Assembly (NCBI GenBank): GCA_963674965.2
Contig: CAXXFL010000006.1
Location: forward strand, 320,001 to 384,000
Length of the DNA stretch: 64,000 nt
Direction of reading: 5' to 3'
Origin: a bacterium
Lineage (GTDB): Bacteria > RBG-13-61-14 > DATKZS01
The position numbers and the translations under genes were made by a program. The notes under the pieces are model-generated. The model saw only the letters and a list, made by a program, of their open reading frames with translations. It ran no database searches and was not told the DNA's origin. Below are positions 1 through 64,000 of this stretch, piece by piece (position 1 is the first letter of the stretch; the number at the start of each line of letters is the position of its first letter).

Positions 1-1344
1 TCTCACAGTCCAGTCCTGGGGAGGAGTTCCGGAAATCATCAAATCTACCATCGGACCTTCTACATCCAGGCGGTAAACGGCTTGTCTGAAAGCATCCGGC
101 AACTTAGAGGCGTTCAGAGGTGCTTCGTCATCACTCTCTCGCTTGGATTGGAGCCATTTGACCTCTACATTGTCGTCAATTATATCTCCCACTATACAAC
201 CGCTAAGGAGTTCCCTGGCCATTTTTCGGTTCACCTCGCGGTGCACTAGGTAAAACAAATTGGCCTCCACATTGGGCGTTTCCGACAAACCAGTTCCTGC
301 CGACGTAAAATTGCTCGACCCGATCAAGGACCCCAACCACTCGTCGTTAATCATCCTCATATTTTTCAGGTGGAGCGGTCGGAATGAACCTTCCTTATCG
401 TCGAATTGCTCATTAATTCTTCGAACCAAAGTCTGGGTTCCGCTACGAGACGATGGTTGAGCTTCAACAATTTCTCTTGGAGCATGGATAAGAATGGTAT
501 CGTCCTCACCCTGAATGTCTTCAGCAGTTGTCATGTAGGTAACCGTGGCTGGCCCTCTTAATCTCAAGATAGACCATAACTTTTCAGCGGGCACATTGGG
601 TTTTCCTGGCGGATCAAAAAATGGAGAGACAATCTCAGACTCTTCAATGGGATAACCAGGCCATAATTTCGATATTTGATCGAAAACGGATTCCCTCTCT
701 GGGCCGGTCATTACCGGGAAAATGCGGAGATCATTTCCCCCTCTATATTCTCCCTGCCAGCCCCAGTCTTTGGCGGCCTTACGAACTCCGGCAATTAAAT
801 CGATACAACGTCTTCCGGCTGGAGAATCGGTTTCCTTGGTATGACCCACAATCTCATTTAGGAATTTCAAGGTCTCCATCAGGCATACCAGGGGAGTCGA
901 GCTTTCCGGGTAATAGTCCATAATTCCGAAAATTTCCTGGTTCTTTCTATATCCTCCCTTGGTGAGATTTGCTGAGGCAATGATTACTCTCACAAGATTT
1001 CTCCAATAAAGAAGCGAGATTTTTGCATGAAGGATGGCGCGGGGGACTCTTGCAGAAAGCATGTCCCATCTTAAGCTTCGATCACCTTTGCAGTTGGTTG
1101 AATCCACAAGGAGAGAAACTTGAACCCCGGCCAACTTTTCCTCGCGTTCAATAATATAGATAGGGCCGTCCTCCACCGAGTCACTTTGCAACTGCAGGTA
1201 ACGCCCGAGGCACTCTTCCTCGAAAAAAACCGGATCAAAAGTAAAGGTGGTCGCTATACAGCCGATTGGATCGCCCGCTTCCTCGGGAGGGGTCCAGGCA
1301 TCGAGTAATCTACCTGTCCTCAATTTGTCCTGTGTGTCACTCAT
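1..1344 (-). CDS. Phospholipase D-family nuclease-like protein with two HKD-type motifs (3' end runs off the window; absent from the ORF track)
   Basis: Manual translation from ATG 1344, which overlaps the upstream TGA (TGATG): MSDTQDKLRTGRLLDAWTPPE...LHAKISLLYW...IASANLT...LHLKNM...GSSNFTSAG. The frame is open to position 1. Confidence 0.85.
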   Translation of the reverse strand, partial: MSDTQDKLRTGRLLDAWTPPEEAGDPIGCIATTFTFDPVFFEEECLGRYLQLQSDSVEDGPIYIIEREEKLAGVQVSLLVDSTNCKGDRSLRWDMLSARVPRAILHAKISLLYWRNLVRVIIASANLTKGGYRKNQEIFGIMDYYPESSTPLVCLMETLKFLNEIVGHTKETDSPAGRRCIDLIAGVRKAAKDWGWQGEYRGGNDLRIFPVMTGPERESVFDQISKLWPGYPIEESEIVSPFFDPPGKPNVPAEKLWSILRLRGPATVTYMTTAEDIQGEDDTILIHAPREIVEAQPSSRSGTQTLVRRINEQFDDKEGSFRPLHLKNMRMINDEWLGSLIGSSNFTSAGTGLSETPNVEANLFYLVHREVNRKMARELLSGCIVGDIIDDNVEVKWLQSKRESDDEAPLNASKLPDAFRQAVYRLDVEGPMVDLMISGTPPQDWTVR

Positions 1345-2663
1345 CAGCGATCCTCCAGCATCTTTAAATCAGATAAGAACGACAATAGGGACCAAGTACG
1401 GTAGGTGTGAACATATTCTTCGGTACGTTGTCCCGGTTCGTCTCTTTTATAACCAGCCCGCACCACACAACTTCCATCATCCATCCTTTCAAACCAAGGA
1501 TTCTTTCCATTAGGCGGCTTATTTTTTTGGTTGCTAATATGATGCTCAAGTAGATGTTCGACGAAATTCGTTGAGTCCGTCCTTTCCGAGACCTTTGCAA
1601 AGGTATTGACAAAGCGCACGGTCTCGTTGAAAGGCTCAAGCCGATCAGAGACCTCACCGAAAAGATCCGGGACCTTTCCGTGGGCCAGGACACAAGCCGG
1701 CTCTCTGGCTAATTCCGAAGGTTTTACCGGACCTCTTTTCACACTCATCAAATACAGACAGTCTTCGAAGGCGTCCTGCAGAACCCGACAGAAGATTTCG
1801 TAGGAAAAGATTGCATCCAATAAATCACCTGTATCTTTGTCGACTTCAAGTCGCAGGGCCTTATGAAAATCGCGTTCAGATTGCGTTGCTAAGAAAATGT
1901 CCTGTCCGGTTTTGGTTGACAAATAGCGCAGAAGTTGAGACCTGGGTGAGTTATTATCTGCAAACAGGACTTTTGCAATCAGGCCGGCTTCAAGCGGCGG
2001 GATCAGGTTGGGGAAAAGATGTTCACCGAAGAATTCCCACTCTTGCCAACTCGGACTTCTACCGACTGCTCCTTTTTTAAGGCCGTCTTGAATAGCGGCC
2101 TGGATGTTGGTGCGGTGGGATAAGCCAGGGCCTTCTCCACTGACAAAGCCTCTTAAGCCCTGTTCTTGCTCCCATACAGAAATGAGCTCATATCCTGAAT
2201 CGCCCAACATCCCTTCGTCCGTGATATCAAGTCCAGAAGATAACACTTTATAAACCCCATGAAGTCCAAATACCGAAGCTGTTTTTAGGTACCTCGATGA
2301 TGAAATGGGGACCCCGTCTCTTATTGCGTCCCGCGCTTTTTGAATTCCGGGAAGTCCTTGCAAACCTGAGTCCTGGTCTCGGCTTCGGACCAGGCCTTCA
2401 ACTACATGCCATTCATAAACGATCGTAGGGTCGCTTTCTCCATCCGCAGCCAGAACATCCTCACCTAGGTAATCCTTGGTCAGATAAGACCCTACCGCCA
2501 TTGCGGTTAAATACCGAGGATGGGACATTCTCTCTCTAACATCCGGTACTAATTTTCTCGCCAAGGAATCGCCAATAGCATACATTCCCAACGGGTCCAA
2601 GGCTCCTTCGGCGGAAGTCTCTGGATCATAAGCAGACAGAGTTGGCAACGCTTTTTCGAACAT
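1344..2663 (-). CDS. Conserved hypothetical protein, possibly DUF6361-like (partner of PLD/helicase defence operons)
   Basis: 445-aa ORF; likely start is ATG 2663 after GGAG. N-terminal DPLG..I...LA..LVP....M.HPRY motif. Translationally coupled to the PLD gene. Confidence 0.6.
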   Translation of the reverse strand: MFEKALPTLSAYDPETSAEGALDPLGMYAIGDSLARKLVPDVRERMSHPRYLTAMAVGSYLTKDYLGEDVLAADGESDPTIVYEWHVVEGLVRSRDQDSGLQGLPGIQKARDAIRDGVPISSSRYLKTASVFGLHGVYKVLSSGLDITDEGMLGDSGYELISVWEQEQGLRGFVSGEGPGLSHRTNIQAAIQDGLKKGAVGRSPSWQEWEFFGEHLFPNLIPPLEAGLIAKVLFADNNSPRSQLLRYLSTKTGQDIFLATQSERDFHKALRLEVDKDTGDLLDAIFSYEIFCRVLQDAFEDCLYLMSVKRGPVKPSELAREPACVLAHGKVPDLFGEVSDRLEPFNETVRFVNTFAKVSERTDSTNFVEHLLEHHISNQKNKPPNGKNPWFERMDDGSCVVRAGYKRDEPGQRTEEYVHTYRTWSLLSFLSDLKMLEDR

Positions 2664-2681
2664 GATAAAACTCCATTTCAA

Positions 2682-5600
2682 TCAGAGAGAGATAGTATTC
2701 ACCTTGAGCCCTTTAGCAAGATCAAGTAGGTGCCTATGATGTGTAAAAAATAGCACCTGGGTCATAGAGGCTAATTCGGAAAGTATCGAGAGTGCGGCCC
2801 GAGCTCGGTCATCATCGAATTGGATGAGGATGTCGTCGAAAAAGAGGGGTAAAGAAACGCCTTTGGAGACGTATTGCTCGATTGCGGCGAGGCGGAGGGC
2901 TAAAAAGAGTTGGTCGGCTGTACCGTCACTCATCGCGGCAACGCCAAGCTCGCTCTGGGCCGGGGTGTACCCCACAATGATCGGAGTATCCCTGTCAAAA
3001 GCGACCCTAAGCCCTTCATACCGGTCAAGAGTGAGGCGACGGAAATGTTCGCCCGTGCGAGCAAGGAGCGGGTCTTGGTTTTCTTTTCGGAATGCTTCCA
3101 TTTTACGAGCAAGCAGCATGGCGGCCAGCCGCGTTCGGAGGTAAATATCTGTCTGATCTCGCATCTCGGCCAATTTGGATTCTGCTCGTTCCTGCGCTTC
3201 GACTGCTGGTGAGGCATCGGATAGTTGTCTGAGTTCTCCCTCTCGCCTTTCCTCTTCGCGGACCAACTCTTCCCGGGCCTTTTCCTTGGTATCTTTGAGA
3301 CGTTGCAATTCCTCTATCTCTCCACCGAGACGATCCGGGTCCTGTTGCTCCAATTCAGATAACATCACGTCGAGTGTCATCTTGCCCAAAAGAGCGCTTC
3401 GTCGCAGCTCGTCCTCAAGCTCAGACGTCCGTTTCATCGCTGCTGATTTATCATCCGACCTCTTCTCAATTTCTTCCAATTCATCCACACTCTCAGCCCC
3501 AGCCTCTAACACCATCTCTCTCAACCGCCCTTCGAGGGCGCTTATTTCCTCTTCCGCAGCTTTGATACACTGGACTTCATCTAGTAATTGTCTCTCAATC
3601 TCCAGAAGCGCTTCCGCTTCCGCCCGGGATTGGATAAAGCTGCGGTTGAGCACCTCTATTCCGCTGGCGGGATTATCTAGACTAGCTTGTGCGTCTAGTC
3701 GATTGATCAGTTCTCTGGCATCGGTCTCGAAACGTACGATCTCGGTCTTCATGCCGTTGATCCGGCCCCGCGTGATTTGGGCCTTGTCCAGTATTATAAA
3801 CAACTCGTCATGGACATCGAGGATGCGGAGTGCTGCGGCTGGAGTTGAGTCACGCTGCATCCCAAGAGCCTTCACTCGCTGATGCCACCGATCCCTCTCC
3901 TGCTCGTGCTGCTGATGCCTTGCTGCCTGTTCAGCCTCTAACTGATCAATCTCTTCGGACAGTGAGTTTGCCCGATCCTCCAATTGCTTGCGATGGCTGA
4001 TTGCGTCAGTGATCGCCACACAGCGTTCCTCTGCAATTTGGCAAAGTTCAGAAAGGTTTGCTCCGCTAACCCGGTCATAATTTCCCGTGGCCGCAAGTTC
4101 TATTTCAAGCCTTGCCTGCACTTCTTTCCGCCGTGCTTCCCGGCGCTCCACGTCGCGTAATGTACGGTCCAATTCGTCTACAAGGGAACAAAGCTGATTC
4201 CGTCGTACAAGCCATGCCGACATCTCCGCGGGCGGTAGCGGCTCAATCAAGGAGGCGCTCCATAATTCCTTCCATTCCATGGTCAACGCGGCCTGACCCT
4301 GTTTCTCGCGTTCCACTTCCGAGCTAATCGTTTCCAGCTTCCGGCCGAGCGTTTCTTTGCGCACGGTTAGAACGGCTCGACGGTTGACTCGCTCGGCTTC
4401 CCGCCGGAGCCGATCTGCGATGTCATCCGCTTTCAAGGCCAGAGTCTCGAATCTATCCGCCAGCTCCACTCCTTTGCCAGCATCCAGCCCGCCGTGTTCA
4501 AGCGCATGTCGAATAAGCTTCCATTGCTCGTCCCTTTCTTCCCTCGCAACGGATAGTTCCTCCACGGAAGGAACCGCCTCAGAGAGCATCAGGGTTTTTA
4601 ACTCGGACTCTATACCTGCCAGTTCTTCCTTATGTTCCTGACACGCCAATTGTCCTTGTTCGACCTTTCTACTTGCCTGCTCCATAAGTTGCCTAAAACG
4701 GTCGATCGTTTCCGCCTCTGGCGCTGACGATGTCGCCAGTTGTTCGATGCTCCCACTTCTTGGACGAAGCCGGGCAAACTCCGATTCAGCTCGGAGACGC
4801 AGATCTTCTGCATGAGCAAGGCGATCATCGGTTTCAGATTGTTGTGAAAGAATTGACTGTGCTAAACGCAGGGCATCGGTCAGGCCCACCGGGTTGGCTG
4901 GCGATGGAGCATCTGCTAAGTTCCGCCTCGTCCGTTCAAGTTCCACTGTTTTCCGTTGCAGGTCTTTACTAGTAGATCGGCTTTCAGTGTCAAGACGTTC
5001 AAGCCGACCGCAGAGATCCTGGATTTCCTGCCGGACTGCGGCATGTAAGCGGAGACCACTAGCATTATCAAGCTCAAGCGAAGAATCGAGCTGGGCCAGA
5101 AGCGACGCCGCTTTCTGTTCCTCGCCAGCCAACTCTTTTTCTCGCTTGAGCAGGTCTTCGCAGTTCTTGCGGTACTTGCCGACCTCCGAGTGGATACGGG
5201 TAATGTTTGCTTCTTCATGGAGCAGGCCTTCACTGACCTTGAGCCCCGAGCGCCGCGCGAGAAGCTCCTCACGCTTGGTCTGGTACGAGAACAAGTCCTT
5301 TCTCACCTGCTCCAACCGTTCTGATATTTGCTCATGCCTACGGCTGAAATCATTGGAGAGCAGCGGGGAGTCTTTAAGCCGTTCGAGTTTGTTCCTTTCG
5401 ACTTGAAGATCAATGTACCAATTGATCGCATCGCGGTAGCGGGTAAGTTGATTGATTTGCCTATCCAGTTCCTGAACTTCAGATCGGGTCTGTGCGCTCT
5501 GCGTCCGTATGGCTTCCAACTCCCGGTTGGCTTTTTGCCACTTTGCCGCTGAAAGCGTACCCTCTTTGATTTCCTTCTGGGCTGCAGTATAGTCCCTGGC

Positions 5601-6149
5601 AAGACGATTGATAATTGTGGACGATGCGGTTGGGCGGAAGAGTTCGTTTGCACGACTTTCCAGCATCCCGAGCCGTTCGCGGATCTGCGTCATGCCGGTA
5701 CCGGCAGCAAAAAGACTGTGGTCCAACAATCCACCATGACAAAGGATTTCCCTACCTCCCTCTGTCAACCGCTCGTGGTCGAGTCCGAATAGCAACTGAA
5801 AAAGCCCAGGTTCTATACCTCCCAGCATGTCGCCTAATGCTTCCTCGGGCACTGGCTTGCCATCCTCGGTCAGTAACGTGTTCTTAGTACCCTTTCGGCG
5901 GTAAAACCAGATTTCCCTACCGCTGTCCGTCACTAGACATGCTCCTACTCGAAGGTCCTTTTTGGGATGGATAAAATCATCGGAAGAACGTGATTCGATC
6001 CCAAAGAGAAAAGATTCCAGCGCCCGCAAAGCTACACTTTTCCCCGCCTCGTTCGGCCCATAAATTAGGTTGACCTTGTTTCCAACCAAGTCGATGCTCC
6101 GGTCGGTGAAACACCCGAAGGCTTTAAGATGTAGCCGAGCGATCTTCAT
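2682..6149 (-). CDS. YhaN-like SMC/Rad50-type ABC ATPase (AAA_27)
   Basis: Walker A GPNEAGKS, long coiled coil, signature MSDGTADQLFLALRLA, Walker B LFFDDILIQFDD, H-loop FFTHH. Confidence 0.9.
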   Translation of the reverse strand: MKIARLHLKAFGCFTDRSIDLVGNKVNLIYGPNEAGKSVALRALESFLFGIESRSSDDFIHPKKDLRVGACLVTDSGREIWFYRRKGTKNTLLTEDGKPVPEEALGDMLGGIEPGLFQLLFGLDHERLTEGGREILCHGGLLDHSLFAAGTGMTQIRERLGMLESRANELFRPTASSTIINRLARDYTAAQKEIKEGTLSAAKWQKANRELEAIRTQSAQTRSEVQELDRQINQLTRYRDAINWYIDLQVERNKLERLKDSPLLSNDFSRRHEQISERLEQVRKDLFSYQTKREELLARRSGLKVSEGLLHEEANITRIHSEVGKYRKNCEDLLKREKELAGEEQKAASLLAQLDSSLELDNASGLRLHAAVRQEIQDLCGRLERLDTESRSTSKDLQRKTVELERTRRNLADAPSPANPVGLTDALRLAQSILSQQSETDDRLAHAEDLRLRAESEFARLRPRSGSIEQLATSSAPEAETIDRFRQLMEQASRKVEQGQLACQEHKEELAGIESELKTLMLSEAVPSVEELSVAREERDEQWKLIRHALEHGGLDAGKGVELADRFETLALKADDIADRLRREAERVNRRAVLTVRKETLGRKLETISSEVEREKQGQAALTMEWKELWSASLIEPLPPAEMSAWLVRRNQLCSLVDELDRTLRDVERREARRKEVQARLEIELAATGNYDRVSGANLSELCQIAEERCVAITDAISHRKQLEDRANSLSEEIDQLEAEQAARHQQHEQERDRWHQRVKALGMQRDSTPAAALRILDVHDELFIILDKAQITRGRINGMKTEIVRFETDARELINRLDAQASLDNPASGIEVLNRSFIQSRAEAEALLEIERQLLDEVQCIKAAEEEISALEGRLREMVLEAGAESVDELEEIEKRSDDKSAAMKRTSELEDELRRSALLGKMTLDVMLSELEQQDPDRLGGEIEELQRLKDTKEKAREELVREEERREGELRQLSDASPAVEAQERAESKLAEMRDQTDIYLRTRLAAMLLARKMEAFRKENQDPLLARTGEHFRRLTLDRYEGLRVAFDRDTPIIVGYTPAQSELGVAAMSDGTADQLFLALRLAAIEQYVSKGVSLPLFFDDILIQFDDDRARAALSILSELASMTQVLFFTHHRHLLDLAKGLKVNTISL

Positions 6150-6151
6150 GA

Positions 6152-7351
6152 TTAGCTTTCCTTACCCGCAATCATGGCGGCTGCGTCGGTGAATATTTTT
6201 TCAACTTCCTGGGTGGATTCGGGGTCAAAGTCCGTGGTGAAGAGGTCTGGCGCTTTTTCGCGTAACGGCTTTATGACATTTTCCTTCCACTCGGGGAGCA
6301 AGGCGTCGAGGTCGGCCTTTTCGACCGTGATAGTCCCCGAGGTTTCCAGACCATCCGGCGTAGTAGAGAAGATGATTTTTTCCAGCCAAAGCTGGTCAAG
6401 CCCCACATCGGTAGCTCGGCCGCGGAATTCATTGCGCCAGTACTCCCGGTTCGCGGTCATTTCAACATGGGCTGGCGTCGCACCCGATATTACCAGTCGA
6501 AGCGCCAATGGCCGATCATCGGTTTCGGCAAGTTCACTCTTCATTAGGGCTTCGGCACGCTCCACAACATCACGGGCATCGCCCGCGCCACTCGCATCAA
6601 CCTCGGCCACGGACCATCGCATTACATCCAGTTCCCGCCACTCGGCCGTGAGTTCAGTTTCGTCGCCGCTGACAATCAGGCAGCCCTTAGGACCGGTCTC
6701 CCGGATGTGTCGTCCCTGGATGCATCCTGGATAGGCGATAAGAGGATCGTGCGACAACTCTTCGCGGGTATGCACATGGCCTAGCGCCCAGTAGTCATAG
6801 CCTCTACGTACTAGGGATTCGACCGAGCAGGGAGCATAAGTGTTATGCGCGGAGTTGCCACTGGCGCTGGTGTGCAACAACCCGATGTTGATGAAGCCTG
6901 GCAATGGTGCGGGGTAACTCCGGACGAAGTCGGCATCGGTTTCGCGGCTGGCGAAGCTCCGTCCATGAACAGCCACCCTCAGATCGTTAAATTTTTTTGT
7001 GCTGGCCTGGCCTGACTCAAAGACATGAACATTATTGGGTAAAGACAAGCTACGGGTGATAATGCTGTCAGCGTCATGGTTTCCTTTTACGATGCAGACC
7101 GGGAGGCCGCCAAGACGCGATAGTTGCTTGTTCAGATAGAGGATGGTGTTGTAATCGCGCAAGGCACCGTCGTAGAGATCGCCTGCTATAAGCAGTAAAT
7201 CAACCTTTTCGGCATGGGCTAGATCAACCATATTCTCCAAGGCTCGTCGAGTTGCGCGTCGAACTTGGTCAACTGGTGCCCCTTCATATCTCTCTAGCCC
7301 CAAAAGGGGACTGTCGAGGTGGATATCGGCTGCATGAATGAACTTGATCAT
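6152..7351 (-). CDS. YhaO-like Mre11/SbcD metallophosphoesterase nuclease
   Basis: Motifs ADIHLD, AGDLYD, GNHD, LLHT, ALGHVH, YPGCIQGR; 2-nt gap to the ATPase gene. Confidence 0.92.
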   Translation of the reverse strand: MIKFIHAADIHLDSPLLGLERYEGAPVDQVRRATRRALENMVDLAHAEKVDLLLIAGDLYDGALRDYNTILYLNKQLSRLGGLPVCIVKGNHDADSIITRSLSLPNNVHVFESGQASTKKFNDLRVAVHGRSFASRETDADFVRSYPAPLPGFINIGLLHTSASGNSAHNTYAPCSVESLVRRGYDYWALGHVHTREELSHDPLIAYPGCIQGRHIRETGPKGCLIVSGDETELTAEWRELDVMRWSVAEVDASGAGDARDVVERAEALMKSELAETDDRPLALRLVISGATPAHVEMTANREYWRNEFRGRATDVGLDQLWLEKIIFSTTPDGLETSGTITVEKADLDALLPEWKENVIKPLREKAPDLFTTDFDPESTQEVEKIFTDAAAMIAGKES

Positions 7352-7389
7352 CGTTTCCCCTCGTTTTTGATGTTGAACTTCATCAGCTA

Positions 7390-8358
7390 TTACTCACTAA
7401 CTGTCACTATATCACCAAAGCTCCTAATCCATGCTCTGATTTCCTCCGAGTCCGACACCTTCATGGTAAGCGTCACCGAGCCGTTCTTGTGAACTTTGCA
7501 CTTCTGCGACCGGTGCCACTGGCGGGAACATATGTAGTCGCAGAGCTCGGGCGGGAACTTGAGCTTGAAGGTCTTTTTCTCGCCGGTCGAGAAGATGCCA
7601 AAAGCCCCGTCGAGCAACTGCTCCGGATGGTACTTGGCCGGGTAGTCGAACTTCTCTTGAGTTACTTCAACCTCCCGGAGCCGCTCAATGTTGTAATAGA
7701 CGGGGCGCTCGTGATTCAACGTGCGGGCGACGAGATAGAGACCGCCCTTGTGGTACAGCAGCGTTAGAGGCTGGACAGTGTAGTCGCAAGGATCACACCC
7801 GCCGGGCTTGTAGTGGATATTGATGACATTCTGGTAGACGATGGCTTTGATCACGTCCGAGAGCATTTCGTCATGACCCGAGTAATCCTTGGGTGCCCAA
7901 GGCGCTGAGAAGAACTTTCTCGGCAGGTCCTTGATAAGGCCCCGGTGGGCACTGGTCAGCTTTTGCTCGACTTCCCTGAGCACGTCGTCAACCAGGTCCA
8001 CGAACAGGTTGTTGACCCCGAGCATCTTGAAAATCTCAAGCGACAGGTAGACCGAAATAAGCTGGTAGATGTTCGCCTGTGATTTGTCGTCGTACTTGGA
8101 CCGGCGCACTAGCCATTCCTCCCCGCCTTGTTTCTCCACCATGAACTGCGGGTCATCATGCTCCGTCACAAACTCCTCATTCAGGGCCTTGACGTAGCGC
8201 TTGACCGTCTGTTCGCTCACGCCCAGGCTATCGGCCACGGTCGCCAGTCTTTTGCCCAGCCCATGCCTTGGCATCTCGTCCACCAGCCGGGCCATGCGGA
8301 CCGCTGACGGATAGGTGGCCTTCCTGTATCCCTTGCCCTTACTTTTAATCTTCGCCAT
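7390..8358 (-). CDS. WYL-domain transcriptional regulator (wHTH-WYL-WCX)
   Basis: N-terminal HTH (VADSLGVSEQTVKRYVKAL), WYL core (VQPLTLLYHKGGLYLVA...YNIERL), WCX end (WIRSFGD). ATG 8358 follows a GAGGAGG RBS. Confidence 0.9.
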   Translation of the reverse strand: MAKIKSKGKGYRKATYPSAVRMARLVDEMPRHGLGKRLATVADSLGVSEQTVKRYVKALNEEFVTEHDDPQFMVEKQGGEEWLVRRSKYDDKSQANIYQLISVYLSLEIFKMLGVNNLFVDLVDDVLREVEQKLTSAHRGLIKDLPRKFFSAPWAPKDYSGHDEMLSDVIKAIVYQNVINIHYKPGGCDPCDYTVQPLTLLYHKGGLYLVARTLNHERPVYYNIERLREVEVTQEKFDYPAKYHPEQLLDGAFGIFSTGEKKTFKLKFPPELCDYICSRQWHRSQKCKVHKNGSVTLTMKVSDSEEIRAWIRSFGDIVTVSE

Positions 8359-8410
8359 CCTGCATCCTCCTCGTTCGCTTCCGCTATTAATACTATTATA
8401 CACACAGCCA

Positions 8411-8425
8411 AATCAACGGCTGATT
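8411..8425. promoter_or_regulatory. Palindromic operator candidate AATCAAC-G-GCTGATT next to a TATAAT -10 upstream of the WYL gene
   Basis: 7-1-7 inverted repeat with one mismatch; near-identical copy at 16127-16141; minus-strand TATAAT at 8395-8400. Confidence 0.55.
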
Positions 8426-8535
8426 CAATAGGCTGTTATCTTGGCTTTTAATAAGCAAGCATGAGAAAAGGTTTTACTTAGCACGAGTAAGAGTAGTAAG
8501 CTGGCTAGATGCTGATATATTCGGATGGTGGTAGG

Positions 8536-9207
8536 TCAGTCTTTATGGTGCGTGACCTTGGTACCGTCAATGTATACTTCTCGACCACACGGGCAGATGT
8601 AGGAGTCTGCTATATTGGGAATGCCATAGGTCACGCCCAAAATTGGGCATTTGAAAACTTTATGCCCACCGAAGAGGTAGTCATAGCCAAGGTCATTGCA
8701 ATCCTTTAGGACAAAATCACTTCTAATTATCTTCTGTCCAGCATCCAAGATGCACTTCATTTTCTTATAGACTCCGGGGCGGGATCGGAAGGAACTGATG
8801 TTTCCTCTTTTCATGACGACCACAGCAAATGTGTCGGCAAAATCTTCTTCACTATCGAACCAAGCGTACCAGGAAATCCATTTGTTATCATCTAATATCA
8901 AATCGGGGTGATTTCTCCGATAATCCGCCAATTCGTTCCAAGGGTCCTCAAATCGCTTCTGATACTTAAAAAAGGAACGGTAGCCTCTTAAGGGCTTTTT
9001 CCTGCACCAGTAATCCTGGAAGGCATGTCCCATCTCGTGTGCTATCAGCTTTTCGGTGGTTCTGTTATTTATCATCGCCTTGAATAGACCTAATGGACCC
9101 TCAAGCTCATTCAGATTCCAAGCTACATCAACCCGTCCGGTTGCGCTGTTAAGGCTGGCAGCCGTTCTTGGCAGGGACAATGAGCAATGGACACCCGAGG
9201 AAATCAA
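8536..9207 (-). CDS. Putative zinc metallopeptidase with C-terminal Cys motif; possibly 5'-truncated
   Basis: HEMGH zincin motif plus EEDFADTF, and a CPxxG...CPCG tail. Only a weak TTG start; the frame is open upstream to ~9285 with no ATG. Confidence 0.6.
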   Translation of the reverse strand: MISSGVHCSLSLPRTAASLNSATGRVDVAWNLNELEGPLGLFKAMINNRTTEKLIAHEMGHAFQDYWCRKKPLRGYRSFFKYQKRFEDPWNELADYRRNHPDLILDDNKWISWYAWFDSEEDFADTFAVVVMKRGNISSFRSRPGVYKKMKCILDAGQKIIRSDFVLKDCNDLGYDYLFGGHKVFKCPILGVTYGIPNIADSYICPCGREVYIDGTKVTHHKD

Positions 9208-9288
9208 ACAAAGGGCTTTGACAATTACTGAATGGTCGGTATCAACAAGATGGAATCTGGATGCTATCCTGCCGGAGTTTCTTTAGCT

Positions 9289-10257
9289 TTAACCAAGCCA
9301 GAATTTGGGATGATCAAAATCATGCTCTTTCAATAAGGTGCGGAGTTTATTTAAGTGGTTTATCCGGCCATTCTCCAATTCCTTTTTAGTGCCAATAATT
9401 AATAGTTCTGGTTGTTTCCTAAGACGAAGGCTATTTTGACATAGTTCTAGTATTTTTATCCCTTGAATGTTTTGGAATGATGTAAAGAATTTTTCTGGAA
9501 AAGCTTTTTGATGGATAAAATGCAAATAATTGGCGGCAACCAATTTGTAGGTTTCGATTATTTGGGATTCGTGCTGCAGAAATTCTCTGTAATGAATCAT
9601 CTGGGCAATTATCTCTGGTGGACTGTCCTTTTCTGCCTTGAGTCTAGAGTCCCTAACTAATTTTACTTCTGTAAGAACCAGATAAGGTAATCCATCAACC
9701 ATTTCAATACGGGCTAAATCGATCCTGTCTGCAACATATTTTCTTCCAGTCACTGATTTTATCCGTTCGTCTTCGGTTCTTCCACGCCGAAATGCAATTT
9801 CTAGATCGATCAAAAAAATATCTTTGTTTTTGAACATTGCACCAAGATATTTTTGAATACTTTCTTTCTCGCCAGAGATATGTCTTTGAGAAATGTACGC
9901 AAATGGATTCTCTAAGAGACCTGAAAATCTCCAACCACTTTGAGAAACCAAATCATTGCCATCATTCGAGAGCTTTAATTTAATATAGGGGTCCTTTCCT
10001 TCAAACTGATCGGCTTCACTGGCCAAATCTGTGTACTTGTAATGAATTCTAAACGGAGACTTTGAGTTGGGATGGTATCTAAGGACAGAGCAACCTTTCC
10101 AGTAGATATTGATGTAATTGTCCCTAATGCATATCTGATAATTATGAATCCCTTCAGCAAGTAATTTCTGCGCAATTAAGGTTTTAAAGAAAATATTGGC
10201 CCTCTCAAGAACTTTTGGATTCATACCCCTTTTAAAGGAAAATTCAGTGGCTTTCAT
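9289..10257 (-). CDS. Putative PD-(D/E)XK-type nuclease, AT-rich
   Basis: IDLEIAF...RIDLAR...LTEVKL...Q..Y motif series; GGAGG RBS. Confidence 0.6.
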   Translation of the reverse strand: MKATEFSFKRGMNPKVLERANIFFKTLIAQKLLAEGIHNYQICIRDNYINIYWKGCSVLRYHPNSKSPFRIHYKYTDLASEADQFEGKDPYIKLKLSNDGNDLVSQSGWRFSGLLENPFAYISQRHISGEKESIQKYLGAMFKNKDIFLIDLEIAFRRGRTEDERIKSVTGRKYVADRIDLARIEMVDGLPYLVLTEVKLVRDSRLKAEKDSPPEIIAQMIHYREFLQHESQIIETYKLVAANYLHFIHQKAFPEKFFTSFQNIQGIKILELCQNSLRLRKQPELLIIGTKKELENGRINHLNKLRTLLKEHDFDHPKFWLG

Positions 10258-10856
10258 GAGAATAAACCTCCGTTTCTAAAACATAACATACTATCCAAAT
10301 ACAGTGAGAAAAGTATCATATCAACAAGTGTCCATCATCGGCATTTGATACATTTTTGAAAAATTTCTCGAAATGATCTGCGCTCTCCGTATGGACAGGA
10401 ACAAGCTTGCGTGCATTGATGGCCTCTGCAAACACTTTGAGCTGGTCGAGGTTCGCATGGCCGCTGGTATGAATGTAGTGGAATTTGATGGCTTTATCAT
10501 CTTGGAAGCCCGCCATCATTTCGGCCCCCTGCATACTTTCCCAACGACTTGGGTCAAGGTAACCGCGCCATTGTGAATAGATGATGTTGACCGGATGTTC
10601 TTTTCTGTTTCTGTAGGCGTCAACAACTTTGGCCCCAGACGTTCTTATCACGCTCAGGTAATTCTCGGGCCTTTTGTATATCTGGTTTTTATTTATCGCC
10701 CTTCTCTCGGATCGCTCCCAAAAGTCCCCGAAATATTCAGGATTAGCCTCGACCAAAGCAGGCGGCGTACCAGAAGACAAGACCCGCCCCTCTGTGCCAA
10801 CGTAGATGAGACACTTCCCCTATGTTAAATTACTGTAGGGCGGGGGAGGTATTAGG

Positions 10857-11396
10857 ATGTATAGAGAGATGGATGAAGACAGGAAGAAGGCAGGGATTGT
10901 TGGGGAGACGGAGGGAGCCCGTAGGGCGACCGGAGTCTCCCCAACCGGGACGGCCGAGCCGGAGGACACTCCTGCCAAGCGGCCCGAGCGGGTGGGGGCG
11001 CCGATCATTCTTCCCGAGCCGGAGGTCCCGGAAAAGCCCGCCCGGCGGCGCTTCACCGCGGCTTACAAGCTCGCAATCCTCGGGAAGGCCGACGCCTGCT
11101 CGGGGCATGGCGAGGTCGGCGCCCTGCTGCGCCGGGAGGGCCTTTATTCGTCGCACCTGACGGCCTGGCGCAAGCAGCGGGACGAGGGGGCCTTGAAAGC
11201 GCTTTCGCCCGTAAAGCGGGGCCGCAAGCCCAAGGCCAAAAACCCGCTGGCCGATGAAGTGGCCCGCCTCGAGCGCGAGAACCGGAAGCTCCAAAAGCGG
11301 CTCGAACAGGCCGAGATGATAATCGACTTCCAAAAAAAAGTTGCCGATCTGCTGGGGATACCCCTGGCCAAGCCGCCCGGCGAAGAGAGCGAATGA
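10857..11396 (+). CDS. IS3-family transposase OrfA
   Basis: RRRFTAAYK HTH, LRREGLYSSHL, leucine-zipper-like C-terminus, A8 slippery run. Confidence 0.9.
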   Translation: MYREMDEDRKKAGIVGETEGARRATGVSPTGTAEPEDTPAKRPERVGAPIILPEPEVPEKPARRRFTAAYKLAILGKADACSGHGEVGALLRREGLYSSHLTAWRKQRDEGALKALSPVKRGRKPKAKNPLADEVARLERENRKLQKRLEQAEMIIDFQKKVADLLGIPLAKPPGEESE

Positions 11397-12409
11397 TGGA
11401 ATCGGCAAGCACGGCCGCTCCCCGGGTCGGCGCCAAGGCCGCCTGCGAGGCCCTGGGCCTGTCGCGAGCAACGTTTAATCGTCGCGCTAAAATTCCCTTC
11501 GGGCCTCCGCCGCCGAGGCGCGCGGCCAAGCCGGCAAGGTCGTTGAGCGAGGACGAGCGGCGCCGGGTGCTGGACGAACTCCACTCCGAGCGCTTTGCCG
11601 ACAAGGCCCCCCGCGAGGTCTGGGCAACGCTCCTGGACGAGGGGACATGGCTGTGCTCGGTCCGCACCATGTACCGCGTCCTCGACTCGGAAAAGGAAGT
11701 CCGGGAGCGGCGCAACCAACTCCGGCGTCCCCGATACAAAAAACCCGAGTTGCTGGCCGAGGCCCCCAACCAGGTCTGGTCCTGGGACGTCACCAAACTC
11801 AAGGGACCGGCCAAATGGACCTGCTACCAACTCTACGTGATCATGGACATCTTCAGCCGCTGCGTGGTGGGATGGATGATCGCCGGACGCGAAAGCGCGG
11901 AGCTGGCCCGCCGCCTGATCGGGGACAGCATCCGAAAACAGGGGATCGAGCCGGGACAACTCACCATCCACGCCGACCGGGGGAGTTCGATGAAATCAAA
12001 GCCGGTGGCCTTCTTGATGGCCGACCTGGGCGTGACCAAGAGCCACTCGCGGCCCCACGTGTCCGACGACAACCCCTACTCGGAAAGCCAGTTCAAGACC
12101 ATGAAGTACCGGCCCGAGTTCCCGAGCCGGTTCGGCTCCATCGAGGACGCCAGGGCCTTTTGCGTGAAGTTTTTCGATTGGTACAACCGCGAGCATCGGC
12201 ACACCGGGATCGGCCTGATGACGCCCGAGATGGTCCATTACGGAATGGCGAGCGAGATCGTGGCCGCCAGGCAAAAAACGCTCGACCACGCCTATGAAAA
12301 AAAACCGGAGCGCTTCGTGAAAAGACCGCCGACGGCGCCGGAGTTGCCCGGCAAAGCGTGGATCAACCCACCGGCGAAACCGGAGGAAATAAACAGTTTG
12401 CCACACTAA
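11393..12409 (+). CDS. IS3-family transposase OrfB (rve DDE)
   Basis: WSWDVT, DIFSR, HADRG, DNPYSESQFKTMK, YNREHRH. Confidence 0.93.
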   Translation: MMESASTAAPRVGAKAACEALGLSRATFNRRAKIPFGPPPPRRAAKPARSLSEDERRRVLDELHSERFADKAPREVWATLLDEGTWLCSVRTMYRVLDSEKEVRERRNQLRRPRYKKPELLAEAPNQVWSWDVTKLKGPAKWTCYQLYVIMDIFSRCVVGWMIAGRESAELARRLIGDSIRKQGIEPGQLTIHADRGSSMKSKPVAFLMADLGVTKSHSRPHVSDDNPYSESQFKTMKYRPEFPSRFGSIEDARAFCVKFFDWYNREHRHTGIGLMTPEMVHYGMASEIVAARQKTLDHAYEKKPERFVKRPPTAPELPGKAWINPPAKPEEINSLPH

Positions 12410-13268
12410 ATTCAGGAAAGGCGTGTCTCATTTTGCTTGACACATTCCGCGCATCCATTTCCATTCCATGCTCGGGACACCATCCGTCTTGAGCTTCATC
12501 TGCTCCAGAATCCAGGCGGTGTAGAGGTCGAGCACCATGGTCTTCTTGGCATCACGACAAGCCTTCCATGCGACAGTGAGCCTGTCCACATTCTGCCCCG
12601 AACAGACCAGGAAAGAAATATTCTTCTGGTCCTTGATGATGTTGTAAATTTCCCTGCCGATCTTTTCTTCGGTCTTTGCCGCGTTTCCGTCCCGACCGAT
12701 GTTGGTGCCTTCCATGATAAGGACATCTATGTCCTTGGGCGGGCGCTTCACAATCCGGTCAAAGAGCTTTCCCTTCTTGCCGTGGGAACGAAAGTCGCCG
12801 GAGTAGAAGACCCGCTTGCCTCCGGCCTCGACCAGAAAGGCAAAGGACTCCGGGGATGAGTGGTCCACAAGATAGGGAGTGATGGTAAAGCCGGCCACCT
12901 TGAATGGCTTCCGGTCGTCAATGTACTTGAACTCGCGGGACATAGGATCTCCCTTCCTGAAAATGCGAACCGCGTCGATCAGCCTCCTTCCGATCTCGCC
13001 TATGTAAATGGGCACGCCGGGAGCCAGTTCTTCCATCCGACCATAGTGGTCCTGGTGCGGGTGACTGATGATGAGGGCCTCCGGTTTGAAGCCCGTCAGG
13101 TCCACAGGCTTGGATTCGGGAGCAAGGGGCATCCCCAGTTCAAGCAGGATTGACCTTCCTGCATGAGAAAGTTCGATGCAGGTCCCGCCGATCTCATGAG
13201 AGCCTTTATGTATCTTGATCTTCATTGCAGCACTCTGCCCATAGTTTAGTCTTTCCGGAGTCGCGAAT

Positions 13269-15626
13269 TCAACCATGGGTCTCCATCCGCTCGTTGGCCC
13301 TCCTGAACTCATCAGGGTAGTTGGCCTTGAGGAATGCGCATCGGTAGGTGATTAGCGAGTAGGCCACAGCATGAGCCTTGTTGAAGGTAAATGAGATAAA
13401 AGCCCGAATTTCCTCAAGCAGGCCTTCCGCTTCATCTGTTGATAGCCCATTAGCCACCGCCCCGGTGATGAATCCATCCTCCAGATCAGACCTCTCGGGA
13501 AGTCGCTTAACGAGTTTCATTCTTAATGCATCGGCCTCCATGATGGACATGCCACCGATATCCATGCAGACTCTCAATACCTGCTCCTGGTAGACCCAAA
13601 CGCCATAGGTCTCGCTCAGGATTGGAGCAAGCTGCGGGACTGAGAAGTCAATGATGGCACTGTCATGCTTGGATGCGATCATTTGGTCCATAAAGCCTTG
13701 AGCCAACGGGCCGGGCCGATACTGCGCCATGACCGCGGCCAGGTCAGAGAAGCAATCCGGCTTCATCCTTGTCAACACCGACTTTGATCCCTCGCTTTCA
13801 AATTGAAACACGCCATCAGTGTCCCCCGCGCCAAGCAGTTCGTAGGCTCTACGGTCATTAAGCGGCAGCCTGCTGAGATTCAATTCAATGCCTTTCGTTC
13901 TGAGATCATCAAGGCAATAGCCAAACATGGTGACGGTCTTCAAACCGAGAATGTCAAACCTGACCAGTCCAAGACGCTCAACATCCTTCATGTCCACATG
14001 CACAATTGATTCCTGTCCACCACTAATATCTACTGGGGCGAGACTCTCCAATGACACATCCGAGACGACTACGCCAGCGGCATGCGTTGAACTATGTCGC
14101 AGTAGGCCTTCCAACTTCTCGGCAATTTTAAACAGATGATCGTATTTTGAATCTGTCTTTATCAAACGGGCCAATTCGGGAACTTCTTCCCGTGCTTCAC
14201 TCAGGTAGCTGTGAGGGGGGACCAGTCGTACTATCCTGTCGATTTCCTCTTGCCCTAATTTGAGGATTCTACCAATATCTCGTATAGCGGCCTTTGCTTT
14301 CATGGTTCCGAATGTGAGTATCTTGGCCACATGTTCTGGTCCTCCGTATTTCTCAATAATGTAGCTGATTACCTCATTCCTTCTTACGTCTCCGACATCA
14401 ACGTCGATGTCAGGAAAAACTGTCCGCTCCGGGTTAAGAAACCGCTCCGCGATGAGGCCGTGAGCCACGGGGTTTACATCGGTGATTCCCAGACAATAGT
14501 TCACTAGGCTGGCCGCCGCCGAGCCTCTGCCCGGGCCGACGGGTATGCTGTTGTCACGAGCCCAGTTCATATAGTCGGCAACTATCAGGAAATAGTCGGC
14601 CAAGTCGTGCTCAAGTATAGTGGCCATCTCATTTTCAAGCTGTCCCAGGTATTGAGGTTCACGAGAGAGGAATTCAGGATCGCTTATTTCAAAGTCCGTC
14701 CTTCTTTCCTTGAATCCTTCAGTAACTTGTTCCCTGAGCAGATCGGATGCACTTTTTCCCGAAGAAGTCCTGAAACTGGGAAGATGAATCTCATTAAGAT
14801 TGAAATCGAAGCAACATCTATCGGCTATCACGAGGCTGTTGTTGAGGGCATTGGGACAGTCAGCAAAAACCTCGGCCATCTCCTGGGCGGAACGAAAGTA
14901 GTAACCGGTCGCCAGGGGCGGGTCGCTCTTGGGAAAATCCGGCCAGGCTTGGCCCGACCTCATATAGAAAAGAACATTGTGGGCATTGGAATCTTCAGGG
15001 TCCAGATAGGCGCAGTAACCGGCGGCGACGACTGGTATGTCCAGTTCTTTGCCGAGCGCGATGAGACGCTTGTTGACCATCGTCTCTCCCGGCAATCCAC
15101 CATTGACCAGTTCGAGGTACAGGCGGTCTCCGAAAACATCCTTGTACCACTGGGCAGCCTGAGGAGCTTCTTCCTCCCTGCCGAATAAAAGTCCCGGCAG
15201 TTCACCATCCAAAAACCAGCCGGAAAGGGCTATCAGGCACTCGTTGTGTTTGGCAATCATCTCCTTTGTGACCAAGCCTGGGAACTGGCCGGAGCCTATG
15301 CTGGCCCTGGTCAAAATTTTGCACAAGTTTCTGTATCCGGCCTCGTTCTGACAGAGCAGTACCAGACTGTGACTTTCCGTCTCGGGATCACTGGCGTCAG
15401 TTGGGGCAACCTCCACCTCGCAGCCAATGATTGGCTTTATCCCGACACGTCTCGCCTCGATATAGAACTTCACAGCACCGGAGAGGGTCATGTAGTCCGT
15501 AATGGCCACGGCTGGCATGTTGAAATCTTTAGCCCGCTCCACCAGGTCCCGGACGCGAATCATGCTCCGAAGAAGGCTGAACTCGGTGCGAACATGAAGG
15601 TGTACGAATGAATTATTAGTGCGCAT
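13269..15626 (-). CDS. dnaE: DNA polymerase III alpha subunit-like protein, C-terminally truncated (~785 aa)
   Basis: PHP domain (FVHLH, KPIIGCE), GPGRGSAA, FLNPER.FPDIDVD, STHAAGVV, RFDILGL, GVFQFES, YRPGP, YQEQV, FNKAH..AY. Ends shortly after KANYPDEF. Confidence 0.92.
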   Translation of the reverse strand: MRTNNSFVHLHVRTEFSLLRSMIRVRDLVERAKDFNMPAVAITDYMTLSGAVKFYIEARRVGIKPIIGCEVEVAPTDASDPETESHSLVLLCQNEAGYRNLCKILTRASIGSGQFPGLVTKEMIAKHNECLIALSGWFLDGELPGLLFGREEEAPQAAQWYKDVFGDRLYLELVNGGLPGETMVNKRLIALGKELDIPVVAAGYCAYLDPEDSNAHNVLFYMRSGQAWPDFPKSDPPLATGYYFRSAQEMAEVFADCPNALNNSLVIADRCCFDFNLNEIHLPSFRTSSGKSASDLLREQVTEGFKERRTDFEISDPEFLSREPQYLGQLENEMATILEHDLADYFLIVADYMNWARDNSIPVGPGRGSAAASLVNYCLGITDVNPVAHGLIAERFLNPERTVFPDIDVDVGDVRRNEVISYIIEKYGGPEHVAKILTFGTMKAKAAIRDIGRILKLGQEEIDRIVRLVPPHSYLSEAREEVPELARLIKTDSKYDHLFKIAEKLEGLLRHSSTHAAGVVVSDVSLESLAPVDISGGQESIVHVDMKDVERLGLVRFDILGLKTVTMFGYCLDDLRTKGIELNLSRLPLNDRRAYELLGAGDTDGVFQFESEGSKSVLTRMKPDCFSDLAAVMAQYRPGPLAQGFMDQMIASKHDSAIIDFSVPQLAPILSETYGVWVYQEQVLRVCMDIGGMSIMEADALRMKLVKRLPERSDLEDGFITGAVANGLSTDEAEGLLEEIRAFISFTFNKAHAVAYSLITYRCAFLKANYPDEFRRANERMETHG

Positions 15627-16077
15627 GAATCCGCTCCCCAGGCTGGACAATCGCCTTGATTCCCCGGTCCATGAACTCCTCGAAATCTTCGAGGTTGCCG
15701 CTGAACTTTTCGCCGGACATCTTCTCCACCTGGGTGACTATGGACTCGATGATTTCCGGTACGTCCATCATTGTAGTGGGGTCGGGCATGAAGTAGGAAC
15801 CAGTGGTCCACCTGCTGACGCGATTGAACCAGCACAGCAATCTCCGAGGCAGAGCGTTAAGAATCCTCACCCAGAAAGGAGGAATCTGGCCGACATTCGC
15901 CTCGTCTTCAAACTTGACGACCGTTACCTTGACCCATCTGTTCATATTGAGAACTACGTCGCACTTTCCGCAATAGAGGAAATGGAAGGCTTTGGCCGGG
16001 TCGGACTCAAGCACGTATTGTTGAATCCCGACCATGACCTCTTCTTCGCACTTCGGACAGAATGCATACACCCCCAT
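15616..16077 (-). CDS. Small Zn-ribbon hypothetical protein
   Basis: CPKC...CGKC; AAGGAG RBS before ATG 16077; stop overlaps the dnaE start. Confidence 0.65.
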   Translation of the reverse strand: MGVYAFCPKCEEEVMVGIQQYVLESDPAKAFHFLYCGKCDVVLNMNRWVKVTVVKFEDEANVGQIPPFWVRILNALPRRLLCWFNRVSRWTTGSYFMPDPTTMMDVPEIIESIVTQVEKMSGEKFSGNLEDFEEFMDRGIKAIVQPGERIHAH

Positions 16078-16126
16078 TGACTTGCTCCTTTGCAATGGTT
16101 TTTCTTCTAATAATACAACTAGGGTA

Positions 16127-16141
16127 AATCAACGGTTGATT
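16127..16141. promoter_or_regulatory. Perfect palindromic operator candidate AATCAAC-G-GTTGATT upstream of the Zn-ribbon/dnaE operon
   Basis: Perfect 7-1-7 inverted repeat; 14/15 identical to 8411-8425; minus-strand TATTAT follows at nearly the same distance. Confidence 0.55.
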
Positions 16142-16209
16142 GGCTGTTTGGTCCTTTGATAGGGGCCAGGAAGCGTGAGTATAATGGCTTTGGGCCGAGG
16201 AATATGTGA

Positions 16210-16524
16210 GCATTCGGAAAGACAGCTTCCAACCTAAGCAAAAGAGTCGGCCAACACCTGATGCTTCTTGGTAGCGATGGTCTTATTCTGAAGCACACCG
16301 GCGGCGCGAAGAAGCTGAAGGCTCCAACAACCAGCTGCCAACTCCGGGCCGGCATCGAGCATCTATTCACGAGCCACACCAATACCCGCGCCCTGATTCT
16401 TGAGAATGTAGGGCTGTCATATGTGGTTCTTAACGGCGATGACCACGCCGCGAATCGGTTTTACTTGGAAGATATGGCCATCGGTTTGATGCGTCCCGCC
16501 TTGAATGTCGATATTGAGAGGTAG
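16210..16524 (+). pseudogene. Remnant of a GIY-YIG-like nuclease gene
   Basis: In frame upstream of the 87-aa ORF: (stop)AFGKTASNLSKRVGQHL; C-terminal R..LE...I....PALN; no proper N-terminus. Confidence 0.4.
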
Positions 16525-16586
16525 ATGGCCTAGGCTCCCACCTTGTCTGGAAGGCAACGTATTAAGGACGATTCATTGCCTTCGGG

Positions 16587-18038
16587 TCATGTTTTAATGG
16601 GAAGGGGAAGGCTCTTGAGCGTCATTGTTATCTCGTCCTCGCCTATGGTGATTCTTTCGATGATTGTCTCGATGATTTTTCGCTTCTCATCATCTGATAG
16701 GTTCGACCACCTTGATTGGAGTTCTTTTGATTCGCTTAGTATCTGCTTCTTGGTGAGCTGGCTGATTCTCAGGTAATCGAGTTCACCCTGTAGCTCTGGC
16801 AATTGCTTCTCGATGTTCTGAAACCTCTCCTCAAGCGGGTTGTAACGGCGTCCAAAACCTTTTCTTGGGATTTCTCCTTCATCGAGCAGCTTGAACAGCT
16901 TGCCCATTTCTCGCCAAGTTTTCTTCTGTTCTTCATGAAGCGTTTTTAGCAATGCTTCCTTGTCTTTCATCTGTTGTTCTGCTTCGCTCATCAATTGTGA
17001 TACCGGATTAGATGATTTCACGATTCCCTTTAGTTGGGTTCGGAATATCTCCTCTAGGTCTCCTTTCGGAATTTTTCTTCGACATTTTTGACAAATGTAT
17101 TTCGGTGAGTTTGATGGCATGTACATCTTGCCCCCGCATTGGCAGTAAACAATGCCCGTGAACAGCTTGACCTCCTTGCGAGTGGGCTTCTTTGTCCTTT
17201 TCTCGATTTCATCGAGAATCTGGTTGCACCTTCCCCAAAGCTCTTCGGAGACGACCGGTTCCACCTCGCTGAAGACCCACTCATCTTGGGACTTCAACTC
17301 CCATTGGTTTTCGTTCTTGAGGCTTCTCGTGTAATTCGCTCTCCGTACTCCTTTGGCGGTTGGGTCTCGGAGCAGCCTGGTGACTGTCGTATCGCTGAAC
17401 TTCGCTCCCTTCCTCGTGCGGTACCCTTGTTCGTTCAGGATGCGGGCAACGGTCTTCTTTCTTCTGTGTTCGAGGAACAGTTCATAGATGAGCTTTCTGA
17501 CCGGAGCCTCCTTATGATTCGGCGCCAGCTTGCCGTCCTTCCACTGATACCCGAAGCTGGCCTGGCCTCCTGTTGACTTGCCAAGTTTGGCGCGTTCAGG
17601 CACCGAAGCCTTCACCCGTTTGGAGGCCTCCTCTCGCTCCCACTGAGCCATGACCGGCACCAGGGTATGAAAGAGCTTCCCGGCGGGGGTTGAAGTGTCT
17701 ATGGACTCATCCAGGACTACCAGGTCGGCATCGTGGCTGGTAAAGTAATCCGAGAGATCCATCAGTTCCTTGGTGTTTCGGGCGAGACTGGCGAGACGAG
17801 TTGCGATGAGGCCGGTGATTCGGCCAGTCTTGATGTCCTTGAGCATTCGCTTGGCCTCTGGGTTATCCAGCACGCGCTCGCTTTCCATCGCCTCGAAGTG
17901 ATAGACCTCCCTGACGGTCCAGTCCTTGCCATTCGCATACTTACGAGCACGCGCCACCTGAGCCTCTGGGACGCCATCTTGGGCCTGGCCTCCAGAAGGT
18001 CCTTCAATCCAGATGCCGATATTTTTTACTCCCCCCAT
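16587..18038 (-). CDS. Large serine recombinase homologue with a degenerate catalytic motif
   Basis: Resolvase, recombinase, Zn-ribbon (CQCG..CQKC) and coiled-coil architecture; IDTSTPAGKL, AQWERE. N-terminus reads WIEGPSGGQ instead of (Y/W)xRxS. Confidence 0.85.
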   Translation of the reverse strand: MGGVKNIGIWIEGPSGGQAQDGVPEAQVARARKYANGKDWTVREVYHFEAMESERVLDNPEAKRMLKDIKTGRITGLIATRLASLARNTKELMDLSDYFTSHDADLVVLDESIDTSTPAGKLFHTLVPVMAQWEREEASKRVKASVPERAKLGKSTGGQASFGYQWKDGKLAPNHKEAPVRKLIYELFLEHRRKKTVARILNEQGYRTRKGAKFSDTTVTRLLRDPTAKGVRRANYTRSLKNENQWELKSQDEWVFSEVEPVVSEELWGRCNQILDEIEKRTKKPTRKEVKLFTGIVYCQCGGKMYMPSNSPKYICQKCRRKIPKGDLEEIFRTQLKGIVKSSNPVSQLMSEAEQQMKDKEALLKTLHEEQKKTWREMGKLFKLLDEGEIPRKGFGRRYNPLEERFQNIEKQLPELQGELDYLRISQLTKKQILSESKELQSRWSNLSDDEKRKIIETIIERITIGEDEITMTLKSLPLPIKT

Positions 18039-18169
18039 GGTCAATCCTTTTGAATCGTATGAATGATATGGTAGAGGGCCACATAACCTAAGGTACAAGG
18101 TTGTGTTGCCTTGTCAACCTCTTCCCGAATCAGCCATAATTATTAAAGCTAGCCAAACTTAATAATCAA

Positions 18170-18209
18170 CTTGACTTGATGCACGCACTTTTATAGCATG
18201 ATATATCAT
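18170..18209 (+). promoter_or_regulatory. Sigma70-like promoter (TTGACT-17-TAGCAT) overlapped by the 12-bp palindrome ATGATATATCAT
   Basis: Perfect palindrome at 18198-18209 directly upstream of the XRE gene. Confidence 0.45.
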
Positions 18210-18274
18210 CTGACACATCGAGAATTAAATCTATTGAATCGTTCAGGTACTGCCTGAGCTTAAAGGAGTCGGAC

Positions 18275-18508
18275 TTGAGCAGCAATGTTGACATCCCGAG
18301 ACTAATCCGTGAGCTCCGGGAAATGACGGGACTCACCCAGGAAAAATTCGCCGCTAGGCTTGGCGTGACCTACCCGACCATCAACAGGTGGGAGAACGGT
18401 CGAGCCAAGCCGTCGCCCCTGGCCATGAAGCGGATCGAGGACCTGCTCCAGGATCTGGGAGCACAGGGTAGAGACCTGTATAAGGAGTACTTCGGAGAGG
18501 AGAGTTAA
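18275..18508 (+). CDS. XRE-family HTH regulator
   Basis: LTQEKFAARLGVTYPTINRWENGRAKPS; AAGGAG RBS before TTG. Confidence 0.9.
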   Translation: MSSNVDIPRLIRELREMTGLTQEKFAARLGVTYPTINRWENGRAKPSPLAMKRIEDLLQDLGAQGRDLYKEYFGEES

Positions 18509-18510
18509 GC

Positions 18511-18771
18511 ATGGTCCAATCTCAAAACCCTATGTATAGGGCCAGAGAAATCAGGGCCAACGTAAAAGGGACGACTTATCCAGAAATCAGCAAAGGACGT
18601 TTCCGCGAGATGTTAGACATCATGCCTTCATCAACAGTGATGAGGGAGTTTTCAAATCTTGTAATTGATATAATTACCCACGTAAGGCTTTTTAAAAATC
18701 AAATCGTCAAACTTCAACAGGCACGGGATATCCTTCTTCTACGTCTGATGTCAGGAGAAATCACATTATGA
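18511..18771 (+). pseudogene. hsdS: 3' remnant of a type I R-M specificity subunit
   Basis: GTTYPEISK..F and C-terminal KLQQARDILLLRLMSGEI, typical of HsdS ends; only 86 codons. Confidence 0.75.
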
Positions 18772-20108
18772 AAAGGACAAGACCCCCAATGGTATCTGAA
18801 AGTGACGACTTAGGTGGAAGTGGTGGCATAAAGGGAGATACTAAGACCACCAGATCAACGGCTGGCACATTAAAGTTTCTCGCGCCAGGGAAAACAGATT
18901 GGCTTGAACTAGATCCAGATATTAAAGAAGACGACGAGAACGTGCAAGCGATAAAAGACCAAGCGAGCGAAGCTGCAAACACCATAAAGGAGGTCCTTTT
19001 AACATCCCTTCAGATGCCTAATATTATCGTCTTGTCCGGAAGCGGCACATCAATAGGCAATGGAATCGGGGGACCATCAATGGAGGACCTATGGGATGTT
19101 GCCATGAGCGATCATTCTTCTGAAACAGAAGAAGGTCGACAGTTACGAGAATTAGCCCAAAGAGTCATTAAAAAGGTGGGTTACTCTATAGAAGAACATG
19201 GGGAAAATATAGAGGCCTTTCTTTCGCGCTGTGAAGCTTACCTTGAAATAAGGCATCAAAAATATGTAGCCGATTTTGTAATAGAGTGTAAAAAAGCGAT
19301 TTTGGGACGATGCTCAAACTTTCTTTACAAACAAGCCACTGATGAATGGGATGACGATAAGCTTGATGGGCACAAAACTTTTCTTCACCGCCTTTCCCGA
19401 AGGCGAGTCCGAGATCCAAGATTAAAGGTATTCACTACGAACTATGATCTTTGCTTCGAAAGAGCAGCCGCTCTACTCGGTCTGGTTGTAATTGATGGCT
19501 TTTCTATCGGTCAGCCCCGCCGTTTTCGTCCGGACTATTTTGAATATGATATTGTTCGTCGATCATCTCAAGGAGCAGAGATTGGCGATCCGCTTGAAGG
19601 AGTTTTTCATCTTCTCAAGCTTCATGGTTCTGTAAATTGGGAACTCCAGGATGATGGTAACATTCTTGAAAAGCTGCCTCCCGAGCCGGAAAAGGCATGT
19701 ATGATTTACCCCGTAAGCGGTAAATACCAACAGTCTTACATTCAACCCCACTTGGAATTGATGGCTCAATTCTTAGCCTCGCTTCGAAAACCAAATACTT
19801 GCTTAATTGTAGCTGGCTTTGGATTTAACGATGATCATCTTTCAGAGCCAATTATATCGGCTATTAAATCGAATTCTCAACTGAGGGTCATAGTTGCGGA
19901 TTATAAAGCCGAGGACCAAATTGAGGGAGGAATGGAGAAAGTAAGCAAATATTGGAGACTGCTCTCCGATTTAGCAAAAACTGGAGAAAGCATTTGGTTC
20001 TTCAATGTATCCTTTGGGGATTTTGCATACCTTTTGCCAAACCTAAAAGCATTAACACCAGCACAGCAACTAGAGAAGGCGGTAAAGGGTTTGAATACAC
20101 CAAGCTGA
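18768..20108 (+). CDS. SIR2-family NADase effector of a Sir2-HerA defence system
   Basis: LSGSGTS, FTTNYDL.FE, DGF, LKLHGSVNW, GFGFNDDH; adjacent to HerA. Confidence 0.9.
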   Translation: MKRTRPPMVSESDDLGGSGGIKGDTKTTRSTAGTLKFLAPGKTDWLELDPDIKEDDENVQAIKDQASEAANTIKEVLLTSLQMPNIIVLSGSGTSIGNGIGGPSMEDLWDVAMSDHSSETEEGRQLRELAQRVIKKVGYSIEEHGENIEAFLSRCEAYLEIRHQKYVADFVIECKKAILGRCSNFLYKQATDEWDDDKLDGHKTFLHRLSRRRVRDPRLKVFTTNYDLCFERAAALLGLVVIDGFSIGQPRRFRPDYFEYDIVRRSSQGAEIGDPLEGVFHLLKLHGSVNWELQDDGNILEKLPPEPEKACMIYPVSGKYQQSYIQPHLELMAQFLASLRKPNTCLIVAGFGFNDDHLSEPIISAIKSNSQLRVIVADYKAEDQIEGGMEKVSKYWRLLSDLAKTGESIWFFNVSFGDFAYLLPNLKALTPAQQLEKAVKGLNTPS

Positions 20109-20120
20109 GGACTTAACACT

Positions 20121-21851
20121 ATGAGTGCAAATGATTCAGACAAAGGCCTTCTTCTTCCAAAGCTGCGGATGGGAGTGGTGTCTTCTGTGAATGCAAATAT
20201 TGCTCGCATTAATCTTAGGGACGCCGGATTCCCCAGTGGTACTTATTATGAGGCTAGCCGTTACGGTCTCGGTGAGGTCGGAGAGTTTGTTCTCATTGAA
20301 GGGCAACAATTCTTAATTTTGGGCCGAGTTATTGAAATACGACTACCAGAGGGCGACCGGAGGTCCATTACACAGGATTTCCCGGGGTCTTCTGGACTTG
20401 ACGCTATCGGAAGTATTCAACTTCTTGGTACCGTATCAATGACAGATGAATTGTCGGTTACCGCAGGTGTCGTAGCATATCCAAGACTCGGAGACCGAGT
20501 GTATGCAGCACCTCACCAATTTGTTGCCCTGATCCCGATATTGATCAAACAGTCACCGGATAAAAAGGATCCAGACAAAATTCAGTTAGATTTGGGGGCT
20601 GTTGGACCTGCAAAAGAAAGCAGTGTTTTTATACCTCCTGAAAAGCTCTTTGGCCGCCACTGCGCGATACTTGGAGCAACCGGCGGTGGTAAAAGTTGGA
20701 CAGCGGCAAGAATTATAGAAGAGTGCCTGAGGTATAAGGCCAAGATTATTCTCATTGACCCTTCTGGTGAATATCGTGGAATGAAGGGGGAAAAAATACG
20801 GCATTGCCACCTTGGGAATCCTATTGAGAAAGCGGCTAAATCGGTATCTTGCTCTTTACCATCAACCTGTTTTCAAGAATCAGATTTTATTGCCTTGTTT
20901 GAGCCTGCTGGAAAGGTGCAAGGTCCAAAACTTCGAGCTGCAATTAGAAGTTTACGTCTCGCCAAATTAAAGCCAGAAATAGCCCCAAATGGATTTATCG
21001 AAAAGATAAATAAAACCAAAGCCCCAATCACTAGCGCAGAAAATGAGTCTGGCATTTCAGAAAAACTTGATGATCCTACCCAAGAATTTGAGGTTGGTAA
21101 TCTTGTGAAGCAGATAGAACAAGAGTGTGTCTGGCCTGACGCTTACGGAGGTGATGGAAGTAAATGGGGCAAAGAAGACGGAAATTTTTCACACTGTCTT
21201 TCATTGGTCACTAGAATCAATGGTGTTTTAACTTCTACTGCGTTTGCTTGTGTATTTAGTTGTAGTGATGATCCTATCCTAATCGACCAAGTCCAAGAGT
21301 TCCTTGAAGGTGATCAACGGTTATTGCGAATATGTCTCAGTGGGATTGCCTATGAATTCAAAGCACGTGAAGTCATTGCCAATGCTATAGGGAGACACTT
21401 GTTAAACGAGGCACGATCAGGAGCGTTTAGAAATCAGCCCGTAGTCGTTTTTGTTGATGAAGCACACAATTTTCTTGGCAGGTCAATTGGTGGAGAAGAC
21501 ACTATCGCTCGCTTAGATGCCTTTGAACTCTTGGCAAAAGAAGGACGTAAGTATGGCGTGAATATATGTGTTGCTACCCAGAGACCTAGAGATATAACGG
21601 AAGGCGTACTTAGCCAGTTGGGGACTCTCATCGTGCATAGGTTGACAAACGACCGTGACAGAGAGGTTGTTGAAAGGGCCTGTGGAGAAATAGACCGCAC
21701 TGCCTCAGCATTTCTTCCTAACCTTAAAGCCGGGGAAGCTGCGATTATCGGTGTTGACTTCCCAATACCGCTGACAATTCAGATGAAAAAACCGACTCAT
21801 CGGCCTCAATCTGAAGGTCCTAACTTTCAAAAAAATTGGGATGTGGAGTGA
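20121..21851 (+). CDS. herA: HerA-type ATPase (HAS barrel + DUF87) of the Sir2-HerA system
   Basis: HCAILGATGGGKS, IDPSGEY, FVDEAHNF, AKEGRKYG, ATQRP. Confidence 0.9.
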   Translation: MSANDSDKGLLLPKLRMGVVSSVNANIARINLRDAGFPSGTYYEASRYGLGEVGEFVLIEGQQFLILGRVIEIRLPEGDRRSITQDFPGSSGLDAIGSIQLLGTVSMTDELSVTAGVVAYPRLGDRVYAAPHQFVALIPILIKQSPDKKDPDKIQLDLGAVGPAKESSVFIPPEKLFGRHCAILGATGGGKSWTAARIIEECLRYKAKIILIDPSGEYRGMKGEKIRHCHLGNPIEKAAKSVSCSLPSTCFQESDFIALFEPAGKVQGPKLRAAIRSLRLAKLKPEIAPNGFIEKINKTKAPITSAENESGISEKLDDPTQEFEVGNLVKQIEQECVWPDAYGGDGSKWGKEDGNFSHCLSLVTRINGVLTSTAFACVFSCSDDPILIDQVQEFLEGDQRLLRICLSGIAYEFKAREVIANAIGRHLLNEARSGAFRNQPVVVFVDEAHNFLGRSIGGEDTIARLDAFELLAKEGRKYGVNICVATQRPRDITEGVLSQLGTLIVHRLTNDRDREVVERACGEIDRTASAFLPNLKAGEAAIIGVDFPIPLTIQMKKPTHRPQSEGPNFQKNWDVE

Positions 21852-21864
21852 GAAGTAGGCGGAA

Positions 21865-21923
21865 ATGGTTTTTACTGGAGATACATTAGTACTGCAGACC
21901 ACGGTCGAGTACCTTGAGAAGAA
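21865..21923 (+). pseudogene. 5' remnant of a type I R-M HsdR-like gene, hit by IS copy 2 (continues at 23589)
   Basis: MVFTGDTLVLQTTVEYLEKN|LG aligns with the second remnant at 27551 and resembles HsdR N-termini as recalled. Confidence 0.55.
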
Positions 21924-21993
21924 CCCCTCTGTGCCAACGTAGATGAGACACTTCCCCTATGTTAAATTACTGTAGGGCGGGGGAGGTATTAGG

Positions 21994-22533
21994 ATGTATA
22001 GAGAGATGGATGAAGACAGGAAGAAGGCAGGGATTGTTGGGGAGACGGAGGGAGCCCGTAGGGCGACCGGAGTCTCCCCAACCGGGACGGCCGAGCCGGA
22101 GGACACTCCTGCCAAGCGGCCCGAGCGGGTGGGGGCGCCGATCATTCTTCCCGAGCCGGAGGTCCCGGAAAAGCCCGCCCGGCGGCGCTTCACCGCGGCT
22201 TACAAGCTCGCAATCCTCGGGAAGGCCGACGCCTGCTCGGGGCATGGCGAGGTCGGCGCCCTGCTGCGCCGGGAGGGCCTTTATTCGTCGCACCTGACGG
22301 CCTGGCGCAAGCAGCGGGACGAGGGGGCCTTGAAAGCGCTTTCGCCCGTAAAGCGGGGCCGCAAGCCCAAGGCCAAAAACCCGCTGGCCGATGAAGTGGC
22401 CCGCCTCGAGCGCGAGAACGGGAAGCTCCAAAAGCGGCTCGAACAGGCCGAGATGATAATCGACTTCCAAAAAAAAGTTGCCGATCTGCTGGGGATACCC
22501 CTGGCCAAGCCGCCCGGCGAAGAGAGCGAATGA
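21994..22533 (+). CDS. IS3-family transposase OrfA
   Basis: As copy 1. Confidence 0.9.
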   Translation: MYREMDEDRKKAGIVGETEGARRATGVSPTGTAEPEDTPAKRPERVGAPIILPEPEVPEKPARRRFTAAYKLAILGKADACSGHGEVGALLRREGLYSSHLTAWRKQRDEGALKALSPVKRGRKPKAKNPLADEVARLERENGKLQKRLEQAEMIIDFQKKVADLLGIPLAKPPGEESE

Positions 22534-23546
22534 TGGAATCGGCAAGCACGGCCGCTCCCCGGGTCGGCGCCAAGGCCGCCTGCGAGGCCCTGGGCCTGTC
22601 GCGAGCAACGTTTAATCGTCGCGCTAAAATTCCCTTCGGGCCTCCGCCGCCGAGGCGCGCGGCCAAGCCGGCAAGGTCGTTGAGCGAGGACGAGCGGCGC
22701 CGGGTGCTGGACGAACTCCACTCCGAGCGCTTTGCCGACAAGGCCCCCCGCGAGGTCTGGGCAACGCTCCTGGACGAGGGGACATGGCTGTGCTCGGTCC
22801 GCACCATGTACCGCGTCCTCGACTCGGAAAAGGAAGTCCGGGAGCGGCGCAACCAACTCCGGCGTCCCCGATACAAAAAACCCGAGTTGCTGGCCGAGGC
22901 CCCCAACCAGGTCTGGTCCTGGGACGTCACCAAACTCAAGGGACCGGCCAAATGGACCTGCTACCAACTCTACGTGATCATGGACATCTTCAGCCGCTGC
23001 GTGGTGGGATGGATGATCGCCGGACGCGAAAGCGCGGAGCTGGCCCGCCGCCTGATCGGGGACAGCATCCGAAAACAGGGGATCGAGCCGGGACAACTCA
23101 CCATCCACGCCGACCGGGGGAGTTCGATGAAATCAAAGCCGGTGGCCTTCTTGATGGCCGACCTGGGCGTGACCAAGAGCCACTCGCGGCCCCACGTGTC
23201 CGACGACAACCCCTACTCGGAAAGCCAGTTCAAGACCATGAAGTACCGGCCCGAGTTCCCGAGCCGGTTCGGCTCCATCGAGGACGCCAGGGCCTTTTGC
23301 GTGAAGTTTTTCGATTGGTACAACCGCGAGCATCGGCACACCGGGATCGGCCTGATGACGCCCGAGATGGTCCATTACGGAATGGCGAGCGAGATCGTGG
23401 CCGCCAGGCAAAAAACGCTCGACCACGCCTATGAAAAAAAACCGGAGCGCTTCGTGAAAAGACCGCCGACGGCGCCGGAGTTGCCCGGCAAAGCGTGGAT
23501 CAACCCACCGGCGAAACCGGAGGAAATAAACAGTTTGCCACACTAA
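22530..23546 (+). CDS. IS3-family transposase OrfB
   Basis: As copy 1. Confidence 0.93.
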   Translation: MMESASTAAPRVGAKAACEALGLSRATFNRRAKIPFGPPPPRRAAKPARSLSEDERRRVLDELHSERFADKAPREVWATLLDEGTWLCSVRTMYRVLDSEKEVRERRNQLRRPRYKKPELLAEAPNQVWSWDVTKLKGPAKWTCYQLYVIMDIFSRCVVGWMIAGRESAELARRLIGDSIRKQGIEPGQLTIHADRGSSMKSKPVAFLMADLGVTKSHSRPHVSDDNPYSESQFKTMKYRPEFPSRFGSIEDARAFCVKFFDWYNREHRHTGIGLMTPEMVHYGMASEIVAARQKTLDHAYEKKPERFVKRPPTAPELPGKAWINPPAKPEEINSLPH

Positions 23547-24546
23547 ATTCAGGAAAGGCGTGTCTCATTTTGCTTGACACATTCCGAACCTGGGTTTTGT
23601 CGAAAACAATGCCTCCAACATGGAGAATGGATTATGAGTGAAACAGTATTTACAAAAGTCGACTACGATCTAGGCACGCTAGTCAAATACATTGCTCTCG
23701 GAGAAATCGGCTTACCTGATATTCAGCGACCTTTCATCTGGAAGAACGTCAAAGTACGCGATCTCTTCGACTCCATGTATAAAGGTTACCCGGTCGGATA
23801 TCTATTGTTCTGGCAGAACGGCCTTGCGGCCGACTCACGAACAATCGGCGCTGAATCAAAGCAGAAAGCACCCCGCCTCGTTATCGTAGACGGCCAGCAA
23901 CGCTTAACTTCACTCTATGCCGTTGTCAAGGGCATTCCTGTTGTGCGCGAAAATTACGAGAGTGAAAAGATCCAGATCGCCTTCAATCCCCTTGAAGGAA
24001 AATTTCAGGTTGCGGACGCCGCAATCAAACGAGATAAAACCTACATCCCTGACATATCAACTCTGTGGCACAGCGATAGCAAGATCACTAAGATTATCAG
24101 GGAATATATTGAGAACCTTAAGGCCGCAAGAGATATTTCTGAAAACGAAGAATCAATAATTGAGGATGCGATTTTAAAGTTACAGAGTCTTCTAAGTTTT
24201 CCATTCACTGCCCTTGAACTCACGCCGAACATCTCCGAAGAAAACGTAGGTGATGTATTTGTCCGCATAAACAGCAAAGGTACTCCGTTAAATCAGGCGG
24301 ATTTTATTTTGACCCTGATGTCCGTTTTCTGGGATGAGGGACGGACCGAACTTGAGAGATTTTGTAGAGAATCGCGTAAACCAGTTAAAGCCGGCACTTC
24401 TCCGTTCAACTATTTTATAGAGCCCAGTCCTTCCCAGCTTTTGCGCGCAAATGTAGGCGTCGGCTTCAAGCGTGCGCCCCTCTGTGCCAACGTAGATGAG
24501 ACACTTCCCCTATGTTAAATTACTGTAGGGCGGGGGAGGTATTAGG

Positions 24547-25086
24547 ATGTATAGAGAGATGGATGAAGACAGGAAGAAGGCAGGGATTGTTGGGGAGACG
24601 GAGGGAGCCCGTAGGGCGACCGGAGTCTCCCCAACCGGGACGGCCGAGCCGGAGGACACTCCTGCCAAGCGGCCCGAGCGGGTGGGGGCGCCGATCATTC
24701 TTCCCGAGCCGGAGGTCCCGGAAAAGCCCGCCCGGCGGCGCTTCACCGCGGCTTACAAGCTCGCAATCCTCGGGAAGGCCGACGCCTGCTCGGGGCATGG
24801 CGAGGTCGGCGCCCTGCTGCGCCGGGAGGGCCTTTATTCGTCGCACCTGACGGCCTGGCGCAAGCAGCGGGACGAGGGGGCCTTGAAAGCGCTTTCGCCC
24901 GTAAAGCGGGGCCGCAAGCCCAAGGCCAAAAACCCGCTGGCCGATGAAGTGGCCCGCCTCGAGCGCGAGAACCGGAAGCTCCAAAAGCGGCTCGAACAGG
25001 CCGAGATGATAATCGACTTCCAAAAAAAAGTTGCCGATCTGCTGGGGATACCCCTGGCCAAGCCGCCCGGCGAAGAGAGCGAATGA
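24547..25086 (+). CDS. IS3-family transposase OrfA
   Basis: As copy 1. Confidence 0.9.
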   Translation: MYREMDEDRKKAGIVGETEGARRATGVSPTGTAEPEDTPAKRPERVGAPIILPEPEVPEKPARRRFTAAYKLAILGKADACSGHGEVGALLRREGLYSSHLTAWRKQRDEGALKALSPVKRGRKPKAKNPLADEVARLERENRKLQKRLEQAEMIIDFQKKVADLLGIPLAKPPGEESE

Positions 25087-26099
25087 TGGAATCGGCAAGC
25101 ACGGCCGCTCCCCGGGTCGGCGCCAAGGCCGCCTGCGAGGCCCTGGGCCTGTCGCGAGCAACGTTTAATCGTCGCGCTAAAATTCCCTTCGGGCCTCCGC
25201 CGCCGAGGCGCGCGGCCAAGCCGGCAAGGTCGTTGAGCGAGGACGAGCGGCGCCGGGTGCTGGACGAACTCCACTCCGAGCGCTTTGCCGACAAGGCCCC
25301 CCGCGAGGTCTGGGCAACGCTCCTGGACGAGGGGACATGGCTGTGCTCGGTCCGCACCATGTACCGCGTCCTCGACTCGGAAAAGGAAGTCCGGGAGCGG
25401 CGCAACCAACTCCGGCGTCCCCGATACAAAAAACCCGAGTTGCTGGCCGAGGCCCCCAACCAGGTCTGGTCCTGGGACGTCACCAAACTCAAGGGACCGG
25501 CCAAATGGACCTGCTACCAACTCTACGTGATCATGGACATCTTCAGCCGCTGCGTGGTGGGATGGATGATCGCCGGACGCGAAAGCGCGGAGCTGGCCCG
25601 CCGCCTGATCGGGGACAGCATCCGAAAACAGGGGATCGAGCCGGGACAACTCACCATCCACGCCGACCGGGGGAGTTCGATGAAATCAAAGCCGGTGGCC
25701 TTCTTGATGGCCGACCTGGGCGTGACCAAGAGCCACTCGCGGCCCCACGTGTCCGACGACAACCCCTACTCGGAAAGCCAGTTCAAGACCATGAAGTACC
25801 GGCCCGAGTTCCCGAGCCGGTTCGGCTCCATCGAGGACGCCAGGGCCTTTTGCGTGAAGTTTTTCGATTGGTACAACCGCGAGCATCGGCACACCGGGAT
25901 CGGCCTGATGACGCCCGAGATGGTCCATTACGGAATGGCGAGCGAGATCGTGGCCGCCAGGCAAAAAACGCTCGACCACGCCTATGAAAAAAAACCGGAG
26001 CGCTTCGTGAAAAGACCGCCGACGGCGCCGGAGTTGCCCGGCAAAGCGTGGATCAACCCACCGGAGAAACCGGAGGAAACAAACAGTTTGCCACACTAA
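25083..26099 (+). CDS. IS3-family transposase OrfB
   Basis: As copy 1, but with C-terminus PEKPEETN like copy 4. Confidence 0.93.
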   Translation: MMESASTAAPRVGAKAACEALGLSRATFNRRAKIPFGPPPPRRAAKPARSLSEDERRRVLDELHSERFADKAPREVWATLLDEGTWLCSVRTMYRVLDSEKEVRERRNQLRRPRYKKPELLAEAPNQVWSWDVTKLKGPAKWTCYQLYVIMDIFSRCVVGWMIAGRESAELARRLIGDSIRKQGIEPGQLTIHADRGSSMKSKPVAFLMADLGVTKSHSRPHVSDDNPYSESQFKTMKYRPEFPSRFGSIEDARAFCVKFFDWYNREHRHTGIGLMTPEMVHYGMASEIVAARQKTLDHAYEKKPERFVKRPPTAPELPGKAWINPPEKPEETNSLPH

Positions 26100-27550
26100 A
26101 TTCAGGAAAGGCGTGTCTCATTTTGCTTGACACATTCCGCGCGTCTAAAATATGTCTACTCTATTTTGCGGGGTAAAGACCTTGAGACAGAACAGTTCAG
26201 TGATGAACGACGGGTTAAACAATTTGAACTGCTTAAAAATGCCCAGGAAAGGACTTTGAACCTGCAATACTGGCATGATTTCATGCACTGTATTCGACAA
26301 GCTGGTTTTAGAAGCAGCAAGATGATCAGTTCAGAAACGAACTTAATGTTCTCCTACACGCTCTATTTAATAGGACGCACTGAATACAAGGTGGATGAAT
26401 TCGTACTACGAAGAGTGATCGCGCGATGGTTCTTTATGTCCGCTGTAACAGGCCGGTTTACCGGGTCGCCGGAATCTGCAATGGAATTTGACCTGGCTCG
26501 CTTTCGCGAAGTTGATAAGGCCGAGGATTTTGTGGCTATTTTGAATCAAGTTTGTGAAATAACTCTTACCAACGACTTTTGGAACGTCACCTTACCCAAC
26601 GATCTCGCTACATCATCGCCTTCAAGTCCTTCGCTTTTTGCTTACCATGCGGCTCTTGTATTACTTGATGCAAAGGCGCTTTTTTCAAAAAACCGGGTTT
26701 CGGAGATGCTCGATCCAGCAATAAAAGCCAACCGGTCAGCCGTGGAACGTCATCATCTATTTCCCAAGGGGCACCTAAAGAAGAAAGGTATAACAAGCAC
26801 AAGGGATATTAACCAAATTGCCAATTACGCCTTCGTGGAATGGGGCGACAACACCAAAATATCAGACCAGGCTCCCGCTGAATATTTTCCTGAACTCAAA
26901 GCACGTTTTTCATCAGATGAGTTGTCGAAGATGTACAGATGGCATGCACTACCAGAAAACTGGGAACACCTTGAGTATAAGGAGTTTTTAGAGAAACGGC
27001 GTGAACTGATGGCCCAGGTGATAGCGGATGGCTACAGGACGCTTGTCACCAAGGAGGAAGAAGAATCGAAAATTGAGAAGTTTGATTTGAGCAAGGTCGT
27101 TCTCGATGGTGAATCAGAAAGCATTGAGTTCAAATCAACGTTGCGGACTAATTTGCATACCATGAATCAAGACCAACGAATTGAGCTTTCTGTTCTTAAA
27201 ACACTAGCTGGCTTTCTAAACACGAACGGCGGGACATTGGTTATTGGTGTATCTGATGAGGGTAATCCCGTGGGAATTGAAGTGGATGGATTTAAAAATG
27301 AGGACAAAATGAGCCTGCACCTTGTGAATATCGTTAAGAACAGAATGGGTTTACAGGCCATGACCAATATTCATTTCCACTTCGAAGATTATGAGGATAG
27401 CCGCGTTATGGTTGTCGGATGTAAGATGTCTCCCACACCAATTTTCACTAAGGATGGAGATGTCGAGCGCTTCTACATTAGGACGGGTCCGTCCACCACT
27501 GAGCTAAGCGCAAGTCAAACTCAAGAGTACATTAAGTATAGGTTCAAAAA

Positions 27551-27660
27551 ATGACGGATTATACCGAGGGCCAACTTGTATAACAGACCACCGCAGAATA
27601 CCTGGAAAAGGTACTTGGTTTGGAACTCGTTCTATAACTACAACAACGAGGTTTTCAGTC
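27551..27660 (+). pseudogene. Second 5' remnant of an HsdR-like gene
   Basis: MTDYTEGQLV*QTTAEYLEKVLG, then a frameshift to WNSFYNYNNEVF; ATG overlaps the upstream stop (ATGA). Confidence 0.55.
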
Positions 27661-27926
27661 AGACAGTGAGTCTTAGTCGGGCATCGAATCAAAAAGCTAT
27701 CATTAGCTGTTAGAAATCGGAGATATATTTTCAATGACTAAAGAAAGACAACATCTTGATAAAAAGTCCTTTCTGAGTCTTACGGGGAGTCGTCCGGACT
27801 GGAGTGAACTTGCGAAGGACTGCGTGTGGTTTTCTAATGCGCAGGATGGAAAAATACAGATTGGGAAAGGGAATGGAGAAACCGAGCCACCGAAGGGCCG
27901 GTGATTTCTCCAGATCTAATGGAGCT

Positions 27927-30900
27927 ATGACTTTCATCGCCTCTAGTAAACTCCCTGAGCCGGGAGATGTTGTCCGGGTTCGGACCCGAACCTACCTGGT
28001 TGAATCCGCCGAACGTGGCCCAGGCGGACACCGCATCGGTATGTCTTGTCTGGATGATGACGCCCAGGGCCAACCCCTTGAGGTTATCTGGGAGATAGAG
28101 CTCGACACGGAAATCTTGGATGAGGAAGCCTGGAAGTCCATCGGTGAGCGTGGCTTTGACACCCCCAGGTACTTCAGCGCCTATGTCCATACTCTACGAT
28201 GGAACTGTGTCACGGCCACCAATCCTCGTCTGTTTCAATCTCCGTTTCGTGCCGGCATCAGGATTGACGCTTACCAGCTCGACCCGCTCCGCAAGGCCCT
28301 GCTTCTCCCCCGAGTGAATCTGTTCATCGCCGATGACGTGGGCCTCGGCAAGACAATTGAAGCAGGTCTGATCGCAAGCGAGCTTCTTCTCCGCCGCCGA
28401 ATCAGTGAGATTGTTATTTCATGCCCTCCATCAATGTTGACTCAATGGAAAGACGAGATGGATACCCGATTCGGGTTGACTTTCGAAATCCTGGACCGGG
28501 CGTATGTGGAGAAGGTCCGGCAGGAACGCGGCTATGGCGTCAATCCGTGGACAACCTTCCCGAGGTTCCTCGTCTCTCAGCGGCTCTTGATTGATGAAAC
28601 CTACACCGCTCCGCTCCGGGACTGGCTGGACAATCTTAGACCCCGTACTCTTTTCATCCTGGATGAAGCCCACCATGCGGCTCCTTCCAGTGGCTCAAAG
28701 TACGCCATAGATTCTCGCATAACCAGAGCAATCCGGGACCTGGCCCCTCGCTTTGAACATCGCCTTTTCCTATCGGCGACGCCTCATAACGGGCACTCGA
28801 ACAGCTTCAGCGCTCTTTTAGAGATTCTTGATTCCAACCGCTTCACACGTGGCGTTAAGGTTCTCAAGAGCAACCTCGATGAAGTAATGGTGCGCCGAAT
28901 TAAGGACGACATCCGTGAACTTCAAGGCGGATTCCCCAAGCGTTGCGTCAAGCAGATAGACATTGAAGGGCTGCGCGATGATGCGCCCGAACTGGCTCTA
29001 TCCCACCTGCTGGATCAGTACCGGCAGGTAAGACAGCGCCGGGTCGAGGGTGAAAATAAGCGTAAGCAGGCTGAGGCCTCCCTGTTGATAACCGGCCTGC
29101 AGCAACGTCTCCTCTCCTCGATTGAAGCCTTCGCCCGGACTCTCAGCGTTCACCGTAGGACAATGGAAAGGCTTTGGGCCAAGGAATCGAAGTCTGGCCA
29201 AAGCGGTCAATCGGAAAAAGGTTCCGATGCGAGCAAGAAGCAGTTGTCCTTATTGGGCGGCAGTCTCGGCAACGATGACAGCCGTTCCGCGCTCCCGGAA
29301 GAAGAATTGCAGGCTATCGAAGATGTTCAATTCGAAACTTCCACTCAAAGAACCGCCGGGGACGAGGCCCGTGCTGATATCAAGAAAGAGAAGGAACTGC
29401 TCGACCTGATGCATGACATCGCTGACCAGGGGCGTGGGCTGCCAGACGCTCGGGTCAAGCTCCTCATCAAGTGGATTAACGAAAACATGTGCCCCGGTGT
29501 CCGGCTTCCGGGTGAAAAAAGTCCTCAATCCGGCGCGGCATGGAATGACCTGCGCCTCCTTATTTTCACCGAGTACGATGACACCAAACGCTATCTGGTA
29601 AGAACACTGGAAGCCGCCATCGCTGGGACGGAGCTTGAGGATTACAGGATTGAGGTTTACCACGGGCCAACGCCACTGGATAAGCGCGAGCAAATCAAAC
29701 GCGCTTTCAATGCGCCTCCCCAAAAACATCCGGTACGCATTCTCATTGCGACCGATGCGGCAAGGGAGGGCCTCAACCTCCAAGCCCATTGCTACAATGT
29801 TTTCCATTTTGATGTTCCTTGGAACCCGAGCCGCCTTGAGCAGCGCAATGGCCGCATTGACCGCAAGCTGCAACCATCGCCTGAAGTCTATTGCCACTAT
29901 TTTGTTTATGTACAACGGCCAGAGGACCGGGTACTGCAAGCATTAGTAAGGAAGACCAATACCATCCGCAATGAACTCGGCAGCCTTTCCCAGGTCCTGG
30001 ATGACCGCCTCGCCGATACCCTTCGCCTGGGCATCAGTCACCAGGACGTTGACAGCATGACTGACTCAATTGAGAACGCTGACATTGACCCGGAGAAGCG
30101 GGCCACCACCGAAGAGGAACTCGAAGCGACCCGCAAACGACAGGACGAACTGAGCACGGACATCACCATGCTTGAGCGTCGCGTCGATGAGTCTCGCAAA
30201 TGGATTGGCCTCGAAACGGAATCCTTCCAGGATGCTCTGTCTTGTTCACTGGAAATGCTCGGCAGTGAACCACTCAAGCCTGACGGCAAAGACGAGCCTG
30301 ACCAGCCCGACCGTTATATCTTCCCCAACCTTGAAACCAGGCAGGGAGGCGATCCTACGTGGTCAGCAACGCTCGACACTCTCCGGCAGCCCCCCGAACT
30401 GGGCGAGTCCGTGTTTCAATGGCGCAAAAGCGCTCCCATCCGCCCCGTCGTTTTCGACTCACCACCTGGCGTTGATGACAGTATAGTCCAGCTTCACCTT
30501 CAGCACCGGGTTGTTCAGCGTCTGCTCGGAAGATTCATGGCCCAGGGCTTTGTACATCATGACCTGTCACGGGCTTGCATTGCCCAGAGTCAGGACAACG
30601 TCACCCGTGTCGTGCTTTTGGGCAGGCTCTCGCTCTACGGCCCCCGAGCGGCGCGACTCCATGAAGAAATATTGTCGGTCACCGCTCGCTGGGTCAGCCC
30701 AGATAAGCGCAAGGGCAAGCTGGTGCCTTATGCCCGTGACACCGAGGCCCGCACCCTGGAGCTTCTGGAAAAGGCCCTCTCCCCGAGCGGGCAGAAAAGC
30801 CTGCCTAAGTCCGTGCAGGAGACCTTGCTTGCTTCCATCCCCATGGACATAGGCGAACTGCTGCCTCACCTGCAGGAACAAGGCCTGGCGGCTCGAAAGG

Positions 30901-31205
30901 ACGCCGAATCCGCTCTGTCCGCTCGCGGAAAAACCGAAGCCGACAACATGCGCCGTATTCTGGAAGAACAGAAAAAGCGAATCCTGGTCAAGCTGGACGA
31001 GCCCAAAGAAGTGCAGCTCAAACTTTTCGACGATACGGACGCAAAACGCCAGTACGAATCGAACCGACGCTATTGGAGGCGCTGGATCGAAAACGTGGAT
31101 GACGACCTCGAACGTGAACCCGCCCGGATTCTGGATTTCTACAAAGTGAACTCTTACCGGATCGAACCCGTGGGCATAGCCTACCTGCACCCGGGGAAGG
31201 AATAA
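27927..31205 (+). CDS. drmD: DISARM SNF2-like helicase DrmD
   Basis: QSPFRAGI, YQL.PL, IADDVGLGKT, DEAHH, SATPHNG, EGLNLQ, PWNPSRLEQRNGRIDR; first gene of the five-gene operon. Confidence 0.92.
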   Translation: MTFIASSKLPEPGDVVRVRTRTYLVESAERGPGGHRIGMSCLDDDAQGQPLEVIWEIELDTEILDEEAWKSIGERGFDTPRYFSAYVHTLRWNCVTATNPRLFQSPFRAGIRIDAYQLDPLRKALLLPRVNLFIADDVGLGKTIEAGLIASELLLRRRISEIVISCPPSMLTQWKDEMDTRFGLTFEILDRAYVEKVRQERGYGVNPWTTFPRFLVSQRLLIDETYTAPLRDWLDNLRPRTLFILDEAHHAAPSSGSKYAIDSRITRAIRDLAPRFEHRLFLSATPHNGHSNSFSALLEILDSNRFTRGVKVLKSNLDEVMVRRIKDDIRELQGGFPKRCVKQIDIEGLRDDAPELALSHLLDQYRQVRQRRVEGENKRKQAEASLLITGLQQRLLSSIEAFARTLSVHRRTMERLWAKESKSGQSGQSEKGSDASKKQLSLLGGSLGNDDSRSALPEEELQAIEDVQFETSTQRTAGDEARADIKKEKELLDLMHDIADQGRGLPDARVKLLIKWINENMCPGVRLPGEKSPQSGAAWNDLRLLIFTEYDDTKRYLVRTLEAAIAGTELEDYRIEVYHGPTPLDKREQIKRAFNAPPQKHPVRILIATDAAREGLNLQAHCYNVFHFDVPWNPSRLEQRNGRIDRKLQPSPEVYCHYFVYVQRPEDRVLQALVRKTNTIRNELGSLSQVLDDRLADTLRLGISHQDVDSMTDSIENADIDPEKRATTEEELEATRKRQDELSTDITMLERRVDESRKWIGLETESFQDALSCSLEMLGSEPLKPDGKDEPDQPDRYIFPNLETRQGGDPTWSATLDTLRQPPELGESVFQWRKSAPIRPVVFDSPPGVDDSIVQLHLQHRVVQRLLGRFMAQGFVHHDLSRACIAQSQDNVTRVVLLGRLSLYGPRAARLHEEILSVTARWVSPDKRKGKLVPYARDTEARTLELLEKALSPSGQKSLPKSVQETLLASIPMDIGELLPHLQEQGLAARKDAESALSARGKTEADNMRRILEEQKKRILVKLDEPKEVQLKLFDDTDAKRQYESNRRYWRRWIENVDDDLEREPARILDFYKVNSYRIEPVGIAYLHPGKE

Positions 31206-31208
31206 GCC

Positions 31209-34200
31209 GTGGCTATCGATCCCGCGATAAAAGACCATCAAACCTGGATACACTATCTCCAGCCCGAAGGTCTGGTCGTGTCCCCGGCCGCCCTGGTTGA
31301 TTCCCAGGTGATGCTGGGCGTCAATTCCGCGCCTTTGCAGCAACGATTCCTCGAGTTCCTGGAAGAGGTCGAGCATCACGACGATGAGATAGGCGTGATC
31401 CGTGACCTGAACGAGTTTCTGAAGGACTTCCTGGAATGGCCGGAGGCTAACCTCGTCGGCAAGGGCACTGACAAACCGATACCCGAGGAGTTGAAAACAC
31501 CCCTGCGGGAATTCGGCGAGACCCTGGAGCCGGACCTGGCTTTTACCAATCCAAACCAGGAAGACCAGCCCTGGCTCTTGCTGGTGAGAGAATTGCCTTT
31601 TGAGACCGACCTCGACAGAGCGATTGAATCCGTCGAGGCGGGCTGGGCCGCGTCGCCCACTCAGCGCTTCGAGCGCCTGCTCCGTGAGACCGGCGTTCCC
31701 ATTGGGCTCATCACCAACCGCCGGCTGCTCCGCCTGATCTATGTACCCAGAGGCGAAAACCCCGGCACACTGACCTTCCCGGTCTACGCCATGGCCGAGG
31801 TCTCCGGTCGGCCTATCCTGGCCGCTTTCGAGATGCTTTTAAAACGCTACCGGCTCCTGGCCGCTCCCACCGAGGCACGTCTTCCGGCTTTGCTGAAAAA
31901 AAGCCGCGATTATCAGGCAAATGTCTCAAAAGAACTGGCGGAACAGGTCCTGGACGCCCTCTATGAGCTTCTGAGAGGCTTTCAGGCAGCCGATGAGCAC
32001 TCACGCGGTGAATTACTCAAAAATGACCTATCCGAGCATCCTGACCGCATTTATAACGGCCTCCTCACTATCCTGATGCGGCTCGTGTTTCTCCTCTACG
32101 CCGAAGACCGCGGCCTGATGCCGGACAATGAACTCTATGCCGGGAACTACTCCGTCCACGGGCTATTCAACAAACTGCGCTCGGACGCGCAACACTACCC
32201 GGACACCATGGATCACCGCTACGGGGCCTGGGCGCAGCTTGTGGCATTGTTTCGGTCGGTGCATGACGGATGCGAGCATCCCATGCTCGGACTCCCCGCC
32301 CGGCACGGGCACCTGTTCGACCCGGGAAGGTTCCCGTTCCTGGAAGGCCGCACTACTTCGCAATCCCGTCTGCCCCTGGTGTCGGACGGCGTTATCTACC
32401 GGGTCCTGGACAAGCTCCTCATTCTCGACGGCGAGCGGCTTAGCTACCGAACCCTGGACGTGGAGCAGATCGGCAGCGTCTATGAAACCATGATGGGCTT
32501 CCGCCTTCAGCAGGCCGGGGGAATGACCATTGCGCTCAAGCCCGCCAAGGCAAACGGCGCGCCAGTCCCGGTCAACCTCGAAAAGCTCCTCTCCACCGCT
32601 CCGGGCAGTCGTAAGAAATGGATTGCTGACCAAACTGATTACAAGCTGACAGCCAACATGGACAGCGCGGTCAAGGGGTCCGCCAATCCGGATGAACTCC
32701 TGGCCGCTCTGGAAAACCGCATCGCCCGCAATGCCACGCCCCAGCCGGTGGCTGCCGGGACCATGATTCTCATGCCCACGGACGAGCGGAGGAAGACCGG
32801 TTCTCACTACACGCCGCGCTTGCTTACGGAGCCGATTGTCAGGACCGCTCTGGAGCCGATTTTTAAGCAGCTTGGGGCCGATCCCACCCCGGATCAGATT
32901 CTAAATCTCAAGGTCTGCGACCCGGCCATGGGTTCGGGAGCGTTCCTGGTCGAGGCTTGCCGACAAATCGGGGACGAGTTGGTCAAGGCCTGGGCTTTCC
33001 ACGGATGGAAACCGACAATCCCGCCGGACGAGGATGAAGTGCTCCATGCCCGGCGTCTGGTGGCCCAGCGCTGTCTGTACGGCGTGGACCGCAATCCCAT
33101 GGCCGTGGACCTGGCCAAACTGTCTTTGTGGCTCGCCACCCTTGCCAAGGACCATCCCTTCACTTTCCTGGACCATGCCTTGCGCTGCGGCGACTCGCTG
33201 GTGGGGCTGACCCGTGAGCAGATTGTCGGGTTTCACTGGAAACCTTCACAGCAGATCAGCTTCCTCGCCGACTTCATCCAGAAGCGGGTCAATGAAATCT
33301 CCCGTGAGCGCCGCCAGATACTCGAGTCCGGGGACCAGATGCCGCCCGAGGCCAAAAGGAAGAAACTCGATGTAGCGGACAAGGAATTGGGGAGAATCCG
33401 ACGCCTCGGTGATGCCGTGGTGTCGGCATTCTTCTCGGCATCGAATGCACGAGGGCGCGAAGAAAATCTAAAGGAGCTCATTCCACTGGCTGATGAAATT
33501 CAATCAGGACTTGGATTGGACAATGCGGTTCAATCTTTGAGCGTAGGAGAGCATCCAATTGCGCCCTTTCACTGGGAGCTTGAGTTCCCTGAGGTCTTTT
33601 TTGAGGGCAATGGAGGATTTGATGCGATTGTAGGAAATCCACCGTTTGCGGGGGTTACTACACTCTCACGATCGTCTCATGCGAACTATACCAATTGGCT
33701 AAGAACTTATTGGCAAGATACTGGGGGGAAATGCGACCTAGTTGCATTCTTTTTCCGTCAAGCATTCGACCTGGTACGTGATCGTGGATCGCTTGGGCTT
33801 GTTGCGACGAATACCATTGCTCAGGGAGACACTCGCGAAAGCGGTCTTGCACCAATAAGAAAATCGGGAGGCACCATATATTCAGCTATTAAACGCTTGA
33901 AATGGCCTGGTCAAGCAGCCGTAATTGTAAGCGTAATACATGTGCTAAAAGGCAAATTTAACGACCAATTGTACAGGAATGGTTCCCCCGTTGAAGACAT
34001 TACTTCTTTTCTTTTTAGTCGAGGAGGCGATGATATGCCCAGAAGACTCGAACAGGATATAGAGGGAGTAACGAAAGGGGTTGTGCCTTATGGACTAGGT
34101 TTTGTCATTGATAATTCAACAGAAGGATGTATTAAAAATGAAGAGGTCGAAGAGGTATTAAATGCAGAGCCAAAAAGCAGCAACCTGATTTATGAATATA

Positions 34201-35135
34201 TAGGAGGTGATGAATTCAACACATCTCCTATTCAAAAGTCAACTAAATCCATTGTTAAGTTTGATGGAATGGATTATGAAGAGGCTGCTCAGTTTCCTCT
34301 TCTACTTGAACTCGTCAAGAAAAAAGTTAAGCCAGGAAGAGATGCTCTAACAAACCAATCAGGTGCTGATAGATTAAAAAAATTCTGGTGGTGTTACCAA
34401 TATTCAGCAAGAGAACTCTATTCATCGCTTACAGGACTTAAAAGAGTTCTTGCCGTAGCTAGAGTAACAAGACATGTTGCATTTTCTTTTCTACCAACGG
34501 GAATTGTGTACAACGAAAAAATAGTTGTTTTTCCTTCTGAAGAATATTCATTCTTCGCTATCATGCAATCAAACGTTCACTCATTTTGGGCTTGGTTTTT
34601 CTCTTCTACGATGAAGGATGATCTCAATTACTCGCCTACAGACTGCTTCCATACGTTCCCTTTTCCTATTGGCTACCGTGAAAGTGTTGAACTTGGGAAG
34701 ATAGGTCAAAGTTATTATGAATTCCGCTCAAATTTAATGGTTAATAACAATGAAGGTCTTACTAAAACTTACAATCGTTTTAACGACCCAAACGAAACAT
34801 TACAAGAAATTATAAAACTCCGGGAGTTGCATGATGCAATGGACCGGGTTGTACTGGATGCCTATGGCTGGTCCGATATTCAGCCCTTGTGCGAGTTCAT
34901 TCTTGACTATGAAGATGACGACGATGATGAAGGGAGTAGCCGTCGGAAAAAGCCCTGGCGTTATCGCTGGCCGGACGAAATCCGGGACGAGGTGCTGGCA
35001 AGGCTCCTGGCGCTGAACGCCGAAAGAGCGGCAGAGGAGCACAGAGCGGGAAAAGCAGCCGCCCTGGAGGAGAAGAAAAAGGGACGCAAAAAGAAAAAGA
35101 CGGCCAAGAAGAAAGGCACGCCTTTATTTGATTAG
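31209..35135 (+). CDS. drmMI: DISARM class I N6-adenine DNA methyltransferase DrmMI
   Basis: GSHYTP, DPAMGSGAFL, YGVD, GNPPF; position between drmD and drmA. Confidence 0.88.
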   Translation: MAIDPAIKDHQTWIHYLQPEGLVVSPAALVDSQVMLGVNSAPLQQRFLEFLEEVEHHDDEIGVIRDLNEFLKDFLEWPEANLVGKGTDKPIPEELKTPLREFGETLEPDLAFTNPNQEDQPWLLLVRELPFETDLDRAIESVEAGWAASPTQRFERLLRETGVPIGLITNRRLLRLIYVPRGENPGTLTFPVYAMAEVSGRPILAAFEMLLKRYRLLAAPTEARLPALLKKSRDYQANVSKELAEQVLDALYELLRGFQAADEHSRGELLKNDLSEHPDRIYNGLLTILMRLVFLLYAEDRGLMPDNELYAGNYSVHGLFNKLRSDAQHYPDTMDHRYGAWAQLVALFRSVHDGCEHPMLGLPARHGHLFDPGRFPFLEGRTTSQSRLPLVSDGVIYRVLDKLLILDGERLSYRTLDVEQIGSVYETMMGFRLQQAGGMTIALKPAKANGAPVPVNLEKLLSTAPGSRKKWIADQTDYKLTANMDSAVKGSANPDELLAALENRIARNATPQPVAAGTMILMPTDERRKTGSHYTPRLLTEPIVRTALEPIFKQLGADPTPDQILNLKVCDPAMGSGAFLVEACRQIGDELVKAWAFHGWKPTIPPDEDEVLHARRLVAQRCLYGVDRNPMAVDLAKLSLWLATLAKDHPFTFLDHALRCGDSLVGLTREQIVGFHWKPSQQISFLADFIQKRVNEISRERRQILESGDQMPPEAKRKKLDVADKELGRIRRLGDAVVSAFFSASNARGREENLKELIPLADEIQSGLGLDNAVQSLSVGEHPIAPFHWELEFPEVFFEGNGGFDAIVGNPPFAGVTTLSRSSHANYTNWLRTYWQDTGGKCDLVAFFFRQAFDLVRDRGSLGLVATNTIAQGDTRESGLAPIRKSGGTIYSAIKRLKWPGQAAVIVSVIHVLKGKFNDQLYRNGSPVEDITSFLFSRGGDDMPRRLEQDIEGVTKGVVPYGLGFVIDNSTEGCIKNEEVEEVLNAEPKSSNLIYEYIGGDEFNTSPIQKSTKSIVKFDGMDYEEAAQFPLLLELVKKKVKPGRDALTNQSGADRLKKFWWCYQYSARELYSSLTGLKRVLAVARVTRHVAFSFLPTGIVYNEKIVVFPSEEYSFFAIMQSNVHSFWAWFFSSTMKDDLNYSPTDCFHTFPFPIGYRESVELGKIGQSYYEFRSNLMVNNNEGLTKTYNRFNDPNETLQEIIKLRELHDAMDRVVLDAYGWSDIQPLCEFILDYEDDDDDEGSSRRKKPWRYRWPDEIRDEVLARLLALNAERAAEEHRAGKAAALEEKKKGRKKKKTAKKKGTPLFD

Positions 35136-35149
35136 AATGGGAGACGCTA

Positions 35150-38100
35150 ATGACTAATCCAACAACAACCAGCGTTGAGGTCAGGGAGCGACTTGTCGAG
35201 ACCCTGCGGTTGGACCTGGTCGGCCCGGACAACGAGCACGCCTTTGCCACGGAGCTTTTGCCCGAATCGCCCACCAGGTGGTACCTGACCGGTTTTCTGG
35301 TCCCCACCGACGCGCCGGTGGAGCAGAAATTCGACGAGACCTCTGCGGAAGAAATCGACTCTCCGGCTGAAGCCGAGGGCCTGGACGACTCCGACACCCC
35401 GGACCGGTCAGCTGCCAACCGCCGAAGCCTTCTGCCTTCATCAATCGGCCTCAGCGTCCTCCTGTCATCAGACACCAAGGAACTCTCGGCCACGGTCTGC
35501 TGGGGAGATTACAAATGGGAAGCTCCGGAAAACGAGCCTGAACCCGTTGTAGGCGAACCTGAAGACGAACAAGAAGATGAAAGTCATAAAATTGAAGGCG
35601 ATGAAGGTGAGCCCGATGGCTCCGCCGGAGAATCCACGGGTAAAAAACCCTTGCGAGGTTGGCGTCGCGATCCCCGGACCGAGCAGTTAGTAATAAAGTT
35701 ACCCGACGCTGACGGCAAGCCTGGTTTCTTTGACGTGCCGAACAGCAACGGCTTGAAGCTAGTGGTCACTACCCGCTCCGCATCCACCCCCGGCTTGCCT
35801 CCCGGCACCAAGGCGGCATCCATATTCCTGGTCAACTACCGAACGCCCAATGAAGAAAAACCTTACCGCTCCTTTGCCTTTCAGGCCTGCCTGAAATTGA
35901 ACTGCAAGGAAGGTTTCGTTCCCAGGGCCGATCCCAGGGGATGGGGAGTGGACGATGAATGGGACGAGCGGGTTGGCGACCTTCAGTACAGGGACGTTTT
36001 CGAATATGCGGTGGGCCAAGGCGTTTCCGCTAATGCTGAAATAGCTGATGAAGGCGGTTGCCTTGACGTGCGGACAATCTGGATTCCCGCCGGCGAAGTC
36101 GAGCGCATCGCGCCTTCGGAGATTCCTGACGTTGAGTTGGAAATGGAGGCCCTCAGTTCGATTAAAGACGGAGCCGACGCCAAGGCCAAGCTAGGAAAGC
36201 TGACTGAGCACTATCGGGCTTGGATCGAAGAGCAACGCAAAGCCATCGCATTCTTGAATCCCAGCCGTACTCAGACCGCGAATGACATGCTAATCGAGGC
36301 CGGGCACGTTGCGTCACGGATTGACGCTGGCATTGATCTCTTGGCCGATCCCGACGTTCTTGAGGCATTTCGGATAGCTAACCAGGCGGTGGCCATGGCC
36401 TCTCGCCAGCGATTCAGCCGCATCCAGGGCAAAGCGCCCAAGAACGTTGACCCGCCCAAGTGGTATCCCTTCCAGTTAGCCTATCTGCTCATGACCATTC
36501 AGGGCATGTCCAATCCAGCACACGGGGACCGTGAGGTTGTAGACCTGCTCTTCTTCCCAACCGGCGGCGGCAAAACCGAGGCTTACCTGGCCCTTGCCGC
36601 CTTCACCTTGGTCTTGAGACGGCTCAAAGAAAAGGACGACGACGGAAAGCCTTCAATCCATTCAGCCGGTGTAAGTGTTCTCATGCGATATACGCTCCGT
36701 CTTTTGACTCTTGACCAGCTTGGCCGTGCCGCATCTTTGATATGCGCTCTTGAATTGATACGTGAAAAGAACAAGGAAGTCCTTGGTGATTGGCCCTTCG
36801 AGATCGGTCTTTGGGTCGGCCAGGCCGCGACGCCCAATCGGATGGGCCATCGAGGTGATAAAAGCGCTCAGCGGCCCTACACTGCCTACACCAAAACTTC
36901 ACAGTTCCAGAGCGATGAGAAAAAGCCTTCGCCAATTCCACTTGAGGAATGCCCCTGGTGCGGGACGAAATTCACCCGAGATTCTTTTCGGCTTGTTCCC
37001 AACAACATCAACCCAATTGACCTGCGGGTGCATTGCACCAACGACCAGTGCCTGTTTTGCGGGGACCGGTACCTGCCAATAGTCGCGGTGGACGAACCTA
37101 TCTATCGACGGCTGCCATGTTTCATGATCGCCACGGTTGATAAGTTTGCAGCCCTGCCCTGGACCGGCCTGACGGGAGCATTGTTCGGCAAGGTAGACCG
37201 GCATGACAAAGATGGTTTCTACGGCCCATGCGATCCGGGTAAGGGCACTCTGATTCCGGGAGGGCAAATCCCGCCGCCGGACCTGATTATTCAGGACGAG
37301 CTGCACCTGATCTCCGGCCCCCTGGGCACGGTGGCCGGTTTGTATGAGACGGTGATTGACGCTCTGGCAACCCGGAAAGAGGGAGAGGAGCAAATTCGCC
37401 CAAAGATCGTGGCCAGCACCGCGACCGTCCGCCGTGCCGACAGTCAAATCAGGGCATTGTTCAATCACAGCCGAGTGAACGTCTTCCCGCCGCCGGGACC
37501 GGATAGGCGGGATTCATTTTTCGCTCATTCCCTGAGCACGGATGAAAGCCCGCCTCGTTTGTATCTTGGCATCGCGGCCCAGGGCCGGAGCCTCAAGGTA
37601 GTATTTCTAAGGGCAGGACTGGCATTGCTAAGTGCAGGCCAGACCGCGTGGGAGGAAGCGATAAGCAATAAAATAACGCCCAATCCCGCCGATCCATACA
37701 TGACCCTGCTCGGCTATTTTAATTCTCTGCGTGAGCTTGGAGGCAGCAGACGGATCATCGAAGACGAAGTACGCACCAGACTTGTGACCTACTATGGCCG
37801 AAAACGACGGGACCCCAAGGATGACTTGTTCCGCAATCGTCAGATTGGCTACGACGTGCTTGAGCTTACATCACGAGTCAAGACCAATGACGTAGCCATT
37901 GCCAAGAGACGCCTTGCCTTGGACTTCTCGGATACGGAGCATGTGGACGTTGCGCTGGCGACGAATATGATTTCGGTCGGCCTCGATATCACCCGCCTGG
38001 GCCTCATGACCGTTCTCGGACAGCCAAAGACCTGCGCCGAGTACATACAGGCCACCAGCCGGGTGGGACGTGACGAAAACAGGCCGGGGCTTGTGATAAC

Positions 38101-38671
38101 GCTCCTCAACATTCACAAACCACGTGATCGGTCGCACTATGAGCGATTTACCACCTATCACAGCCTTTTCTATCGCAATGTGGAAGCAACGAGTGTTACG
38201 CCATTTTCTCCACGAGCCTTGGATCGCGCGCTTTCAGCGGCCTTGGTTGCGTTGTGTCGCCAGGAGAAAGCAGGCTTCACCCCACCAAAGTCAGCACAGG
38301 AAATATTGTCGAAGCGAGCTGACCTGGATGCATTGATTCAGATTATCTCGGAGCGAGCTCGGGAGCACAGCAACGACATGCCCGACCCGGAGCGTCAGGC
38401 GCTTGCCGCCAACGTGCTCCATCGCTGCAATGATTTGCTTGACGCTTGGCTGCGGATTGCCCAACAAGCCCAGCAGGAGGGTTCAGGCCTTCAGTATCAA
38501 AAAGAGGAAAGCGCTCCGCCGAGACGACTATTGTATGACTTTCTCGACCCGGAGATTCCCAACCTTCATCCCATCCAACACCGCTTCCGGGCCAACCGGT
38601 CCATGCGGGACGTGGAGGCATCCGTTGACATCCTGGTGAAAAATCTGAAGGACTGGGAGGATAAAAAATGA
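35150..38671 (+). CDS. drmA: DISARM helicase DrmA
   Basis: FPTGGGKTEAY, MRYTLRLLT.DQ, QDELHLI, STAT, ATNMISVG.DI.RL, YIQATSRVGR. Confidence 0.93.
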   Translation: MTNPTTTSVEVRERLVETLRLDLVGPDNEHAFATELLPESPTRWYLTGFLVPTDAPVEQKFDETSAEEIDSPAEAEGLDDSDTPDRSAANRRSLLPSSIGLSVLLSSDTKELSATVCWGDYKWEAPENEPEPVVGEPEDEQEDESHKIEGDEGEPDGSAGESTGKKPLRGWRRDPRTEQLVIKLPDADGKPGFFDVPNSNGLKLVVTTRSASTPGLPPGTKAASIFLVNYRTPNEEKPYRSFAFQACLKLNCKEGFVPRADPRGWGVDDEWDERVGDLQYRDVFEYAVGQGVSANAEIADEGGCLDVRTIWIPAGEVERIAPSEIPDVELEMEALSSIKDGADAKAKLGKLTEHYRAWIEEQRKAIAFLNPSRTQTANDMLIEAGHVASRIDAGIDLLADPDVLEAFRIANQAVAMASRQRFSRIQGKAPKNVDPPKWYPFQLAYLLMTIQGMSNPAHGDREVVDLLFFPTGGGKTEAYLALAAFTLVLRRLKEKDDDGKPSIHSAGVSVLMRYTLRLLTLDQLGRAASLICALELIREKNKEVLGDWPFEIGLWVGQAATPNRMGHRGDKSAQRPYTAYTKTSQFQSDEKKPSPIPLEECPWCGTKFTRDSFRLVPNNINPIDLRVHCTNDQCLFCGDRYLPIVAVDEPIYRRLPCFMIATVDKFAALPWTGLTGALFGKVDRHDKDGFYGPCDPGKGTLIPGGQIPPPDLIIQDELHLISGPLGTVAGLYETVIDALATRKEGEEQIRPKIVASTATVRRADSQIRALFNHSRVNVFPPPGPDRRDSFFAHSLSTDESPPRLYLGIAAQGRSLKVVFLRAGLALLSAGQTAWEEAISNKITPNPADPYMTLLGYFNSLRELGGSRRIIEDEVRTRLVTYYGRKRRDPKDDLFRNRQIGYDVLELTSRVKTNDVAIAKRRLALDFSDTEHVDVALATNMISVGLDITRLGLMTVLGQPKTCAEYIQATSRVGRDENRPGLVITLLNIHKPRDRSHYERFTTYHSLFYRNVEATSVTPFSPRALDRALSAALVALCRQEKAGFTPPKSAQEILSKRADLDALIQIISERAREHSNDMPDPERQALAANVLHRCNDLLDAWLRIAQQAQQEGSGLQYQKEESAPPRRLLYDFLDPEIPNLHPIQHRFRANRSMRDVEASVDILVKNLKDWEDKK

Positions 38672-40452
38672 ATAAGCCGCAGATAAGGTCAAGTCAGCTT
38701 ATTACGACTTTCGGTCCGGGCGCTATGGTTGACCTGCCGGATGATGCGGTCATAATCACGGGCCTCGACCAGTGGCGCTACAGTAATGCTTCGCAACCTC
38801 CGGTAATTCACGAATCTCGCCTACAACGAAAATTGGCAGAGTTGCTAGGCATCTCCAACGTCCTTTTACGAAAGCCGCCTCCAGCTATCGAGGACAGGGG
38901 ATTTACTCCCGACATATCGGCCTATCGTTTTCCCGAATGGTACATCGTGCAAAGACAAATTCAGAGAGGCTCGCATAGGGCAAGAAAGCTCGTCAATCAA
39001 AAAGACCTGGAGAGAGCAAAATACAAAGATGATGACGGCAAGAAGTACCCCGTCGTTCCAGTCCGTTTTGTAAGAGCTTGTCGCAAAGGGCATGTGGGTG
39101 ACATCGACTGGTACTCCTTTGTCCATGGTACGGATACCGGGTGTCGTCGAGAACTATTCATCGAGGAGCGAGGTACGAGCGGAGACCTCGACGCCGTATG
39201 GGTAGTGTGCGGGTGTGGAGCGGCACGAGCCATGAGTCAGGCGGCGAGACCTGAACTGCGTGCCCTGGGCTCCTGTAACGGCGCACGGCCCTGGCTGGGA
39301 CCAGGAACCCGTGAGTCGTGCGGTGAGCCGAATAGACTGCTGATCCGCAGCGCCAGCAATGCTTATTTCCCTCAACTGCTGTCTGTCATCTCGATTCCTG
39401 ACTCACTTGAAAAAGTGGACCTCGCGGTTTCCGCTCTATGGGATTCTCATCTATCGGCTGTTGATAGTGAGACTACCCTTGAGGTCTTCATGAAGATACC
39501 TCAGGTGAAACAGCAACTCGAGGATTTTTCGACCGCCCAGGTCATGGAGGCTATCCACAGGCGCAAAGATGGCCAAGCTGATGAAGAGCGGCCTGTAAAA
39601 GAAACGGAATTCGAGGCGCTCTCAAAGGCGGAAGAGGAACTAGGCGTAGATCAGCCGGAGGGTGACTTTTATGCTAAGGCTTTGCCGCCCGCCCAGTGGT
39701 CCGAGAGTTGGATGCAATCAATCGAACGAGTCGTTTTGGTCCATCGTCTGCGAGAGGTTGTGGCCCAAGTCGGATTTACCAGATTCGAAGCCGCCGGACC
39801 GGATATTCAAGGCGAGCTTGATATTGATGTTCAGCGTGCACCGCTGGCATTGGACCTTTCCTGGTTACCTGCCATTGAAAACCGTGGTGAAGGTATTTTC
39901 CTCCAGTTTAGCGCGGAAGCCGTGGATGCCTGGTTGAAGCTCGATGCCGTGAAAAAAAGAGATGCACAGTTACAGGAAGGCTTTCAAAAATGGCTTGAAG
40001 CACATGAGGGAAGCAAGCGTCAATATCCTGGACTCCCGTATTATATGCTCCATTCACTTTCTCACCTTCTCCTAATTGCAGTCTCGTTGGAGTGCGGCTA
40101 TCCGGCATCTTCGCTTCGTGAGAGAGTCTATGCGATGCCTGACAAATACGGTATTTTGATCTATACAGGCTCTTCGGACGCTGAAGGCACCTTGGGCGGA
40201 CTTGTCGAGGCGGGGAGAAGAATTAAATACCACTTACAGAGAGCGCTTGATATGGGAGAGTTGTGTTCAAATGACCCTGTATGCGCTTTCCACGCTCCCT
40301 CACAGCATGACCACAAAACCTTGCTAGGTAGCGCGTGTCATGGGTGCTTACTCATTTCAGAGACATCCTGTGAACAAAGGAACGATTTTTTGGACAGAGC
40401 TTTAGTAGTACGCACCGTTGAGTCTGTCGGCGCAGAGTTTTTCGGGAGATAG
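38668..40452 (+). CDS. drmB: DISARM DUF1998 protein DrmB
   Basis: R.SQ.I.TFGPGA..D, LHSLSH.L, EGTLGGLV, CSNDPVC...ACHGC...SETSCE. Confidence 0.93.
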   Translation: MNKPQIRSSQLITTFGPGAMVDLPDDAVIITGLDQWRYSNASQPPVIHESRLQRKLAELLGISNVLLRKPPPAIEDRGFTPDISAYRFPEWYIVQRQIQRGSHRARKLVNQKDLERAKYKDDDGKKYPVVPVRFVRACRKGHVGDIDWYSFVHGTDTGCRRELFIEERGTSGDLDAVWVVCGCGAARAMSQAARPELRALGSCNGARPWLGPGTRESCGEPNRLLIRSASNAYFPQLLSVISIPDSLEKVDLAVSALWDSHLSAVDSETTLEVFMKIPQVKQQLEDFSTAQVMEAIHRRKDGQADEERPVKETEFEALSKAEEELGVDQPEGDFYAKALPPAQWSESWMQSIERVVLVHRLREVVAQVGFTRFEAAGPDIQGELDIDVQRAPLALDLSWLPAIENRGEGIFLQFSAEAVDAWLKLDAVKKRDAQLQEGFQKWLEAHEGSKRQYPGLPYYMLHSLSHLLLIAVSLECGYPASSLRERVYAMPDKYGILIYTGSSDAEGTLGGLVEAGRRIKYHLQRALDMGELCSNDPVCAFHAPSQHDHKTLLGSACHGCLLISETSCEQRNDFLDRALVVRTVESVGAEFFGR

Positions 40453-40457
40453 GCAGA

Positions 40458-41252
40458 ATGTTCGACGTATTTCATAAGCTCACAACCTCCAGTCTGAGAC
40501 AACTCTCAGATTCTCTACGGGATGGGGAATTGGCATCTGGCATTACATCGCATGCGATACAGCAGATTGCAGGGGCTTCGCTAACAGAGGAATTGGTTAA
40601 AGTGCTGGAAAATTTATCTTGCTTGGGGTGGTCTTCCAGTCAACTTTCCGATTTCGTCAAGTTCATAGCAGATACTCGTGAACAGGCATCAAAACCTGAA
40701 TCTGTTTTTGATCTTGTTTTATCAGGCCCCGATGTACAGGGCATTCCCACAAGGGACACTGCCGCCGTAATGCATTCACTAATCGAACAGGCCAACGAGG
40801 AAGTGATTTTGGTTGGGTATGCTGTTCACAACGGTAAAAAGCTATTTGAACGCCTGGCTCAGCGGATGGAAGAACAGCCAAAGTTGAACGTTTGGTTTTG
40901 TCTAAATATTCAGAGGCAATTTAGAGATACTTCGTTAAGTTCAGAAATTGTTCGTCGCTTTTCAACTGAGTTTCAGGAGAAACATTGGCCCTGGAGCCCA
41001 AAGCCACAAGTATTCTATGACCCTCGTTCTTTGGATGATAAAGGCAAAACTCGAACTAGCTTGCATGCAAAATGTCTGATTGTTGATCGAGAACAGGCGT
41101 TAATTACGTCCGCTAATTTTACTGAAGCAGCGCAGAAAAGGAATATAGAAGCGGGAGTGGTTGTCCGGTATAAACCTTTCGTTGAACGCATCACCTTGTA
41201 TTTTGACATGATGAAGCAATCTATTTTCAAGGAGCTTGTTTTCCCGAATTAA
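40458..41252 (+). CDS. drmC: DISARM phospholipase D-like nuclease DrmC
   Basis: LHAKCLIVD...TSANFT...N.E.G; last gene of the operon. Confidence 0.92.
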   Translation: MFDVFHKLTTSSLRQLSDSLRDGELASGITSHAIQQIAGASLTEELVKVLENLSCLGWSSSQLSDFVKFIADTREQASKPESVFDLVLSGPDVQGIPTRDTAAVMHSLIEQANEEVILVGYAVHNGKKLFERLAQRMEEQPKLNVWFCLNIQRQFRDTSLSSEIVRRFSTEFQEKHWPWSPKPQVFYDPRSLDDKGKTRTSLHAKCLIVDREQALITSANFTEAAQKRNIEAGVVVRYKPFVERITLYFDMMKQSIFKELVFPN

Positions 41253-42229
41253 CAGGATTGTTTATTGCCTTTCTGACTGATGTATGCCGCACTGCTATTT
41301 AGATCTAGTTCAACACGTTCACCAACAGTTTGCTCCAATCTTCTTAGAAATGATTTTCTATATCTAGTATGGAGGATTTGCTGATAGTACCGATTGGGTA
41401 CATCAATGGCAACATGAACTTTATCACTTGTATGTTCAACCTTGCTTATGAAACACGACGATAATATCGTTCGAGTGAGAACACTATTCTTGCCCAGCCC
41501 GTCGGTGATTTTATTATACAGATGATCGTACTTTTCTGGATAGCGATATTTCATTCGTCTCTCATGATAGAGTTGTTGATGGTCTTTTTCATTTGAGTAA
41601 ACATTCATTGTATTGTTTGATCCTATTTTTGAAGAAGCATCACGGATATGTTCCCCCTTTCCGCTTCTGGTATGGTTTTTTATAATTACTTTAGATTCTT
41701 TTATTTTTTCAAAAGTACTATATTTTATGCGGACATCATGGCCAGTAGGCTGTGCTTTTAAGGGTACAACCTTAACTCCATCCTGGTTGTTTGGGTGTTC
41801 CTTAAAGCTTACATCCATGTGGATATCTTGCCGCACGAGTTGCATCTCGTCATCGGGAGTAAGCGGGTCATCGAGAGCGACCTTGAACAGGCATTTGCCC
41901 TTGACTCTCTTTTCAAGTTTCGGATTGTAAATGTACGTCGGCTTGAACCGGATGAAGCTTTCAGCATTCTCGTTTTTCAAAAGGCGGGATATTTTCTTAG
42001 AACTAAAGCCAACTGTTTGTGCAAGTTCGTCCAGCGTCGAGTAGAACCAATCTCTGACCTCTCCGGTGTTATTATTGCGATAGCACTTCTGGCGGGCCTC
42101 AATGATGAGCACAGCCAGGTCATTGCCTAAGATAGGCCGCCAGTTCCGCCAGAAGTACCGAGTTGTGATTACGACCGAGCGTGGCTTGATGACCGCCGTA
42201 CAGGCTGTTTGGTAGTAGGAGTTTTTCAT
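41249..42229 (-). CDS. Putative replication initiator (HTH + C-terminal DnaA_N-like domain)
   Basis: YF...W.P.LG, HTH (STLDELAQTVGFSSKKISRLL), C-terminal I.VPN.Y....L..RY motif resembling DnaA domain I. Confidence 0.55.
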   Translation of the reverse strand: MKNSYYQTACTAVIKPRSVVITTRYFWRNWRPILGNDLAVLIIEARQKCYRNNNTGEVRDWFYSTLDELAQTVGFSSKKISRLLKNENAESFIRFKPTYIYNPKLEKRVKGKCLFKVALDDPLTPDDEMQLVRQDIHMDVSFKEHPNNQDGVKVVPLKAQPTGHDVRIKYSTFEKIKESKVIIKNHTRSGKGEHIRDASSKIGSNNTMNVYSNEKDHQQLYHERRMKYRYPEKYDHLYNKITDGLGKNSVLTRTILSSCFISKVEHTSDKVHVAIDVPNRYYQQILHTRYRKSFLRRLEQTVGERVELDLNSSAAYISQKGNKQSC

Positions 42230-42385
42230 AGGTTTGATTATTATTTGCGAATTAAAGAATAGGGCAGTGTTTTCCCTTTAGTGAAAGGCTTTTCAGGGCC
42301 TTTTGGTTGCAGTGGCCCCTCTGTGCCAACGTAGATGAGACACTTCCCCTATGTTAAATTACTGTAGGGCGGGGGAGGTATTAGG

Positions 42386-42925
42386 ATGTATAGAGAGATG
42401 GATGAAGACAGGAAGAAGGCAGGGATTGTTGGGGAGACGGAGGGAGCCCGTAGGGCGACCGGAGTCTCCCCAACCGGGACGGCCGAGCCGGAGGACACTC
42501 CGGCCAAGCGGCCCGAGCGGGGAGGGGCGCCGATCATTCTTCCCGACCCGGAGGTCCCGGAAAAGCCCGCCCGGCGGCGCTTCACCGCGGCTTACAAGCT
42601 CGCAATCCTCGGGAAGGCCGACGCCTGCTCGGGGCATGGCGAGGTCGGCGCCCTGCTGCGCCGGGAGGGCCTTTATTCGTCGCACCTGACGGCCTGGCGC
42701 AAGCAGCGGGACGAGGGGGCCTTGAAAGCGCTTTCGCCCGTAAAGCGGGGCCGCAAGCCCAAGGCCAAAAACCCGCTGGCCGATGAAGTGGCCCGCCTCG
42801 AGCGCGAGAACCGGAAGCTCCAAAAGCGGCTCGAACAGGCCGAGATGATAATCGACTTCCAAAAAAAAGTTGCCGATCTGCTGGGGATACCCCTGGCCAA
42901 GCCGCCCGGCGAAGAGAGCGAATGA
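42386..42925 (+). CDS. IS3-family transposase OrfA
   Basis: As copy 1 with 2 aa changes. Confidence 0.9.
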   Translation: MYREMDEDRKKAGIVGETEGARRATGVSPTGTAEPEDTPAKRPERGGAPIILPDPEVPEKPARRRFTAAYKLAILGKADACSGHGEVGALLRREGLYSSHLTAWRKQRDEGALKALSPVKRGRKPKAKNPLADEVARLERENRKLQKRLEQAEMIIDFQKKVADLLGIPLAKPPGEESE

Positions 42926-43938
42926 TGGAATCGGCAAGCACGGCCGCTCCCCGGGTCGGCGTCAAGGCCGCCTGCGAGGCCCTGGGCCTGTCGCGGGCAA
43001 CGTTTGACCGCCGCGCTAAAATTCCCTTCGGGCCTCCGCCGCCGAGGCGCGCGGCCAAGCCGGCAAGGTCGTTGAGCGAGGACGAGCGGCGCCGGGTGCT
43101 GGACGGACTCCACTCCGAGCGCTTTGCCGACAAGGCCCCCCGCGAGGTCTGGGCAACGCTCCTGGACGAGGGGACATGGCTGTGCTCGGTCCGCACCATG
43201 TACCGCGTCCTCGACTCGGAAAAGGAAGTCAGGGAGCGGCGCAACCAGCTTCGGCATCCCCGATACAAAAAACCCGAGTTGCTGGCCGAGGCCCCCAACC
43301 AGGTCTGGTCCTGGGACGTCACCAAGCTCAAGGGACCGGCCAAATGGACCTGCTACCAGCTCTACGTGATCATGGATATCTTCAGCCGCTGCGTGGTGGG
43401 CTGGATGATCGCCCGCCGCGAGAGCGCCGAGCTGGCCCGCCGCCTGATCGGGGACAGCATCCGAAAACAGGAGATCGAGCCGGGACAACTCACAATCCAC
43501 GCCGACCGGGGGAGTTCGATGAAATCAAAGCCGGTGGCCTTCTTGATGGCCGACCTGGGCGTGACCAAGAGCCACTCGCGGCCCCACGTGTCCGACGACA
43601 ACCCCTACTCGGAAAGCCAGTTCAAGACCATGAAGTACCGGCCCGAGTTCCCGAGCCGGTTCGGCTCCATCGAGGACGCCAGGGCCTTTTGCGTGAAGTT
43701 TTTCGATTGGTACAACCGCGAGCATCGGCACACCGGGATCGGCCTGATGACGCCCGAGATGGTCCATTACGGAATGGCGAGCGAGATCGTGGCCGCCCGG
43801 CAAAAAACGCTCGACCACGCCTATGAAAAAAACCCGGAGCGCTTCGTGAAAAGACCGCCGACGGCGCCGGAGTTGCCCGGCAAAGCGTGGATCAACCCAC
43901 CGGAGAAACCGGAGGAAACAAACAGTTTGCCACACTAA
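42922..43938 (+). CDS. IS3-family transposase OrfB
   Basis: DDE motifs intact. Confidence 0.93.
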   Translation: MMESASTAAPRVGVKAACEALGLSRATFDRRAKIPFGPPPPRRAAKPARSLSEDERRRVLDGLHSERFADKAPREVWATLLDEGTWLCSVRTMYRVLDSEKEVRERRNQLRHPRYKKPELLAEAPNQVWSWDVTKLKGPAKWTCYQLYVIMDIFSRCVVGWMIARRESAELARRLIGDSIRKQEIEPGQLTIHADRGSSMKSKPVAFLMADLGVTKSHSRPHVSDDNPYSESQFKTMKYRPEFPSRFGSIEDARAFCVKFFDWYNREHRHTGIGLMTPEMVHYGMASEIVAARQKTLDHAYEKNPERFVKRPPTAPELPGKAWINPPEKPEETNSLPH

Positions 43939-44017
43939 ATTCAGGAAAGGCGTGTCTCATTTTGCTTGACACATTCCGGGCGTTATAAATTATGGTTGAC
44001 GTAGTTACGGTAATTTG

Positions 44018-45568
44018 TTATCTTTTCAGTACGGGGATGTGGAAATGTCGTGAGGGATCGGCGAAAAAAGTTCGAACCCTGTCCAGTAGCCCCCACCCTA
44101 ACGGACTCCCGGCGTTTTCGGCGATCAGCCGAAACGGTTTTCTCGCTGTAATTAGCAATTTTTTATCCTTTAAAATTAATTTCGAACCGATGGTTTCCAG
44201 GATTTCCCGTTTTAGACCGTCTTGTCCTTTGGTGAAATTTTCCTTGGCTAAGGTTAGGAATAAAAGCAGCCTCTCGGAAGGTTCGAACCAAATCATGGGA
44301 TTGCTTTCCATCTCGGTCAGTTTTTCCTCCAGACCTATTTTCTTGGCGGTGATGTCCGTTTTTTGCTGCTTGTATTCATCATCGTCGATCAGCTCTTTCA
44401 GACGTAAGTCCAACAAGCTTCGGAGTTTCGTTTCGTGAACGCCGATGGCTTTTTTTACGGAGTTGACGGCCTTTTCATGCAATTTTTGCTCATCCTTTTT
44501 TACGCTTCGGATCTGTTCTAAAGCCCAGGCGACGTGTTGCTCTGGCAGATATATGCTCTCCAGGAACAATTGAATCTGCTCCTCCAGTTTTTCGACTCGG
44601 AGGTGTTTTTGTTTACAACGATTAGCGTGTCCGTCTTTACGTTTCGTACAATGGTAGTAAACGTACCGATACCCCTTATAGTTGACTCTTTCCTCGGCGG
44701 TGATCATGCCGCCACACTCGCCGCACTTAATCATACCGGTGTAGGCGAAATTACGGGGGGCGCGTTTGGCTATGGGTCTGCGGAGCATCTTTTGAACTTG
44801 GTCGAATTCCTGCTTGGTGATCATCGGTTCGTGCGATCCTGGGTAGAGTACCCCGTTCCTTAAGATCGCACCGTAATAGAACGGTCTTGCCAGCATTTGA
44901 TAAAGCGCGCTCCGGGTAAGGACCTTCCCGCACTTTTTCTTCGAAGGACGAGTGGTCAGCCCCCAGTCCTCTTCGGCGGTTCTGAGTAGTTCGTCGACAT
45001 TGTAGTTTCCGGAAAGGATTACGTCCCATATTTTACGGACCAAATGGAAGCGATCCGGGTCTTTGACGATAGTTCGCTCCTCTTCGTCGTTAAGGTAACC
45101 CAGCGGGGCTCTACCGGGCAGAATGCCTTTATCCAGCTTGGCTCGGTTACCTCTTTTCACGTTATCGCTGAGATCGTCTGAATACTTCTTAGCGAATATG
45201 AGCTCGAAAGCAAGCATCATCTTGTCTTCGGAGGTATTCTTGTATCGCCTGTGCGGAGTGACGATCTCCTTGATATCCCCTTCCTCCAAAGTTAGGATGA
45301 GGTTGGACATATCGGCCGGGTTTCTCGCCAACCGATCCGTCTTCCAGCAAAGGATTCCGGTGTCCTCGCTTTTTTTAAGCTGATCCATGAGATCGTTGAA
45401 AACGGGACGGCCCGGGGATTTGGCCGACCGTGACTCGTGGAATACGTCCACCACGTTTAACCCTTGTTTTAACGCCACTGCTTCTAATTCTTTGATTTGT
45501 GCGTCGATGCTGAGCACTTGCCGGTCCTCCGACTCGGTGCTCTTGCGCGCGTAAATAAAGCACTTCAT
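44018..45568 (-). CDS. Large serine recombinase (intact)
   Basis: YARKSTESEDRQ catalytic motif, ES.SAK.PGRP.F, WKTDRLARN, CGECG, YY.C, coiled coil. Confidence 0.93.
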   Translation of the reverse strand: MKCFIYARKSTESEDRQVLSIDAQIKELEAVALKQGLNVVDVFHESRSAKSPGRPVFNDLMDQLKKSEDTGILCWKTDRLARNPADMSNLILTLEEGDIKEIVTPHRRYKNTSEDKMMLAFELIFAKKYSDDLSDNVKRGNRAKLDKGILPGRAPLGYLNDEEERTIVKDPDRFHLVRKIWDVILSGNYNVDELLRTAEEDWGLTTRPSKKKCGKVLTRSALYQMLARPFYYGAILRNGVLYPGSHEPMITKQEFDQVQKMLRRPIAKRAPRNFAYTGMIKCGECGGMITAEERVNYKGYRYVYYHCTKRKDGHANRCKQKHLRVEKLEEQIQLFLESIYLPEQHVAWALEQIRSVKKDEQKLHEKAVNSVKKAIGVHETKLRSLLDLRLKELIDDDEYKQQKTDITAKKIGLEEKLTEMESNPMIWFEPSERLLLFLTLAKENFTKGQDGLKREILETIGSKLILKDKKLLITARKPFRLIAENAGSPLGWGLLDRVRTFFADPSRHFHIPVLKR

Positions 45569-45613
45569 GGAAAATTGAATGAATTAATAAAAGCAGATTT
45601 TAGAAGGGCTGAC

Positions 45614-45790
45614 TTAATCATAACGTTTTTGTCGATTATTCGTCAATCCCTTCGGCACTTTGGTAAAGGCTTTGAAAATGTTTATCAGCCTGATCCCCAT
45701 CTCCCAAGCTTCGTCGTTTGAAAGCATCTCCCCGAACTCGTCGTGGTGGATTTTCTTTAATTTGTCGATTGCTTTTTGGTCTAAAGGCAT
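45614..45790 (-). CDS. Small 58-aa protein upstream of the recombinase (below the ORF-track cutoff)
   Basis: MPLDQKAIDKLKKIHHDEFGEMLSNDEAWEMGIRLINIFKAF...; its 3' end contains TTGACG-18-TATGAT pointing into the recombinase. Confidence 0.55.
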   Translation of the reverse strand: MPLDQKAIDKLKKIHHDEFGEMLSNDEAWEMGIRLINIFKAFTKVPKGLTNNRQKRYD

Positions 45791-45884
45791 TTATGCGAAG
45801 TTAATCATTATACTTTCACAATAGCCTATTGATGATGGTTTCAAAAGGGGGAAAAATGCGATTTTAAGAGTACCCTCTAAGGCA

Positions 45885-45933
45885 TGTGGAAAAACACTTT
45901 ACAAATTGTGTTCAGTTCGATAAGTTATCCACA
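45885..45933. promoter_or_regulatory. Pair of inverted DnaA boxes
   Basis: TGTGGAAAA (45885-45893) and TTATCCACA (45925-45933) both fit TTWTNCACA; AT-rich divergent intergenic region. Confidence 0.55.
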
Positions 45934-46031
45934 GGGGACCATAAAGGGGTATTTTTAGGAAAACAATTTTCCTTCTTTCTTAGCGAGCAATAATCGCTAA
46001 AATAAAATCAAGACTATTGATTTTATCGCTT

Positions 46032-46322
46032 ATGGAGCGGTCACATTTCCCCAACAGCATCAAGCGCTACCGCTTGAAATTCTATCCAAGGCCACTGACC
46101 CAGGACGAGCTTGGACAACTGATTGGAGTCCATCGAAGTCGTGTATCTCTCTATGAGATTGGCGCGGTTTTCCCAAGCGGCCAGATGTTATTCAGGCTCA
46201 GCGCCGCACTGAACGTGCTGCCTGAAGTCCTGTATAAACCTTTCTACGATGAAGTCAGAAATCAGATTCTTGAACAGAAGAATCAAATCGGGATTTTCAA
46301 ATCAAAAAACCATTGGCGTTAA
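46032..46322 (+). CDS. XRE-family HTH regulator
   Basis: LTQDELGQLIGVHRSRVSLYEIG..FPS. Confidence 0.8.
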   Translation: MERSHFPNSIKRYRLKFYPRPLTQDELGQLIGVHRSRVSLYEIGAVFPSGQMLFRLSAALNVLPEVLYKPFYDEVRNQILEQKNQIGIFKSKNHWR

Positions 46323-46358
46323 CCACCCAGAGGTTCTCCAACTATTAACATCAATTAC

Positions 46359-46907
46359 ATGGATAGAAAAATACCAATCCACATCCTGGGTATTGTGCCC
46401 GGGAGACGAGTGGTGGGTTTTGCGGTACTTGACGAAACCGGCCTCAAAAGTTTTGGAGTCAAGTCCCTTCGCAGATACGAATCGGACAGCAAACGATTGC
46501 TGGTCATCAACCGTTTTCTTTGTGGAATGATGAACTCTACGAACCCTAGGGCGGTTGTTGTATTAAAACCTTCTCCTCAAAAGTCCACGAGTTTTACTCT
46601 CCAGTTGATCTCCTTCATCCGGGGATTGGTAAACAGTCGTTATTGTCCACTCTACTTTCTCAGCATTAAGCAGGTAAAGACTATGCTTGGGTCGGGAAGG
46701 AAGCTGGCAAATCAGCGTGAGGTGGCCCAGGTATTAAGGAACCGTTACACTGAACTTCAATATTATATGCCCGCCATCGAGTCCAGGGTGATAAAGGATC
46801 GTGAGAAGTACTATCAGCCCTTGTTCGCCGCCATTGGTCTCGCTTTTTCATATTTAAAACTTTCCGAAAATGAACAACAGCCAGAAGACAATTCAACAAA
46901 GCCATAA
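46359..46907 (+). CDS. RuvC/RNase H-fold-like protein, catalytic acids apparently missing
   Basis: ILGIVPGRRVVGFAV in place of ILGIDPG; VVVLK; C-terminal F.AI.LA. Confidence 0.55.
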   Translation: MDRKIPIHILGIVPGRRVVGFAVLDETGLKSFGVKSLRRYESDSKRLLVINRFLCGMMNSTNPRAVVVLKPSPQKSTSFTLQLISFIRGLVNSRYCPLYFLSIKQVKTMLGSGRKLANQREVAQVLRNRYTELQYYMPAIESRVIKDREKYYQPLFAAIGLAFSYLKLSENEQQPEDNSTKP

Positions 46908-47729
46908 CTACGATCAGGTTCTAAAGCTGATTTCACGCTACAGATACATTACGATCGCCCAACTTCAAGCTATACTGGGGCTTCAGGGCTATCAGCAGGC
47001 CAGGAAGATATTGTTCGACCTTTGGGAAAACGGATACCTTGAGCGACTTGTTCTCACCAGGGCTACCAACAAAATCCACTACAAGTATGTGTTTGCCTTG
47101 AGCCGAAAGGGGGCTCGGCAACTCCTTATCTCGTTCGGGCTTGAAAAGATATCCTATTTGAGGCCGAAGGATCAGCGTTCGACCGTGTTTCTTGAACACA
47201 CGCTTTTAATTAATGATTTCAGAATCTGCCTTGAAGGACTGCAACGCCGCCAAAACGACTTCGAGCTTACTTCATGGAAGCAGTCCAAGCAGCAGGTCAA
47301 AGTCACACTCAATACAACCATTCAATGAGTTATTACTATCGCAGACAGCATCTAATTCCAGACGCACTGTTCACCATCCGTATCAAGGGAAAAGAGCACT
47401 TTTTTCTGATGGAAATGGACAGGGGGACAATAAGTGCTAAGCGGATGTTCACAAGGTACAAAGCCTACTATGACTGGTGGAGAAGCGGCGGGCCGAAGTC
47501 TGACTTCGGGATCGCTTCAATCCGCATTCTGACCGTTACAGTGAACGAGAAGCGAATGGACAACCTGATCCGCTGCTGCTACTCAGTAAAAGATGGCTCT
47601 CAGGGTTCAGCCTTATTCTGGTTCACCACTACCTATCATATCGATGTTTTCAAGCCTCGGAAACTTCTGGATCGCATCTGGTTGAAAGCCTTACCTGAGG
47701 ATCATTCCCTTTACAGCCTAATAGACTGA
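46870..47729 (+). pseudogene. Replication-relaxation (Replic_Relax) family protein split into two frames (46870-47328, 47325-47729)
   Basis: N half has a wHTH and LEHTLLINDF; C half has LIPDALF and FLMEMDRGT. The halves meet at an ATGA overlap. Confidence 0.7.
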
Positions 47730-47730
47730 C

Positions 47731-47903
47731 GCCTTCCCGGCATCTTGGCCGTCATGCTGGGGTGTTTTTGCCAGTTCTCCTGCCGGAATGGGAAAGCAGG
47801 CCCTTTTCAGTGGCACAGGACTGATTAGGGCCTGGCGGGAAGGCTTTGAAGGCAGTCTTGAAGATTTCAAGCTTGCCTTCAGTGTCTTTCCTTTGGGAAG
47901 GAC
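47731..47903 (+). other. Densely base-paired multi-stem intergenic element (structured RNA or ssDNA signal)
   Basis: GCCTTCCCG/CGGGAAGGC closing stem, CAGGCCCT/AGGGCCTG, TGAAGGCA..CTTGAA/TTCAAG..TGCCTTCA, GTCTTTCC/GGAAGGAC. Confidence 0.55.
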
Positions 47904-47943
47904 GGAATACGTACATTCAACAAATCACGAAAGGAGAAAGTAA

Positions 47944-48915
47944 ATGTCGGACTTTAATTCGGTATTGAAAACGGTTGAAAGGAAGTTTAAGGAAGAAGAA
48001 CCGATGGACCGGTATGCCCAGCTTAACCAGTTCAGGTTCAAGGTAACAGAGCACGACCGCCCGGAATTGATCCCGTTCGTGGCCGAAGGGCAGGATTCAG
48101 CAGGCCCACTGGCACTCAAGGATCATGCTCTCAAACAGCTTTGCTCACGCATCGGTGTGCCGTACTCGTTTTTCAGCAAGTGCCCGCCAGCCCTCCAGGA
48201 ATTCAACATCGCCTGGTTCATGCAGAACATGGAGCAGGAAAAGGACGTTATGTTGCGGCTTGTGAGAAGATGCCAGATCAGGGCCATCGTGAGCGATAGG
48301 TATGCGCCCTTCGACGACATGGAGCTTTTTCAGATCCTGGCCGACTTTATGGACGGGACCGAAGAGGTTCAGATTCAATCGTTCGAGGAATTGAGTTCCC
48401 ACGTGCGCATCACCTGGCCCGCTACCAAGGAGGAGGTCCAGCCAGGCGACATCATCGAGCAAGGCATCCACATCGCCAACAGCGAAGTGGGCGTTCGTTC
48501 CGTGACCATCATCGGCGTGGTCCATCGCTTGAAGTGCAAGAACGGACTTGTGGCCCGTGAGAAGAAAGGAGGATTTCGCCACGTCGGAGCGCCGGAAAGA
48601 ATCAGGGAACAGGTCAAACAGGTTATCGAGGAGGTCAGGCACGACACCGGAGCTCTGGTCGAGAAGTTCAAAATGAGCCTCACCAAGGAAATCGAGTACC
48701 CCATGGAGATGATGGACCGAATCTCCCAGGAGCATGATCTCACCAAGGACGAGTACAAGGCCATGCTGGATTCGTTCATGATGGAGCCATCGAAGAGCCT
48801 TTTCGGGGTTGTCAATGCCATCACCAACGGAGCCCAGAAAAGCTCAAGCACGGACCGGAGGTTTGAGTTGGAATCGATTGCCGGCCAAGTGCTGGACCGG
48901 CAACTTACTGCCTGA
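47944..48915 (+). CDS. DUF932-like phage/plasmid protein
   Basis: A..QLC.RIG.P, RA..S.RY..FD, I.NSEVG..S, RL.C.NG, S.FG.VNAIT; strong RBS. Confidence 0.7.
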   Translation: MSDFNSVLKTVERKFKEEEPMDRYAQLNQFRFKVTEHDRPELIPFVAEGQDSAGPLALKDHALKQLCSRIGVPYSFFSKCPPALQEFNIAWFMQNMEQEKDVMLRLVRRCQIRAIVSDRYAPFDDMELFQILADFMDGTEEVQIQSFEELSSHVRITWPATKEEVQPGDIIEQGIHIANSEVGVRSVTIIGVVHRLKCKNGLVAREKKGGFRHVGAPERIREQVKQVIEEVRHDTGALVEKFKMSLTKEIEYPMEMMDRISQEHDLTKDEYKAMLDSFMMEPSKSLFGVVNAITNGAQKSSSTDRRFELESIAGQVLDRQLTA

Positions 48916-48931
48916 AAGCGAGGTACCCGCC

Positions 48932-49741
48932 ATGAACAGATTCAGCGGCCCTTACAGGCAAAGTCTTCTCAAGCTCTATTCGGAATGCCCAAGAAAGTTC
49001 AAGCTGCTCAATGTTGACGGAATCGAAGCCGAGAAGGAGGAGTCAGTGCCCCTCATTATCGGCAGTAACGTCCACCGATTGATTGACCTGTTTCACCAGA
49101 GGCAGCCGATTGACTGGAAACGAGGGGAAATCCCTTTTCACGCCTGGGAGCAGGTCAAGGAGCTTGTTAACGCTTACACAACCCACAATCGCGGTATGGA
49201 GGTCATTCGGTCGGAAGCGGAGTTCGAGTGTCCCATCAACGGATACACCATCACCGGTACCATCGACCTGGTGTACCGGGACGAGCAAGGACGGATTGTC
49301 CTCCGGGACATCAAGACGGACGCTACCGAACCGTCCGCCGACTTCCTGGCTCGGGACATCCAGTTTTCCATCTACTACATCGGAGCGATCCGGGGCCTGG
49401 GCATCCAGCCCGACCTCATGGAATGGTATCACCTTCGCAACCTGGTCCCTTACAAGAAGACCACGGTCAAGAACGGGGTCCAGTTCACTCCCGGCCAACT
49501 CAGGGGCGATCCCAGTTTCAGCGTGTCGAGAAGGACAGAGGACATACCCACCATCGAGATGGAAATCCGCTACATCATCCAGGCCATCAGGTTCAACATC
49601 TATCCCATGCGACCATTGAAAATCGGGCACATGTGCCCATGCAACCATTGTGAGGTGCGCAAATACTGCCAACCTCACGGTCAGATCGTGGAGCAATTGG
49701 CCGACTTTGAAGGCCTCCACGGTTACGAACAATTTTTCTAG
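48932..49741 (+). CDS. PD-(D/E)XK (RecB/Cas4-like) nuclease
   Basis: S....Y..CPRK, G...H, GTIDL, DIKT, QF.IY, C-terminal C..C.....C. Confidence 0.85.
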   Translation: MNRFSGPYRQSLLKLYSECPRKFKLLNVDGIEAEKEESVPLIIGSNVHRLIDLFHQRQPIDWKRGEIPFHAWEQVKELVNAYTTHNRGMEVIRSEAEFECPINGYTITGTIDLVYRDEQGRIVLRDIKTDATEPSADFLARDIQFSIYYIGAIRGLGIQPDLMEWYHLRNLVPYKKTTVKNGVQFTPGQLRGDPSFSVSRRTEDIPTIEMEIRYIIQAIRFNIYPMRPLKIGHMCPCNHCEVRKYCQPHGQIVEQLADFEGLHGYEQFF

Positions 49742-49761
49742 AAAAGAAAGGAGACAGAGAA

Positions 49762-50520
49762 ATGGGAAAAAAAGCAAGTCTTGCGGAAACCAAGAAAAAC
49801 GGAGAAAGCATCGAGCACGCTCCGCCCCCAGAGATGTTGGGCCTTGAGCAGTTCGATACAGGCGACCTGGTAATTCCCAGGTTTAAGATTGTCCAGCCCA
49901 CTTCCAAGGAAGGAACGCCAGGGCGCTTTAAGAACAACCTGACCAACGAGGAGATAGAAAAGCTCGATGTAGTCGTTCTGCTGGCTTCCAAGGGGCGGGT
50001 CTGCTGGGGCGAGAACATTGACGAAGATCCAATCTGTCGAAGCAGTGATGGTCTCTTCCCATCAGACAATATCGAGGTCCCGGTCAGTGATGTATGCGGT
50101 ACTAAAGAGGATGGAAAACGGTTTGTACCGATCTGCCAGAATGCCATGTGGGGCCAGAGGAATGAAAGGCCACTTTGTAACGAGGTCATCAACCTTCTCT
50201 GCGTAGGCAGTGACGATCATGTGCCGTTCTTTATCTCGGTGCATGGTACCCAGCTCAAGCCCACGAGGGCTTATTTGTCGGCCCTGGGACTCCGCAGAAA
50301 GAGCCTGTACGAGTACCAGGCCACCATCAGCCTGAAAGAGACCTCAAACAATAAGGGCAAGTTCTTCGTGATCCAATTCGAGAACCTGAAGGAGAACAAA
50401 ACCGATCAAAAGGAAATCTTTCGCTCTTTGTTTTTCCAATACTGCGGCCATACTATCGACCAGACTTTCGAGGCTGAGCAAAAGATGAAGGATGATTTGA
50501 GCGACGTTCCCTTCGCATAA
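49762..50520 (+). CDS. Phage-type ssDNA-binding/recombination protein (putative)
   Basis: DLVIPR.KIVQ..S, C.S.DG, acidic DDLSDVPF tail like SSBs; follows a nuclease. Confidence 0.55.
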   Translation: MGKKASLAETKKNGESIEHAPPPEMLGLEQFDTGDLVIPRFKIVQPTSKEGTPGRFKNNLTNEEIEKLDVVVLLASKGRVCWGENIDEDPICRSSDGLFPSDNIEVPVSDVCGTKEDGKRFVPICQNAMWGQRNERPLCNEVINLLCVGSDDHVPFFISVHGTQLKPTRAYLSALGLRRKSLYEYQATISLKETSNNKGKFFVIQFENLKENKTDQKEIFRSLFFQYCGHTIDQTFEAEQKMKDDLSDVPFA

Positions 50521-50523
50521 CCA

Positions 50524-50551
50524 AAAGAGGGCAGAAAGTTCTGCCCTCTTT
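50524..50551. terminator. Bidirectional intrinsic terminator
   Basis: AAAGAGGGCAGAA-AG-TTCTGCCCTCTTT between convergent genes. Confidence 0.8.
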
Positions 50552-50601
50552 ATCGTCGCTCCGAGGTTGCGCTGACAAGTTGAAAAATGGTTGCAACGTA
50601 T

Positions 50602-52305
50602 CTATGGCATGGTGGTTATGAACATTTTCCCGCTTGAGGAAAGGAGAAAAAGTTGTCTATTAATGTCATCAAATATGAACTGCTTGATATTATCAGGAAG
50701 GTATGCCAGGAATTCAATATTCAATGGCTTCTTTTTACTATCGATTTTAATAAGTAAGTTCCTTCCTCCTGCATTGATTGCATCCTGGCAAACGATGTAC
50801 GTTGATTGATCATATTGGTAGAAATACAATATGGGAGACCTTGGTAATCTCAATTGGGCTTTCTCCATAATTGATTTAAAGAGGTTGTCCATTTCATCAG
50901 GGTCATAGGTGATAAATTTTTCGAGAGATTTTGAAGGTACGATAATTTTCGCTCCTGGCATATTATCATTATTGCTTGCAAGAAATATTGGTTGATTTGT
51001 GCGAAATATTCGAGGACTGAAAGTCTTCGATGAATACCATGTCTCAGGCTTAAGGTGAGAGATAAAATCGACATTGCTGAAGTGAAACACGTTATCAGTC
51101 TCTAGTTGTAAGGAGTGGGAGGGCGATTCACTACAGATAATTCCATCAGGTTCAATCCTGCATCGGCGAAGAAACAAAGTTGTGCTTCCCGTCGAATGAT
51201 CATTGTTGCGTTCTACTATCCAAAAGGCGTTAGTGGAATCCTCCCCAAGGAATATAATGCTATCTTGGCAACTATAAGCTTCATGCCCCACGCATTCCGT
51301 GCTTGTGTAGTCAACGACGTTACTGGTAACGCGCTTCCGGTCGGTAGATATTAACGACATTTCATTGACGAACTGCAATGTTCCCGTGCTGCTCGGTCCC
51401 ACCTTTCTAGTTCTAATAAAAAGGATTCCTCTATCCAGTTCATACCATTGGAAAGGACCTAGGCTTCCGTCAATTTCGATATCAATGACATCATCTCCAA
51501 TTATGAAACTATCGTCTTCAATATCGTAAAAATCGCTTTGAACTCCATATTGAGACGAATGGTCAAGCGGAACATATAAAAGTTTGTCCGATGATCTTGA
51601 ATGCAAAGTCATTACATCTTCATCGAAAACGAGTTTGAGAGGATATATTTTAAATTTAAATACATCGCCAATCCTGCGACCGGTCTGTACATCGACCGTA
51701 TAATATTTGCCAGTTAATTGAGTATGAGCTAACCTTTGTTTGTTCTCGCTTATAAGTAAAAAATTCTTTGTGAAGAAAACAGAATTCACTTTCTCAATTG
51801 GCAATCCAATAGGGTAAATATTCAATGTATCTAAGGTCATTTGTGGAGGAGGTATTCCTCTTATTCTGTCCGGTTTGTCATTGTCAGTTGGTGGATCGGT
51901 TGGAACTTCAATATTTGCCGTAGAAGCATCATTTGTTTCCCTGTCTTGATAGGCTACATCGGTTCCATCACTGCCATTACAATTGGGTAATACAAAAAAG
52001 TTCAAAAATGAAGAGCCGATTGCCAGATATAGCACCACTGAAGATATTTTTAACGATACGCCAGCCTTAGCTTTCCCCCATGGCCAGAGAAGCAGAGCAA
52101 TAAACGAGGGTATTTTATTAAGGATGGATTTTACTGTAATTTCTGATTTGAGTTGAATGGAATTACGCCTTTCCTCTTCTAGCAGTTCCTCCAGGACTAT
52201 TTCCGAATGCTTCTTCGAGGAAGGTGTGTCGTGATCTCCATCAGCCGGTTGACCAAGCTTTAGCTCTTTATCATTATCACCATTATTATTGTTATCACCT
52301 GACAT
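50602..52305 (-). CDS. Hypothetical membrane-anchored protein, AT-rich
   Basis: 567-aa ORF; hydrophobic segments near aa 65-105, a Pro/Thr linker, then a beta-rich domain; no family recognised. Confidence 0.65.
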   Translation of the reverse strand: MSGDNNNNGDNDKELKLGQPADGDHDTPSSKKHSEIVLEELLEEERRNSIQLKSEITVKSILNKIPSFIALLLWPWGKAKAGVSLKISSVVLYLAIGSSFLNFFVLPNCNGSDGTDVAYQDRETNDASTANIEVPTDPPTDNDKPDRIRGIPPPQMTLDTLNIYPIGLPIEKVNSVFFTKNFLLISENKQRLAHTQLTGKYYTVDVQTGRRIGDVFKFKIYPLKLVFDEDVMTLHSRSSDKLLYVPLDHSSQYGVQSDFYDIEDDSFIIGDDVIDIEIDGSLGPFQWYELDRGILFIRTRKVGPSSTGTLQFVNEMSLISTDRKRVTSNVVDYTSTECVGHEAYSCQDSIIFLGEDSTNAFWIVERNNDHSTGSTTLFLRRCRIEPDGIICSESPSHSLQLETDNVFHFSNVDFISHLKPETWYSSKTFSPRIFRTNQPIFLASNNDNMPGAKIIVPSKSLEKFITYDPDEMDNLFKSIMEKAQLRLPRSPILYFYQYDQSTYIVCQDAINAGGRNLLIKIDSKKKPLNIEFLAYLPDNIKQFIFDDINRQLFLLSSSGKMFITTMP

Positions 52306-52306
52306 A

Positions 52307-53557
52307 TCAGGCCACCTCCATTGTTAAGAGATGTTCGATACTAGTTACAGATTTATCGGTTGTCTCGGAAATGATGGCTCTTTTGGGTGCTGAAAAGTGA
52401 CGGTTGGACTTATTATACACACGAGTAATAAAAGCTAAATCAACAATATCAGTAGTGTCAGATCCAATAGATAGCTCAATGCGTTCCACATAACCAATTT
52501 TATCGCTATCGAACTCACTGAATGAAGAACGATCTCGATGAGCGACAAGCGATTTAAGGTAATTGGCTTCAACCGTTTGACAAAAAGCAAAATTACTAAA
52601 TAGAGGAGATTTTGCCATCAGCTTTTCACTTTCAATTTTCGTGAAAATGTAAAAGAAGTACTCGTCAAGATCGGGCCGATCTTGCCAATCCTTCCTGGTG
52701 AGTTTTGCGTCCCAGCGAAACCAGTCAGCTGATTCCACATCGGTCTCGGGGTATTCGCTCGATAAAATTCTATCGATCTTTCGGATAATGTACTCGGAAT
52801 TGAGGTATAAAGTCCTCCAAATGACATATTCACCAAAAAGGGCGGGTAGTGAATTTTTGACGTGTTGTTCTAGAAGGTCCATCCAATTATTACCACTGAA
52901 ATGATATAGATATTGAGAATTAAATTTATTAATAGCAGTTTTTAGGTGGCTTGTTGTGAGCACTTTATCAGTAGAGATTTGTTCAAAAATTAAGTAGAGG
53001 ATTGACTTAAGTAATGTTTGACAAAATTCATCAACATCTAACTTTTCTGAAATTTCGTCACTTTCTATTGATCTTTTCACGGTCTCATTGAAAATCAATG
53101 ATACTTTACTAAAATTGATCTTCGTGGCCGGAATGTATTCCGAGGTAAATACCCAAACTGGGTCTGTATGGACCTCATCCCAGGTTCTGGTAATTAAGTG
53201 AGTGTATAGATACTGAATAAACAACCTAAAACCCAGATAAGCGCCGCCGCGGTTCTGGGTGCTGTCTTCGGCGATAAGCATCAAGCGTTTTTCAATTTCC
53301 CCTATAACCATTGTGCGTAAACTGCTTTTTACATTCAGTTCATGCTTCTTTGCAATATGGTAGGTTATGTCCCTATACTCATCGTCTTTCCCTGAACGAA
53401 AATCCACTGATGGACGATCAAGGTATATGTCCCCCATCTTTATAATTCGACTTAAAGCTGCATCAATGTCGGGACCAGTTATTTGCTCCCCAAGCCTCCT
53501 TGAATCCAGATGTTCATGTAACAATTCAGAAAATAATGGGAAATTGCTGATTTCCAT
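52307..53557 (-). CDS. Hypothetical protein, AT-rich
   Basis: Long ORF abutting the next gene; likely start ATG 53557; no motif recognised. Confidence 0.65.
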   Translation of the reverse strand: MEISNFPLFSELLHEHLDSRRLGEQITGPDIDAALSRIIKMGDIYLDRPSVDFRSGKDDEYRDITYHIAKKHELNVKSSLRTMVIGEIEKRLMLIAEDSTQNRGGAYLGFRLFIQYLYTHLITRTWDEVHTDPVWVFTSEYIPATKINFSKVSLIFNETVKRSIESDEISEKLDVDEFCQTLLKSILYLIFEQISTDKVLTTSHLKTAINKFNSQYLYHFSGNNWMDLLEQHVKNSLPALFGEYVIWRTLYLNSEYIIRKIDRILSSEYPETDVESADWFRWDAKLTRKDWQDRPDLDEYFFYIFTKIESEKLMAKSPLFSNFAFCQTVEANYLKSLVAHRDRSSFSEFDSDKIGYVERIELSIGSDTTDIVDLAFITRVYNKSNRHFSAPKRAIISETTDKSVTSIEHLLTMEVA

Positions 53558-53588
53558 ATGCCTTGGCCCTCTTCTAATCACTACATTA

Positions 53589-53671
53589 TCATAAGCGAAA
53601 TTAAATGTCAATAAAATATTTTAGATATATTCTATTTTTTTCTTGACAAACCAAACTGCGCATGCTACCTT
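53589..53671. promoter_or_regulatory. Divergent sigma70-like promoters
   Basis: Minus strand: TTGACA(53611)-17-TAATGT with TG. Plus strand: TTGACA(53643)-17-TACCTT with TG. Confidence 0.6.
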
Positions 53672-53775
53672 AGTGAGCGGTATTAAATTTCGATTAATGA
53701 CGCGCCAGATGCGCTGCTGGCAAATATTACAAAAAGTAATTATTTACTAGTTGTTTACCGTGACAGGACGGAAAA

Positions 53776-54426
53776 ATGGCCGAAAATGACAGAAATGAAA
53801 AGATAAACACTCATCTGCGAGATCACCTCGATTCGATCCACGATTGGCATTATCAAGAAATATCAGGTTTTCTGCATAGTTGGGCTGCCCGCTTCAATGA
53901 GCGTTTTGCCTTGGATATCCCCACTCCTGCGATCAGGCTCACCTGTCTACAGCGCCGAGCCTACGGAACCTACCTTAGGGGGAGGAACGGTTTTGGCCTC
54001 AGGTATGAGATTACCATCAACACCAAATATCTGCGGCGGCCCTTGGCAGAGCACCTTGATACCCTTCTTCACGAGCAGATCCACATGTGGCAGGAAATCC
54101 ATGGTAAACCGGGAAAACATGGGTATCACACTAAGCAGTTTCGGGAAAAAGCTGCGTCGTTCGGTCTTATAGTAAATGAGCGGGGAGAGGGTCTCGGTGT
54201 AGTTCCTGGTCCATTTTTGGACCTCTTGGCTGAGTACGGTGTGGATACCACAGAGATAAAGTACTACAACGCCTGCGAGGTGGATCCTGGTCAGGCACGG
54301 ATGAGGGGGCAGTCCAAGATGAAAAAATGGTCCTGTGGCTGCACCAACGTGCGCGCGGCCGTGGATGTCAACGCCAGATGCTTAAGTTGCGGCAACGAGT
54401 TCAGGAGAGCGGAGCCTCTGTGGTAA
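53776..54426 (+). CDS. SprT-like zinc metalloprotease
   Basis: TLLHEQIH, YH...F, C-terminal CGC...C..CG. Confidence 0.85.
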   Translation: MAENDRNEKINTHLRDHLDSIHDWHYQEISGFLHSWAARFNERFALDIPTPAIRLTCLQRRAYGTYLRGRNGFGLRYEITINTKYLRRPLAEHLDTLLHEQIHMWQEIHGKPGKHGYHTKQFREKAASFGLIVNERGEGLGVVPGPFLDLLAEYGVDTTEIKYYNACEVDPGQARMRGQSKMKKWSCGCTNVRAAVDVNARCLSCGNEFRRAEPLW

Positions 54427-54441
54427 CCACAGAGGTTTTTT
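54415..54441 (+). terminator. Intrinsic terminator
   Basis: CCTCTGTGG-TAA-CCACAGAGG-TTTTTT, with the stop codon in the loop. Confidence 0.8.
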
Positions 54442-54554
54442 AGTTTAAACCATAAAAATTTTGTCAGATGACATCTTGTGTGATGGGGGAAGCAGGCTAT
54501 TTGATGAAACGAACAAAAATAAATAGGAATACTATCCGGGTAAAGGTGAATTAG

Positions 54555-54728
54555 ATGGATGTACTGAATCAGATTGTTCAGCCGTTTCTTCTACTAATAA
54601 TTCTCGGCCTGGCTATCGCGGTAATGTTGACCGGGACCGGGTCGGCAATCACGAAGAAATTCCTGCTTTGGATAATTTTGTTTGTATCGTTTATCTGGGC
54701 ATGCATGATTTGTATCGCTCGTCTTTAG
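54555..54728 (+). CDS. Small two-TM membrane protein (57 aa; not in the ORF track)
   Basis: MDVLNQIVQPFLLLIILGLAIAVMLTGTGSAITKKFLLWIILFVSFIWACMICIARL; AGGTGA RBS. Confidence 0.55.
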   Translation: MDVLNQIVQPFLLLIILGLAIAVMLTGTGSAITKKFLLWIILFVSFIWACMICIARL

Positions 54729-54738
54729 AAGGGTAAGC

Positions 54739-54996
54739 ATGGATAATTTGATGGTCTCAATCTTATTTTTCATTGTGCTCTATTTCTTCACACAGAGCAT
54801 GCTTGCCTCAATTCATCCCAAAGCACCCAGGACAATTAATAAGATAATGAGCTTGGCCTTGAAACTGACAGTGATATGGCCAGCCAAGGCCATGATCGCC
54901 GGCTTGAAAAATTTCATTTCGCCACCTTATGACCAAGTACACCAGGAACCACCGCCTCGGCTTAATGCCCGCGGAGGCCAAGGTGATAGGAAGTAA
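54739..54996 (+). CDS. Small membrane protein
   Basis: 85 aa with hydrophobic N-terminus; in operon order. Confidence 0.55.
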   Translation: MDNLMVSILFFIVLYFFTQSMLASIHPKAPRTINKIMSLALKLTVIWPAKAMIAGLKNFISPPYDQVHQEPPPRLNARGGQGDRK

Positions 54997-55012
54997 GGAC
55001 AGGGGTTTCATA

Positions 55013-55519
55013 ATGGGCATTCGGGTTTCAAATTGGAGAACTTACGTAGAAGGCATTAATGCCACGCCACAAACTCTGTTCGAGGACATCGCTGAGGAAC
55101 TCGAAGCTCGTGATATAGCAGGGTTGCATATAAATAGGACAGTTCATAAAGAAGGCGGACTTTTTTCACGGCAAAGATGGTATTTGGTTGTACAGCGCCA
55201 GGAATATCTCTTCCGAATCTCTGCATTGCCGTTCTCACGCGGCATCATCCTGAGTTGGTTTTTAGAAGAGCGCCTTTCCTTGTTCTGGAGGTTTGCCTTC
55301 GTCGTTCCCGCTATCGGCAAATTGTTAATAAGAATGTTTCGACCGGATTCATTCGCAAGGATTGATCGCGCCTGGGCTTTCCAAAGCCTGGTTCATGGCG
55401 TTGTCCTCGATGTCATTGACGAACATTGCCATGTGAGCGGCGTAAGGGATCAGTTGATGGATGATGATAGCCCACTCCTAGCTGACTTCCACGGGAGAGC
55501 ATTACCCAATGGGCAGTGA
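55013..55519 (+). CDS. Hypothetical protein
   Basis: ORF overlaps the ATPase start; likely ATG 55013. Confidence 0.6.
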   Translation: MGIRVSNWRTYVEGINATPQTLFEDIAEELEARDIAGLHINRTVHKEGGLFSRQRWYLVVQRQEYLFRISALPFSRGIILSWFLEERLSLFWRFAFVVPAIGKLLIRMFRPDSFARIDRAWAFQSLVHGVVLDVIDEHCHVSGVRDQLMDDDSPLLADFHGRALPNGQ

Positions 55520-58500
55520 CAAGAAGCAGCGCAAAGATACAAAGGGCCGTCCCTCAAAGGCTGCTCAGAATTTTTATTTGTGGGAGGTCCGGGGCCGAGG
55601 CTATGATGTCTTCCCTCGACCTGTGTCACTTGAACCCCCGTTTATGGAATTCTCCCATCGCCGCGATATCGAAAGGCCCATTGATGACGGCATTAAAAAA
55701 TCAGTCCCAGGCTCTGTCATAAAGAGACTCATGGGCTTGAAGAAATCACGGCCATCTCGTGCCGGGGTTTGTGCTGAAACGAACTGTCCAGAGGCCGCAG
55801 AACCCAATTCCAAGTCCGGCCTCGCCACGGAGCAAGATGTCGTCGAAGTCAACCTTGTGCTTCCACCGGACAGGAAGGTAACCCAGGACAACGCCGAACA
55901 GTTCATTCTGAACACAGCAAGTTATAACAACCCCGTAGGATTTGAAATCTACGGGACCGATTCAATTGAGGTTAGGTTTGCCTGCAATAGAAGCGATTCC
56001 GAGCATGTCCAGCAACAGGCTTCCGCTTTTTTCCCAAACGCCATAAGAGAAGTAAGAGACCGTAGTCTCGCTCTGGATTTGTCGCGGCCCACGGTCATTA
56101 TTGACTTCGGCTTGGGCAACGAGTTCATGCTTCCATTCAGAACTGCCAAAACTTTTGAGCCTGTGGACACCCTGACCGGCGTTATCGGATGCATGGAAAG
56201 CCTCGCCAAGGGTGAGAAGGCGTTATTGCAGATTCTCTATCAACCGGTACGGAATCCTTGGGCGGCCAACATCATGAGTGCGGTCCTGAATAATGAAGGA
56301 AAGCCGTTCCTGGCCGATATGCCGGAATCGGTTTCCTTGGCACGAGAAAAAATACAAAGCCCTCTTCTCGCCGTCCGCATCCGAGCGCTCGGCCAAAGTG
56401 ATACAGAGCAGGGGGCCTGGCGGATTGTAAAAGCACTTGGCGGAGCCTTAAGGGTTGTGGCCAACGGCCATAATGAATTGGTTGCCTTGCATAACGAAAA
56501 ATATGACGACCTGAAACACGTTCATGATGTACTTCGCTTAACCACTCATCGCCCTGGAATGATCTTGAATAGCCGCGAGACCGCAACTATAGTCCACCCG
56601 CCTTCGTCGGCAGTCAAATCGGAAAAGCTTTGGCAACACTTCAAGAAAATGAAGAAGGCCCCGGAACTCGCTCTCTATCAACTTTTCAAGATCGGTGAGA
56701 ACGATTTCTTTGGCAAGAGGTATGTTGCCACACTCAGCCCTCACCAATTATTGAAACATTGTTTCATCAGTGGCGTTACGGGCAGCGGCAAAACGACCAC
56801 CTTGATCTACATCATGAAGCAAATTATGGAACAGGGTTGCGGGCTCATGTTCACCGACCCGCACGGCGACGCCGCCGACCAGCTTCTCTGCTACGTGCCC
56901 GAAAGCCGATACCAGGACGTTATCTATTTCGATCTTTCCGACGTGGAATTTCCGCTTGGCATCGACCTTTTTCATGCGCGAACAGAACTTGAAAGGTCCT
57001 TACTCAAGACCGACTTGACCGCAATTCTGCGCAGGTCGAGCACGTCCTGGGGAGACCAAATGAGCGGGGTTTCAGACAACGCTTTCGGAGCAGGGATAGA
57101 AAATGAAAGACCGTACACGATATTGCATATGCCTCGTTTTCTCAGCGACCTTGATTTTAGGCGCAAGGTACTTGAGACAGCAACAGACCCGCAGGTTAAG
57201 CACTACTGGGAGAAAGTATATCCTTTGTTAATAGGCCGCTCATTGGCCCCAATTCTGACGAGACTCGGTTCGCTCTTACGTTCACGTGCGATAAGAAATA
57301 TCTTTGCACAGAAAAATGGACTGGACTTCGAGGATATATTAGAGACCGGGAAGATTCTCATTATCAAAACACCATTCGGTTTGATCGGGCTGAATGACGC
57401 ACTCACCTTCTGCGCCATCCTTCTCGCAAAAATGGAGCAATACATCTGGGCTCGCCATATGAAGGGTGTGGAACAAAGGAATCACTTCTTCCTAGCGATC
57501 GATGAGGTGGGCAGTCTCATTACACCGTCTATCTCTTCGATGCTTTCGTCCACTAGAAAATTTGGTGTAGGGCTCCTGCTTTCTGGCGCGGATTTACTTG
57601 ACTCCTCTGAACAGGACAGGAATTTTTCAAACGCTATAATTACCCATCCCAGCACCTATATCTTTCATCGGCAAGGAAATCGCGACGCCCGCAAATTGGC
57701 TGAAAAGCTCTCCTACTTCAACGCCGACGACCTGCAATCATTAACAGTTGGGGATGCAGTTATGGCCGTAGAGGGAAGATTGAACGATTTCAACATCCAC
57801 GTTTTTTCTCCCCCACGAATTGATCCCGACACCTTGCAGGCCAAGCGCAACTTCTTTCTCCAATCGACGCGGGAACGCTATGGCACGCCACGCGAAAAAG
57901 TGGAAGCTGAACTAGAAAGAGACAAGGTATGGTGTGTGGGAAAGCCAGATCCAGATCCTAAAAAGAAGTCAACCCCCCAAAAAAAGAGTCCAGACCAGCC
58001 CCCAAAAAAGATCACGCCCCAGCAGAAGGTTGCGGATGTCAAGCCTCTTGCGCTTCTTGATTCCGACCGAAAACTTGAGGTCACCGAGGGTAAGGGAGGG
58101 TTCCAACACCGATATTTACAAAATTTCATAAAATCTCTCGCCGAGGACCATGGGTACTTGACAGTCCTTGAAGAGCCAACTTCCGACGGCGGCAGCGTTG
58201 ATGTCGGCCTTAGAAAAGGTGAGCAAAGGATCGCCGTGGAGATATCGATCACCACTCCCGCCCAACACGAATATCAGAACATATGTAAATGCCTAAAAGA
58301 AGGTTACGAAAAAGTGTTTCTTTGCTCCTCCAATGAGCGAACTTTAAACGGAGTTCAGACATTGATCGAAAAAGAGCTAAACACCACCGACAAGGAGAAG
58401 ATTCTACTATTCAAGCCTGAGGATCTTATTCAATATTTCCAGGAAGGCCTGGAAAATAAGGCAGACGATACACAGAGGGTGAAGGGATACAAGGTCAAGA

Positions 58501-58589
58501 TAGAACGACAAGACTCGCCGGAGGAGAAGGAAACTCAGAATAAAAAAAACAACGACTTTGCGCATCAAAACGAGGATAGAGAGGAGTGA
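55509..58589 (+). CDS. VirD4/TrwB-HerA-like ATPase with a C-terminal restriction-endonuclease-like domain
   Basis: GVTGSGKT, FTDPHGD, LAIDEV, RKFG; Pro/Lys linker; then H......IK...VDV....AVEIS. Confidence 0.75.
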   Translation: MGSDKKQRKDTKGRPSKAAQNFYLWEVRGRGYDVFPRPVSLEPPFMEFSHRRDIERPIDDGIKKSVPGSVIKRLMGLKKSRPSRAGVCAETNCPEAAEPNSKSGLATEQDVVEVNLVLPPDRKVTQDNAEQFILNTASYNNPVGFEIYGTDSIEVRFACNRSDSEHVQQQASAFFPNAIREVRDRSLALDLSRPTVIIDFGLGNEFMLPFRTAKTFEPVDTLTGVIGCMESLAKGEKALLQILYQPVRNPWAANIMSAVLNNEGKPFLADMPESVSLAREKIQSPLLAVRIRALGQSDTEQGAWRIVKALGGALRVVANGHNELVALHNEKYDDLKHVHDVLRLTTHRPGMILNSRETATIVHPPSSAVKSEKLWQHFKKMKKAPELALYQLFKIGENDFFGKRYVATLSPHQLLKHCFISGVTGSGKTTTLIYIMKQIMEQGCGLMFTDPHGDAADQLLCYVPESRYQDVIYFDLSDVEFPLGIDLFHARTELERSLLKTDLTAILRRSSTSWGDQMSGVSDNAFGAGIENERPYTILHMPRFLSDLDFRRKVLETATDPQVKHYWEKVYPLLIGRSLAPILTRLGSLLRSRAIRNIFAQKNGLDFEDILETGKILIIKTPFGLIGLNDALTFCAILLAKMEQYIWARHMKGVEQRNHFFLAIDEVGSLITPSISSMLSSTRKFGVGLLLSGADLLDSSEQDRNFSNAIITHPSTYIFHRQGNRDARKLAEKLSYFNADDLQSLTVGDAVMAVEGRLNDFNIHVFSPPRIDPDTLQAKRNFFLQSTRERYGTPREKVEAELERDKVWCVGKPDPDPKKKSTPQKKSPDQPPKKITPQQKVADVKPLALLDSDRKLEVTEGKGGFQHRYLQNFIKSLAEDHGYLTVLEEPTSDGGSVDVGLRKGEQRIAVEISITTPAQHEYQNICKCLKEGYEKVFLCSSNERTLNGVQTLIEKELNTTDKEKILLFKPEDLIQYFQEGLENKADDTQRVKGYKVKIERQDSPEEKETQNKKNNDFAHQNEDREE

Positions 58590-58708
58590 TCATGGGTTGG
58601 AGTCGAAGCAGGGGAAGGAGGTGATAGGCGTCAGAACGAGCATATCTGAATTCGGTGATGGTTTATTGGGAGCTAATTTGCTCAGAATACTTTAATTGGA
58701 GGATAAAA

Positions 58709-58957
58709 ATGACAAATGAAATATTGATGAATTGCCCTGATTGCAGGAATCAGTTGGAGCTTCTGGCGCGAGGGAAGCAAAAGCGCCTTTTTGGTTGCTC
58801 CCACTGTTCAAGCGATGGGGAAAATCCGACGCTGTGGTTCCAGCCGACAATAATGCTTAAAGCGCTTCGCAAGCTGGAACAAGGACCTCTTGTGGAGGTC
58901 ATCAACAGGCCAGGAGCGGGAACCGCTACTCCTGGCTTAAGTAAAAAGAGTGAGTGA
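58709..58957 (+). CDS. Small Zn-ribbon protein
   Basis: CPDC...FGCSHC; GGAGG RBS. Confidence 0.6.
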   Translation: MTNEILMNCPDCRNQLELLARGKQKRLFGCSHCSSDGENPTLWFQPTIMLKALRKLEQGPLVEVINRPGAGTATPGLSKKSE

Positions 58958-59703
58958 TTGTTATGAGTAATTATTACGATCTTTTCGATGTACTAACCGA
59001 AGAACTCGGCAACATGTATGCGCATATGAAGACGTACAATCCATATAAGGGATGCCGTTTTGACTGTGTCTATTGCAGGCCGTCGTTCCAGACACAGGCG
59101 AAGCGGCACAAGCGTAGATGCCTCGCATGTGGCAGGTTCGAGCCTCATGAGCATCCTGAAAGATTGGGCCGGTTTCCCAGTAAAAAGCTAATCTTCGTTT
59201 GCGGTAATGGCGACATCAGCTTCTGCGACCCTGCTTTTACTGAAAAAATTATTACCTCAATATGGAAGCATAACCTTCGATGCCCTGAAAAGGAATACTA
59301 TTTCCAAAGTAAAAGGCCTGAGTACTTTACTCCGTTCCTCGATCTCTTCCCGGCAAATGTGACGCTTGTCACCACCCTTGAAACTGATGATGACCAGGGC
59401 TACGAATATATCTCCAAAGCGCCTCCGCCAACAGAGCGCTACGCCCAATTCAAGGCTCTGGACTATCTCCGGAAAGTCGTGACCATTGAACCGGTGATGA
59501 AATTCAACGTCCACTCTTTTGCTGAAATGATAGTTGATCTGGAACCGGAGCACGTATGGTTCGGTTTCAATAGCCGACATAAAAGTGTGCAGATCCCTGA
59601 ACCGACGGAGCAGGAAATTTTCAACTTCCTAACCCTCCTTAAGGAGAATGGTATAGAACTTAGGGCCAAGAAGCTCAGGCCGGTTCCTTGCCAGTTGAAC
59701 TAG
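58954..59703 (+). CDS. DUF5131 / radical SAM-like protein
   Basis: NPYKGCRFDCVYC (CxxxCxxC), FQSK.P, TIEP. Confidence 0.75.
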   Translation: MIVMSNYYDLFDVLTEELGNMYAHMKTYNPYKGCRFDCVYCRPSFQTQAKRHKRRCLACGRFEPHEHPERLGRFPSKKLIFVCGNGDISFCDPAFTEKIITSIWKHNLRCPEKEYYFQSKRPEYFTPFLDLFPANVTLVTTLETDDDQGYEYISKAPPPTERYAQFKALDYLRKVVTIEPVMKFNVHSFAEMIVDLEPEHVWFGFNSRHKSVQIPEPTEQEIFNFLTLLKENGIELRAKKLRPVPCQLN

Positions 59704-59723
59704 ACAAAACAGGGTAAGGCAAG

Positions 59724-60263
59724 ATGGGTAGAAGCAATAAACAGCCGCCGATGCGGAATGGAGGCCTGGACGATTACCAGACACCTCCGGAAGCGCTCGT
59801 GCCTTTATTGCCCTACCTTAAGCGCAGATGGACAATATGGGAATGTGCCTGTGGTGAAAAAAACCTGGTTAATGAACTTCGAAAAAGAGGATACAAGGTC
59901 AGCGCCTCGGACAAGGAAAAGGACTTCCTTATAGCCCAGGATTCTGGCCGGTTCGACTGTATTATAACGAATCCGCCGTACTCCCTGAAAAACGAATTCC
60001 TTGAGAAGTGCTATGAACTCGGTAAGCCCTTCGCGCTATTACTTCCGCTGACAGCGTTGGAAGGGAAAAAACGGCAGGCCCAGTACAAGCGACACGGAAT
60101 TCAGTTGGTGCTGTTCAATCGGAGAATCAACTTCGAAACACCATCGGGAGAAGGTAATGGAAGCTGGTTCTCGACCGCGTGGTTTACCTGGGGTTTGAAC
60201 CTCCCCAGCGATTTGACGTTTGTTGAGTTCGATATTGAAAAATCAAATAACGGAAAGCAGTAA
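59724..60263 (+). CDS. Small phage-type N6-adenine DNA methyltransferase
   Basis: D.YQTP, IWECACG, IITNPPYS. Confidence 0.8.
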   Translation: MGRSNKQPPMRNGGLDDYQTPPEALVPLLPYLKRRWTIWECACGEKNLVNELRKRGYKVSASDKEKDFLIAQDSGRFDCIITNPPYSLKNEFLEKCYELGKPFALLLPLTALEGKKRQAQYKRHGIQLVLFNRRINFETPSGEGNGSWFSTAWFTWGLNLPSDLTFVEFDIEKSNNGKQ

Positions 60264-60317
60264 CGTCAAAGGTAATGTGGACGGTTCCGCCGGCCACTCG
60301 ACGAGGAGTAACAAGCA

Positions 60318-60626
60318 ATGAATAAAAAAGAAACAGAAATGGGGAAAGAAAGCATCGAGTCGGATGCTACCGGCATCGTGGCCGAACTCGGCGCGTTGGG
60401 CCCAGGGGCTTTAGTCTTCGAGTCCGGCCTTGCCCGGATGTTGGGACGACATCCCGTTTCAATTAAGAGGGCTGTGGAGCGCGGAGAGTTACCGCCTCCT
60501 GTTCGCCTACTTGGCCAATTGGTTTGGCTTGTTGAAACCATCATTGAGTTTTTAAGAATGCGTTTGGCGGAAGCAGCTAAGGAAGCCAAAAAGCGGGAAG
60601 AGATGGAAAAAGACCGGGAGCCATGA
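60318..60626 (+). CDS. Excisionase/AlpA-like HTH protein
   Basis: LARMLGRHPVSIKRAVERGELPPPVRL...VW; near the integrase. Confidence 0.65.
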   Translation: MNKKETEMGKESIESDATGIVAELGALGPGALVFESGLARMLGRHPVSIKRAVERGELPPPVRLLGQLVWLVETIIEFLRMRLAEAAKEAKKREEMEKDREP

Positions 60627-60644
60627 CAGGGAAAATCATAGTGT

Positions 60645-60673
60645 TAGACTTTTGCGCACGCTATAAGTATAAT
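60645..60673 (+). promoter_or_regulatory. Sigma70-like promoter for the RHH-integrase genes
   Basis: TAGACT-17-TATAAT. Confidence 0.55.
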
Positions 60674-60710
60674 TGTGGATGCTTTGTCTACGAAGATCAA
60701 GAACTCCGTG

Positions 60711-60893
60711 ATGGGCCGTCCACCCAAGCCTCCTGCCGAAAAGCGGAGTCGGGGGATAACTGTGAGGATAACCGAAGACGAGTGGACAACCCTTATGAGG
60801 GAAGCAAGACGGTCCGGGACTACGGCGTCGGACCTGCTCATGCGCCCATGGAGAAGGAGAAAAGGAAATGGCCGGGGTAAGAAAGAAGCCTAA
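60711..60893 (+). CDS. Ribbon-helix-helix (MobC/CopG-like) protein
   Basis: GRPPK...ITVRITEDEW..L...A...G...SD; overlaps the integrase start. Confidence 0.6.
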   Translation: MGRPPKPPAEKRSRGITVRITEDEWTTLMREARRSGTTASDLLMRPWRRRKGNGRGKKEA

Positions 60894-62214
60894 AGCGGGC
60901 GGAAAATACCAGGGCTACTATACCGACTTCAACGGGAAGCGGAAATTTTTTGCTGGAACTCGAAACCGCGCCGAAACCCTTCGCATGGCCCAAAAGTTTG
61001 AGGACCAACATCGACAGGTGCGCCTTGGCTATCGACCGGCTTCAACAAAGGCTGACAAGGCGAAATCAAGACCATACTGTGAACTTAAGGATGAGTACAT
61101 CGCCTGGGGTGAGACCGTCGGTGGTCGGAGCAGCATGCCGTGGGGGGAAACACATTGCAGAATGAAAAAATCCCACCTCAATTGGTGGGAGGAGCGTCTT
61201 GGCCTTGAGGTGGTGGGTGATTTATACGACATACTACCTCAGGTGGAAGCCGCCTTGAGGGACTTGCAGGCGGCGGGTCGCAGTGGAAAAACTCTGGCTA
61301 ACTATTCCGAATCCATCTGCTCCCTCTGCGATTGGGCTGAAAAGCGTGGATACCTTATGAACGATCCACTGAAACATCTATCCACCTGGAACACAAGGCC
61401 GCAATCTATTTTCCGCGCTCCGACTATGGCGGAAGTCTATCTTCTACTACAGGTTGCTCCTCCAGAAAGAAAACTTCTTTATTTAGTAGCCGCATTCACT
61501 GGATTAAGAGCAGGAGAACTGAGATCTCTTATCGTAGGGGATCTAAATGTAGAGAGTCAATGTCTTAACCTTCATGCTGAATGGACTAAGAACAGAAAGC
61601 AGGGTACTCAACCTATACCTCATTTTCTCGTAGAAATTCTTAATAAAGAAACTGAAGGTAAAAATCATGATGACCCGATACTTTCTGTACCTTCCCATCC
61701 ATCACGCGAACTTGATATTGACCTTGACGCAGCCGATATTCCCAAGTCGACACCTGAGGGGAAAATAGTATTTCACTCTTTTAGAAGTGTATATATCAAT
61801 ATGATAGTCGGCGGTGGAGGTGGCAACCTTAAGGAGATTCAAACTCTGGCACGGCATAGCACACCTGACCTTACAATGAATGTCTATGCGAAAACTACAC
61901 CGGAGGGGCTGTCGAGACTAATAGAAAATATGGAAGAGAACATAGACATTCAAAAAATTCGTGCCCTATGTGTGCCCCACCAGGTTTCCGGGGGCACGGG
62001 CAAAGCCAAAAAAGCGTTAAAATCCAGGAAGATGGATAGTAATGATGAATGGTGGAGGCGGCGGGAATCGAACCCGCGTCCGAAGACCTTCGCCCCAGGG
62101 CACTACGCGCGTAGCCCGCGATTTGTTTTAGCCCTTCCCGCCCGCGCGGGCGCGGTCAGGTCGGGCGAGTCCTTACTTGGTTACGGTCCTAACGCGGCAA
62201 AGGGCGTTCCGTGA
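60868..62214 (+). CDS. Tyrosine integrase; ORF reads through the att site into ssrA antisense
   Basis: TGLRAGE, TKNRK, FHSFR, ARHS, TMNVY; the tail WWRRRESNPRP is the tmRNA 3' end read antisense. Confidence 0.92.
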   Translation: MAGVRKKPKAGGKYQGYYTDFNGKRKFFAGTRNRAETLRMAQKFEDQHRQVRLGYRPASTKADKAKSRPYCELKDEYIAWGETVGGRSSMPWGETHCRMKKSHLNWWEERLGLEVVGDLYDILPQVEAALRDLQAAGRSGKTLANYSESICSLCDWAEKRGYLMNDPLKHLSTWNTRPQSIFRAPTMAEVYLLLQVAPPERKLLYLVAAFTGLRAGELRSLIVGDLNVESQCLNLHAEWTKNRKQGTQPIPHFLVEILNKETEGKNHDDPILSVPSHPSRELDIDLDAADIPKSTPEGKIVFHSFRSVYINMIVGGGGGNLKEIQTLARHSTPDLTMNVYAKTTPEGLSRLIENMEENIDIQKIRALCVPHQVSGGTGKAKKALKSRKMDSNDEWWRRRESNPRPKTFAPGHYARSPRFVLALPARAGAVRSGESLLGYGPNAAKGVP

Positions 62215-62408
62215 AAGGATCGGTCCGTCTGTCTGACGCCCGGGTTCCACCCGACGGACGAGGCGGGCCGGACGTCGCGGTCGTTAAGCCGCGAGAGCGT
62301 AATCGTAAGATTCGCCGTTTATTGTTTGTTCCGCCAGATTAACGTGCGAGCGGAGCACGGCGCGCGCCCATGAAGTTCAACTATCCTCGTCGAACCCATA
62401 TCGCCCCC
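62050..62408 (-). ncRNA. ssrA: tmRNA
   Basis: 5' GGGGGCG pairs with 3' CGCCUCC-ACCA (G3.U); D-loop-like GGGUUCGAC; T-arm GCGGGUUCGAUUCCCGC; tag frame 62316-62284 GESYDYALAA*; 359 nt; upstream TATAAT at 62420-62425. Confidence 0.96.
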
Positions 62409-62472
62409 GCATAAAAGAGATTATACCCAATACCGGCCCAAATAGCCAATACGGCCAGGATGGAAACTTAAT

Positions 62473-62928
62473 TTAGACGGCTTTCTTGCCCGTGAGGGAG
62501 GTTATTTCCACCTTGATAATGGTCGTCGAGTCAACGGCCTTTTCCCCGTATTCTCCGGGCGTTCCGGCGAAGCGATCGAGGAGAAGGTCAAGGGCCTCGA
62601 GTTTTTCCTTATTATCCCGGATGATGGAGGCCCGTCCCTGGCCGATTACGCTTTTGAATTTCACGTCCCACTTGCAGGCCTTTTGGTGAGGGACGATCTC
62701 GACGTCCGTTTCCACCTCGAAGCACACGTTGGGGTTTCGAGAAACAATATCCAGCTTTTTGCCTTGCCGGGCCGTATGGACGTAGATGGCTCCTTCATGG
62801 TAGGCGAAGCAAAGGGGGACAAGGTACGGAACGCGTTCATCGGCCATTGCCAACCGGCATATACGAGCCTTGAGCAGGATATCCTCTATCTCCGCCTTGT
62901 CCGTTATCTCTTTATCTTTCCTGAACAT
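62473..62928 (-). CDS. Pyridoxamine 5'-phosphate oxidase-like / NimA-type flavin-binding protein
   Basis: R.DKEI, CRLA, PYLVPL.F, G.KLD....NP.VCFEV, SVIG.G. Confidence 0.88.
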   Translation of the reverse strand: MFRKDKEITDKAEIEDILLKARICRLAMADERVPYLVPLCFAYHEGAIYVHTARQGKKLDIVSRNPNVCFEVETDVEIVPHQKACKWDVKFKSVIGQGRASIIRDNKEKLEALDLLLDRFAGTPGEYGEKAVDSTTIIKVEITSLTGKKAV

Positions 62929-64000
62929 CTTTTTTCTCGTCCGATTGGCCGGGGGAGACGGGGTTTTCCGGCGCGGCCTGGGCCCCTTCATCGTGGCCGG
63001 GCGGAGGGGGCACGTTATCCTCTCCCGGGTCCCAGGTCTCGATCTTCAAGTAATCCCAATGGCCGTAGGCCCGGACGTGCAAGGTGGTCATGGGCCCCGC
63101 CACGATCCCGGCCAAAGGCAGGCCCCTCGCCGTCTTGGCCAGATCGCCTCCAAGATAAAGCTTAATCTTGAGATCGCAATGCTCGGTGGCGAAGTTGATC
63201 CATCCTTTCACGTCGGCCGACAGTCCCTGGGCGGCCTCGACGTGGAGGTCGCCGAAATAGGCCACGCCTCCCCGCAGCCTGGCGTTGGCCGACATGGAGT
63301 GGAACTTCTGGCCCTTGAAATCGTTTCCGCCCGGCAGCTTGAGGAAATCCAGGATTTTTCCCATCAGGTTGAAACCCTCGAAGTAACCGTCCTTCACCGT
63401 CACCTTGAGGTCGCCGTCAAGGCGGCGGGTCATGAACTCGCCTTCCTTAAAAATTCCGGTTATATAGCCGTCGGCGTCAAAGACGCCGTGCAGAAAGGTG
63501 GTGGTCTCGAATACCTGGGCGGTAAAGGCCGTGACGTCCATGCCTTTCATGCGTCCGTCGAAGCGGAACTTGATATCGGTGGGATGGTTGAAATTGACCC
63601 ATGAACTTCCGCTCTCGGAATAATGGCCGCCGCAGGCGTCGAACTCGAGCTCGGGGAATGTGATCACGCGCTGGTTGGTCACGTCCCACCTGCCAGAGGC
63701 GTTGGTCAGCTTCATCTTGTTGAAGACGCCCTCCCCCACCTGGGCGCTCCCTCTCCACAGGGTCCTCATCTTGAGCATCTTCTGGCCGCGCTTATACTTC
63801 GTTCTCCTCCCCGGGAAGAAGGTATCGAAGTTCACGAAGTCAGTCTTCGGATGAAGTATGAATATGGGGTTCTTCTCCTCGATGAGCTTGCCGCTGACCG
63901 TGACCTTGCTGCCCCCGCTGTACACCACGGTCTCGGGCATGATTATCTCGCCGTCGTTAAGATATACGGTCGCGTTGATATGCTCGATGTCCCCCACCGC
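62912..64000 (-). CDS. AsmA/YhdP-like protein, C-terminal part (starts beyond the window)
   Basis: Repeated amphipathic beta strands, L.G.L.V.VKDG, F.SM.A......G, terminal helix then V.AYG.W. Confidence 0.65.
   Translation of the reverse strand, partial: AVGDIEHINATVYLNDGEIIMPETVVYSGGSKVTVSGKLIEEKNPIFILHPKTDFVNFDTFFPGRRTKYKRGQKMLKMRTLWRGSAQVGEGVFNKMKLTNASGRWDVTNQRVITFPELEFDACGGHYSESGSSWVNFNHPTDIKFRFDGRMKGMDVTAFTAQVFETTTFLHGVFDADGYITGIFKEGEFMTRRLDGDLKVTVKDGYFEGFNLMGKILDFLKLPGGNDFKGQKFHSMSANARLRGGVAYFGDLHVEAAQGLSADVKGWINFATEHCDLKIKLYLGGDLAKTARGLPLAGIVAGPMTTLHVRAYGHWDYLKIETWDPGEDNVPPPPGHDEGAQAAPENPVSPGQSDEKKDVQER

Follow-up and report, generated by a model that had tools for sequence, protein, structure and literature searches.

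A C-terminally truncated DnaE, hereafter DnaE', is encoded in a bacterial defence island between the genes for a Zn-ribbon protein and an MBL nuclease. The best explanation of the whole, to which we give an even chance, is that it is a maintained truncated paralogue of DnaE1 in a putative defence cassette made up of the Zn-ribbon protein, DnaE', the MBL nuclease and a PD-(D/E)xK-like protein. The family has three members with the same end, the gene is under purifying selection, and the Zn-ribbon/DnaE'/MBL trio recurs in a second genome with other flanks.

Gene organization of the locus

The window, that is, the whole stretch of 64,000 nucleotides analysed, is a defence island, in line with the island setting given originally: SIR2-HerA, DISARM-like, GmrSD and WYL genes were recognized in it by means of Pfam and PADLOC. 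The span 13269-16077 given in the original prediction holds two genes, the DnaE' gene and, in the upper 459 nt, a separate gene for a 153-aa Zn-ribbon protein (16077..15619). The features of the row are the following.

7390..8403, minus strand: WYL/WCX/HTH regulator (Pfam), closing the same-strand gene row; candidate regulator, putative member of the cassette; in G001 the MBL operon is likewise flanked by a WYL regulator
9289..10257, minus strand: 322-aa PD-(D/E)xK-like protein, motif set IDxE ... RxD ... ExK ... Q..Y; conserved partner of the MBL family
10316..10787, minus strand: 3' part of the MBL gene, with HTSGH and VHTE motifs and Pfam RMMBL; the translation continues the homologue
10788..12449, plus strand: IS3-family element, orfA 10857-11396 (HTH_Tnp_1) and orfB 11393-12409 (rve), by Pfam
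12450..13312, minus strand: 5' part of the beta-CASP MBL gene (Pfam Lactamase_B_2), native codons down to 12450
13269..15626, minus strand: DnaE' gene, 785 aa plus stop (Pfam, NCBIfam, homologues, PDB alignment, motif table, trees, selection)
15619..16077, minus strand: Zn-ribbon protein, 153 aa, N-terminal CxxC...CxxC (ORF, sequence); first gene of the conserved trio
16587..18098, minus strand: large serine recombinase, 503 aa (Pfam and NCBIfam); upstream neighbour, outside the conserved module

The stop codon of the Zn-ribbon gene overlaps the DnaE' ATG. Homologues of the Zn-ribbon protein share 78% and 56% identity with it and all have 153 aa, the 78% copy being placed directly upstream of DnaE' in genome G003. 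Pfam, NCBIfam and PADLOC families all scored below cut-off for this protein, an Atlas look-up of its homologue gave only scores <0.9, and no likeness was detected to the small proteins that are encoded ahead of the MBL on plasmids. In PADLOC-DB 2.0 (library of 2023), 0 families were matched by the four cassette proteins (Zn-ribbon, DnaE', MBL, 322 aa) or by the G003 copies. An Rfam scan of the cassette gave no match, and the promoter and terminator scan stayed at chance level. A tmRNA gene is located elsewhere in the window, at 62050-62408.

A DnaE1-type polymerase that ends before (HhH)2

The DnaE' reading frame occupies 13269..15650 on the minus strand, and its best start, ATG 15626, yields 785 aa, matching database entry P0001; the coding letters without the stop run from 15626 to 13272. 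The product is a Pol III alpha of DnaE1 type that comprises the PHP, palm and thumb domains together with the index and middle fingers. PF02811, PF07733 and PF17657 match it at 1e-42 to 1e-82, and it scores 802.7 bits with the superfamily model TIGR00594, above the cut-off of 434, and 837.2 bits with the equivalog NF004226, below the cut-off of 1002. PF14579 and PF01336 are absent from DnaE', whereas they are present in all full-length DnaE matches. The claim that the clamp/OB/tau region is missing was thus borne out, Pfam giving PHP, DNA_pol3_alpha and DNA_pol3_finger only, with no HHH_6 and no OB, and the stop predicted ~11 aa after YPDEF indeed follows 11 residues past it. The alignment to E. 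coli alpha stops at residue 785 of 1160, the end of DnaE' corresponding to E. coli residue ~793.

According to PMC3919608, the conserved C-family core comprises E. coli residues 6-889, through (HhH)2; DnaE' stops short of (HhH)2 and has neither the OB nor the CTD that come after it. With (HhH)2 and the other remaining finger parts gone, and the clamp-binding region, OB fold and tau-binding tail gone as well, DnaE' would be unable to join the replisome; the absence of these parts agrees with the non-replisomal role originally proposed. The host genome also has a full DnaE1, as well as a DnaE2-like gene on contig C3. As had been stated, the Pfam domains of the neighbours include no imuA/imuB, and a C-terminal DnaE fragment was found nowhere in the genome; Pfam detected no intein domain in DnaE'.

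Both the catalytic motifs PDIDVD and FDILG and the altered PHP motifs HLHVR, ITDY and AAGYCAY are present as first described. The catalytic aspartates of E. coli alpha are D401, D403 and D555; in the alignment, its PDFDVD and FDFLGL motifs are matched by D406, D408 and D558 of DnaE', so that all three catalytic Asp are kept; GPGRGSA and NKAH are kept in the DnaE' clade as well. The nine-residue PHP metal site, given as HHDHEH[C/H]DH in PMC12926913, reads HHRYESWYA in the window DnaE', HHQYEGWFH in P0002 and HHDHEHCDH in the host DnaE1, with 5-6 of the 9 ligands lost and 3-4 kept in DnaE'. These alignments show a degenerate PHP metal site beside intact polymerase residues. Conservation was further assessed over the 220 columns that are at least 95% conserved among 40 DnaE1: all 3 DnaE' keep 149 of them, and 37 are changed in all 3, including 24 within PHP. 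The polymerase core accounts for 13 clade-wide changes out of these 220 columns, which cover the whole protein. The finger motif LRxAMGKK has become LRMKLVKR in DnaE', which makes its full polymerase activity uncertain.

Relatives, phylogeny and selection

The search for homologues with the same end, as suggested originally, retrieved two proteins of 788 aa with 63-64% identity, giving a family of three members of 785-788 aa. Shared neighbours were also found: G003, a genome of the same taxonomic order, has the Zn-ribbon/DnaE'/beta-CASP MBL trio with other flanks, and the trio is carried by 2 of the 13 genomes of the phylum. In G003 the gene upstream of the trio codes for an ADP-ribosylglycohydrolase and no serine recombinase adjoins it, so that the recombinase is not a conserved companion of the trio. 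Between DnaE' copies, identity at first, second and third codon positions was 0.71/0.82/0.43 over 784 codons, and the DnaE' frame remained open in 0 of 2000 neutral simulations. DnaE' is under purifying selection. The 788-aa homologues and this selection mean that the truncation is neither unique nor under relaxed constraint, and the decaying capture that the original prediction had allowed for is rejected for the DnaE' family.

In a tree computed with LG+G4 only, by quick search and rooted on DnaE2, the DnaE' clade (SH-aLRT 100), with a stem ~3 times longer, formed the sister group (98) of the DnaE1 from the family to which the window belongs. By this placement, DnaE' is a fast-evolving offshoot of the lineage's own DnaE1, and its identity to the host DnaE1 is 46%. 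No close relative was detected among GTDB representative contigs, in which the 80 loci listed were all 36-45% identical and did not include G003, which a separate genome search recovered. The DnaE' matches in phage and plasmid collections were all <60% identical, and IMG/VR gave no close relative with any of three queries, namely the Zn-ribbon protein, the MBL and the C-terminal part of DnaE'; the DnaE matches listed from these three sources were ordinary DnaE genes extending beyond the truncation point. A metagenome scan yielded 13 loci, of which L085 is a G003-type cassette and L086 a relic in which only the ~50 final DnaE' codons remain, the others being ordinary or phage DnaE.

Other DnaE-like proteins share the end point of DnaE', some of them with dead active sites; the truncated forms include P0246-P0250, P0270, P0277, P0298 and P0327. 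The catalytic triad is replaced by DFQ in P0247, by DVD in P0298 and P0327, by RDN in P0246 and by ADV in the mini form of G009, a DnaE remnant of 436 aa that has the C-terminal end in common with DnaE' and adjoins an MBL homologue in a cassette surrounded by housekeeping genes. When the G009 mini form alone was added to the tree, it received a support of 51 and a branch length of 2.0. A search for the P0246 mini form in 401 sampled genomes retrieved full-length DnaE1 only, and some other '790-aa' proteins, such as P0318, look canonical and are perhaps fragments. The tree suggests that truncated DnaE forms may have had four or more origins.

The nuclease genes and their distribution

The 294-aa MBL gene of the original prediction is a truncated reading, since the insertion of an IS3-family element, which had been overlooked, splits the gene and supplies the last 22 nt of that reading. 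The insertion is bounded by a 3-bp CGC target duplication (10785-10787 and 12450-12452), and the window carries four copies of the element, 98.3-100% identical, each with its own 3-bp duplication. The 3' codons proper of the MBL gene run from 10786 to 10316. The intact homologue has 444 aa by its longest frame; the 5' part in the window is 88% identical to it at the amino acid level, and the 3' part shares 69-70% identity with residues 288-434 of the G003 MBL. The HxHxDH and C-terminal His motifs (SGH, VHTE) are found in the intact G003 MBL and, in the window, are divided over the two IS-separated fragments. The dN/dS of the gene is 0.09-0.11, and the beta-CASP insert was assigned from weak RNase J and Cas14 matches. 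The coupling of DnaE' to a nuclease proposed at the outset stands as co-inheritance with the Zn-ribbon and MBL genes, whereas the nuclease gene at this locus is IS-disrupted, so that the cassette in the window genome is probably out of order.

The longest MBL frame starts at 13312. The predicted overlap of the DnaE' stop with an MBL start codon is doubtful: the ATG at 13276 is present but not conserved in the second genome, and the N-termini of the wider family, which begin MKI.IHKG, fit ATG 13225, the likely start, 43 nt past the DnaE' stop. Among the close MBL relatives, P0127-P0130 lack the N-terminal extension.

The wider MBL family, with 4384 matches, is patchy, occurring in 5 of the 401 sampled genomes at E<=1e-60, and its neighbours include type I restriction, AbiJ, TraG, Tn3 and integrase genes. 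The 322-aa gene is homologous to ~320-aa MBL-adjacent plasmid genes from Rhizobium (2.8e-8), Ochrobactrum (2.8e-7) and Cereibacter (7e-4), and also to the MBL partner in G397. D151/E153, R178/D180, E197/K199 and Q219/Y223 are invariant in the 4 aligned members, and no Pfam, PADLOC or PDB match was obtained for the protein. The genes downstream of the MBL in G003 (411 aa), G009, G001 and L086 are not detectably related to it by BLASTP or HMM, with likeness at the motif level only.

The MBL and PD-(D/E)xK-like pair, missed in the original prediction, was thus located on three plasmids and one conjugative element. Of the loci examined, 0 of 5 in genomes and 0 of 3 on plasmids had a DnaE beside this backbone, and DnaE-linked MBL loci numbered 3 of the 12 examined, all three from one small phylum. 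The MBL and PD-(D/E)xK-like system is not centred on the polymerase, which is an accessory to it, and since the pair also occurs on plasmids and a conjugative element, DnaE' and the Zn-ribbon protein look like a lineage-specific add-on.

Proposed function and alternative explanations

In the preferred explanation, DnaE' would be a C-terminally truncated paralogue of the lineage's replicative DnaE1, held by selection in a tight cassette with the Zn-ribbon protein, the beta-CASP MBL nuclease and the PD-(D/E)xK-like protein, the two latter forming a backbone that would spread patchily as an accessory module. Aided by the Zn-ribbon protein, DnaE' may bind foreign or damaged DNA at its primer-template ends and either carry out short, clamp-independent, unproofread synthesis or just hold the end, after which both nucleases would process the nucleic acid. 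The cassette would most likely be a conflict or defence system. None of the tools applied indicated the defence, repair or mutagenesis role originally suggested for DnaE'; as a whole, the observation made in that prediction was partly confirmed and its interpretation partly supported.

Synthesis could instead be dispensable, DnaE' being a non-catalytic sensor or decoy that is bound by a Pol III alpha-targeting phage factor, or senses primer ends, and then activates the MBL and PD-(D/E)xK nucleases. The derivation of DnaE' from the lineage's own DnaE1, the dead catalytic triads of related proteins with the same C-terminal cut, and the position of the G009 form next to an MBL homologue are all in keeping with such a role, which we regard as possible though unlikely. 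Against it, a protein 46% identical to the host DnaE1 would be a poor mimic, genomic context was seen for the G009 form only among the dead-triad proteins, and the window clade keeps the three Asp, GPGRGSA and NKAH with just 13 clade-wide core changes, for which reason catalysis appears to be under selection there. A wider conjecture, likewise improbable in our judgement, is that DnaE N-terminal pieces of ~785 aa or smaller, cut 5-14 residues past YPxEF, were independently recruited several times into nuclease-based immune cassettes, where they would recognize ends or act as decoys. Some would still polymerise, DnaE' among them, and others would be dead, and together they would constitute an unnamed fifth C-family architecture outside replication. 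The view that a captured dnaE is decaying here, or that a dnaE was split and DnaE' is its N-terminal half, could draw on the IS hit already suffered by the cassette here, on the ~50 terminal DnaE' codons in L086 and on canonical-looking '790-aa' proteins such as P0318 that may be fragments; it is nevertheless very improbable in light of the 785-788 open codons with the same end in three diverged copies, the codon-position pattern of purifying selection with 0 of 2000 neutral simulations open, and a genome with a full host DnaE1 and no C-terminal DnaE piece, together with the lack of an intein domain by Pfam.

The large serine recombinase directly upstream on the same strand raises the prospect of a mobile-element module, in which the Zn-ribbon protein and DnaE' would copy an excised element that the recombinase moves and whose ends the MBL processes. 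MBL homologues are indeed found on plasmids, on a TraG-bearing element, in a Tn3 cargo region and by an integrase, and the mosaic similarity of the two cassettes indicates exchange. This scenario is rather improbable, however: the trio lacks the recombinase in G003, the cassette has no primase, helicase, initiator or clamp gene, close relatives are absent from phage, plasmid and IMG/VR collections (DnaE matches <60% identity), and the cassette is fixed while the flanks vary in 2 of 2 intact loci. Regulators of the WYL type, some of which answer to DNA damage in other systems, are found next to 2 MBL loci and could point to an error-prone or damage-tolerance polymerase comparable to DnaE2/ImuC with other partners, the nucleases opening a gap that DnaE' fills without proofreading. 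The PHP site of DnaE' is also degenerate as in DnaE2, according to PMC12926913. This possibility seems quite improbable given that no imuA/imuB or Y-family gene lies nearby, that DnaE' falls outside the DnaE2 clade, that the genome already has its DnaE2-like gene, and that access to stalled forks would be unexplained with no clamp-binding region.

Comparison with known systems and significance

DnaE' resembles DnaE1 in the order of PHP, palm, thumb and fingers, with 46-47% identity over residues 6-785, in keeping the Asp triad, GPGRGSA and NKxH, and in branching inside its own phylum's DnaE1; it differs in being without (HhH)2, OB, CTD and the region of the clamp motif, and in being a patchily distributed extra gene, present in 2 of 13 genomes. 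With DnaE2 it shares the degenerate PHP site, the status of an accessory second DnaE and the location in variable genome regions, although DnaE2 keeps HhH and OB in ~1000-1100 aa. In contrast to the ImuA-ImuB-DnaE2 mutasome, DnaE' lies outside the DnaE2 clade, and its neighbours are Zn-ribbon, MBL, recombinase and PD-(D/E)xK-like genes with no imuA/imuB. The N-terminal half of cyanobacterial split-intein DnaE (NF007079, with which DnaE' scores 499 bits, below the cut-off of 1525) is of similar extent, its natural split presumably falling ~30 residues upstream of the DnaE' end, but DnaE' has no intein domain and the genome no C-terminal half. The MBL has HxHxDH, SGH, VHTE and RMMBL in common with RNase J and CPSF73-type beta-CASP nucleases, and its best PDB matches are RNase J, at 1e-11 at best; unlike these nucleases, it has only ~412-444 aa, scores far under NCBIfam cut-offs and belongs to a separate large family. 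A parallel in arrangement may be seen in DRT, retrons and AbiK, in which a polymerase likewise sits in a small accessory cassette with effectors; the likeness would be a mechanistic analogy only, as those systems use reverse transcriptases and not a C-family polymerase.

C-family polymerases are viewed as replisome enzymes, with the addition of the DnaE2 mutasome. No defence system with a C-family polymerase was found in PADLOC or in the literature searched, and no description of a truncated form of the DnaE' type was found in that literature. In the surveys PMC3919608 and PMC12926913, PHP, Pol3 and (HhH)2 form the invariant core and truncated sequences were removed. The known uses of C-family polymerases would be widened by a conserved form that lacks (HhH)2 and keeps company with nucleases. 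For biochemistry, DnaE' is a minimal Pol III alpha core provided by nature, and it points to an uncharted, directly testable MBL and PD-(D/E)xK cassette found both in defence islands and on plasmids.

Gene organization and interruption of the cassette

ORF and Pfam analysis revealed closely spaced genes arranged in one row on the minus strand, from a large serine recombinase through a WYL regulator.

Genes of the row
18098..16587, minus, large serine recombinase
16077..15619, minus, 153-aa protein with two CxxC pairs (Zn-ribbon)
ATG 15626, stop 13271..13269, minus, DnaE-like ORF of 785 aa (DnaE′)
after DnaE′ and before the 322-aa ORF, minus, MBL-fold ORF split by an IS3-family element
10257..9289, minus, 322-aa ORF
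9207..8536, minus, 223-aa ORF
8403..7390, minus, WYL regulator

The span reported as one gene in the original prediction was resolved into the Zn-ribbon and DnaE′ genes, the stop of the former overlapping the start of the latter (ATGCGCACTAA), with GGGGAG upstream. The recombinase and Zn-ribbon genes were 509 nt apart, and the 491-nt spacer at 16096-16586 contained, on the plus strand, an 87-aa ORF without family match (16261-16524) and the promoter-like site that scored highest in the region (16156-16185, 11/12).

The MBL gene was interrupted by an IS3-family element of 1662 bp, present in the window in four copies, 98.3-100% identical and each flanked by a separate 3-bp target duplication, which look like recent independent insertions across the island.

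IS3-family copies
10788-12449, duplication CGC, inside the MBL gene
21925-23586, duplication AAC
24478-26139, duplication CGC
42317-43978, duplication GGC

The remainder of the gene (10786..10316) gave an RMMBL match and contained the motifs HTSGH and VHTE; it corresponded to the C-terminal region of a 444-aa homologue whose gene is uninterrupted. The MBL gene of 294 aa proposed earlier was an artefact of this insertion, which split a longer gene. Its supposed start overlapping the DnaE′ stop (ATG 13276) is doubtful as well: the overlap was not conserved in a second genome, and the N-terminus of the wider MBL family (MKI.IHKG) corresponded to ATG 13225, 43 nt past the DnaE′ stop. The cassette copy in the window is disabled in its MBL gene.

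Domains and conserved residues of DnaE′

DnaE′ matched the Pfam families PHP, DNA_pol3_alpha and DNA_pol3_finger; HHH_6 and OB domains, both present in the listed full-length matches, were not found in it by Pfam. It aligned with positions 5 to 785 of 1160 of E. coli alpha, with eight more DnaE′ residues beyond. Translation and alignment bore out all motifs quoted in the original prediction. The catalytic triad was DDD, and the PHP signature was HHRYESWYA versus HHDHEHCDH in the host DnaE1, the full-length replicative polymerase.

A search in 5.8 billion protein clusters gave as its two nearest matches proteins of 788 aa, 63-64% identical, ending at the same residue (…YPDEFRQAKERMEALG) and sharing the PHP substitutions, followed by full-length DnaE1 at no more than 47% identity. 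Considering 220 columns at least 95% conserved across 40 DnaE1, 149 were unchanged in all three DnaE′ and 37 were altered in all three. Of these 37, the PHP domain held 24 and the polymerase core 13, including four within the LRxAMGKK finger motif. DnaE′ is a genuine and conserved protein, derived from DnaE1 but non-replisomal, whose polymerase residues are intact and whose PHP site is lost.

According to one study, the conserved core consists of PHP, Pol3 and (HhH)2, and variants without the CTD, or without OB fold and CTD, occur (PMC3919608). Another names four C-family groups and states that its phylogenetic analysis excluded truncated sequences beforehand (PMC12926913).

Origin, selection and exchange

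Quick-search IQ-TREE phylogenies (LG+G4, rooted on DnaE2) grouped the three DnaE′ in one clade (SH-aLRT 100), sister to DnaE1 of the window's own family and inside the DnaE1 of its phylum (support 98), on a stem of 0.66-0.69 versus 0.1-0.26 for neighbouring branches. DnaE′ is therefore a rapidly evolving branch that arose from the replicative polymerase of its own lineage, rather than a gene of phage origin.

In the window's genome, contig C7 carried a full DnaE1 and contig C3 a DnaE2-like gene, and no C-terminal DnaE fragment was found anywhere. Each of the 13 genomes sampled from the phylum had its own DnaE1, and only two had DnaE′. In the second of these, G003, from the same order, a 12.8-kb contig held the Zn-ribbon, DnaE′ and 444-aa MBL genes in the order and spacing of the window. 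The flanks differed, with an ADP-ribosylglycohydrolase gene and no recombinase upstream, and, downstream, a 411-aa gene not detectably related to the window's 322-aa gene. The Zn-ribbon homologues (78% and 56% identity) were all 153 aa. DnaE′ is co-inherited with the Zn-ribbon protein and the putative beta-CASP MBL nuclease, the DnaE-MBL link comprising three loci, all within one small phylum.

Window versus G003 (identity at codon positions 1/2/3)
DnaE′, 784 codons, 64% aa identity, 0.71 / 0.82 / 0.43
Zn-ribbon, 153 codons, 78% aa identity, 0.84 / 0.92 / 0.57

None of 2000 random-substitution trials at the observed divergence kept the frame open. DnaE′ synonymous sites were saturated (pS 0.83, dN 0.27), and the MBL gene presented dS of 0.74-1.7 and dN/dS of 0.09-0.11. 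Pseudogene and split-gene readings of DnaE′ are largely excluded for the family.

DNA identity between the two cassettes rose from ~0.6 (60-63%) in the DnaE′ body to ~0.85 from ~100 nt before its stop, the ~85% stretch taking in the 3′-terminal ~100 nt of DnaE′ together with the initial two thirds of the MBL gene (window 13370 to 12450 versus 1526-2485 of L085, a metagenome locus with the G003-type cassette). This jump near the DnaE′ stop therefore indicates that the two cassettes are mosaics with exchanged parts; the recombination boundary lies within the 3′ end of DnaE′.

Other cut-down DnaE forms

Another genome of the phylum, G009, encoded a 436-aa protein without PHP and thumb, with ADV instead of DDD and GPGCNSA instead of GPGRGSA, ending at the same point as DnaE′ (…LKANFPGEFARAFPATA). 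At its locus (contig C314, 8156-12117), placed among housekeeping genes, an MBL homologue was accompanied by two proteins of 235 aa (with a D...ELK motif) and 152 aa and by this DnaE remnant, encoded two genes downstream from the MBL. Among the best 150 matches to the G009 query in 1.84 billion representatives, eleven proteins, including the DnaE′ relative P0002, stopped 5-14 residues past YPxEF. Three length groups were apparent, at 779-795 aa, at 606 aa and at 435-560 aa. The PHP site was either intact or degenerate and the triad either intact or dead (DDD, DFQ, DVD, RDN), with all pairings of the two represented, and the cut-down forms occupied at least four places among full-length DnaE1 in a 74-row quick tree with long branches. 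Some members, such as the database match P0318, may be gene fragments.

One metagenome contig retained no more of a DnaE′ than its final ~50 codons (749-910, 73% identity to the window copy); after them came a 386-aa gene (1028-2188) with a match to the PADLOC candidate PDC-S11. The arrangement represents a cassette end that has decayed or recombined.

The MBL family and its partner

The MBL family was large (4384 matches, typically 412-415 aa) and patchily distributed: a sample of 401 genomes from another phylum contained it in 5 (E<=1e-60), and it occurred in 11 plasmid records. The window's 322-aa protein was homologous to ~320-aa genes adjoining MBL in four places.

MBL with a ~320-aa gene
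Rhizobium plasmid, beside Eco57I-type methylase and GIY-YIG nuclease
Ochrobactrum plasmid
Cereibacter plasmid, beside Tn3-family transposase
genome G397, near TraG and an IS

When these proteins were aligned, the D/E, RxD, ExK and Q..Y positions proved invariant, a pattern shared with PD-(D/E)xK nucleases; no Pfam profile or PDB match supported this identity for the 322-aa protein. Together, the MBL nuclease and the PD-(D/E)xK-like protein make up an accessory pair carried by plasmids and by a conjugative element. Other MBL loci adjoined type I RM, AbiJ and Hypoth_Ymh genes, or an integrase, and no DnaE-like gene was found at the five genome and three plasmid loci examined. Strong-scoring MBL occurred in 4 of the 13 genomes of the window's phylum, two of them with DnaE′, the others being G009, with its 436-aa DnaE remnant, and G001. 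The operon in G001 (contig C48, 3353-8473) encoded a 489-aa AAA ATPase, a 171-aa protein, a 413-aa MBL and a 258-aa protein, with a divergent WYL regulator and no DnaE′.

Island setting and possible function

The island context comprised SIR2-HerA, DISARM-like genes, GmrSD, WYL and tmRNA.

Further features of the window
1-7351, minus, PLD-like protein (ZacB-like PADLOC match), 445-aa unknown, 1155-aa AAA_27/SMC-like ATPase and 399-aa metallophosphoesterase; the module looks SbcCD-like or Lamassu-like
18768-21851, SIR2 (446 aa) and HerA (576 aa), directly past the serine recombinase; strong PADLOC matches 3e-87 and 2e-154
23574-24518, GmrSD_N ORF between two IS3-family copies, overlapping the ends of both; may be truncated
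27804-41252, SNF2 helicase, MmeI/Eco57I-type methylase, helicase, MZB (DUF1998-type) protein and PLD nuclease (Pfam domains); DISARM-like in make-up
44018-45568, minus, second large serine recombinase
62050-62408, minus, tmRNA gene, 164 bits

Everything on the left side of the tmRNA gene may consist of several islands that inserted at ssrA.

Full-text literature searches retrieved no publication that describes a truncated DnaE together with an MBL nuclease or that places a C-family polymerase within a defence system. Among the roles that could be assigned to DnaE′, that of a sensor or decoy appears unlikely, that of a mobile-element replicase is quite improbable, and participation in mutagenic repair is more doubtful still. 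A role of the cassette in conflict with foreign DNA is suggested by the island context, the patchiness, the mosaicism and the RM/Abi neighbours elsewhere. In such conflict, DnaE′ would supply binding to primer-template ends plus short clamp-free synthesis.
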